In this document: positions 1 through 64,000 of the stretch, piece by piece
Layout of the letters: each line of letters begins with the position of its first letter
How positions within the stretch are numbered: position 1 is the stretch's first letter
Assembly: GCA_964016885.1 (NCBI GenBank)
Contig: OZ024741.1
Span: 47,802,001-47,866,000 of the forward strand
DNA: 64,000 bases
Source of the DNA: Eledone cirrhosa
Taxonomy: Eukaryota
Direction of reading: 5' to 3'
The notes under the pieces: generated by a model
The model's database searches: none
The model's input: the letters and a program-made list of their open reading frames with translations, nothing else
What the model was told of the DNA's origin: nothing
Program-made: the position numbers and the translations under genes

Positions 1-1627
1 AAGATCAACCCTCCAAAACCAACCGACAACATACCGCCAAGCTCACCACAAGCATCAGAGTCGAAAAACAGACAAAGCCAAAAACCATCCATCAAATCGC
101 ATCTAGCAAAGATCACTTCAAAAAGTTTAGGACGCCCAATCTGGTCCACATGTGTTCCTACATTCAATATAGAAGTTCATCCAGTGCAACGCCTATTCGA
201 AACACTTGGAGCATCAACCTCTAGGGCAGCCCAACTCCCCACGAAGAATGCCTAAATAAAAATAAAATAAAAATAAAAAAGAATAAAAAGAAGGAATCAA
301 AGATTTATCGGCCAGTTTCCCATATAATCATAAATCAAACTAAACACACCACATCCCAAACCTAAACTTATATCCAAACGTTGAGTTCAATCCATGTCTG
401 CAACAACCGAACAAATTTGTCCGTAGACCAAGGGAATCCCCAGACCTTAGTATAAAGAACATCTCCCCCGCGCAGAGGCCACATGTCCCAGAGGATGAAC
501 CAAAAGGAATCCCTCTTGAGACCACACTCCAAGCCGTCGAATATCCAACGCCATCTAGCCCAAGTTGCCAGAGCACGCCTGACAGTGCCGTTGAAGACCC
601 CCCGCCTGGACCCGCGAAAGAACCCCCGTGGCTACCACAGCGAAGTCCAAACTCCGTCGATGTGGAACCGACGCAGCCAAAAGAATTAGAGTCAGTATCA
701 ACATCACAATTGCATACCATACCTCTAACCAAGCAGCCGTTATTCAACGGACATCCAGATCCATCTCCACAGCCACATCTGTCAACTTGTACATCACCCA
801 TGCTATTATCACTAGGTTTTAAGTTCCCATTATCCACTCCATCAACATCCTGTGCCAAATTTTTGGTGGACAAGTAGGTCAATCTCACCGTATGTCCATT
901 GAAAACTGAGCGACACCCAATAGGTTAAAAAACTAGGCGTGGGATCATTGATTTTCACACATTGTGGATGCATGTCCCGTTCAGGAATACTGATATTTAC
1001 AATATAGTGGCTGGTTTTTATAAATACTAATACCTCTACATTAAAACATGGGGTTTTTTACGCCTCGCCTGTGTCTGGCTATTTTTAAATTTTTTCTCTC
1101 TCTATATTTTTTCTCTCTCTGTATAACAGCTGGTTTCTCTCCGTATGTCTCCCTTGCATTGATACTAGAGCTGAGTAGGTGAGTGAATGGGTGGGTGTAT
1201 CATTGATACGTTTACTCGACAGACGTCCCACTACCTAGTTTTCTATATATATGTATCTATCTCTATTTCCTCTCTCTCTATATATATAGATCTCTTTCTG
1301 TTTCTTTGCATGGAGTTCTTCTCTTTGTCTATCTTTCCATCTCTCTATTTTGTTCCATGCGTTTCTTCTTTTTCTTCTTTTTCTTCGTTTTCTGTCTTTC
1401 TTTCCTTTTTTTCTCTCTTTCTTTCTCTCTGTGTACAATTTTTTCACTGCCAAATCAACCTTTTCAAATACAAGTCGATGTTGTTACGGTATGTCGAATC
1501 TATTTATCTATAAAACTGTTTATATTGTATTTTGTCTGAGGAAGGCATAGCATATTGTTAATATGATATCCCTGAAATATATATGGTGAAATAGATATGG
1601 TTTTATAAATATAGTTTCCATTTAATA
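1..1627 (+). mobile_element. 3' portion of a probable Penelope-like element (family P1): C-rich degenerate frames, pyrimidine-rich UTR, hammerhead-bearing end
   Basis: 1350-1627 is near-identical to 28319-28600 and similar to 18415-18590. It contains an HHR motif and ends in (TA)n. No RT or EN is visible in the window. Confidence 0.6.
1528..1593 (+). ncRNA. Type I hammerhead motif, family P1; this copy has an AUG triplet and is probably inactive
   Basis: TATTTTGT-CTGAGGA-stem II (AGG..CATATT-GTT-AATATG..CCT)-GAAA-TATATA-TG-GTGAAATA. Confidence 0.6.
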
Positions 1628-2473
<846 letters not shown>

Positions 2474-2474
<1 letters not shown>

Positions 2475-3392
2475 TATTAGAAAGATCGAGTATCGAAAAA
2501 TCGGCGCACAAGTTCACGATAAACGAAATTCGACATGAGCGGCAGAGGGCTCAATAATTCAGATGAATCAGAGCTATAACTATCGTTAAAATACCGTCAC
2601 ATATAGAACAAGTCTACAATCAACCATACGATTTAAAATCGATAGAGGAAGATTCGGGACAAACAGATAAAAAATATCAATAAAACAATACGTCAATAAT
2701 TTAAATGAATGTAAAATCATACCCGGACCCACTAGACAGGTGTTAAATCTAGCTTCATGGGTTTCTGTAAATCCTTAGACTGTACTCTATCAGCTCACAT
2801 ATAAATATAAAAGCCTACTAGAGCAAGCGGAACGGAGGTTTACTTTCTCAACGAGTTTTTTCCTGGCGGCAGAGGAGCCAACTACCAGTGAAAAACGCAC
2901 ATGGCATTAGACAAGGGAGATGACCCCTATATCCGCGAAAACAATTCGAGTGAATGTGGAAATACACATATCGAATTAGAGTGCTCAATAGACATGTTAT
3001 AATAAAACAAAAGCTATTCATCACTCAATAGAATCGACAAAAAATGAGCAATAAAATTAACTGGTGGATAGCTATGTCCAGAGCTAAAAATATTAGAAAG
3101 ATCGAGTATCGAAAAATCGGCGCACAAGTTCACGATAAACGAAATTCGACATGAGCGGCAGAGGGCTCAATAATTCAGATGAATCAGAGCTATAACTATC
3201 GTTAAAATACCGTCACATATAGAACAAGTCTACAATCAACCATACGATTTAAAATCGATAGAGGAAGATTCGGGACAAACAGATAAAAAATATCAATAAA
3301 ACAATACGTCAATAATTTAAATGAATGTAAAATGAATGTAAAATGAATGTAAAATGAATGTAAAATGAATGTAAAATGAATGTAAAATCATA
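2474..3392 (-). mobile_element. Non-coding tandem element, 616-nt period, about 1.4 copies, retrozyme-like
   Basis: 2475-2721 recurs at 3091-3392. Flanked by (TA)n on both sides. Six-fold AAATGAATGTA stutter at 3319-3384. Strand inferred from the HHR-like motif at 2722-2793. Confidence 0.65.
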
Positions 3393-3408
3393 TTTATATA
3401 TATATATT

Positions 3409-3502
<94 letters not shown>

Positions 3503-3562
3503 TATATATATATATATATTTATTTATATATATATATTTATATATATATATTTATATATATA

Positions 3563-6210
<2,648 letters not shown>

Positions 6211-6219
6211 ATATATACT

Positions 6220-6323
<104 letters not shown>

Positions 6324-6337
6324 TATATATATATATT

Positions 6338-8052
<1,715 letters not shown>

Positions 8053-8138
8053 GTAGGAGGTGAGTTTTATTGTAGTACAATAAAGCAATGCAGATATCGG
8101 ATAAGAAGCACTCTACAGTTTGTGGGACTGGAGTATGC

Positions 8139-8476
8139 ATAATATAAGATCAAAAGATGGTTAAAGGAGTTCCATATATTTTATTATGCGCATTTCAAAA
8201 ACAAACATCATCATGCAATAATATTTGTGTTTTCATCAGATAAAACAGGAGAACATGATATGAAGGCTAAAAAACACTTGTGGATAGTGCAGTTTTAAAT
8301 CAACATATGATATGTTGATTTAAAACTGCACTATCCACAAGTGTTTTTTAGCCTTCATATCATGTCCTGTTTTATCTGATGAAAACACAAATATTATTGC
8401 ATGATGATGTTTGTTTTTGAAATGCGCATAATAAAATATATGGAACTCCTTTAACCATCTTTTGATCTTATATTAT
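8139..8476. repeat. Fold-back palindrome of the 3' end of PLE family HC; HHRs at 8179-8245(-) and 8370-8436(+)
   Basis: Arms are reverse complements around a 1-nt centre (8309) and match 48955-49127. HHR: TTTTAT-CTGATGA-AAACA..TGTTTTT-GAAA-TGCGCA-TA-ATAAAA. Confidence 0.9.
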
Positions 8477-8493
8477 ATTTATATATATATATT

Positions 8494-8605
<112 letters not shown>

Positions 8606-8620
8606 ATATATATATATATT

Positions 8621-8672
<52 letters not shown>

Positions 8673-8720
8673 TATATATATATATTTATATATATATATT
8701 TATATATATATTTATATATT

Positions 8721-8752
<32 letters not shown>

Positions 8753-8792
8753 TATATATATATATTTATATATATATATTTATATATATATT

Positions 8793-8975
<183 letters not shown>

Positions 8976-9012
8976 ATTTATATTTATATATATATATATA
9001 TATATATTTATT

Positions 9013-9073
<61 letters not shown>

Positions 9074-9100
9074 TTATATATATATATGTATATATATATT

Positions 9101-9137
<37 letters not shown>

Positions 9138-9204
9138 ATATATATTTATACTATATATATATATATATATATATTTATATAGATATATATATATATTTAT
9201 ATAG

Positions 9205-9239
<35 letters not shown>

Positions 9240-9298
9240 GATATATATATATATATATTTATATATAGATATATATATATATATATATTTATATATAG

Positions 9299-9404
<106 letters not shown>

Positions 9405-9405
9405 T

Positions 9406-9462
<57 letters not shown>

Positions 9463-9471
9463 GTATATATT

Positions 9472-9666
<195 letters not shown>

Positions 9667-9707
9667 ATATTATATATATATACATATTTATATATATATA
9701 TATATCA

Positions 9708-9956
<249 letters not shown>

Positions 9957-9974
9957 ATATATATATTTATATAG

Positions 9975-10031
<57 letters not shown>

Positions 10032-10032
10032 G

Positions 10033-10069
<37 letters not shown>

Positions 10070-10100
10070 GATATATATATATATATATATTTATATATAG

Positions 10101-10131
<31 letters not shown>

Positions 10132-10149
10132 GATATATATATATATATT

Positions 10150-10184
<35 letters not shown>

Positions 10185-10215
10185 ATTTATATATATATAT
10201 ATTTATATATATATA

Positions 10216-10264
<49 letters not shown>

Positions 10265-10284
10265 ATAATAATAAAATTGAAGAC

Positions 10285-10350
10285 TAAAATCCAAAGAGGG
10301 CTCGATAAGGAAAATATATATCAAATATATAAGAACCGTAGAGCAAACTT
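10285..10350 (+). mobile_element. Short fragment related to the Helitron-like element at 54320
   Basis: GCTCGATAAGGA..ATATCAAATATATAAGAACC.TAGAGCAAA matches the reverse complement of 54349-54400. Confidence 0.55.
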
Positions 10351-10369
10351 TAATCTGTTATTTTAATAA

Positions 10370-10409
<40 letters not shown>

Positions 10410-10425
10410 ATTTATATATATATAT

Positions 10426-12638
10426 TTCGTTTCTGAATTTGTTTAGCAAGATTCTTTATCTGAAATCGTGTGTTGAAACCGATATTGTTATACTTTGGGA
10501 GGGTCATGTTGCCAATAAGAAACACATGCACCAGTTGCTTTCACTTCAATTTATTATATATTTATAAATTTATAAATTTATAAATTTACAAACTTATAAA
10601 TTTCTGGTTGGTTGGTTGGTTCCACAACCAGATAGTTGTTTATATATAGTCATAGTCCTTTCGTCACACACTCTGTGACCTCTTCAGTGACTGGGGATTC
10701 CTTTCCTTTGTTTCTGTGCCTTTCCTTTCTTCTATCCTACGCCATTTTGTTTCTGTGTGTGTGTGTTGTGTGCTCAGTTTGCGCATGCGCCACATCCGGG
10801 TGTCTGTGTGTGTTTGTGTTCATTTATCTATTTGTTTATTTATTTATTTATTTATTGTTGGTTGGTTGTTTGTTCTATGTGTGTGTGTGTTTTCATTTTG
10901 TCCTGTTTGTATTTTCATTTTGTCCTTAATTGTAAGTTGTGATGTTGCTGTTCCACTCATATTTTCTATTTAATTTTGGTTTTAATTCTTTTATGCTTAC
11001 TGCCTCTGTAATTTGTCTAAACATTGCATCTTTTCTGTGTGTGGATTCTATTTTTATTTCTATGTTCTCTAGTCTACCCCTGTGTTCTATCTTAGCATGT
11101 TGGTAGAGCACAGATGATTCTTTATTATCTTGGAGGTCTCGCCAGTGTTCATTTATTCGTTCCCCTATACTACGAGCTGTCTCACCTATGTACACTATAT
11201 TTTTGTTTCTACATTGTCCTTCTGTACATCTTATGCTATACACTACATTTCTAGTTTTACAGTTAATATGGGGGCTTATTTTACAGGTTATACATTTCTT
11301 ATCTATACATGAGGGTCTTTGGAACGGGTATGTCTTGCTAATAAGTGTTTTTACGGAGGTACCTGGTCTTTCTACTATCTTAATATTGAGATTATGTTTA
11401 TTTATGGCCCTTCTAAATTTGTAGGCTAGTTCGCCTCTAGGGGTTGTATTAATGAACATTACACTCTGGTATTTATTGCTATCATACCATGAGTTTATTC
11501 TATTGGCCTTGTTCCTAGTTCTTTCTATTCTATTCCAAAATTTGCTCCTATACAAGGGGCAGGTCCCATTTATGTCATTATTTACCATTTTTTCCCATTT
11601 GGTTCTGGCTCCTTTATACACTCTGATTCTATCTCTCTGATTGTAGCCAGAGAACTGCATACGGTGGATGAAGTGTTGTATGTGTCTCTCTAGTTCTTCG
11701 GGGTTGCACATGCGGGACACATTTCTCATCACCCGTACCAAATCCGCAATCAGTATGTTGATTTTGGTATGGTCCGAAATGGCCGAGTTTCGGTGGATCA
11801 GATGTTTGGAAGTCATGGGTTTGGCATAATGGGAATGGAGGATTTGTTTTTGGTTGTTAATGGTATCTAACCAGAGCTGTGTCTAATACAGGTAATCGAT
11901 GGTTGGGGTGTCTACTTGGGTAGTCTATAGTAACTCTAATGCTCTGGTGGATGGAGTTTGCTATTTGCTGGATGCTTTCCATTGTGTTTTTCTCTAGTTC
12001 CTGACTGTTCTTTAGTGGGGGTGTCTTAACTACGATGTTTATATCATCTACGTAGCGGGAGTACATTATCAGGGTTAAGCTGTCTTCTAATTGTTCTTTA
12101 AGTTTTTGTTTAAGTCTACTGTCCCACCATACCATGAATAAGTTAGCTATGTCGCCTGCAATGCTAACACCAATGGCTGCTCCTTCCTCTTGGGCATATG
12201 TTTTACCATTAAATTTGAACATATGTTCCTTAAGGGTTAATTTTATGTTGGCCCCTACCGCATGTGCAATCATTTTCTTTAGTTCATCGTGGTTTTCGGG
12301 TGTCCGTATGGCTCTGGTCCACCCGTTCCATCTATCTGTGTGGGTTTTCTTGGCCATTGAGGTAATGGTAGGTGGTCTGCCTCTTGCTGGTCTTGTAGGG
12401 CACAGGTTGCTAAGGTCATAAGTGTCTAGGTAACTATTACTATGGGTAAGCTTAAGTAGAAGTCCCAGCTCACTGGTATCAATCCCACGGAACTCAACCT
12501 TGCTCTCGCTGATCATTTCTACGCATTTCTCCACAGCAAAATCCACGTCAATAGATGGATACAGGGACACAACATCCATACTGCCTATTATGCAGTTTGT
12601 TAGGTCCCCAGATCGGTTACTCGCGCCGATTCTGCTGA
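10426..12638 (-). mobile_element. 5'-truncated PLE (family N) with RT and GIY-YIG, frameshift near 11875, HHR at 10648-10692
   Basis: Near-identical to 38615-40877. YVDD motif; VYSIRC..YIGET..ERINEH. Confidence 0.92.
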
Positions 12639-12639
12639 T

Positions 12640-12728
<89 letters not shown>

Positions 12729-12753
12729 TATATATATATAAATATATATAAAT

Positions 12754-16998
<4,245 letters not shown>

Positions 16999-17927
16999 TT
17001 TTTTTTCATTCTGAAGATTGAAGGAAACATTTTTTGCTTTTAAGAAACCTCTGGTGAATGGAATAATTGCCTTATGTTGCTTTATTACTTTACTACTATA
17101 TATACGTTTATGTAAGGTTCATTTGTCTTTTCTAATACTGAGTTTTACACATACACACATGTACATGTGTGTGTGTATGTGTATGCATATGTGTATATGT
17201 ACGTATATGTGTATATGTGTATGTATATATATATATATATGTATGTATGTATGTATGTATATGTGTGTGTGTATCTATTTTTATGTATGTGTGTGTGTGG
17301 TTGTGTGTGTGTGTGTGTATTTGTATTTGGTTGTGCGTGTTTTTGATATATACGTATTTGTATGTGTATAATTGTTTAGCTCTGTATGTACATGTGTGTT
17401 TACGTATATGTGTGTGTGTGTGTGTGTGTGTGCGTTTATATTTTTATATTTTTGGATATATATATATATATATGTGTGTGTGTGTATATAATTACATATA
17501 CATGTGTGTGTGTTTATATTATATACGTGTGCGTGTTTGTGTATGTATGTGTTTTTGTATTTGTTTATGTATATTTATGTGTGAGAGTGTGTGTATGTGT
17601 TTACTATTTCGTACGTATGTATACGTGCTTTTTTGTGTGTATTACTTACCACGCGTGTCTGTCCTGTTAGCTGGGTCATGTATCGGTGTCAAAAATTTTT
17701 TAATATATATATATATATTTTTTTTTCTTATATTTATTTGCGTGTGTGAATATGTAGAGGAGTGCATTCATGTATGTGTATGTATGTACGTTTTGTATGT
17801 TTGTGTGAATGTATGTATGTGTATATATATATATGTGTGTATGGCTATGTTTGTGTATGTGTATGCTTGTACACACACATGTGTATGTGTGTGTATGTGT
17901 ATGTGTGTATATGTATATATATATATG

Positions 17928-17966
<39 letters not shown>

Positions 17967-18310
17967 ATTAATGTATGTATGTGTATATGTGTGTATGTAT
18001 GTGTATGTAAGTGTACGTTTTATATATATGTGTATATGTATATATGTATGTATATATGTATGTGTGTGTAAGTATGCTTTTGGGTCTTTTTGTGTGTGTG
18101 TGTTTGCATGTGTAGTTTTATTTTATTTTATTTTTCTTTCCTTCTCCCTTCTCCAGCCTCACTTTCATAATAGATTGCATTTTTGTTTTTATAATCCAAA
18201 TTCAATAAACAAACCAGGATTTTTTCATTCTGAGGATTGAAAGCAAAACCTTTTGCTTTTAAGAAACCACTGGTAAATGGAATAATTGCCTTATGTTGTT
18301 TATTACATAA

Positions 18311-18316
<6 letters not shown>
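16999..18316 (+). mobile_element. Inverted copy of the family HA 3' UTR placed at the 5' end of the element; HHRs at 17004-17063 and 18223-18282
   Basis: Reverse complement of about 13025-14310. Confidence 0.88.
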
Positions 18317-18404
<88 letters not shown>

Positions 18405-18407
<3 letters not shown>

Positions 18408-18680
18408 TAAACCTCTTCAAATGAAGTTGATGTTTATTACGGTATGTCGAATATATTTATCTATAAAACTGTTTATATTGTATTTTGTCTGATGAAGGCA
18501 TAGCATATTGTTAATATGATATCCCCGAAATATATATAATGAAATAAATATGGTTTTATAAATATAGTTTTCCATTTATTTAATATTGTAAATATACTCC
18601 AAGTATTTGTCGAGTGCTTTTATATCAGTTATAAATATTTACTAGTTGTAACCCAACAATTTTAAATATAACTTTACATA
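18405..18680 (+). mobile_element. Isolated 3' end of PLE family P1 with HHR at 18481-18546
   Basis: TATTTTGT-CTGATGA..GAAA-TATATA-TA-ATGAAATA. Matches 28425-28690. Confidence 0.8.
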
Positions 18681-19859
18681 TATATATATATATGTAGATA
18701 AATCTACCAAGAGTTTACGGTAGTGTCCAATCCGTATGAAGAACTCAATGTATTCCGGATATCATGGAAAGAAGAGATGTAATGAAAAACCACTTTCGGT
18801 GAAAGATAAACGGTATACAGAGTCAAGATAAAATATTAAACAAATAATGAATAAAACAATTCCTTATATTAAACAAAAAAAGTTCATTATTTAACGATCG
18901 TTTCTAGGGTATATATGTGTTATAATTGGTATGCATATTCAACAGATCTATGTACAAAATTATACAAAATTATACAAATTATCAAGATTAAATATACATA
19001 CCTAACACATATATACGCCGTCTTCAGAAATAATGAAGTATATTTATTGATAATAACAACAATTCAAAATTTCAGTTCAAAATTGACCAATGAAAACACA
19101 AAGGGTTAAAAGCAGTTCGGTGTGTGTATATACATGTAAAATCCTTACACATATTTTACAAAAATGTATGTATAACTTGTATACGCATACTAAAAAGATG
19201 GATGCAAACACAAAATTTCAAGGTTAATATCTCTGTAAGCTTAAAATGCGCTGATAAGATGCGCATTGATACTTATGGAGTCAAGCATATAAATATATTT
19301 TTTCATACTCACACATATCAGTACAATCACACATACACGCGCTCATATGCATAAATATACACATAACCACGAACATACAAACACACACACACACCCACTC
19401 ACATTTATATATGTGGATATAAAATCATAAGCACATAGATATTAAATCACTCACATAAAACACTGGCACACACATTTCAAGATCAAGATACAGAAATTAG
19501 GTGGGAGGGGGGGGGGGGAGGGGTCAGTATTCAATTGTCTGAGCAGACTGCCTAATATAAATGTATCTATAAATTAAGAAAAATAAAAAAATAAAACAAT
19601 AAAATATAATAAATATAATATAATATACATACACATACAGATATATACACATACATACATGTACGCGCACATAGAAATATTTACGCATACACACATACAC
19701 ACATACATATACAGTCATACACATACATACACTTACACGAACATACACATACACATATATAAAGATATATATATACACACACACACACACACGCAACACA
19801 TACACACATACACATATATATAAAAAATAAATAATAAAGATATATATCCATATACATAT

Positions 19860-19902
<43 letters not shown>

Positions 19903-19981
19903 CATACACATACATCGAAATATACATACACATACATACACACATACATGTACATACATGTACATACATATACGGACATCG

Positions 19982-20030
<49 letters not shown>

Positions 20031-20507
20031 TAGACATATAGATACATACACACACAACTTACATACACACATACATATATATAGATGTACATTCATACAT
20101 AGAATTAGATATATAATCATACATACATATGTACCTACTTATACTCATATATATAAATACATACGCTTCCATATATGCTTATATACATAAAAAACACTAG
20201 AACCTCACCTAACTCAGACATACAAATAAAAATAATAATAAAAAAATAATAATAAAAAGGCATATGTATATACATACACACACGCATTAATAGAGATATA
20301 TATATATACACACATACATACACATATATATATATATACATATATATACACATACATATATATATATATAAATATATACACACACATACAATCATACATA
20401 TATATATATATATATATATATAAAAACATATATATCCACACACTCATACCACCATAAATACACATACAAACACCCACATATATATATATATATATATATA
20501 TACACAC

Positions 20508-20548
<41 letters not shown>

Positions 20549-20836
20549 TAAAAAACAGACATGCACATATATATATATATATACTTTTTTACACTTATAT
20601 ATACACATATTATATACACATACACAACCTCACTTATACACATATACACATAAGTTATATTATAATAATAAAGAATAATATACATATATATATATACATA
20701 TACATATATATATATATATATATACATACATACATACACATACATACATACACATAAACATATACATACATAAATACACACATACGAATAAAGACATATA
20801 TTCACACATAGACACCTATATATATATCTATATATC

Positions 20837-20896
<60 letters not shown>

Positions 20897-22034
20897 GATA
20901 CATATACACACTCACATATATATATGTGTATGTGTGTGTGCGCACATACACATATATACACACACACATACAAACACACACAAACACATACATATGCATA
21001 CGTGCACACACACACACATATATCACATAGATACGAAGATAAACATATAAATAGAGAGACATACATATATATACAACACAAATACACATACATACATACA
21101 CACGCATATACATATACATATATATATATACATATATATATATTCCTATATATACAAGCATACACATACATACACATATATACACATACATACACATATA
21201 CATACAACACATTCACATACACATACATATATAATGCATATATATACATATATATACATACATATGTACACTCATATATACACACGCAATCTTACATTCA
21301 TATTTGCATGCGCATATATGTATTTTTATATTTAGATATAAATACCCAAACCTATATAGACACCTACCTACATATATATTCATACATAGGCGCTTACAAA
21401 TACAGATGATAATAGTATGGGGGAAAGGGGGGGTTTGGAGAAGGGGATCAAAGTAAATATATGTTTCAAGAAACATATAATATAATATTTTCCGTATCTT
21501 TATTCAATGTATGTTCTTACATATTTTCAGTGCTAGGAAATACGACAAACAAGAACTAAGGCAAAATCTATGCATCTCAAAATAAATAAGTATACCATTA
21601 ATCATATGTTAACTAAACCAAAGATAGTCAACATATTGATTTCTAAGGTGTAAATTAGTTAGGTTTATAATATTTGAAGCAGAATTTTGAAGTCAAACAG
21701 TAGTAGATTATTAATTACAGTATAACTAAATTAAAGTTAATAACGTTATGGTATCAATATTAGGAAATGAATTTAGTAATATGGAAAAGAAACCCAAATA
21801 AAAATAAAATAAAGTATTACATCGGTAGTAGCATATAAATTATATGTTAACTAAATTAAAAATTATATATTTATTTCAATAGTATATGTTAATTAGTATA
21901 TGTTAATTAGGTATACAATACATAAAGCAGATATTGTATTTCATCAATAGCACAATATAATTATATGCAAATAGAAATCAAAATTAATACGCATACATAT
22001 ACATATACATACACATACACATATACATACATAT

Positions 22035-22075
<41 letters not shown>

Positions 22076-22608
22076 TACACATATATACATACATACAGAT
22101 ACACATACACACACACACATACACATACACATATACATATACATATCTTTTTCAAAAAATTGCACAGAATATATTAACTAGGTATATATCCAAAACACAT
22201 CCCATTCTATGATTACATGACGTTCTGCAATTCGTCTGTATAAGGATACTAATTTTAAGCAAATTAAAATTAAAATTTTTAGGTTGATTAAAACTAAAAC
22301 CAAATAATAAATATATTTCCAAAATGTATATTAATTAGGTCTATAATACTAAAAATTATTTCTCTGTCATTGGATACACGATATTATTTTGTTATATTTT
22401 ATCTGTAAAAGAGTTATAATAAAAGGTTTAAATAAATTAAAATTAATCTATAAATTAAATTACTAAGTATATATTAGTAATATTTAAAGGTTTTTCACAA
22501 TTTATGATTACATAATATTTTATATTCTCATCTGTAATGAAATATTAATTAAATTAAATTTATAGGTTAACTAACATTTAAATTAAATTAATTTCTAGAA
22601 TAATGTTA

Positions 22609-23270
22609 TTAATTAGGTTTATAATATTTAAATGTTTTTTTTAGTTTATGATTACACGATATAATTAATTCCTGTCGTTTATTTAATAAGATATCCTTAG
22701 ACTTCATTATTTCAAATAGTTCTTGGGAACATAATCTACATTCCTTTCTATTATTTTGATAAGGGGTGGCTCTTTTGAGCACACTCCAGGTCAAATCATA
22801 TTTTATATTCTTATTTTTATAACTATTGATTTTTTCTGCTAGAGATGTAGTATTAGCCAGTGCGGCATTTTTAAAACTATGCTTGTGGGTATTAAACCTT
22901 GTCTTAAAATTGTTAGAGGTAGCTCCTATATATGAGCAAATAGAATCTTTAGTTTTAACATTACATTTATAGACTATGTTGTTAACAAGACAATTCCCTT
23001 TTAATGGGCAGTTTGCTTTGTTTCTACAGTTACATCCTTTCGTTAATTCTGTATTTGAGGAGATATTATGGTTAATTTGATGTACTGGTGGTATACTTAT
23101 GGTTTTCTTACATTTATATGCATTATATGCACTTATATTTTGTTTTATGTTATTTGTTGTAGAATATGAGAATTTAACTGTAGACCTATTTAAGATTTGA
23201 TGGTATTTGTGGTTTGGCGGGAAGTTTTTCTCAAGGATATAAAAAAATTTTTTAGCAATATTATCCTTAA
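22609..23270 (-). pseudogene. PLE GIY-YIG endonuclease fragment (left arm)
   Basis: CNCRNKANCPLKGNC, IVYKC..YIGAT..FKTRFNTH, CRLC..E, LN..E..CNH. Confidence 0.88.
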
Positions 23271-23493
23271 TGATAATATTGATAAAATTTTTAATTTTAA
23301 TGATAATATTGATAATATTAATTTTAATGATAATATTGATAATATTAATTTTAATGATAATATTGATAATATTAAAAAAATTTTTTAGCAATATTATCCT
23401 TAATGATAATATTATCCTTAATGATAATAATGATAAAATTTTTTAGCAATATTATCCTTAATGATAATATTATCCTTAATGATAATATTATCC

Positions 23494-24155
23494 TTAATGA
23501 TAATATTGCTAAAAAATTTTTTTATATCCTTGAGAAAAACTTCCCGCCAAACCACAAATACCATCAAATCTTAAATAGGTCTACAGTTAAATTCTCATAT
23601 TCTACAACAAATAACATAAAACAAAATATAAGTGCATATAATGCATATAAATGTAAGAAAACCATAAGTATACCACCAGTACATCAAATTAACCATAATA
23701 TCTCCTCAAATACAGAATTAACGAAAGGATGTAACTGTAGAAACAAAGCAAACTGCCCATTAAAAGGGAATTGTCTTGTTAACAACATAGTCTATAAATG
23801 TAATGTTAAAACTAAAGATTCTATTTGCTCATATATAGGAGCTACCTCTAACAATTTTAAGACAAGGTTTAATACCCACAAGCATAGTTTTAAAAATGCC
23901 GCACTGGCTAATACTACATCTCTAGCAGAAAAAATCAATAGTTATAAAAATAAGAATATAAAATATGATTTGACCTGGAGTGTGCTCAAAAGAGCCACCC
24001 CTTATCAAAATAATAGAAAGGAATGTAGATTATGTTCCCAAGAACTATTTGAAATAATGAAGTCTAAGGATATCTTATTAAATAAACGACAGGAATTAAT
24101 TATATCGTGTAATCATAAACTAAAAAAAACATTTAAATATTATAAACCTAATTAA
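23494..24155 (+). pseudogene. PLE GIY-YIG endonuclease fragment (right arm)
   Basis: Same protein as the left arm. Confidence 0.88.
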
Positions 24156-24688
24156 TAACATTATTCTAGAAATTAATTTAATTTAAATGTTAGTTAACCT
24201 ATAAATTTAATTTAATTAATATTTCATTACAGATGAGAATATAAAATATTATGTAATCATAAATTGTGAAAAACCTTTAAATATTACTAATATATACTTA
24301 GTAATTTAATTTATAGATTAATTTTAATTTATTTAAACCTTTTATTATAACTCTTTTACAGATAAAATATAACAAAATAATATCGTGTATCCAATGACAG
24401 AGAAATAATTTTTAGTATTATAGACCTAATTAATATACATTTTGGAAATATATTTATTATTTGGTTTTAGTTTTAATCAACCTAAAAATTTTAATTTTAA
24501 TTTGCTTAAAATTAGTATCCTTATACAGACGAATTGCAGAACGTCATGTAATCATAGAATGGGATGTGTTTTGGATATATACCTAGTTAATATATTCTGT
24601 GCAATTTTTTGAAAAAGATATGTATATGTATATGTGTATGTGTATGTGTGTGTGTGTATGTGTATCTGTATGTATGTATATATGTGTA

Positions 24689-24729
<41 letters not shown>

Positions 24730-25867
24730 ATATGTATGTATATGTGTATGTGTATGTATATGTATATGTATGCGTATTAATTTTGATTTCTATTTGCATA
24801 TAATTATATTGTGCTATTGATGAAATACAATATCTGCTTTATGTATTGTATACCTAATTAACATATACTAATTAACATATACTATTGAAATAAATATATA
24901 ATTTTTAATTTAGTTAACATATAATTTATATGCTACTACCGATGTAATACTTTATTTTATTTTTATTTGGGTTTCTTTTCCATATTACTAAATTCATTTC
25001 CTAATATTGATACCATAACGTTATTAACTTTAATTTAGTTATACTGTAATTAATAATCTACTACTGTTTGACTTCAAAATTCTGCTTCAAATATTATAAA
25101 CCTAACTAATTTACACCTTAGAAATCAATATGTTGACTATCTTTGGTTTAGTTAACATATGATTAATGGTATACTTATTTATTTTGAGATGCATAGATTT
25201 TGCCTTAGTTCTTGTTTGTCGTATTTCCTAGCACTGAAAATATGTAAGAACATACATTGAATAAAGATACGGAAAATATTATATTATATGTTTCTTGAAA
25301 CATATATTTACTTTGATCCCCTTCTCCAAACCCCCCCTTTCCCCCATACTATTATCATCTGTATTTGTAAGCGCCTATGTATGAATATATATGTAGGTAG
25401 GTGTCTATATAGGTTTGGGTATTTATATCTAAATATAAAAATACATATATGCGCATGCAAATATGAATGTAAGATTGCGTGTGTATATATGAGTGTACAT
25501 ATGTATGTATATATATGTATATATATGCATTATATATGTATGTGTATGTGAATGTGTTGTATGTATATGTGTATGTATGTGTATATATGTGTATGTATGT
25601 GTATGCTTGTATATATAGGAATATATATATATGTATATATATATATGTATATGTATATGCGTGTGTATGTATGTATGTGTATTTGTGTTGTATATATATG
25701 TATGTCTCTCTATTTATATGTTTATCTTCGTATCTATGTGATATATGTGTGTGTGTGTGCACGTATGCATATGTATGTGTTTGTGTGTGTTTGTATGTGT
25801 GTGTGTATATATGTGTATGTGCGCACACACACATACACATATATATATGTGAGTGTGTATATGTATC

Positions 25868-25927
<60 letters not shown>

Positions 25928-26213
25928 GATATATATATATATATATAGGTGTCTATGTGTGAATATATGTCTTTATTCGTATGTGTGTATTTATGTATGT
26001 ATATGTTTATGTGTATGTATGTATGTGTATGTATGTATGTATATATATATATATATATATGTATATGTATATATATATATGTATATTATTCTTTATTATT
26101 ATAATATAACTTATGTGTATATGTGTATAAGTGAGGTTGTGTATGTGTATATAATATGTGTATATATAAGTGTAAAAAAGTATATATATATATATGTGCA
26201 TGTCTGTTTTTTA

Positions 26214-26252
<39 letters not shown>

Positions 26253-26731
26253 GTGTGTATATATATATATATATATATATATGTGGGTGTTTGTATGTGT
26301 ATTTATGGTGGTATGAGTGTGTGGATATATATGTTTTTATATATATATATATATATATATATGTATGATTGTATGTGTGTGTATATATTTATATATATAT
26401 ATATGTATGTGTATATATATGTATATATATATATATATGTGTATGTATGTGTGTATATATATATATCTCTATTAATGCGTGTGTGTATGTATATACATAT
26501 GCCTTTTTATTATTATTTTTTTATTATTATTTTTATTTGTATGTCTGAGTTAGGTGAGGTTCTAGTGTTTTTTATGTATATAAGCATATATGGAAGCGTA
26601 TGTATTTATATATATGAGTATAAGTAGGTACATATGTATGTATGATTATATATCTAATTCTATGTATGAATGTACATCTATATATATGTATGTGTGTATG
26701 TAAGTTGTGTGTGTATGTATCTATATGTCTA

Positions 26732-26778
<47 letters not shown>

Positions 26779-26857
26779 CGATGTCCGTATATGTATGTAC
26801 ATGTATGTACATGTATGTGTGTATGTATGTGTATGTATATTTCGATGTATGTGTATG

Positions 26858-26900
<43 letters not shown>

Positions 26901-27718
26901 ATATGTATATGGATATATATCTTTATTATTTATTTTTTATATATATGTGTATGTGTGTATGTGTTGCGTGTGTGTGTGTGTGTGTATATATATATCTTTA
27001 TATATGTGTATGTGTATGTTCGTGTAAGTGTATGTATGTGTATGACTGTATATGTATGTGTGTATGTGTGTATGCGTAAATATTTCTATGTGCGCGTACA
27101 TGTATGTATGTGTATATATCTGTATGTGTATGTATATTATATTATATTTATTATATTTTATTGTTTTATTTTTTTATTTTTCTTAATTTATAGATACATT
27201 TATATTAGGCAGTCTGCTCAGACAATTGAATACTGACCCCTCCCCCCCCTCCCACCTAATTTCTGTATCTTGATCTTGAAATGTGTGTGCCAGTGTTTTA
27301 TGTGAGTGATTTAATATCTATGTGCTTATGATTTTATATCCACATATATAAATGTGAGTGGGGGTGTGTGTGTGTTTGTATGTTCGTGGTTATGTGTATA
27401 TTTATGCATATGAGCGCGTGTATGTGTGATTGTACTGATATGTGTGAGTATGAAAAAATATATTTATATGCTTGACTCCATAAGTATCAATGCGCATCTT
27501 ATCAGCGCATTTTAAGCTTACAGAGATATTAACCTTGAAATTTTGTGTTTGCATCCATCTTTTTAGTATGCGTATACAAGTTATACATACATTTTTGTAA
27601 AATATGTGTAAGGATTTTACATGTATATACACACACCGAACTGCTTTTAACCCTTTGTGTTTTCATTGGTCAATTTTGAACTGAAATTTTGAATTGTTGT
27701 TATTATCAATAAATATAC

Positions 27719-27873
27719 TTCATTATTTCTGAAGACGGCGTATATATGTGTTAGGTATGTATATTTAATCTTGATAATTTGTATAATTTTGTATAATTTT
27801 GTACATAGATCTGTTGAATATGCATACCAATTATAACACATATATACCCTAGAAACGATCGTTAAATAATGAA
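27719..27873 (+). ncRNA. Type I hammerhead with ~115-nt stem II; copies at 18883-19037(-) and 51018-51160(+)
   Basis: TTCATTATTT-CTGAAGA-[long hairpin]-GAAA-CGATCG-TT-AAATAATGAA: 10-bp stem I and palindromic stem III. Confidence 0.8.
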
Positions 27874-27925
27874 CTTTTTTTGTTTAATATAAGGAATTGT
27901 TTTATTCATTATTTGTTTAATATTT

Positions 27926-28019
<94 letters not shown>

Positions 28020-28021
<2 letters not shown>

Positions 28022-28689
28022 CGATATTAAATAAATGGAAACTATATTTATAAAACCATATTTATTTCATTATATATATTTCAGGGATATCATATTAACA
28101 ATATGCTATGCCTTCCTCAGACAAAATACAATATAAACAGTTTTATAGATAAATAGATTTGACATACCGTACAACATCGACTTGTATTTGAAAAGTTGAA
28201 TTGGCAGTGAAAAAATTGTACACAGAGAGAAAGAAAGAGAGAAAAAGGAAAGAAAGACAGAAAACGAAGAAAAAGAAGAAAAAGAAGAAATGCATGGAAC
28301 AAAATGCATGGAACAAAATGTTCCATGCATTTCTTCTTTTTCTTCTTTTTCTTCGTTTTCTGTCTTTCTTTCCTTTTTCTCTCTTTCTTTCTCTCTGTGT
28401 ACAATTTTTTCACTGCCAATTCAACTTTTCAAATACAAGTCGATGTTGTACGGTATGTCAAATCTATTTATCTATAAAACTGTTTATATTGTATTTTGTC
28501 TGAGGAAGGCATAGCATATTGTTAATATGATATCCCTGAAATATATATAATGAAATAAATATGGTTTTATAAATATAGTTTCCATTTATTTAATATCGTA
28601 AATATACTCCAAATACTTGTCGAGTGCTTTTATATCAGTTATAAATATTTACTAGTTGTAACCCAACAATTTAAATATAACTTTCCATG

Positions 28690-28690
<1 letters not shown>
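28020..28690. repeat. Fold-back of the PLE family P1 3' end; HHRs at 28063-28128(-) and 28492-28557(+)
   Basis: Arms 28020-28301 and 28319-28600, with a 14-nt duplication (TGCATGGAACAAAA) at the centre. The right arm runs 90 nt further. Confidence 0.9.
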
Positions 28691-28723
<33 letters not shown>

Positions 28724-28896
28724 TATATAAATATATATATATATTTATATAAATATATATATATATTTATATAAATATATATATATATTTATATAAATAT
28801 ATATATATATTTATATAAATATATATATATATTTATATAAATATATATATATATATTTATATAAATATATATATATATATTTATATAAATATATAT

Positions 28897-29183
28897 AGTT
28901 TTAATATAGATGAGATTCTACAGGACTAGAACTGTTTCATTCATTAGAAATCATCAGGAATCTGGGTATCAAAAAATAAATATGGTATTTATAGGTCTCT
29001 ACAAGTGTAGAGACCTATAAATACCATATTTATTTATTTTTTGAAACCCAGATTCCTGATGATTTCTAATGAATGAAACAGTTCTAGTCCTGTAGAATCT
29101 CATCTATATTAAAACTGTTATACTCTGATATGTATTGAGTACCTTACTTACTGTGGTTACCTCCGATTCAACCCGGAATAACG
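28897..29183. repeat. Fold-back of a small HHR-bearing end; HHRs at 28913-28963(-) and 29050-29100(+)
   Basis: 2-nt centre at 29004-29005. HHR: AGATTC-CTGATGA-TTTC TAAT GAAT-GAAA-CAG TTCTAGTC CTG-TA-GAATCT. Confidence 0.85.
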
Positions 29184-29249
29184 TATATATAAATATATAT
29201 ATATATATTTATATAAATATATATATATATTTATATAAATATATATATA

Positions 29250-29316
<67 letters not shown>

Positions 29317-29343
29317 ATATTTATATATACATATATATATATT

Positions 29344-29436
<93 letters not shown>

Positions 29437-29447
29437 ATATATATATT

Positions 29448-29826
29448 TCATCATCATCATCATCATCATCACCGTTTTACGTCCGTTCTTCCACGCTAGC
29501 ATGGGTTAGACGGGTTGTCCTGTTGTGGGCAGTGTCTGGTCGGCTGACCATGCCTTGCTCATACAGGAACTGATCTGGCTTGATTTCTACAGCTGGATGC
29601 CCTTCCTAACACCAACCTCATTTACAGTGAGTGCTGGGTGCTTTTTCGTGGCGCCTACACGTCCACTTTACAGTGTGGGCTGGGTGCTTTTTTGCCGTGG
29701 CACCTCCACGACCACCTTGCGGGGGGGGGGGGGGGGCATATTGTTTATATGCTTCAGCATGTACCCATGGGAGGTCGGGTACCCTGTATTACTGCGTGAC
29801 GCCAGAAGTCACGGTCGTGTGTCATT
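29448..29826 (-). mobile_element. RTE LINE 3' fragment (subfamily 1) with (GAT)n tail
   Basis: Near-identical reverse complement of 5742-6104. Confidence 0.93.
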
Positions 29827-29864
29827 TATATATATATATTTATATTTATATATATATTTATATT

Positions 29865-29935
<71 letters not shown>

Positions 29936-29960
29936 TTATATTTATATATATATTTATATT

Positions 29961-29999
<39 letters not shown>

Positions 30000-30002
30000 A
30001 TT

Positions 30003-30038
<36 letters not shown>

Positions 30039-30068
30039 TATTTATATATTTATATATATATATATTTA

Positions 30069-30109
<41 letters not shown>

Positions 30110-30132
30110 TTATATATATATATATTTATATT

Positions 30133-30229
<97 letters not shown>

Positions 30230-30258
30230 TTATATATTTATATATATATATTTATATT

Positions 30259-30291
<33 letters not shown>

Positions 30292-30310
30292 ATATATTTA
30301 TATATATATA

Positions 30311-30424
<114 letters not shown>

Positions 30425-30628
30425 TTATATATATATTTATATTTATATATATATTTATATTTATATATATATATATATTTATACTTATATATATATATAT
30501 ATATATTTAAATTGAAACAAAATGAAAACGAAATTTCATTTCTCACTCTTAGTATGGCACTTACTTAAATGTAAGTATGCATGTATACGTACATACATAT
30601 ATGTATACAGACGTACAGTAGCATGCAC

Positions 30629-30661
<33 letters not shown>

Positions 30662-30814
30662 TATACATATGCATACAGGTACACATACATATATGCACGT
30701 ATCAGTTTAGCGGCGCTAACGTCGCTTTGTTCGTTTGTAAACAAACTGAACAGCCTGAATTTATGCCATACGGTGTTAAGGCAACCACGTCACCTTTTTG
30801 TTCAACACTGACAC

Positions 30815-30867
30815 AGGAACGATGTACTAGTTTCAAGCTTGTTAGCTATCATCAGCACCGTTTACCC
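30815..30867 (-). ncRNA. Type I hammerhead ribozyme (element A, unit 1)
   Basis: GGG-UA-AACGGUG-CUGAUGA-U AGCU AACA AGCU U-GAAA-CUAG-UA-CAUCGUU-CCU. Confidence 0.88.
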
Positions 30868-31102
30868 ATCTGCCAGATAGTTGAACGTTCGAAAGTATAT
30901 ACTTTCCTTATGAAAATTAACGGCTGAGCAGCCTAATTTGCATATTGAGTGAGTTAAATCGGTTAGGCATACCGAAAACGATAAATTGAAACAAAATGAA
31001 AACGAAATTTCATTTCTCACTCTTAGTATGGCACTTACTTAAATGTAAGTATGCATGTATACGTACATACATATATGTATACAGACGTACAGTAGCATGC
31101 AC

Positions 31103-31135
<33 letters not shown>

Positions 31136-31288
31136 TATACATATGCATACAGGTACACATACATATATGCACGTATCAGTTTAGCGGCGCTAACGTCGCT
31201 TTGTTCGTTTGTAAACAAACTGAACAGCCTGAATTTATGCCATACGGTGTTAAGGCAACCACGTCACCTTTTTGTTCAACACTGACAC

Positions 31289-31341
31289 AGGAACGATGTA
31301 CTAGTTTCAAGCTTGTTAGCTATCATCAGCACCGTTTACCC
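31289..31341 (-). ncRNA. Type I hammerhead ribozyme (element A, unit 2)
   Basis: Identical to 30815-30867. Confidence 0.88.
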
Positions 31342-31491
31342 ATCTGCCAGATAGTTGAACGTTCGAAAGTATATACTTTCCTTATGAAAATTAACGGCTG
31401 TATACATATATGTATGTACGTATACATGCATACTTACATATATATATTTATATATATATATTTTTATATATATATATATTTATATATATAT

Positions 31492-33710
31492 AAAGCTATT
31501 TTTAATAATGCATCCCCCTACTATAATAAAGCGCTCCAAAATAGCGGTTTTAGCGAACCGATTAAGTACATACCTAACTATACTAACTCTATTAAACATA
31601 AAAATAGGAAAAGAAAAATAATCTGGTTCACACCCCCCTATCTCTAGCAGTTAAAACTAATGTAGGCAAAAAATTCCTTGAGCTCCTAGATAAACATTTC
31701 CCTAGAACACATAGATACTATAAGATCTTTAACAGAAATTGTGTCAAAATTAGCTATTCCTGCGGTCCCCCTATTAAGTCCTATATCCTCAACAAAATAT
31801 CACCTAGAGAAAATCAAACTTGCTCCTGTAGAATCAAAAGTGAATGCCCATTACAAGGTAAATGCAACACCAAAGCCATTGTATATGCGGCTCAAGTGAC
31901 AACCATCAGCAACAACCATCCAGCCACCAGTGAACGATATGTGGGTATGACGCAAGACAAATTCAAAACGCGTTATTACTCACATGTCGCATCCTTTCGA
32001 CATCCAGAAAAAAGATTTACAACAGCTCTGGCTAGCAGAATTTGGGATTTGAAAGACCAAGGCATCCAATATAAATTAGATTGGTCAATTTTGAACCAAT
32101 CTAAAGAATATGCTAGAGGAACAAGAAAATGCACGCTCTGCATAAATGAAAAATATTGGATATTGCAAAATCTAAAATCACCAAAGACCTGCCTGAACAC
32201 AAAGACGGAAATTTTCACCAGTTGCCCACACATGAAATCACACCTGCTTTCCAGCTCATATAAACTTAACACACTTTCAGATACTTATCCTCCATAAACT
32301 CTTATTATTCTCTTTTTAATTACCCTTTCTGACTTACTTTCATTTTTATTTTTATCCTTGTCAATAATTTCATTTATTTTTATTCTTATTTTTATTTTTT
32401 ATTTTTTATTTTTTATTTTTTATTTTTTATTTTTTATTTTTACTTCACATCCATCAATAACCCCCTCCCCCGCTTTATTCTCCGATTCACTTTCCATTTT
32501 TTACTTCCCCTTTTTTTTACTTCCCTTTTTCCTTCACTAACTGATTAGACTTGTCATTTGTGTTTTCCAATCCAGATATATTTTTCATTTTTATTTTTTT
32601 TAATTTTATTTTTATTTTTTTATTTTTGCGCAGCCAATCTTACAATTTTATATTTGTACTTACTTATCCACAAGTTTTTTACACCCTGTATCAATATGGC
32701 TGAACGTCTTAATGTGTGTATACTTTCTATATATGTACATGAGCGACTACGTATGTGCGCGCGCGTATGTATATATATATATATATATATGTGTGTGTAT
32801 ATATGTGTGTGTGTGTATGTATATATTATGCGTATGTGTATGTGTCCTTATATCCGTGTTTTGACATCTAGGTTTTATGTTTTGTTCCTTTTTCCTCCTC
32901 CCCCCCCCCCCTTTTTACTTACTCTTTTTTATGCGTGTGCAGGCAAACAGGTCAATATGCGTGAGTGTAAGTATGTGTGTGTGTGTGTGTGTGTATGTAC
33001 GTATCGAACGTATGGATGTGTAAGTGTGCGTGTGTATATAAGCATGTATATTTTTGCGTTTCTTTTGTGAGATATGCGTGTCTGTGTATGTATGTACCCT
33101 TTTTTGTCTTCTTTTCTTTAATTTTTTCTTTCTAAAAATTTTTTCTTTCTAATTTATTGTTACATTTTTATAAATATATCGAGATTGATACTTTGCTTTA
33201 ATTATTACACTCCCTTACCTCTTTTACTTCCGCATCTAAGTGTACGTGTGTGTATTCATATTCTTATGATGTATCTATTCTGTCTGTAGATTACAGACAT
33301 ACAGATACATTTGCCCTAAATTTTATATTTACGCACACTTTTTCACTATACGTATACATATGTGCATACACATATATGCACATCTGTGAGCGTATATACA
33401 TACATATACACACACCTAACTATATTTCTTGATAGATTTTTATATATTTCAATTTCTAATTCATTTGTCTATATCCCTTTTTTTTTTGATTTTCTTGATG
33501 AGACTTTCCAAGTATTTACCCATGTTTTATATTGCCTCGTCTGACGAACGAATGAAGACGTTTCTTTAGTATTCGCCTCATTCGGGAAACCTCTGGTAAT
33601 GAGGTAATTATATTGTATTGATTTTTATACATTAGATTTTGCTCTGATACTTACATAGAGCACTCTTCACTTCTATGACCTTTTCTGTTTCCAACGGAAA
33701 TTTCAATACT
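31492..33710 (+). mobile_element. 5'-truncated PLE (family HB, related to HA): thumb and GIY-YIG remnants, 3' UTR, HHR
   Basis: KRKIIWFTPP and ERYVGMTQDKFKTRYYSH..CTLC..EK (ORF 31896-32297). Confidence 0.9.
33531..33608 (+). ncRNA. Type I hammerhead ribozyme (family HB)
   Basis: ATTGCCTCGT-CTGACGA-A CGAATGA..TCATTCG G-GAAA-CCTCTGG-TA-ATGAGGTAAT. Confidence 0.82.
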
Positions 33711-33746
33711 TATATATATATATATATTTATATATATTTATATATT

Positions 33747-33779
<33 letters not shown>

Positions 33780-33782
33780 ATT

Positions 33783-33813
<31 letters not shown>

Positions 33814-33816
33814 ATT

Positions 33817-33849
<33 letters not shown>

Positions 33850-33852
33850 ATA

Positions 33853-34167
33853 TCATCATTTCATTTTACGTCCGCTTTTCCCTGCTTGCAAGGAACTGAT
33901 TCTGGCTTGATTTCTACAGCTGGATGCCCTTCCTAACACCAACCTCATTTACAGTGAGTGCTGGGTGCTTTTTTGCCGTGGCACCTCCACGACCACTTTG
34001 CAGTGGAATGATAGGGACCCCAGTCCTTATCATCTCATTTCTACAGCTGAGTAAACTGGAGCAATGTGAAATAAAGTGTCTTGCTCAAGGAAACAACACA
34101 TCACCCGGTCTGAGAATTGAACTCACAACGATTGCAAGGCCAATGCTCTAACCACTAAGCCATGTGC

Positions 34168-34170
<3 letters not shown>
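33853..34170 (-). mobile_element. tRNA-headed SINE with CORE-like middle and RTE-derived 3' tail
   Basis: A box TGGCTTAGTGG, B-box-like GAGTTCAATTC, CCTTGAGCAAGACACTT core. Tail matches the RTE 3' UTR at 5856-6003. Confidence 0.85.
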
Positions 34171-34254
<84 letters not shown>

Positions 34255-34258
<4 letters not shown>

Positions 34259-34525
34259 ATTATTATTATGTAATAAACAACATAGGGCAATTATTCCATT
34301 TACCAGTGGTTTCTTAAAAGCAAAAGGTTTTGCTTTCAATCCTCAGAATGAAAAATCCTGGTTTGTTTATTGAATATGGATTCTAAAAACAAAAATGCAA
34401 TCTATATGAAAGTGAGGCTGGAAAAGGGAGAAGGAAAGGAAAAATAAAATAAAACTACACATGCAAACACACACAAAAAAACACAAAAGCATACTTACAC
34501 ACACATACATATATACATATATATA
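34255..34525 (-). mobile_element. Inverted 3' end of family HA at the 5' side of the 34531 copy; HHR at 34294-34353
   Basis: Reverse complement of about 38215-38480. Confidence 0.88.
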
Positions 34526-34530
34526 AAAAA

Positions 34531-36885
34531 ATGATTTGGATTATTCTATCAAAAACATACCCACTCCTTCCAACACAACATACACCAAAATCCTCATTGA
34601 TAAAATCGAACAAGTCGTTAAAAGAATGAGATGGAAGGCAATGGTTTACGATGGACTATTCAGTGCTGATACTAAAGATTATTTTGACATTAAATCCCGT
34701 AAATATCCACCTAGAATTAAAGACATGGCCAACTTCGAATTAGACCTCGTTAATCTAATTAGTGATATCAAATTTCGTAAGTACAATAATAATTTTCAAA
34801 CTAAACTTTCTCACGATATCTCTAATTTTAGAAATTCCACAAACACTTTCGTTCTTTCTGATAAAACCAAAAACCTCTTTGAAGTTAATAGTAATTTGTA
34901 TAACCAACTTTTAACTAATAGTATTACCAATAAATATCAATTAACTAATAATAATAGCTACAATACTATTAATAAAGAAGCTAAAGAACTAGCTAGTTCT
35001 TTACAAATAGATAACCGGATTGAAAGCTTAGCTAAGCGTAAAGCATATATTACCCTTAAAGACCATAAATTGGACTTTACTAATCGACCTAGTTGTAGAC
35101 TGATTAACCCGGCTAAATCCGAGGTTGGCCTTGCTAGTAAGAAAATCTTAAGAAAAATAATTCTCCAAATTAGAACTAACACTGTCCTTTCACAGTGGCT
35201 AAATACTTCCTCTGTTATTTCTTGGTTCAATAATATACAAGGTAAAAATAAGTGTAGATTTACCCAATTTGATATTGTCGATTTTTACCCTTCTATTACT
35301 GTTTCCTTATTAACTAAAGCCTTAGATTTTGCAAGACCCTTCATTAATATCTCCAAATTAGAAGAGGACATTATCTTTCATGCTAGAAAAACTTTACTTT
35401 TTACTAATGATAATATTTGGGTTAAAAAGTCAAATCCTGAAAACTCTTTCGATGTTGCAATGGGTTCCTATGACAGTGCGGATGTGTGCGACTTAGTAGG
35501 ATTATTCCTTCTCCACACACTCAAAGAGAAATTTCCGTCCCATAATATCGGTTTATACCATGATGACGGATTAGCAGTTTCTCATACCACCAACGGCCAT
35601 AATCTTGATAAATTCCGTAAAGATTTAATTAGTACCTTTGCTAATCTTAACCTTAAAATTACTATAGATACGAACCTTACTAATGCTAACTTTCTTGATA
35701 TTAATCTTGATCTACTTACTGCCTCTTTTAAACCCTATCATAAACCTAATGAAAATCTTAGGTATATACACAAAGAGTCTTGCCATCCCCCTATAGTTTT
35801 TAATAATCTTATTCCTAACATTAGCCGTAGGATTTCTACCTTATCTTCGTCTATAGACATTTTTAATAAAGCCGCCCCTTATTATAATAAAGCCCTTAAG
35901 TACAGCGGTTTTACAGAAAATATTTCTTATTTACCTACTCCCCCCCCTAAAACTAACCATAATAACAGGAAAAGGAAGATTATTTGGTTCACCCCCCCCC
36001 CCCTTCTCTCTAAATGTCAAAACTAATGTAGGAAGGAAATTTTTTGAACTATTAGACAAACATTTTCCTCCTATTCATAGATATTATAAGATTTTTAATA
36101 GGAATGTAGTTAAGATCAGCTACTCTTGTTGCCCATCCATGAAGTCCAAAATCACCAGTTCAAACCGTACGAGGATAAATCCAGGATGCAGTTGCAGGAA
36201 GCCGGATGAATGCCCATTGCAGGGTAAATGTAACACAAAATCTGTCGTTTATGAGGCTAAGATAACGCCAGTTATCAACAACCAGCCAGCCAGAAGCGAG
36301 CGATATGTCGGTATGACCCAGGACAGGTTTAAAACCAGATTTTACTCACATGTCGCTTCTTTTAAACACTCAGATAAACGAACATCAACGGCCCTCGCAA
36401 GTAAGGTATGGGATCTCAAGGATAGTAATATCCCGTACTCTATTGATTGGTCTATATTAGACCATTCGAGGGAGTACCAAAGGGGCACAAAGAATTGTTC
36501 TTTGTGTACCACAGAAAAGTATAGGATTTTGCTAAACTTGAGAGCCACTTCCGCTTGCCTTAACTCAAAGACTGAGATCTTCAGATGCTGTCCTCATCTG
36601 AAATCGCATCTGATCTGTAACTGGATTGACACTCCTACGATAAATCAACCGCCTTGAACTCCTTCTCTGCTCTTTACTTTTGCTACGGTTTTTATTTTGC
36701 TGATTCTACCTTCTGTACTCTTGTATATTTAAAATTTTTTTCTCCCTTGCCTCCCCTTATATTTTTACCTCCTCTTAGCCCCCCCCCCCCCATATATTCT
36801 TTTTGTTTTGCCCTTCACATACCTATGTGTATGTGTATGTATTTTTGTGTGTATATATATATGTGTATGTATGTATATATGTACG

Positions 36886-36937
<52 letters not shown>

Positions 36938-37210
36938 CGTGTGTGTGTATGTGTGTATATAATTGTATATTTGTGTGTGTATATGTATGTATATGTGGAT
37001 AAACCAGCCAGGCTTTTTTTCATTCTGAAGATTGAAGGAAACTTTTTTTTGCTTTTAAGAAACCTCTGGTGAATGGATTAATTGCCTTGTATGGCTTTAT
37101 TACTTTACTACTATATATACGTTTACGTAAGGTTCATTTGTCTTATCTAATACTGAGCTTTACACATACACACATGTATATGTGTGTGTGTATGTGTATG
37201 CCTGTGTGTA

Positions 37211-37251
<41 letters not shown>

Positions 37252-37342
37252 ATGTATATATATATATATATGTGTGTATATATGTGTATGTGTATGTGTA
37301 TGTATGTATATGTGTGAGTGTGTATTTATTTATTTTTATGTA

Positions 37343-37410
<68 letters not shown>

Positions 37411-37531
37411 TATTTGGTTGTGCGTGCTTTTGATATATACGTATTTGCATGTGTATAATTGTTTAGCTATGTATGTATATGTGTGTTTACGTATTTATAT
37501 GTGTGTGTGCGTTTATATTTTTATATTTTTG

Positions 37532-37596
<65 letters not shown>

Positions 37597-37982
37597 ATAT
37601 AATTACATATACATGTGTGTGTTTATATTATATACGTGTACGTGTTTGTGTATGTATGTGTATGTACGTGTTTATGTATTTGTATATGTATATTTATGTG
37701 TGAGAGTGTGTGTATGTGTTTACTATTTCGTACGTATGTATATGTGCTTTTGTGTGTATTACTTACCACGCGTGTCTGTCCTGTTAGCTGGGGCATGTAT
37801 CGCTGTCAAAAATTTGTTAATATGTATTTATATATTTTTTTCTTATATTTATTTGCGTGTGTGAATATGTAGTGGAGTGCATTCATGTATGTGTATGTAT
37901 GTACGTTGTATGTTTGTGTGAATGTATGTATGTGTGTATATATATGTGTGTGTGTATGTGTATGCTTGTACACACACATGTG

Positions 37983-38036
<54 letters not shown>

Positions 38037-38548
38037 TGTATATATATGTGTGTGTGTATGTGTGTGTGTGTGTGTGTGTATATATGTGTGTGTGTGTGTG
38101 TGTATGTATGAATGTATGTATGTGTATATGTGTGTATATATGTGTATGTGTGTGTAGGTGTACGCTCTTTATATATATATATATGTGTATATGTATATGT
38201 GTATGCGTACATTTATATATATGTATATATGTATGTGTGTGTAAGTATGCTTTTGTGTTTTTTAGTGTGTGTTTGCATGTGTAGTTTTATTTTATTTTTC
38301 CTTTCCTTCTCCCTTTTCCAGCCTCAGTTTCATATAGATTGCATTTTTGTTTTTAGAATCCATATTCAATAAACAAACCAGGATTTTTCATTCTGAGGAT
38401 TGAAAGCAAAACCTTTTTGCTTTTAAGAAACCACTGGTAAATGGAATAATTGCCTTATGTTGTTTATTACATAATAATAATAATTAAGCTCTGTTGCATA
38501 CATAGAGCACTCTTTTTTCCTGGACTTTTCCGATGGAATTACTTCATT

Positions 38549-38549
<1 letters not shown>
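34531..38549 (+). mobile_element. Near full-length PLE family HA (probably Hydra clade); HHRs at 37018-37077 and 38386-38446
   Basis: RT, GIY-YIG and a 1.9-kb 3' UTR, paralogous to 12958-16998. Confidence 0.93.
34533..36657 (+). pseudogene. PLE RT-GIY-YIG polyprotein: start codon truncated, frameshift at poly-C 35992-36003, YRDD changed to YHDD
   Basis: ORFs 34536-36026 and 36139-36657 compared with the minus-strand paralogue. Confidence 0.88.
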
Positions 38550-38579
<30 letters not shown>

Positions 38580-39162
38580 ATTTTAATTTTGATATATATA
38601 TATATATATATATATCGTTTCTGAATTTGTTTAGCAAGATTCTTTATCTGAAATCGTGTGTTGAAACCGATATTGTTATACTTTGGGAGGGTCATGTTGC
38701 CAATAAGAAACACACGCACCAGTTGCTTTCACTTCAATTTAATTTATTAAATATTTATAAATTTCTGGTTGGTTGGTTGGTTCCACAACCAGATAGTTGT
38801 TTATATATATATAGTCATAGTTCTTTCGTCACACACTCTGTGACCTCTTCAGTGACTGGGGATTTTGTTCTTCGTTTCTGTGTCTTTCCTTTCTTCTATC
38901 CTACGCCATTTTGTTTGTGTGTGGGTTGCGTGCTCAGTTTGCGCATGCGCCACATCCGGGTGTCTGTGTGTGTTTGTGTTCATTTTTCTATTTATCTATT
39001 TATATTTTTCTATTTGTTTGTTTATTTATTTATTTATTGTTGGTTGGTTGTTTGTTCTATGTGTGTGTGTGTTTTCATTTTGTCTTGTGTGTGTTTTCAT
39101 TTTGTGTGTGTTTTCGATTGTAAGTTGTTTGTTCTATGTGTGTGTGTGTTTTCATTTTGTCC

Positions 39163-41871
39163 TTAATTGTAAGTTGTGATGTTGCTGTTCCACTCATATT
39201 TTCTATTTAATTTTGGTTTTAATTCTTTTATGCTTACTGCCTCTGTAATTTGCCTAAACATTGCGTCTTTCTTGTGTGTGGATTCTATTTTTATTTCTAT
39301 GCTCTCTAATTTACCCCTGTGTTCTATCTTAGCATGTTGGTAGAGCACAGATGATTCTTTACTATCTTGGAGGTCTCGCCAGTGTTCATTTATTCGTTCC
39401 CCTATACTACGAGCTGTCTCACCTATGTACACTACATTTTTGTTTCTACATTGTCCCTCAGTACATCTTATGCTATATACTACATTTCTAGTTTTACAGT
39501 TAATATGGGGGCTTATTTTACAGGTTATACATTTCTTATCTATACATGAGGGTCTTTGGAACGGGTATGTCTTGCTAATAAGTGTTTTTACGGAGGTACC
39601 AGGTCTTTCTACTATCTTAATATTGAGATTATGTTTCTTTAGGGCCCTTCTAAATTTGTAGGCTAGTTCGCCTCTAGGGGTTGTATTGATGAACATTACA
39701 CTCTGGTATTTATTGCTATCATACCATGAGTTTATTCTATTGGCCTTGTTCTTAGTTCTTTCTATTCTATTCCAAAATTTGCTCCTATACAAGGAGCAGG
39801 TCCCATTTATGTCATTATTTACCATTTTTTCCCATTTGGTTCTGGCTCCTTTATACACTCTGATTCTATCTCTCTGATTGTAGCCAGAGAATTGCATACG
39901 GTGGATGAAGTGTTGTATGTGTCTCTCTAGTTCTTCGGGGTTGCACATGCGGGACACATTTCTCATCACCCGTACCAAATCCGCAATCAGTATGTTGATT
40001 TTGGTATGGTCCGAAATGGCCGAGTTTCGGTGGATCAGATGTTTGGAAGTCATGGGTTTGGCATAATGGGAATGGAGGATTTGTTTTTGGTTGTTAATAG
40101 TATCTAACCAGAGCTCTGTGTCTAGTACAGGTAATCGATGGTTGGGGTGTCTACTTGGGTAGTCTATAGTAACTCTAATGCTCTGGTGGATGGAGTTTGC
40201 TATTTGCTGGATGCTTTCCATTGTGTTTTTCTCTAGTTCCTGACTGTTCTTTAGTGGGGGTGTCTTAACTACGATGTTTATATCATCTACGTAGCGGGAG
40301 TACATTATCAGGGTTAAGCTGTCTTCTAATTGTTCATTAAGTTTTTGTTTAAGTCTACTGTCCCACCATACCATGAATAAGTTAGCTATGTCGCCTGCAA
40401 TGCTAACACCAATGGCTGCTCCTTCCTCTTGGGCATATGTTTTACCATTAAATTTGAACATATGTTCCTTAAGGGTTAGTTTTATGCTGGCCCCTACCGC
40501 ATGTGCAATCATTTTCTTCAGTTCATCGTGGTTTTCGGGTGTCCGTATGGCTCTGGTCCACCCGTTCCATCTATCTGTGTGGGTTTTCTTGGCCATTGAG
40601 GTAATGGTAGGTGGTCTGCCTCTTGCTGGTCTTGTAGGGCACAGGTTGCTAAGGTCATAAGTGTCTAGGTAACTATTACTATGGGTAAGCTTAAGTAGAA
40701 GTCCCAGCTCACTGGTATCAATCCCACGGAACTCAACCTTGCTCTCGCTGATCATTTCGACGCATTTCTCTACAGCAAAATCCACGTCAATAGATGGATA
40801 CAGGGACACAACATCCATACTGCCTATTATGCAGTTTGTTAGGTCCCCAGATCGGTTACCCGCGCCGATTCTGCTGAGGAGGTCCTCCGTGCTGTCACAC
40901 ACATCTGGGGACATCTCAATGATGGGGCGTATGATCAGGGAGAGGAAGTAGGACAGTCTGTAGTTACTAGCAATGTTAGCCCCACAGACTGGCCGTGTTG
41001 GTGGTCCCGCGACAGGGTCCCAGCCCGTTTTATGGTCTTTACGAAGCCCATACAACGCCGGCACGTCATTGTTCCAGGCCTGGAAGTTGTTGGCAGTCCT
41101 TTTGTTGGGCTGCATTATATTTGTCCACATCACCATATGGGCATTGAGGGTTTTTTCTCTATCCTCATGCTCCTGTGGTGTTACCTCTCTTGTGTTAGTG
41201 ATGTGGGGTTGCATTGCCTGGATGTAGTTTGGCAGGCTGTCAACCGACATTCTGCCAGACTTGTCTGTTGGAAAGCATGCTATCTCTCCATTACGCGAGC
41301 GCTGCATGAGCTTACGCAAGCCATTTGCAGATTCTTCTCCCAGTTGCTGGGCCTCTATTCTATTATGCTTCTTGCTATACTGTTCTATAATATTTCTAAG
41401 TTCGGATTTAGCTATACTAAATTGTGCCTCTGTTTGTTCATCGACCTGCGACGGCAACTGCGTGCGTTTGTTAAATGGCAAAGTCGTGGCGTGGACTCGT
41501 CGTAGGTCGAATGATTTATCGGAGGGGTTATAAAACGGAGAGTTCCAGGCTGCTGCTTTATGTGTACTAGTGCTATTGTTATTGTTAGTTGTGTTGTTTC
41601 TATTTCCACCAACAGCAGCAGCCTCAGCTTCATGGTTGTTTCTATGTCTCTCATAATTACTCCTGTCTCTTTCCACTGGCTCAATGTTGTTATCTACCCT
41701 ATTTTGTGTGTCTGTGTGTTCGTCTTGGTTATTCTCTTTGTCCTTAGTCTCCCATCTCCTTTTCCTTTTCCTTTTAATCCTATTACTTTCTCTTATTTCT
41801 CTGATTTCTGTGCTACTGTCATTACTTGTTTTCTGTGTCTGTGTGTTTGTTAAGATTGTGGTGAGAGGCAT
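39163..41871 (-). CDS. PLE reverse transcriptase plus Cys-rich linker and GIY-YIG endonuclease (902 aa)
   Basis: [74 protein letters not shown]. Confidence 0.92.
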   Translation of the reverse strand: MPLTTILTNTQTQKTSNDSSTEIREIRESNRIKRKRKRRWETKDKENNQDEHTDTQNRVDNNIEPVERDRSNYERHRNNHEAEAAAVGGNRNNTTNNNNSTSTHKAAAWNSPFYNPSDKSFDLRRVHATTLPFNKRTQLPSQVDEQTEAQFSIAKSELRNIIEQYSKKHNRIEAQQLGEESANGLRKLMQRSRNGEIACFPTDKSGRMSVDSLPNYIQAMQPHITNTREVTPQEHEDREKTLNAHMVMWTNIMQPNKRTANNFQAWNNDVPALYGLRKDHKTGWDPVAGPPTRPVCGANIASNYRLSYFLSLIIRPIIEMSPDVCDSTEDLLSRIGAGNRSGDLTNCIIGSMDVVSLYPSIDVDFAVEKCVEMISESKVEFRGIDTSELGLLLKLTHSNSYLDTYDLSNLCPTRPARGRPPTITSMAKKTHTDRWNGWTRAIRTPENHDELKKMIAHAVGASIKLTLKEHMFKFNGKTYAQEEGAAIGVSIAGDIANLFMVWWDSRLKQKLNEQLEDSLTLIMYSRYVDDINIVVKTPPLKNSQELEKNTMESIQQIANSIHQSIRVTIDYPSRHPNHRLPVLDTELWLDTINNQKQILHSHYAKPMTSKHLIHRNSAISDHTKINILIADLVRVMRNVSRMCNPEELERHIQHFIHRMQFSGYNQRDRIRVYKGARTKWEKMVNNDINGTCSLYRSKFWNRIERTKNKANRINSWYDSNKYQSVMFINTTPRGELAYKFRRALKKHNLNIKIVERPGTSVKTLISKTYPFQRPSCIDKKCITCKISPHINCKTRNVVYSIRCTEGQCRNKNVVYIGETARSIGERINEHWRDLQDSKESSVLYQHAKIEHRGKLESIEIKIESTHKKDAMFRQITEAVSIKELKPKLNRKYEWNSNITTYN

Positions 41872-42843
41872 TGAATGCGTGTGTGTTGTTGTTGTTGATG
41901 TGTGTTGTTGTTGTCTCCGTGTGTGTGTGTGTTATCGTTGTTGTGTGTGTTGTTATTGTTGTTTGTGTTTGCGTGTCTGTTGTTGTTGTATCTGGGTATG
42001 TTGCTATTGTTGTTGTTATTGTTGTTTGTGTCTGTGTGTCTGTTGTTGTTGGGATGTGTGTTGTATATGTGTGTGCGTATATTGTTGCTTTTGTTTTTGT
42101 TTTTGTTTTTGATGCTCCAGCGTAGTTTCGTAAATGATTTTTCTATTTCTGACAGACAACTAATCATATTTACCTTCTTGAATGTCGCAAATTTGGGTGG
42201 CAGACGTAACACAGACATTTCATTATTATCTATTTCTGTGTTTCCATAGATGTTGGTATTTTCATTGTTGAACTCTTCAGATAATGAGGTGTCGGCCATG
42301 TTGATACCGTCAATTTTGTCGGGATATCTATTGGTATACTCTATAGTATCCCGATTTAGCTTTGCCTGTTTAAGCCACTTTAATTTTCTGTTAAAGTGCT
42401 TATTACATTCTTGAGTAATGTACTGTTCTTCGGGACGTATAAGGCTTATAAATGTTAGTTTTTCTGCTGGTGTGGTGATTTTAGATATTTCATCTATTAG
42501 GTTACGCTTTAGTTTTTCTTGATGACTTAATTCTCTATAGATCTTCTTTTTTATGTTTAGAATTAAATTTCGTTTTAGCCTATCTGCTTGTTTTTTGGTG
42601 AGTTGTAATCTTCTAACGTCGGTATTGATGGTGTTGGTGTAGATTCTAGAAGTGGTGCACAGTTTTATGAAGTGTAGTTGTCGAGATGTTATGGTTTTTC
42701 GTAGACAACAGAACATGGTGGTTTTCAGTATCTTGTTAGCCTGGCTAAGGCTTACGATATTTCGTTTCTGAATTTGTTTAGCAAGATTCTTTATCTGAAA
42801 TCGTGTGTTGAAACCGATATTGTTATACTTTGGGAGGGTCATG
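41850..42843 (-). CDS. N-terminal part of the PLE ORF (basic, helical), out of frame with the RT
   Basis: ATG at 42843 lies inside the pLTR. The E.SVLRLPPKF..IEKSFTKLRW motif is typical of PLE N-termini. Ends in an N/T/H-rich microsatellite. Confidence 0.7.
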
Positions 42844-42994
42844 TTGCCAATAAGAAACACACGCACCAGTTGCTTTCACTTCAATTTAATTTATTAAATA
42901 TTTATAAATTTCTGGTTGGTTGGTTGGTTCCACAACCAGATAGTTGTTTATATATATATAGTCATAGTTCTTTCGTCACACACTCCATTTCGTC

Positions 42995-44932
42995 ACCACC
43001 TACCATTACCTCAATGGCCAAGAAAACCCACACAGATAGATGGAACGGGTGGACCAGAGCCATACGGACACCCGAAAACCACGATGAACTGAAGAAAATG
43101 ATTGCACATGCGGTAGGGGCCAGCATAAAACTAACCCTTAAGGAACATATGTTCAAATTTAATGGTAAAACATATGCCCAAGAGGAAGGAGCAGCCATTG
43201 GTGTTAGCATTGCAGGCGACATAGCTAACTTATTCATGGTATGGTGGGACAGTAGACTTAAACAAAAACTTAATGAACAATTAGAAGACAGCTTAACCCT
43301 GATAATGTACTCCCGCTACGTAGATGATATAAACATCGTAGTTAAGACACCCCCACTAAAGAACAGTCAGGAACTAGAGAAAAACACAATGGAAAGCATC
43401 CAGCAAATAGCAAACTCCATCCACCAGAGCATTAGAGTTACTATAGACTACCCAAGTAGACACCCCAACCATCGATTACCTGTACTAGACACAGAGCTCT
43501 GGTTAGATACTATTAACAACCAAAAACAAATCCTCCATTCCCATTATGCCAAACCCATGACTTCCAAACATCTGATCCACCGAAACTCGGCCATTTCGGA
43601 CCATACCAAAATCAACATACTGATTGCGGATTTGGTACGGGTGATGAGAAATGTGTCCCGCATGTGCAACCCCGAAGAACTAGAGAGACACATACAACAC
43701 TTCATCCACCGTATGCAGTTCTCTGGCTACAATCAGAGAGATAGAATCAGAGTGTATAAAGGAGCCAGAACCAAATGGGAAAAAATGGTAAATAATGACA
43801 TAAATGGGACCTGCCCCTTGTATAGGAGCAAATTTTGGAATAGAATAGAAAGAACTAAGAACAAGGCCAATAGAATAAACTCATGGTATGATAGCAATAA
43901 ATACCAGAGTGTAATGTTCATCAATACAACCCCTAGAGGCGAACTAGCCTACAAATTTAGAAGGGCCCTAAAGAAACATAATCTCAATATTAAGATAGTA
44001 GAAAGACCTGGTACCTCCGTAAAAACACTTATTAGCAAGACATACCCGTTCCAAAGACCCTCATGTATAGATAAGAAATGTATAACCTGTAAAATAAGCC
44101 CCCATATTAACTGTAAAACTAGAAATGTAGTATATAGCATAAGATGTACTGAGGGACAATGTAGAAACAAAAATGTAGTGTACATAGGTGAGACAGCTCG
44201 TAGTATAGGGGAACGAATAAATGAACACTGGCGAGACCTCCAAGATAGTAAAGAATCATCTGTGCTCTACCAACATGCTAAGATAGAACACAGGGGTAAA
44301 TTAGAGAGCATAGAAATAAAAATAGAATCCACACACAAGAAAGACGCAATGTTTAGGCAAATTACAGAGGCAGTAAGCATAAAAGAATTAAAACCAAAAT
44401 TAAATAGAAAATATGAGTGGAACAGCAACATCACAACTTACAATTAAGGACAAAATGAAAACACACACACACATAGAACAAACAACTTACAATCGAAAAC
44501 ACACACAAAATGAAAACACACACAAGACAAAATGAAAACACACACACACATAGAACAAACAACCAACCAACAATAAATAAATAAATAAACAAACAAATAG
44601 AAAAATATAAATAGATAAATAGAAAAATGAACACAAACACACACAGACACCCGGATGTGGCGCATGCGCAAACTGAGCACGCAACCCACACACAAACAAA
44701 ATGGCGTAGGATAGAAGAAAGGAAAGACACAGAAACGAAGAACAAAATCCCCAGTCACTGAAGAGGTCACAGAGTGTGTGACGAAAGAACTATGACTATA
44801 TATATATAAACAACTATCTGGTTGTGGAACCAACCAACCAACCAGAAATTTATAAATATTTAATAAATTAAATTGAAGTGAAAGCAACTGGTGCGTGTGT
44901 TTCTTATTGGCAACATGACCCTCCCAAAGTAT

Positions 44933-44940
<8 letters not shown>
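42995..44940 (+). mobile_element. Inverted 5'-truncated copy of family N; HHR at 44753-44797
   Basis: Reverse complement of about 38670-40615. Confidence 0.93.
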
Positions 44941-45000
<60 letters not shown>

Positions 45001-45004
<4 letters not shown>

Positions 45005-45623
45005 TATAACGGACCATTTAGGAATCTGTATAGACAGAACATAGCAGAAAACATTTTCTAAGTTCGTCACAAACGAGGGAACGATTTCACAACCCATTAA
45101 ATTTAGTGACAATGTGGAAGACTGACAAAAAGAACGAGAAAGAAAGAATTTGTGAGAGCGAAAGAGATGTACGTTGGAAATAAAATATCAGGATTTGGAA
45201 AAACCGAAGACACTTTATATCCGCCAAACTTTTCAAACATTATCTATCATATTATTAACCAATCACAACATTGAGGAAGGCACTGTAATTAAGTAAAATA
45301 AAGCAGTTTGGTGGTTTTAATATCAACGACAGCAGGCGTGTAACTTCGATGGAACATTTATTTATTTATGTATTTATTTTACGAAGTTCCTGGTTGTTCT
45401 GTCAAGTACTTGGCAGTTAAGTTTCCTACTTATATATTATTGGAGCACATAGTTTTTCTCATCTCGCAGATCCTGGACAGACTATTTCCCTGTAAAAAAA
45501 CAGCTATTACGATGTAATATAGTCACACCTTTCACTATTTATAATGTTTGGTTAAGGATACAAAATTTAAAAAGTTGTTAAAATTAACAAATCAACAAAA
45601 TCACAAACGATAAACAATTTTTA
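45001..45623. repeat. ~620-bp direct duplication, second copy at 53226-53848
   Basis: Near-identical; only a few substitutions seen. Confidence 0.92.
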
Positions 45624-46057
45624 TATTCATTTTTATACATTTTTATATTCAAACTCCTAATAAGGTTTAATTTGTGTAGTTGAAGATAGATGTGCGTATT
45701 GTTGTATGGTGTGTGTGTGTGTGCGTGTGCGCACATATATACATGTGCATTTTGTACCTTTTGATTTTTATTGTAATTTTAATGTTGGTAAAGGTATATT
45801 ATTATAATGTATTATGTTATATTACATTGTGTTATATATAATTCCTGCTCTATATAACCACCTTCGTTTAGCTCTAGGTTATTTGCTTTGGACTATATTC
45901 GTAATATGGTTCTTAATGTTATATACATCCTTAGTTATTCTTATTATATATTTTTATTATTTTTATTATATATTTTTGCAAGACTTTAGTGTATGTACAC
46001 TCCATATTCTTCGGAGCTTCCGGCTTGTATCTGCCGATATTACTTCTTATTGTTTTA

Positions 46058-46102
46058 ATTGCCCTGATGAGTCCTTAATAGGACGAAACATTGTCGGCTA
46101 AT
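46058..46102 (+). ncRNA. Canonical type I hammerhead in a short PLE-like 3' fragment (about 45630-46148)
   Basis: ATTGCC-CTGATGA-GTCCT TAAT AGGAC-GAAA-CATTG-TC-GGCTAAT. Confidence 0.85.
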
Positions 46103-46146
46103 AAAAACTTTTGATGTATTAAAGGCTTCTTTGTTTTACTCTCTTA

Positions 46147-46219
<73 letters not shown>

Positions 46220-46221
46220 TC

Positions 46222-46254
<33 letters not shown>

Positions 46255-46273
46255 ATATATTTATATATATTTA

Positions 46274-46306
<33 letters not shown>

Positions 46307-46325
46307 ATATATATATATTTATTTT

Positions 46326-46453
<128 letters not shown>

Positions 46454-46480
46454 TATATATATATATTTATATATATATAT

Positions 46481-49127
46481 GTAAAACCATCATAGAGTTC
46501 AACAACGAATATTGGACCAGAGCCGATACCTCTAACAACTTCGACATCACAATGGGAGCATCCGATTCATCCCAATTGACTGATTTAATTGGTATCTTCA
46601 TTTTGAACTCTTTGAGTCGGAAAATTCCTCAACTTCGCGGTGGAATTTATCGTGACGATGGACTCTTTACTATCCTAAATTGCAATATAGTTAACCTTAA
46701 TATTATTAAGAACAATATACGTAATCTCTTTAACCAACATAACCTAAAAATTGAATTTGATAATAGTATCAAACTAGCTAATTTCTTGGATGTATCTCTT
46801 AATCTTGACACTGGCCTATATTACCCTTACCATAAAAACAATGAGAACCTTAATTATGTTAACTTTAAATGTTAACTTTAAATCTAACCATCCTACCAAT
46901 ATCAAGAATGCTATAGTTAATAATATTGGAAATAGAATATCTAACATATCTTCTAATAAAAACATCTTTGATGCTAACGCCAATTACTATAATAACGCAC
47001 TTTCTAAAGCCGGCTATCCAGATAAAATCAAATATAGTAAAGAAACAAATTCTAGAAAAACTTACAGTAGAATAATTAATCATGACCATTCCAATAATTT
47101 TAATAAAAGACCTAGATACAAAAACATAATCTGGTATAATGCTCCTTTCTCCATCTCTATTAATAACAATATTCCTAAATTATTTTTTAGTGCCTTAAAT
47201 AAATGCTTCCCTCCCTCACATATCTATAGTAAAATATTTAACAAACACACCATCAAATTTTCGTATTCTACATCCTCCAATATTTCCAACATCATCTCTA
47301 AACACAACAATAAAATACTAAATACTAAATCTCTTCCTTCCAATATTGAATTTCATAATAACAGTAATAGTACTCCCGACGTCATTGTAAACCCTAGGCT
47401 AACTTCTGTAAACCCAAATACAACGTCAAACACAACTTCGCTAAATGTTCATAATCCAACTCTAAATCAAGAAACTATTATTCCTATTATTCCTATCGCA
47501 AACAACTTCTCCAATCCAATTCCTTCTATAGATAACACTAGATCACTCATTAATAATCTCTCTAATTGCAACTGCCGCATTAAAAATAAATGTCCTCTCA
47601 ACAACCATTGTCTCGATAAAAACTTAATTTATGAATGTAAAATTATAACTAGCACCAATTCCTTCACCTATTTTGGCTCCACTTCCACCTCTTTTAAAGC
47701 TCGTCTCTATAATCATCATTCATCTTTCAAATACAAACTTAAAAGAACTAACACTGCTCTCTCAGAACTCATATGGTCCTTAAAAGACAAAAACATTAAA
47801 TATACCATCTTTTGGAAGAAGATTTTTTCTGCATCCTCATACTTGAACAGCTCTCTATCTAAAATCTGTAATCTCTGCCTAAATGAAAAATTTACCATTA
47901 TCTCTAACCTAGATTCTATAATAAATAGACGCACAGATTTGTTTTCTATCTGCCTGCATAAATTCCATAGAACTTTTCACAAAGTATACAGTTAATATTC
48001 AATTCTTTATCAATTTAGAATCTTTTCTCAAAGGCACATATACATACACCTCTTTAAAATATACCCATCTACCCTACTTTAAAGGGCATTATACACTCTA
48101 TAATACTTGTTTACTCATTACCCTCATTCTATCTTCACCTTGTAAAATCATAACATATACATTTGTTGTTTTGACATTAAGAATATTCATCCGCAATCAT
48201 TATTATTTTTTCTCTCTATAATAAATCTTTTTAATCTCAATTTCATCCTTAATTTATTATTATTTTTTTCTTCCCATCAACGAACTCATTATTAATACAT
48301 ATCAACTCTTTATTCGCATATATTATCAATTCCTTCAATATACAAACTTTAACTTCACATTATTTTTCTCAAATCCTTCTACACACAAACCTTAATAATT
48401 TTTCTCTTCGTTAATTTTGAAATTGCCACAATACATACATTTCTTTTTTTGACGTTAGAATATTCATCCACAATTATTATTTTTTTCTCTCTATCTTCAT
48501 ACATAATTTCCCTTCGTTAATTTTCAAATTCCTTTAATTTATACATTATCTTCCAACGGTTCCCAACCTCTCTATGTTAAAACAATATATCTTTTTCTCA
48601 GTTATAAAAACTATCTCTTTCTCTCTATCACCCATCTCTCCCTCTCCACCTTCACTCTCATCTCCTCCCCCTTTTTTTCATCCTTTCCACCACCCCTCCC
48701 TAAATAAAATATTTTTTCCTCGCACATATCCTCCCTTCGTTAATTTTCAAAATTTTTAATTTATACATTATCTTCCAACGGTTTTCAACCTCTCTATGTA
48801 AAACAATATATCTCCTCTCAGTTATAAAAACTATCTCTTTCTCTCTATCACCCATCTCTCCCTCTCATCTCCTTCATTTTTCATCCTTTCCCCCCCCCCC
48901 CCTCTCTAAATAAAATATTTTTCCCAATATCACACATCAATCTAAAACCACTTTTCATATGTTGATTTAAAACTGCACTATCCACAAGTGTTTTTTAGCC
49001 TTCATATCATGTTCTCCTGTTTTATCTGATGAAAACACAAATATTATTGCATGATGATGTTTGTTTTTGAAATGCGCATAATAAAATACATGGAACTCCT
49101 TTAACCATCTTTTGATCTTATATTATA
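46481..49127 (+). mobile_element. 5'-truncated PLE family HC (Hydra-like); RT/EN frameshifted by a 13-nt duplication near 46860; HHR at 49020-49086
   Basis: [64 protein letters not shown]. Confidence 0.9.
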
Positions 49128-49155
49128 TATTTATATATATATATGAGGTTTAATA

Positions 49156-49227
49156 GCCGTGATCGTCTAGTGGTTAGGACCCCACGTTGTGGCCGTGGTA
49201 ACCCAGGTTCGAATCCTGGTCACGGCA
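49156..49227 (+). tRNA. tRNA-His: tRNA-His (GUG)
   Basis: 72-nt cloverleaf, acceptor stem GCCGTGA/TCACGGC, anticodon loop TTGTGGC, T loop GGTTCGAATCC, TTTT at 49237-49240. Confidence 0.95.
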
Positions 49228-49310
49228 GCCTCCATGTTTTACAAGGGCGGTGCCCCAGCATGGCCTCAGCCGGATGGCTGAAACAGGTAAAAGAGTAATA
49301 TATATATATT

Positions 49311-49359
<49 letters not shown>

Positions 49360-49360
49360 T

Positions 49361-49411
<51 letters not shown>

Positions 49412-49414
49412 ATT

Positions 49415-49463
<49 letters not shown>

Positions 49464-49466
49464 ATT

Positions 49467-49699
<233 letters not shown>

Positions 49700-49728
49700 A
49701 TATTTATATATATATTTATATATATATT

Positions 49729-49801
<73 letters not shown>

Positions 49802-49890
49802 ATATATTTATATATTTATTTATATATATTTATATATATATTTATATATATATATATTTATATTTATATATATATATATATTTATATATA

Positions 49891-49983
<93 letters not shown>

Positions 49984-49986
49984 ATT

Positions 49987-50017
<31 letters not shown>

Positions 50018-50049
50018 ATTTATATATATATATATATTTATATATATGT

Positions 50050-50121
50050 ATATATATGTATGTGTATGTATGTGTGTATATGTGTGTACATATATGTATA
50101 TATGTGTGTTGTATGTATGTG

Positions 50122-50182
<61 letters not shown>

Positions 50183-50950
50183 CGGTGCGTATTTATATGT
50201 ATGAGTATATGTTTTACTTGTTTTTATGTATTGAAGTTAAGTATGTGTATGTGTGTGTGTGTAGGTATGTATGTATCTAACGTATGGATGTGTAAATGTG
50301 CGTATGTATAAAAGCATGTATATTTTATGTCTCTCTTTTATGTTTTTTTATGTTTTTTTTATATTTCTTTTGTGAGACATTCGCGTCTGTGTATGTACGT
50401 ACCCCCCCCCCTATTTTTTGTTCCCCTGATTTTAAGTTTTTTCCTTCAATAAAATTTTTTTTTTATTTCTAACTTTATAGGTACATTTTGTAAATATGCT
50501 GAGTTTGACACTCTCCTTTAATTACTTACTCCCTTACCTCCTTTTAATTCTGCATCTAAATGTAAGTGTGTGTGGCCGTGTTTATGTGTGCGCCTCAATA
50601 TCCATATAGTTATAATAATAATATATACGTATGTGTGTGTGTGTGTGTATGTGTGTGTGTGTTCGTAGGTATGTGTGTGTTTATGTGTATATGCGTGTGT
50701 GTGTATGAATGTATGTATATATGTGTGTATATGTGTATGTGTGTATATATATATGTATATGTATGTATATCTTGTCTGTAGATTATAAACTTACAGATAC
50801 ATTAGCCCTAAATTTTTATATTTACATACACTTTTTTGACATGCGTATGCATGTGAACATACATTTTTATGCATATCTGTGAACGAATTTACTTACATAT
50901 ATACACACACCTAACTGTATTTTCTTGATGAATTTTTATGTATTTCATTG
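50050..50950 (+). mobile_element. Diverged 3' UTR fragment related to PLE family HB
   Basis: Similar to about 32970-33450 (e.g. CTCCCTTACCTC, TCTGTAGATTA, CACACCTAACT). Confidence 0.65.
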
Positions 50951-50984
50951 GTCTATTTAAAATCTGTTCCCAAACAGACCTGTA

Positions 50985-51507
<523 letters not shown>

Positions 51508-51510
51508 ATT

Positions 51511-51565
<55 letters not shown>

Positions 51566-52460
51566 TAAACAATTAAGTTAAAAATGTACATCTACATATG
51601 CATACTGAAATACTAGTGTGTATATGAATACACACACGTATACATATGTAGGTGTACCAAGTCTTTCACTGGTCGCTTTACAGTGAGCGGCCCAGCTATT
51701 CTGTATGTAAACACACAGACAAACCGGTTTTTAGAGTCATACTGGTTTTGGGGGAACACCTTCCCCCTATTCTCCAGAAACAGAAAGCCAGACAAGGAAT
51801 ATTGAACTAGTTTCGTTGTTGTTACAACTCATCAGCAATATTTACCTATCTACCGGCCTTTCTGGAGAATTGTAAAAGCACATATCGTTATATGCTTTTT
51901 CTATGAAAATTAGTAGTGGGCAGACTAATTTGCATAGAGTGTGAGTACAAATAACGAAACGAAATTTAATTTCGTTTCGTTATTTGTTTTTATCGTCTCC
52001 GCTGAACCGGTGCGTACTCACACTCTATGCAAATTAGTCTGCCCACTACTAATTTTCATAGAAAAAGCATATAACGATATGTGCTTTTACAATTCTCCAG
52101 AAAGGCCGGTAGATAGGTAAATATTGCTGATGAGTTGTAACAACAACGAAACTAGTTCAATATTCCTTGTCTGGCTTTCTGGAGAATAGGGGGAAGGTGT
52201 TCCCCCCAAAACCAGTATGACTCTAAAAACCGGTTTGTCTGTGTGTTTACATACAGAATAGCTGGGCCGCTCACTGTAAAGCGACCAGTGAAAGACTTGG
52301 TACACCTACATATGTATACGTGTGTGTATTCATATACACACTAGTATTTCAGTATGCATATGTAGATGTACATTTTTAACTTAATTGTTTAAGCGTCAGT
52401 CATACAAAAGTGAGTTACAAACGAAACGAAATTTAATTTCGTTTCGTTATTTGTTTTTAT
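51566..52460 (+). mobile_element. Retrozyme-like non-coding element B: 467-nt unit with terminal redundancy plus an inverted arm
   Basis: 51953-51993 recurs at 52420-52460. 51566-51948 is the reverse complement of 52014-52391. (TA)n flanks. Confidence 0.82.
52115..52167 (+). ncRNA. Type I hammerhead ribozyme (element B); inverted copy at 51795-51847(-)
   Basis: AGG-UA-AAUAUUG-CUGAUGA-GUUGU AACA ACAAC-GAAA-CUAG-UU-CAAUAUU-CCU. Confidence 0.9.
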
Positions 52461-52473
52461 ATATATATATATT

Positions 52474-52580
<107 letters not shown>

Positions 52581-52603
52581 ATATTTATAAATATATATAT
52601 ATT

Positions 52604-52664
<61 letters not shown>

Positions 52665-52673
52665 TTATATATT

Positions 52674-52723
<50 letters not shown>

Positions 52724-52737
52724 TATATATATATATT

Positions 52738-52842
<105 letters not shown>

Positions 52843-52844
52843 AT

Positions 52845-52908
52845 AACAATATCTGTTTCGACACACGATTTCATATAAAAAACCTCGCTAAACTAATTCA
52901 TCGCCGCT
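52845..52908 (+). mobile_element. Tiny 3'-tail fragment of a family-N-related PLE; last 16 nt repeated at 52989-53004
   Basis: AACAATATCTGTTTCGACACACGATTTCATATAAA resembles the family N pLTR tail AACAATATCGGTTTCAACACACGATTTCAGATAAA. Confidence 0.65.
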
Positions 52909-52941
52909 ATATATATATATATATTTATATATATACATATT

Positions 52942-52972
<31 letters not shown>

Positions 52973-53003
52973 ATATATATATTTATATACTAATTCATCG
53001 CCG

Positions 53004-53059
<56 letters not shown>

Positions 53060-53188
53060 TTATATTTATATATTTATATATATATATATATTTAACACAC
53101 ATATATATATATATGCGTTCAAATCATAAGGGATATAAAACCACCAGGGTGACGAATATATTGAGTTTTTAACTCAACATTTTAATTT

Positions 53189-53229
<41 letters not shown>

Positions 53230-54319
53230 TATAACGGACCATTTAGGAATCTGTATAGACAGAACATAGCAGAAAACATTTTCTATGTTCGTCACAAACG
53301 AGGGAACGATTTCACAACCCATTAAATTGAGTGACAATGTGGAAGACTGACAAAAAGAACGAGAAAGAAAGAATTTGTGAGAGCGAAAGAGATGTACGTT
53401 GGAAATAAAATATCAGGATTTGGAAAAACCGAAGACACTTTATATCCGCCAAACTTTTCAAACATTATCTATCATATTATTAACCAATCACAACATTGAG
53501 GAAGGCACTGTAATTAAGTAAAATAAAGCAGTTTGGTGGTTTTAATATCAACGACAGCAGGCGTGTAACTTCGATGGAACATTTATTTATTTATGTATTT
53601 ATTTTACGAAGTTCCTGGTTGTTCTGTCAAGTACTTGGCAGTTAAGTTTCCTACTTATATATTATTGGAGCACATAGTTTTTCTCATCTCGCAGATCCTG
53701 GACAGACTATTTCCCTGTAAAAAAACAGCTATTACGATGTAATATAGTCACACCTTTCACTATTTATAATGTTTGGTTAAGGATACAAAATTAAGAAAGT
53801 TGTTAAAATTAACAAATCAACAAAATCACAAACGATAAACAATTTTTAAACAATGGAGGCCTTGAAAGGTAAGTTGCTCACGTATTTATTTTGTTTTGCT
53901 AGACAAATTTTGTGTGTAATTGTGTGTATTTTAGTATTTGTGTGTGTGTTGTTCTAGTTGTATGTGTGTGTGTTGTTCTATTTGTATGTGTGTGTGTGTG
54001 TTTATGTATTTGTGTGTTTATGTAATTGTGTTTGTATTTGCATTTGTGGGTGTGTTGTATTTGTGTATGTGTGTGTTTATGTATTTGTGTGTGTTTTTGT
54101 ATTTGTGTTTGTGTGAGTATGTATTTTTGAGTGCGCGTTTGTATTTGTGTGTGTTTGTATTTGAGAGTGTGTTTGTATTTGTGAGTGTGTGTATGCATTT
54201 GAATTCGCGTGTGTATTTGTTTGTATTTGTATGTGTGTGTTTTTTTCCAGAAAAAGGGAGTAGGGAAGTAGGTGTATTCTCCCCTCCGCACCCCAGGTTT
54301 TTCTGTTTTTATATATATA

Positions 54320-55611
54320 CTAGCAGAATGGCCCGGCGTTGCTCGGGATTTGCTCTAGGGTTCTTATATATTTGATATCTATTTATCCTTATCGAGCCTC
54401 GTCAAATAAATGCGTTTGTTTATATGTTGTTACTGTGTATGCAAAAATATCTGTATACGAATATATATATATATATAATATATATATACAGCTTCCGTTA
54501 CCTGGGCGATAAAATCAGCAGTGGGGGAGGGTGCTCTGAAAGTACAGTAGCTAGAGTCAGAACTGGTTGGAAAAAGTTCAGAGAGCTTATACCACTATTA
54601 GCTGCTAAAGGGTTCTCCCTAAAAATGAAAGGCAGGTTGTATGATGCCTGCATACGAACAGCAATGTTGCATGGCAGTGAGACCTGGGCATTGTGTGCAG
54701 AGGATATACGCAGACTAGAGAGGAACGAAGCTTGCATGCTCCGCTGGATGTGTAACAGTAATATACGTGAACGGCAAAGCATAAACGAACTGAGGAAAAA
54801 ATTAGAGATAAGAGGGATCAGATGTTGTTTACTCGAGAGAAGGCTACGTTGGTATGGACACGTGATGCGCATGAAAGTCGATAGCTGTATAACAAAGTGC
54901 AGGGCAATAAAGATAGACGGTAGCCACGGAATAGGCAGACCTAGAAAAACCTGGGACGAGCTGATAAACTCCGACCTCACACACTTACACCTCTCCAAGA
55001 CAATGTCACTGGACCGAGACCTTTGGCGGTACTCAGTAACAGAGAAGACCCGCCTTACCTAAATACATAGTAAAACCTACTACAGCCAGTAGGCATCTCT
55101 AACATGTTTAATTGCTTTAAATTTTTTTTTATCAATTTATGTGAGTGTGTTTGTATGTGTTTGTAAATAAATCATTAAGTTTGAAGCAACTAAAAGTTAG
55201 AACGATTGAAAAACATTGTAACTCACATTTTTAAAAGATGCGCGTAGCTGCTAACGGTGAAAAATGTGTGGGTTGTAGATAGAGGTAAGCAGATGATATG
55301 AGAGAGTAAAACGGACAGTATCCCCATCAACATGAACAATGTAAAATGAAAAGAATAATTTAGTTTCATTTTACGTGTTGTTTCAGCTTGGAAAGAGAAA
55401 GTAGCAGAAAGTATGAAGTTGTATAGATTTTGAAGGGTAATGAATAGAGTTTAGCACTTGAAATGAGAGAGGAAATCGTAAAATATTGAGTTTTATCGAT
55501 TTTTTGCGTAATTGTGGGTGAAATTGAAAAAATTATATGTGCCAAGACCCAATCGAAGCTATTTCGAATACTGAATTTTAAATTTCAATTGAAGAAATTC
55601 TATATCATAGA
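54320..55611 (-). mobile_element. Non-autonomous Helitron, interrupted by an RTE fragment
   Basis: 3' hairpin CCCGAGCAACGCCGGG 8 nt before the terminal CTAG followed by T. Candidate 5' A|TC at 55611 (5' end uncertain). Confidence 0.65.
54488..55100 (+). mobile_element. RTE LINE fragment (subfamily 2)
   Basis: Highly similar to 6690-7303; ORF ends at 55062. Confidence 0.9.
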
Positions 55612-55789
55612 TTATGATGATATAATGTGGGTAATATTAAATATTATCCAATTACAAGTAATTTGTAATTTAAAACATATTTGTTATGTTATTCTACTGT
55701 AAATTTATTTATATGCTCTGTTTATATTTTCATTCTGAAGGAATTGCAAACGATTTGTAATGTTTGTGCAACTATGAATACAATTACAA

Positions 55790-56399
55790 ATATGAGAGCT
55801 TTGGCCCGGGCGAATATCCCCTCAGTCTTGGAACCATCTGGGTTGTCCAGAAGTGACAGCAAAAGACCTAACGGTCTTACCCTGTGCCCCTGGTCGAGAG
55901 GCAGGTGCCTTGTCTGGGACGTCACTGTTAGTGACTCTTTTGCTCTCTCCCACATCCTGGATGCTGCGGTTAGGACGAGAGCCACAGCTTCTGCAGCCGA
56001 GCAGAGTAAGACCCTCAAATATTCTGATCTGTCGGCCAGCTACATTTTTCAGCCTGTGGCTTTCGAGACGTTTGGGGGAGTTGGGCCGCTGACTGCGAAG
56101 GTTCCTTTCCTCACTGGTGGCTCGCCTAATAGAGGTGACTGGCGAATCTCGCGAGGGTGCTTGGCTGTTTCAGCGCATCAGCCTCGCCATCACCCGAGGC
56201 AACGCTGCGAGTGTGCTGGCTTGCCTCACAAATCATTAGAGAGGTTGCCCAGTACTCGCGATGTTGCTGTCTTTTGCTCTGGTGTTGGCTCCGTTATTCA
56301 CCGCTTCCTTTACATTTTCTTTAATATTGTAACATTAAAAGAATATATCTTTCATTGTATCATCCTTTATAGTGTTACCGAAGCATTTGAAATGTATAT
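55790..56399 (+). mobile_element. 5'-truncated CRE-like element (RLE domain and 3' UTR), flanked by ~110-bp direct repeats
   Basis: RALARANIPSVLEP..KRPNGLTLCPW..LVWDVT..K..KY..FQPVAFETFG. Confidence 0.8.
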
Positions 56400-56546
56400 A
56401 TTTAAAACATATTTATGTTATTCTACTGTAAATTTATTTATATGCTCTGTTTATATTTTCATTCTGAAGGAATTTCAAACGATTTGTAATGTTGTTTGTG
56501 CAACTATGAAAAGTATGAGAGTAGCTGAATATAAAATAATAAATAT

Positions 56547-56668
56547 AATTGTTTCTACTTTTGGCCAGCAATTATCCCAGTACATTACTGGTACTTTATT
56601 TTATCGACCCCGTAAGGATGAAAGGCAAAGTTAACCTCGGTGTGATTTGAACTCAGACCGTAAAGGGG
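56547..56668 (-). mobile_element. 5'-truncated SINE of the 16365 family
   Basis: Reverse complement matches 16425-16552. Confidence 0.85.
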
Positions 56669-56759
56669 CAAAATATAATACAGAGCCGAAATACTTTATA
56701 AATAACAGTCAAAGAGTGTTTAAGAACATTTAATTACTAACAATCGTTTCATCCAAGCA

Positions 56760-56891
56760 TCCGTGAAGCCAGCACACCTCAGGTTGTGGCGAAGCTGATG
56801 CACTGGAATAACCAAGCGCCCTCACGAGCTTCACCAGTTACCGCTGTTAGGTGAACTGCCAGTAGAGATAGGAATCTCGCAGTCAGTAGCC

Positions 56892-56923
<32 letters not shown>

Positions 56924-59775
56924 GTCTCGAACGTCACAGACTGGAAAATGTAGTTGGCCGGCAGATCACAGTATTTTTGGATTTTGTTCCGTTCGGCTGC
57001 GGAAGCTGTGGCTGTCACCCTAATCGCAGCATCCAGGATGTGGGTAGAAGCATATGAATCACTAACTGTGACATTCAGGCGGCAAGAAAGACCGCGGAGG
57101 CCTATGGAGTCGAGGAGTTTGTCACATCGACACTTCCCACTTTGAGGGCAATGGAGACACGGAGTTCGTCCAAGCTGAGTAGGCCACCAACGCTAGCCAC
57201 GGGTAAAGCATCAACCCAGTCACCTGGGTATTTGGCGCTGGCAGACAGTAAGCGGTACTTTGAAAACGAGTGGACGAAGAGGGAATTGAAGATAGCCTTC
57301 GAACTTATGCTGTCCCAAGCTCTCTGACTTCGACTGTCCTCCACCTTGTCAGGACCAGACAAGCCCAACTCCATTGTTGGAGAGCCTCATCCAACTCCCT
57401 GTTGGAACTAGTCCATGTTGGAGAGGAGAAGATGTTGCTCACCAGGGTGGAGCAAGCGTGGGTGGAGGAAAGGAATCAAGGGAGAGAGAGGGACGTACAT
57501 TTACGAAGACCAAGACCCCCGAATTGCTTGGGCAATGCAGCCTGATCGCGGGACTCTGGAGAGAGTCTGACATTGACCAAGCACTTTGGAGAAAGTCTGA
57601 CATTGACCAAGCACTCTGGAAAGAGTCTGACATTGACCAAGCACTCGAGTCTCTTGAAGATTAGGTTGTCGAAGTGTTGGAGGCAGGACGGAAATCTGTG
57701 AGAAGAGCTGACCCTGAGCATATATAGAAGCATAGGAATCGAAAGGTAGTTTCTGAGTATGAAAGAAACATCAATGGGGTTCGATTGCTTCAATATTGTT
57801 CAGTAACTGCCCAAGGCCAACCATCTTCGATTGGAAGATTGACTCGAAGGCAAGTTCTGTAATTGGGGTTCCTAAGGAGCACCCAAACCGATGGGGGGGG
57901 GGGGGACCGCAATGGAAGGGAAGGACTCTGTAAGCAGGTCAATTGTCTGTTGATGTTGAGAAGCTGGGTGGTTGAGGATCCAGAGCTCACATTTGGAGCT
58001 ATTGACCTGGAGACCCTGACGACCAAGCTCCTCAACCATTTGTTAGCAGTGGCGAGAACCTTATCTGGAGGTCTCCCTAAACAAGCGTCGTCGAGATACC
58101 AGACGTTGAGCTTCAACTCAACCCCCATCTTGGTGATGTCATCAATGCCAGGTGCAAACAGAGCGGGCTCAAGTGGGTCTCCTGTTGGACTCCTGAGGCA
58201 GAGGTGATGATTTGGTCACCAAAGCCTGCCAAGCAAAGTGGTAGAGTTGTGGGACCTTCTCTCTTACTGAGCTGAAGAATACATCGCGGCTGACGGAGTT
58301 GAAAGCGTTCTTGAGGTCAAGTTTGAGGATGACCTTGGGGGGCCATGGAGAGCAAATTGGTAAAGGCTCTGGTAGCATGGGCAGCAGTCTAACATCCCAG
58401 CTTGGTACCCACCCCTAGCTGGATGGGGGAAAATTCCTCTGCCAGTGAGTCAGAGACCAATAGCAAACACACCTTTGCAGTGAGACGGCGAAGGATGCAA
58501 CCAACCGCAATGGGGCGCAGGTATCCGTTGGGTTTAGTGAGACCGAATAATTTCGCACCGAAGAACAGTGGGCGGATATAGGGGAGAATGTTCACTGAAG
58601 AGAAATGATTCACAAACTGAGTCAGACTCTCCAAGAGTCCGGCGGGACCGGCCGATAAGGAGATAACATCTTTGAGATGTTGAGGTCAAAGGCCGTTAAT
58701 CCTTAATCCTTGTGCCTGAACCAGCGGGGAAGGATGAAATCGCCTTTCTGATGTTATCAGTGGTGTAGACTGGTTTCGAGTATTCTGGTTGTTCGGGCCA
58801 GTGAAACTGATCATCTGGGGGTGCCGATGGGTGCTTCTCTTTCAGTCGCTCAAGAGAATCAGAGTTACATGGGGCGAGTGAAGACAGAGAAGAGAGGAGA
58901 CGGACATCCCCTTTACTGTCAAATTCGCTGAATTTGGCATTAACTGCACACTTGAGGTTTATCAGTGTTCTGTTAGTAGGTACAGAGCTCGATGTCAAAC
59001 TGAGGTGAGAAGTGATTGGGGTGGACTCAAAAAGTTGGAACTGCCGCTTGAAAGAGAACGTGAGTGAACCCGATTTCGCAGTGTGCATGTGAAGAGAGAT
59101 GAGAAGGAACAAAAACAGTTTCTGCCAGTCAGACCTATTGTTGGATAAACAAACGTTTTCTATAGATTGGAGAGGGCATGTGCAAAGCTATTCCGAGCTC
59201 CCTTAGGGATCCGGTTGACAAGCTTCGATTTGGATAAACCTTGGAAGGCTGCAACAAAACCTCGGTAGAGAGCTGGTCGTCGAAGCGTGGCACTGATTAC
59301 AGGTCCAGTATTGAAGCCTTTCGGCTTGAAATTTGGTGATGCCGACACAGCTCCTGTGGTAGTTTTGGTAGCATAGGTGACATTTAATTGTCTTTAGGTA
59401 CCGGATGGTGCAAGCACAGAGAGCACAATCAGGTGGTGAGCTGGCAGCGACAGACAGTAGGGGGCCAGCATTGGAATTCGAGCGAGGGAGTGAACTAGTA
59501 AAAGAGGCAGGGTAAGCAGCATTGGTTTTAACGGTGGCATTAGAATGGAGGTTGGGTGGTGCTGGGGGTAGCCTAACAGTTGTAGGAGTGGTGGGGTTGG
59601 TAGGGTTAATTCCGTTCGGAACCTGCAGTGAAGAGGAGGGTGGGATAGGTGGAGACGAGTTAGCCCCTCTCGTGCGTGCCGAAGTTGGTGGAGAATGAGA
59701 GATCGAAGGCTGACCTGTTGTCACATAGTTGTTCCACCAAGCAGGTCTCTTGGTTGTACCAGTTCCTCGCCATTT
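56760..59775 (-). mobile_element. Decayed CRE-like RLE non-LTR retrotransposon (N-terminal PHD finger, RT, RLE), many frameshifts
   Basis: LRPIAVGCILRRLTAK, QLGVG, KLDLKNAFNSVSR, WYLDD, QAALPKQFGGLG, GDWVDALP, IFQSVTFETF. 30-nt x3 tandem at about 57557-57646. Confidence 0.85.
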
Positions 59776-60319
59776 TTATTTATTTATTATTATTATTTTT
59801 TTTTTGTGTGTTTTTGAAAAATTGTGACTGTAAGTTGAGGAGGAATGTGTAATTGTGTGTGTGATTGCATGATACAATTGGTCCAGGTTGGTTCCATGTG
59901 TTGTCGCTAGTGGAATGTGACAGTGGTGGATTCTGGCCCACAACCAATCTTTTTAAATTTTCTTTTAAAGATCTGTTATTCCTCTCCGTCGATTGTAATA
60001 TACTCTAGAGTCTCGAATAATTGTCTCCACTCCTGCTTATCAATTTTTCTGACCCCCCTCCCAAATGCGCTTATTAAATTTTGCTTATCTACGGTGAAAT
60101 TTTATTTTAAGTGGTAGCATGCCTGCGACAATTAATTTTTTTTAGACATTATAAAACGTTACAAAAAAAGTACATTACTAGAAATTCCATACGTTATAAA
60201 ATAGCTTGGGTTGGGGCCTCAATAGGTAAACTTTTTGTCGTGTCACATACACGACCACTTTACAGTGTGGGCCGGGCGCTTTTTGTGGTGTCGCCATCAG
60301 GAAGGATGGAGTCAAATTT

Positions 60320-60900
60320 CTACGAGCTAAACCTGATCATCAAACGGGCCCTGGCTCAGGTAAATATCCCCACAGTTTTGGAACCGGCTGGTTTATCCAG
60401 AAGTGATGGAAAGAGACCAGACGGTCTTACCCTTTGTCCCTGGGTGAGAGGTAGATGTCTCATCTAGGACGTCACAGTCAGTGACTCTTTTGCTCCCTCC
60501 CACATCATGAACACCGCGGTGAATGTGTGTGCGGGGGGAGGGGGTCACTGCTTCCGCTACCAAACGGAATAAAATCCGAAAATACCGGGAACTATCAAAT
60601 AATTATTTTTTCCAGCCTGTGGCGTTCGAGACGTTCGGTGGAGTTGGGCCTCTGACAGCAAAGTTCTTGTCATCACTGGCAACTCACCTTACTGAGGTGT
60701 CAGGTTATTTCAGCGCCTTAGTCCTTAGTTTCACCATCACCCGTGGTAATGATGCGAGTGTGTTGGCTTGCCTCAAGTGTGTAGTTAACCCCTAAGGTGT
60801 GAGGTGCAGCTGATTATCGTACTTGGTGGTGAGTTGCTCCCCTCTTTCCTTTTTTTTTCCTTTATCATTTTGTTCAATTTATATGAATTTATATTATTGT
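60320..60900 (+). mobile_element. CRE-like RLE 3' fragment
   Basis: [29 protein letters not shown] and FQPVAFETFGGVGP. Confidence 0.8.
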
Positions 60901-61534
60901 GTTATGGTTTAGACATTATATTTGATATATATAATAGTAAATATATATAATATATATAATAGTAAAAAAGAAAAAAACAGTAGAAAATGCTAAAGGAATT
61001 TTCTCTTAGAATAACAGTAAAACATTTATTTACAAAATAGGAATTTCCGTATTATTTGTATCGGTTTCAGCTTATAGGCCTCTTCATGTGACAGAAGTGT
61101 AACGCAATTAAATTGTATATTAATAAGAATATGGGGAAAAAAATAACATGGTTTACATATATGTAGAGAAACATTTTTGTTTGTCGTATTCTGTCTTTCT
61201 CTCTTGGTGTTGACCATAACTGTGTCACTATTAATAGTGGAAGTAGCAGGGAAGAATCAGTTTGTTGACCTCCACTGTAGTGGTAGTAGTGGGGGGGGGG
61301 GGAAGAGGTGGAGGGGAGAAAAGAAGTGGGAAAGGATGAAGAAGAGGGAGGGACAGCGGATAGGTGTAGTAATACCAGGGCTATGGCAAGGAAGGAAGGG
61401 GAAGACAGAGAAGAGGTGGGTGAAGCAGAAGGGGACGAGGAGGAGGTGTAATAGTATCACTATTAATAATAGTAAAGGGAGCTGTCCATGGGATTGACTT
61501 AAATGGTTGAGTGACCTTAGAGTTGACTGAAGGA

Positions 61535-62200
61535 GTAATAGCCAAAAGGATCTGTACAATAGTATCTGATAGAAACACCTGCTACATCCATCTAGAAGAA
61601 TTAAAGGACACACTCATTAGAAGGAATTACCCACCATCCCCAATTAACAATGTATTCCAACGTGCCCTAAAACTCAGTATCCAGGATCTTAGACACCCCA
61701 AACTAAAGAATAAATCAAAACTAAAAGCTCTACCCTATATTTCCACACACAACCCCTTAACAACGAGGCCTTCGACACCATCCTCCAGAACATTCCTTTA
61801 CTAAAGAGGGATTATAGAATGAACCAAATCCTTCAAACGTACAACATCATAAAGAGCAAAAGACAACCCAAATCAACGAAAAACATCCTTACGCAGGCCA
61901 AAGTCCAGTCGACCTTAACAATGAAACCAACAGTTAAAAAATGCGGAAGACTCAACTGTGGTATATGTGTCAACCTAATAGAGGGATCAGAGTTTTATTT
62001 CAAACAAGGGCAACGCTTTACAGTGAAATTTCACATGCGCATCAGAAAACCTGATATATGTGTTAAATTGCTCAGGCTGTCGAGAACACTACATAGGACA
62101 GACTAAAAACAGTCTTTGTCAATATATGACTGTTCATAGATCCCAAGTTAAAATACGGGAATGCAGAAAAATAGCACTGAGTGAACACATTGCCATCTAA
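61535..62200 (+). mobile_element. Decayed Neptune-like PLE fragment (thumb, Cys linker, GIY-YIG)
   Basis: AKRICTIVSD, RNYP, LPYISTHNP, RQPKS..ILT, CGRLNCGIC, then in another frame NLIYVLNCSGCREHYIGQT. Confidence 0.8.
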
Positions 62201-62696
62201 GGAATACCAAGTAATTCACAGCCATACATCGATCAAACACATAGACAAGTAAGAGAAATCTATTTGCACATTCTTCTACTTATAACTCTTTATATATATC
62301 TGTACACCACCTCTTAATTATTACTGTCGTTATTATTACCTCTGCTATATGTATGTACACGGATGTATGCTGGGGCACACACCGGTGTGTATCCCCACGA
62401 CTCCACACATATATAGGCAGATCTAAGTCTGTTTATACGTGTACATGGGCACACACACAGGCATGTGCTTGCATGTATATATATATATATAAGAAAGTAA
62501 GTCCATAGAATCATTTGATAAAATATATACAGTATTTCTCCTCCCAATCAGCATAATCAACCACATAAAAAAATCAATTAAACGAGGCTATAAGTTTAAA
62601 ATGTACCTATGAAGAAACAATAGATAAATAAATGATAGGCATTTTATCCGCGATCATTTACACACATATATATATATATATATAAATGTGTGTGTG

Positions 62697-62985
62697 TAAA
62701 TGAAGTAATTCCGTTGGAAAGGTACAGGAAAAAAGAGTGCTCTATGTAGGTTACAGAACTTATTAGTTATGTAATAAACAACATAAGATAATTATTTCAT
62801 TTACCAATGGTTTCTTGAAAGCAAATAAATCTGCTTTCAGTTGTCAGAATGAAAAAAACTTGGTGTTTTTATTAAATGTGGATTTTTCAAATCAGATTTA
62901 TTTGCTTTCAAGAAAAGCAGATTTATTTGCTTTCAAAAAACCACTGGTAAATGAAATAATTATCTTATGTTGTTTATTACGTAAC
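62697..62985. mobile_element. Old fold-back of an HA-related 3' end with decayed HHRs
   Basis: Similar to 12960-13140. Core reads CTGACAA on the minus strand; inverted half at 62915-62983. Confidence 0.7.
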
Positions 62986-63012
62986 ACATATATATATATA
63001 TATATATATATA

Positions 63013-63313
63013 TTCATTTCATTTCATTTTACGTCCGCTTTTCCCTGCTTGCAAGGGTGGGACGGGAACTGATTCTGGCTTGATTTCTACAGCTGGATGC
63101 CCTTCCTAACACCAACCTCATTTACAGTGAGTGCTGGGTGCTTTTTTTTTGCCGTGGCACCTCCACGACCACATATCATTTCTACAGCTGAGTAAACTGG
63201 AGCAATGTGAAATAAAGTGTCTTGCTCAAGGAAACAACACATCACCCGGTCTGAGAATTGAACTCACAACCTTTCAATTGCAAGGCCAATGCTCTAACCA
63301 CTAAGCCATGTGC

Positions 63314-63316
<3 letters not shown>
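63013..63316 (-). mobile_element. Second copy of the tRNA/CORE/RTE-tail SINE
   Basis: Matches 33853-34170. Confidence 0.85.
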
Positions 63317-63402
<86 letters not shown>

Positions 63403-64000
63403 TAGGTATATGTATGTGTGTGTATGTGTATATGTCTGTGTGTGCATTTATATGTGTGTGTGTCCGTGTGTATATATATATGTGAGTGTAAGCATGTGTG
63501 AGTGCATGTGGCTGTATTTATGTACCTATGAATGGACAAGTATGTATGTGTGTAAGTCTGTACATACAAGTGTGTGTGTATGTGTGGATCTATGTATGTG
63601 TGTGTGTGTACACACCTATATGCCTGCCTCTCTATGTTGTTGAATTTCTACATCCTTCTATTCCATAACCAGACAATTCCCTTTTTTTAATTCTTTAACA
63701 AAAACATGAAATGTCTTTACCGACACGGTCAACTAGCACGGGGTCATCCAAGCGTAACACACCCCACAAACCCCTGCTTCCTGTTTACACCAAAAGAAGT
63801 TTTTGACTGACCAATACACATTCCAAAACGCTTGTGTGCTCACGTAAACACTCATGAGTATCAGTGAATACACACCCGCATTGCCACCCCACCAAAATAC
63901 ACACATACGCCCACACACACAAATATAGGGCTGATGCCTATATATATATATACCTTCTTGGTCAACATACCACAACAAAAATATATGTTTGTCGCATCAC

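Follow-up and report, generated by a model that had tools for sequence, protein, structure and literature searches.

A tandem hammerhead insertion in a TA array of Eledone cirrhosa with the predicted features of a non-LTR retrozyme and the end anatomy of Penelope-like elements

How does a non-coding unit that carries a hammerhead come to lie almost twice over, letter for letter, within an array of TA repeats, and from what kind of RNA was it copied? The question is raised by an insertion, here called element A, in a 64,000-nt stretch of the Eledone cirrhosa assembly (contig OZ024741.1, positions 47,802,001 to 47,866,000; hereafter the window, in whose numbering all positions are given). Element A and the array that holds it are made up as follows.

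29827..30507, no strand: (TA)n target array next to the RNA-3' end of element A
30508..31400, minus strand (RNA sense): direct arm, 1.88 identical 474-nt units
31400-30982, minus strand: 5'-truncated unit, part of the direct arm
30981-30508, minus strand: full unit, part of the direct arm
30508..30568, minus strand: "tail", 61 nt between the two inferred RT start sites, direct arm only
30520..30541, minus strand: terminal hairpin, with the 3' terminus about 12 nt beyond it
30573..30705 (approximate), minus strand: long imperfect TA/CA-rich hairpin
31398..31439, plus strand: inverted arm, 42 nt, its outer end being the inferred second start site
31440..31492, no strand: (TA)n array bordering the inverted arm on its outer side

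The direct arm has an exact period of 474 nt: 30508-30926 is identical to 30982-31400 over 419 nt (100%), the internal TA tract included, which gives 1.884 units and agrees with an earlier sequence-only reading that had described 1.9 identical units. The repeat stops exactly at the inversion joint. Here the inverted arm, which is the exact reverse complement of 30569-30610 (equal to 31043-31084) and begins 61 nt upstream of the RNA 3' terminus, overlaps the direct arm by CTG; a 3-nt overlap of this kind is weak evidence by itself (P of approximately 0.064 by chance, from base composition). TA arrays lie on both sides, and the earlier description of a 42-nt inverted end joined through CTG within (TA)n was therefore accurate. 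Each unit abuts the next directly, with no LTR-internal-LTR layout. The unit is non-coding, with 35% GC; its longest ATG frames (41 codons in the hammerhead sense and 76 in antisense) both run through the TA-rich tract, no endless frame runs round the predicted circle (474 is divisible by 3), and no RT plus GIY-YIG ORF is present in element A.

Two predicted ribozymes lie in the direct arm, one unit apart, and delimit the predicted monomer.

30818..30862, minus strand: type I hammerhead, downstream copy, core 30855, H17 at 30825
31292..31336, minus strand: type I hammerhead, upstream copy, core 31329, H17 at 31299
30825..31298, minus strand: predicted cleavage-to-cleavage monomer, 474 nt, 35% GC

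The predicted cleavage triplet is GUA on the minus strand in both copies, and the H17 positions match the cleavage sites that had been proposed near 30824 and 31298. The hammerhead descriptor was matched in 1 of 20,000 dinucleotide shuffles of the unit, and over the 64-kb window it gave 16 matches compared with none in 30 shuffles of the window. Rfam did not reach its gathering score on element A (HH9, 18.5 bits, E 0.14, cut-off 52), and pattern scans for the hammerhead gave 0 matches in metagenome contigs and 0 in viral contigs. Rfam matches to microRNAs were also seen on element A; these arise from the TA hairpin, fall far below gathering scores and were rejected.

Stem I comprises 7 bp, stem II has a U.U at 10.1-11.1 followed by 3 bp and a 6-nt loop, and stem III has 2 bp enclosing 2 nt; these 6 nt are a palindrome through which two copies can pair (-4.8 kcal/mol). 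The U.U occupies a position where a G-C pair is typical and weighs against the predicted cleavage. Axolotl retrozyme families provide examples both of a palindromic helix III and of a U.U at the base of helix II; for a ribozyme with this mismatch, only 22% cleavage of the monomer in one hour is reported (PMC7229834). Folded as a circle, the predicted monomer reaches -157 kcal/mol with 68% of positions paired (z -9.2 compared with 40 shuffles; z -5.5 for the opposite strand), part of this energy being supplied by the long TA-rich hairpin. The active hammerhead fold in this circle is predicted to cost 2.2 kcal/mol over the minimum, and the circles of element A and of a relative in the same window, element B, are both predicted to permit it within 1.5-2.2 kcal/mol.

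51565..52460, plus strand: element B, related family with a 467-nt unit, (TA)n on both sides
51565-51948 (about 380 nt): inverted arm of element B, hammerhead core 51835
51953-52460: direct arm of element B, 1.09 units, hammerhead core 52127

The units of A and B are 60% identical, with an alignment score of 299 compared with a best of 147 in 200 shuffles. Despite this distance, the predicted ribozyme stems are kept by compensatory changes: three of the seven pairs in stem I and three of the four positions in stem II are changed on both sides and still paired. RNAalifold on A and B found two-sided changes in 31 of 100 pairs, in a structure predicted from the same two sequences. The fourth stem II position is the U.U of A, for which B has the canonical G-C at 10.1-11.1; stem III of B is an 8-nt palindrome, and both inverted arms of B are long, with a small extra piece near 51754-51781 in one of them. 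The unit junction is homologous in the two elements, a hairpin lies at the same place in B as the long TA/CA-rich hairpin of A, and the 3' terminus of B aligns with that of A within 1 nt, approximately 12 nt past the terminal hairpin. The inverted arm of B begins 68 nt upstream of the terminus, compared with 61 nt in A.

Copies elsewhere were counted in sequencing run X1, possibly the source of the window itself, by matching contigs to 30680-31100. Element A is matched by 5442 of 17,142,217 X1 contigs, of which 1313 are at least 99% alike, 1756 lie at 95-99%, 1913 at 90-95% and 460 under 90%, making this a large, diverse and multicopy family. The sequence-only reading had held that copies at a single locus would speak against it; these counts exclude that case, and copies joined to TA exist both in an X1 loose end and as element B. 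The unit junction is likewise common property of the family. A diverged X1 contig (record 8, 30916-31023, 8 differences) extends across it, two loose-end groups (13 and 25 contigs, among the 8 of 117 loose ends listed) read out past a variant of it, and X1 depth is continuous across it in element A. In a further group of 43 contigs, also among the 8 of 117 listed, a variant form of the terminus is followed by a TA run, with a median length of 12 and an agreement of 0.7; fewer than about half of the contigs can reach the TA flank. The comparison excluded 31049-31100 as repeat, and the second start site is therefore defined from A and B only. Two further joints, each in one contig with unknown letters between, were left out of the evidence.

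Words of the stretch occur in 20 of the 24 listed runs (15 studies), and among the four runs compared bulk presence was found only in X1: X3 held a single 35-nt piece (5 differences), X15 held two records, both at depth 4, and X23 none in 12,836,656 reads, approximately 1 in 100 of the run and too little for a test. No RNA run is recorded among those that contain the stretch, a fact that says nothing about expression. One deep X1 contig has a variant with 6 nt inserted at 30716, and at 30956-30981 a subfamily in this run carries another hairpin.

In A, in B and in other copies the RNA 3' end is a fixed site just beyond the hairpin and not a random permutation. The earlier reading had taken the position of the ends away from the cleavage site as a sign of a circle. 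That argument fails because autonomous PLEs (Penelope-like elements) also start away from their own hammerhead; their reverse transcription is reported to begin internally, downstream of an uncleaved hammerhead (PMC11167929).

The fixed ends point instead to the machinery that made the insertion. The window is full of 5'-truncated elements whose ORFs group with RT and GIY-YIG clusters (one source) and whose ends carry type I hammerheads, and the label PLE-type used here rests on these two properties; Pfam named two of eight neighbour ORFs, one of them below cut-off, and a PDB search of the ORFs returned only a weak intron-endonuclease match (E 0.17). Nine inverted pairs, comprising A, B and seven others, were picked by hand from a self-comparison of the window and are not a census. 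In all nine, both outer ends are RNA-3' ends on TA, and one arm is longer by 54-134 nt before the TA run, the other by at most 16 nt. The proposal that element A was mobilised in trans by PLE-like machinery is strengthened by this common end anatomy, on which we consider movement of the retrozyme by a PLE enzyme very probable. The copies at 10360-12638 and 31493-33705 lack an inverted partner nearby. The ends of one PLE-type family (13115/18230/34346/38393) recur at 35-44 or 109-112 nt after H17. The tails of A (61 nt) and B (68 nt) exceed the published 30-40 bp (PMC8557442) but match those of the neighbours. No homology between element A and any PLE end was found in the 64-kb window; the terminal hairpin matches a PLE ORF over 16 nt (E 1.0), which was taken as chance.

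Set against described systems, element A has at the level of sequence every feature of the metazoan non-LTR retrozymes, as these are reported (PMC7229834; bioRxiv 10.64898/2026.07.22.740005). Like them it is a non-coding tandem with one type I hammerhead per unit, GC content under 50% and no LTR organisation, it is multicopy and co-occurs with PLEs, and its predicted circle is highly paired with an accessible ribozyme. At 474 nt the unit is larger than the 170-400 nt given in PMC7229834 and falls within the 51-972 bp of the 2026 preprint. Cleavage and circles were demonstrated for published retrozymes, whereas for element A they are predicted. As far as consulted, the 2020 and 2026 papers make no mention of retrozyme insertions with fixed termini, with inverted ends or tails, or targeted to (TA)n, all of which element A has. 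In plant LTR retrozymes, type III hammerheads lie in LTRs round a unique core, which differs from the type I hammerheads and direct tandem of A. We conclude that element A is very probably one insertion of a non-autonomous, non-coding metazoan non-LTR retrozyme of a new family; the sequence-only reading did not give the system this name, under which it was already published (PMC7229834).

With PLEs and their pseudo-LTRs, as reported (PMC8557442; PMC11167929; PMC4209133), element A shares partial tandems, an inverted 5'-truncated copy, a tail at one end, an AT-rich or microsatellite target, a type I hammerhead upstream of the start sites and a start beside a stem-loop. It differs from PLEs in having no RT or GIY-YIG ORF, in a unit that closes on itself with a tail of 61-68 nt, and in the distance from predicted cut to terminus, which is 317 nt compared with 25-140 nt in the neighbouring PLE-type elements. 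The non-autonomous Chlamys PLEs of Chlamydomonas are likewise described as non-coding, moved by PLEs in trans and multicopy head to tail in microsatellites (PMC8557442; PMC9977147). According to those accounts most Chlamys lack hammerheads and have 3' sequence in common with an autonomous partner, whereas no such partner of A was found in the window.

A mechanism has to account for the tandem hammerhead unit, the conserved junction, the multicopy family, the fixed ends and the (TA)n targets observed above, and we propose the following. A tandem copy would be transcribed on the hammerhead strand, and two hammerheads, pairing through the palindromic stem III, would excise the 474-nt monomer, which a host ligase would close into a circle whose single hammerhead would be protected against re-cutting. 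To judge from the anatomy of the insertion, a Penelope-like RT/GIY-YIG protein acting in trans would then have cut both strands of the (TA)n array, and each DNA end would have primed cDNA at a fixed internal site, the two sites lying 61 nt apart on either side of the hairpin. One cDNA may have extended for 893 nt, nearly twice round the template, and the other may have stopped at 42 nt; their 3' ends would have annealed through CTG/CAG and been filled in. The same trace would be left by fold-back copying with endonuclease trimming, as suggested for tails by Craig et al. (PMC8557442). Parts of this scheme have published counterparts: the anole PLE protein is reported to cleave and extend both strands at AT-rich DNA and to begin copying at two internal positions, between which the tail lies (PMC11167929), and circles have been demonstrated for coral, mussel and axolotl retrozymes, for which PLEs were proposed as movers (PMC7229834). 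Copying from an RNA circle is plausible, and we put the probability of the whole account (retrozyme, PLE enzyme in trans, and ribozyme-made RNA circle as template) at about 0.58.

The step at which this account is most exposed is the template. The same element could have been moved by the same PLE enzyme from an uncleaved linear transcript of at least three identical units, the hammerhead being weak or irrelevant to movement. The earlier proposal that a circular or multimeric RNA had been copied stands insofar as the template was longer than one unit; identity of the units, which had been read as a mark of the circle, also fits a transcript of a homogeneous array, and arrays of up to 62 units or more are known in other animals. 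Several observations favour a linear template. Uncleaved RNA was the dominant substrate of the anole PLE in vitro, with 0 reads ending at the hammerhead site (PMC11167929), eight of nine Xenopus retrozyme dimers tested in vitro were reported as uncleaved (bioRxiv 10.64898/2026.07.22.740005), and A itself carries the U.U mismatch at the base of stem II. Against it, linear copying can only shorten arrays, and identical units within so diverse a family would therefore call for re-copying of one monomer at some point. The ribozyme stems, moreover, have been kept through compensatory change at 60% identity, and the four common X1 hammerhead variants fall at position 7, in loop II and in stem I, with none in the invariant core, a weak pattern given that only 18 variant sites are listed for X1. 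A circle also suits a template that spans two cleavage sites, because with a palindromic stem III cleavage is expected in multimers but not in monomeric circles, as described for palindromic helix III (PMC4209133). We therefore regard the circular template as likelier and the uncleaved multimer as possible but doubtful.

A second alternative places the tandem at the DNA level: an insertion of monomer length was duplicated later by slippage or unequal crossover, or assembly created the tandem artificially. Identity of 100% would also fit a very recent event, Li et al. (2026) propose local amplification (bioRxiv 10.64898/2026.07.22.740005), and no long read across the locus was seen in the compared runs. 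A local duplication would have given a private junction, yet the junction of A is common to B and to diverged X1 contigs and depth runs continuously across it; B also exceeds one unit, and the repeat ends exactly at the inversion joint. We consider this explanation very unlikely. A third reading, in which an autonomous PLE left two 5'-truncated pseudo-LTR pieces that came by chance to lie in partial tandem, is scarcely credible and already largely refuted. PLE ends do have type I hammerheads, tails and inverted copies and survive mostly as short 5'-truncated pieces. On this reading, however, truncation would have placed the junction at random, and yet the junction is conserved; past the terminus the unit regains its hammerhead within 127 nt without entering an ORF, and in the hammerhead sense no ATG frame exceeds 41 codons, which consist of TA repeat. 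Element A may still descend from a pseudo-LTR.

How a retrozyme copied from such a circle is transcribed in the first place may be hinted at by two blocks that A and B have in common.

30933..30944, minus strand: 12-nt block, the longest that A and B share without a difference, candidate promoter element
30760..30774, minus strand: short block, similar between the two elements, 169/184 nt downstream of the first

The first block contains a motif that we take to be an octamer, and the second resembles an snRNA proximal element. By shuffling alone the octamer arose in 318 of 5000 sequences from A and in 108 of 5000 from B, which makes it weak on its own, and the 12-nt block is also one arm of a conserved hairpin. 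The octamer-type promoter is thus a lead only. The block is missing from the 5'-truncated unit of A; because the truncated first unit lacks it, this copy may be unable to make circles if the promoter is real, and on such a layout only copies of approximately three units could regenerate them. A scan for the octamer block returned 15 loci, all of which matched only over the 20-23-nt seed and were attributed to chance. Newt satellite 2 is a hammerhead tandem repeat with a reported snRNA-type promoter (Coats, Zhang and Epstein 1994, as cited in PMC2220036), to which the octamer block conserved in A and B would be a candidate counterpart; a 2020 review assumed read-through transcription of retrozymes (PMC7761336). 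We tentatively suggest, as less likely than not, a fuller scheme, in which the PLE protein primes cut (TA)n at two hairpin-flanking sites and rolls round the ribozyme-made circle, the retrozyme having its own octamer-type, snRNA-like promoter. If this is true, the insertions of A and B would be a direct footprint of animal retrozyme movement, and transcription would be independent of read-through.

The retrozyme kind, the rolling-circle model and PLE mobilisation are already published (PMC7229834, PMC4209133, PMC7761336), the case for PLE mobilisation of animal retrozymes having been made from co-occurrence, shared hammerheads and pseudo-LTR similarity (PMC7229834; bioRxiv 10.64898/2026.07.22.740005). 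The two families seen here carry the PLE signature itself, namely a fixed internal start, a tail offset, an inverted arm and a TA target, and lie in the window beside PLE-type insertions with the same offsets. The literature searched gave no account of retrozyme insertions with PLE-type termini, and the supplements of PMC7229834 and of the 2026 preprint may show such anatomy. A purified active PLE has been published (PMC11167929), which makes A and B defined substrates for asking whether a PLE RT rolls round a circle; if it does, this would also explain the partial tandems of PLEs.

One of the PLE-type neighbours, at 39163-42875 (minus strand), is a near-complete coding region with overlapping frames of 341 and 922 codons, of which the 341-codon or first frame starts in the terminal repeat, and with a tail of approximately 55 nt, close to that of A; it is a candidate source of the enzyme. 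The cores at 38852 and 44758, which mark the end of the family with the 922-aa ORF, are hammerhead-like; one additional G precedes stem II, stem III has a loop of 2 nt, and the descriptor missed them. A stub at 52842-52905, lying in a TA array, is approximately 83% like only the tail of this family. At least five PLE-type families have their own type I hammerhead near the 3' end (8239/8376/49026; 13115/18230/34346/38393; 28120/28500; 28957/29056; 33541). The host's remaining repeats are similar to those of cephalopods.

In the same TA array as A, and head to head with it, lies a 5'-truncated PLE-type copy at 31493-33705 (plus strand) that has no inverted arm and is 67% identical in amino acids to the copy at 35857. 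The region 18828-27928 is a 9.1-kb, almost perfect palindrome formed by a PLE-type insertion with a 134-nt tail. A long RT ORF with a PHD finger occupies 3364-5814 (Pfam RVT_1, E 5e-32), and a 94% copy of its 3' end at 29184-29826 adjoins the TA array that holds A. An intact tRNA gene (49156-49227) sits between a hammerhead-bearing repeat end and a TA array.

Follow-up and report, generated by a model that had tools for sequence, protein, structure and literature searches.

Metazoan non-LTR retrozymes, as described by Cervera and de la Pena 2020 (PMC7229834) and by Li, Clavereau and Pollet 2026 (10.64898/2026.07.22.740005), are tandem non-coding repeats that carry one type I hammerhead per unit, are low in GC and strongly self-paired, reach thousands of copies and co-occur with Penelope-like elements (PLEs). 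PLEs have been named a "strong candidate" for their mobilisation (PMC7229834, whose Fig. S6 shows other invertebrate retrozymes); the 2026 study adds PLE co-occurrence and pLTR similarity and proposes local satellite growth. For PLEs themselves the reported footprint is an inverted 5'-truncated copy with a tail on one end only (PMC3846280, PMC8557442), the tail corresponding to the interval that separates two internal RT start sites (PMC11167929) and measuring 30-40 nt (PMC3846280, PMC8557442, PMC11167929).

The two elements analysed here, A and B, lie in a 64,000-nt stretch of the Eledone cirrhosa genome (the window, to which all coordinates below refer) and share every retrozyme trait listed above. 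Their units (~425 to 525 nt across the family) exceed the 170-400 nt given in PMC7229834 but fall inside the 51-972 range of 10.64898/2026.07.22.740005, and their one-pair palindromic stem III resembles that of axolotl HHR_Amex1. Unlike the many frog retrozyme families with pLTR similarity, A and B (known from genome sequence alone) have no detected pLTR parent. With PLE insertions (PMC3846280, PMC8557442, PMC11167929) they share the head-to-head 5'-truncated arm, the one-ended tail, two adjacent fixed 3' ends, AT-rich or (TA)n targets and a hammerhead upstream of the ends. On the other hand, they differ from PLEs in lacking an RT/GIY-YIG ORF, in forming pure unit concatemers, in carrying a canonical rather than a minimal hammerhead, and in a tail of 58-68 nt instead of 30-40 nt. 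Non-autonomous Chlamys PLEs such as MRC1 (PMC8557442) are likewise non-coding and form multicopy head-to-tail insertions by PLE machinery.

A preliminary description of the window had proposed a candidate new family of retrozymes. The retrozyme reading is supported by tandem non-coding type I hammerhead units in thousands of copies, with no ORF attached in ~95 insertions. As for novelty, the family was not found in the papers searched, whereas its class, the non-LTR retrozymes, is already described. No published work on it was found in the open main texts and listings covered, and the family may already be catalogued elsewhere. Word look-ups in the main texts of PMC7229834 and 10.64898/2026.07.22.740005 gave no mention of two-armed inverted insertions, tail/no-tail ends, (TA)n targeting or conserved long-range helices. 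Overall, we consider A and B to be, with good probability, the youngest members of two sister lineages of hammerhead-motif non-LTR retrozyme, likely copied in trans by a PLE endonuclease and RT.

Layout, homology and abundance of the two elements

Element A occupies 30508-31400 on the minus strand as 1.9 identical 474-nt units with a long 3' end at 30508; an inverted 49-nt stub (31394-31442, plus strand) ends at the short 3' end, and (TA)n target tracts lie to the left (29827-30507) and right (31443-31492). Element B consists of a plus-strand right arm (51953-52460; one 467-nt unit and 41 nt), which ends at the long, tail-bearing 3' end, and a 5'-truncated minus-strand left arm (51565-51952, inner limit approximate), which carries a 6-nt duplication and a 1-nt deletion and ends at the short, tail-less 3' end. 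Its (TA)n target tract (51358-51564) has a matching right-hand tract at 52461-~52845. The tandem organisation first attributed to both elements thus holds for A, with the inverted stub in addition, but not for B in the window, which is two inverted arms placed head to head; the 467-nt period is visible there only as a 41-nt terminal direct repeat, and true tandem 467-nt B units were found at other genomic loci.

The hammerhead strands of A (minus) and B both carry all seven modules of the preliminary description, in the order given there. The resemblance between the elements had been understated as "little overall identity": outside the RY segment 206 of 333 aligned columns (62%) are identical, and the global alignment scores 17 where 100 shuffles give -251+/-20. 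On the hammerhead strand no ATG ORF exceeds 41 aa in A or 19 aa in B; on the opposite strand the longest have 76 and 20 aa. As units, A and B are clearly homologous, collinear and non-coding.

The motif common to both (the module-2 pattern) has 17,279 exact matches in the 3.0-Gb genome, against none for the reversed control. The best 40 scored candidates for each element are 99-100% identical, those of B spread over many contigs and those of A over several loci, and many of them are tandem arrays; dispersed copies co-occur with autonomous PLEs in the genome. Sixteen real copies fall into two ladder-like lineages with the window's A and B types at the tips. Apart from B variants and older A-side subfamilies, two pattern scans for a third, distant lineage returned only hammerhead-like motifs that are unrelated or due to chance (one such scan gave 49 matches versus 147 in its control). 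A further scan of this kind gave another older A-side subfamily, with 2,044 additional tail matches; at its loci (L181-L210) the hammerhead frequently combines a C-A stem II base with a GUU cut site, yet the subfamily reached ~2,000 tail copies. Contigs from sequencing runs X1, X2, X5 and X6 (the X5/X6 pieces at low depth) contained subfamily variants only. The copies show no A-to-G editing bias (A>G 160, G>A 140, C>T 177, T>C 154).

Predicted fold of the unit and its conservation

The type I hammerhead of B spans 52109-52180 on the plus strand, with a palindromic 6-nt stem/loop III and a predicted cut after 52157 (GUU); its mirror copy lies at 51782-51853 on the minus strand (predicted cut at 51805), and the hammerheads of A, also on the minus strand, have predicted cuts at 30825 and 31299 (GUA). 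Rfam HH9 matches both B copies at 38.6 bits and A weakly (18.5 bits, E 0.047), in each case below the 52-bit cut-off. Stem III is reduced to one firm pair and the palindromic loop, a form that acts as a dimer in amphibians (PMC7229834, PMC4209133). The base of stem II in A is U-U, not G-C (C-A in older copies). Either mismatch may make cleavage weak; U-U has precedents, HHR_Amex2 being one, and only one of nine frog retrozyme dimers cleaved (Li et al. 2026, 10.64898/2026.07.22.740005).

The remainder of the fold is described on the plus strand of B. Module-1 hairpins are present in both elements, as stated earlier, but in registers of pairing that differ between A and B. The module 2 hairpin (52026-52060) is near-invariant in sequence across lineages, without covariation, and holds an 8-mer that we take to resemble the "octamer" promoter element. 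Beyond the predicted module 3 hairpin (52063-52088), an extended stem I (52092-52187) is predicted to clamp the two ends of the ribozyme-cut monomer through 29 pairs (23 in A). It is followed by a hairpin 3' of the hammerhead (52189-52206) with two compensatory changes inside the B lineage, the module 6 hairpin (52238-52257) with its UUUA-type apex, and the RY-rich segment (approximately 52300-52375), a predicted long hairpin of variable length. The short 3'-end site (52388-52393), the inferred RT start 1, is a hexamer invariant in 16 of 16 aligned copies. The tail (52394-52460), about 68 nt long in B and 58 nt in A, includes the first strand of P1 (52410-52415), a hairpin (52420-52448) and the long 3'-end site, the inferred RT start 2. 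It also contributes the second strand (52398-52405) of P2, a helix predicted by RNAalifold that links the stretch past the hammerhead (first strand 52215-52222) to the start of the tail and changes on both sides in three of its eight pairs. Neither P2, with its compensatory changes, nor the predicted P1 was among the modules first listed. Against 40 shuffles the circular minimum free energy has z = -7.7 for A and -14.1 for B (-4.4 and -10.3 for the opposite strands); as modelled, the monomers are stable and highly self-paired.

The consensus comes from RNAalifold on the 16 copies, and the pair statistics from three lineages without phylogeny-aware correction. Of the cells in 38 pairs chosen by hand, 97.5% pair; the covariation score of 0.288 (0.112+/-0.012 in shuffles, reached in 0 of 500) refers to a structure derived from the same 16 sequences, with one 2-bp helix entered one register off; in the correct register that helix is G-C in 16 of 16 copies. 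The number of doubly changed pairs, 10, was reached by 78 of 500 shuffles. Compensatory pairs number three in stem I, three in stem II and none in module 2, where 9 of 11 pairs never vary. Of the covarying architecture proposed in the preliminary description, stems I and II have support from compensatory changes and module 2 has none; the newly added P2 has such support as well, and covariation as a whole is weaker than implied. Changes in the hammerhead core sit at tolerated positions and the core is kept in all lineages; with the compensation in stems I and II, this suggests that cleavage is selected.

A separate and less circular comparison used 24 A loci and 31 B loci. Changes present in at least two loci fall at paired and unpaired sites in a ratio of 47:53, private changes in a ratio of 53:25 (p=0.006 pooled; p=0.001 for B; lineage A alone is not significant, p=0.24). 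Shared changes did not keep pairs significantly more often than private ones (20:21 vs 20:37, p=0.21). The further claim of conserved structured domains under selection beyond the ribozyme finds support in this avoidance of paired sites by subfamily-level changes, tempered by the restriction to three lineages and by module 2 with its lack of covariation. Overall, selection on the RNA structure of the units is supported but not proven.

The invariance of the module 2 5' strand and its want of covariation would also fit conservation as a DNA promoter element rather than as RNA structure. The model would be an octamer/snRNA-type promoter, presumably as in newt satellite 2. We regard this as improbable. 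No octamer occurs in the 330 nt upstream of any of 35 U1/U2 loci in the same genome (at two loci there is one near -400), the upstream motifs common to U1/U2 genes are not seen in A or B when compared by eye, the suspected PSE-like stretch is one strand of helix P2, and older copies restore a module-2 mismatch to a C-G pair. The snRNA-type version was rejected on these upstream regions (35 loci, by eye and by octamer scan). The U1/U2 upstream regions themselves (L066-L100) have common motifs near -57, -90 and -250 to -260, a TATA-like run near -30 and no octamer, and the U2 and U1 genes form tandem arrays of about 2.2 and 2.7 kb.

Insertion footprint and relation to PLEs

Taken in genome order, the first 100 module-2 matches (of 17,279) led to 35 regions, which contain 37 insertions (hand count). 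The usual layout is a pair of head-to-head inverted arms inside (TA)n; the outer ends are 3' ends at either of two fixed sites, 58 nt (A) or ~68 nt (B) apart, and, as seen at the ends themselves, most adjoin (TA)n. Both sites are U-rich with A as the final base, and could pair with a TA primer. In twenty-three of the 37 insertions there are two arms, each ending at a fixed site (two of these have stub arms under ~20 nt), and 22 of the 23 combine one long with one short end (p=3e-6 against independent end choice; 21 of 22 if one possibly interrupted copy is removed). The other 14 were left unscored: three have two arms but an atypical end, and 11 are one-armed or unresolved. The two arms usually begin at different 5' positions, and either one may be the longer. 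An inverted 5'-truncated arm with a tail on one end only, the published mark of a PLE-mobilised insertion, is therefore present in 22 of 23 cases. Since the insertion scars match the published footprint, a PLE enzyme is likely to do the copying, and from the genomic copies we judge PLE mobilisation of A and B to be highly probable. The link to PLE proteins, which the preliminary description had made by citation only, is thereby borne out, and the footprint is direct genomic support for the PLE-mobilisation hypothesis of a kind not found in the papers searched.

Two insertions are joined directly to other elements. At L022 (1341-2040) a B arm is fused, with 2-3 nt of microhomology, to the hammerhead end of another PLE family's pLTR as the opposite arm. 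A ~200-nt palindromic element in (TA)n (L120:4058-4105, L162:1510-1725; 3,071 candidates) has a short and a long end of its own, with no ORF close by; at L120 a stub of this element serves as the second arm of an A insertion. The two junctions could be co-insertions, but nesting explains them equally well, as both partner elements are abundant.

That the units might prove to be ordinary pLTRs of an RT-coding element had been named at the outset among the outcomes that would overturn the retrozyme reading. A tblastn search with 8 PLE protein pieces from the window, covering ~95 of several thousand insertions, found a unit joined to an RT/GIY-YIG ORF in none of ~95 independent insertions (hand count; loci L001-L065, L101-L140, L181-L210). 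At L011 a same-strand PLE ORF is located 517 nt upstream; this reads as a nested insertion, since the B copy starts internally and the PLE's own hammerhead end follows downstream. In the window and at L109 a truncated PLE ORF starts ~50 nt past the short end of A, over a TA tract, which a shared target explains most simply. Comparison of A and B with ten pLTR-like ends nearby (60 comparisons) gave a best p of about 0.01, the chance level, while the A-vs-B control comparisons beat all 200 shuffles. A profile scan of 819 kb of genomic loci for a partner found, among the matches listed, nothing outside the family.

The window has many RT/GIY-YIG-type PLE ORFs beside (TA)n; its pLTRs carry minimal hammerheads with a long stem II, unlike A and B. 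Pfam gave one weak RVT_1 match on 5 PLE proteins. A stop-free 922-aa PLE-type ORF (39163-41931 minus, 42705-44447 plus) belongs to a young two-armed inverted insertion (arms 38670-40615 and 42995-44940, minimal hammerhead at 44758) and is one of several candidates for the partner. At 8258-8360, 28120-28540, 28957-29080 and 46058-46102 lie several small, palindromic stumps of PLE pLTRs that bear minimal hammerheads, together with one compact type I hammerhead (Rfam Hammerhead_1, 31.7 bits) that precedes a PLE fragment. A ~9-kb inverted duplication (18828-27928, centre near 23380) has PLE endonuclease ends on both strands, and a tRNA gene (49156-49227 plus, 62 bits) lies directly past a PLE end. 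One PLE endonuclease-end copy (1-930 minus) differs from a 67%-identical relative in L011 by 118 A>G against 3 G>A on the coding strand; it looks hypermutated, as expected if ADAR-edited RNA was reverse transcribed.

Form of the template and origin of the inverted arms

The 5' ends of the copies are scattered, with 2 of 58 (positions hand-read) within 15 nt of the predicted cut where 3.8 are expected, and many arms span several units. A cut linear monomer was thereby ruled out as template, which leaves a circle or an uncut multimer. We lean slightly towards the circle. Arrays are homogeneous (~2 differences per core between arms vs ~20 between arrays), and in one a variant occupies 9 of 9 units across both arms; others are mosaic, each arm having the variants in just part of its units, a pattern not expected from a single monomer circle. 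Such mosaics would suit an uncut linear multimer transcribed by read-through of an array already in place, its hammerhead dormant or only occasionally active and any circles incidental, as would the weak stem III and the non-canonical base of stem II; in the anole PLE system RNA that stays uncleaved is the main substrate, and mutating the ribozyme leaves insertion normal (PMC11167929). The compensatory changes in stems I and II and the universally kept core speak against a dormant ribozyme, as do arrays of ~30 units, though unequal crossover could have lengthened these later, and we find the multimer rather unlikely.

It is very improbable, in our assessment, that the units are orphaned pLTRs of an autonomous PLE absent from the sample, expanded locally as satellites in the manner of the Li et al. 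2026 model. Their footprint is identical to that of PLE stumps, the ORF search was a limited sample of proteins and insertions, and of the frog retrozyme families 24 of 57 match known TEs, with 21 of the 22 being PLEs (Li et al. 2026, 10.64898/2026.07.22.740005). However, in fresh dispersed insertions unit follows unit in both arms with no intervening ORF, which means that tandems are made during insertion; the ten pLTR-like ends compared show no similarity to A or B; and both lineages passed through many subfamilies as ORF-less units. A remote pLTR ancestry may nonetheless apply. For the inverted arm, fold-back or self-priming of one cDNA would replace two-strand priming from two RNA start sites. 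PMC3846280 proposes self-priming for PLE junctions that are palindromic; in the window, B has its centre on the tail hairpin, and in two arrays a variant is placed symmetrically around the centre. Against it stand the different 5' starts of the arms, either of which may be longer, and the finding that purified PLE protein cuts and extends both strands (PMC11167929); we think it unlikely, although less so than orphaned pLTRs.

Under mobilisation in trans by a PLE, multimeric transcripts would be cut by the hammerhead working as a dimer, through its one-pair stem III and palindromic loop; the long stem I would keep the two new ends in place until they were ligated, giving a circle that a single hammerhead could not open again. 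A PLE protein would then bind the conserved domain around the two start sites (the P1/P2 junction, the tail hairpin and module 2), nick both strands of the (TA)n tract and prime one cDNA per start site, and the RT would run round the template to leave two inverted concatemer arms joined at their 5' ends. For this domain as the PLE docking site, a proposal drawn from the modelled fold, we put the chances as even. A more far-reaching version, which we hold only tentatively, is a viroid-sized RNA lineage that would live only as a circular PLE template: its conserved domain would dock a PLE dimer, each subunit priming one target strand from its own site, and rolling-circle RT would write two inverted concatemers into (TA)n.

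The mover of animal retrozymes has so far been argued from co-occurrence and pLTR similarity, to which the A and B copies add a PLE reverse-transcription footprint. Tandem arrays are already present in fresh dispersed insertions and so do not come only from later satellite growth. The copies also place two start sites within a few bases inside a conserved RNA fold, and the published in vitro PLE assay makes template form, start-site pairing and docking domain directly testable. If the lineage does live only as a circular PLE template, the comparison of A and B would map the first PLE-binding RNA structure of a retrozyme, one with no surviving pLTR parent.
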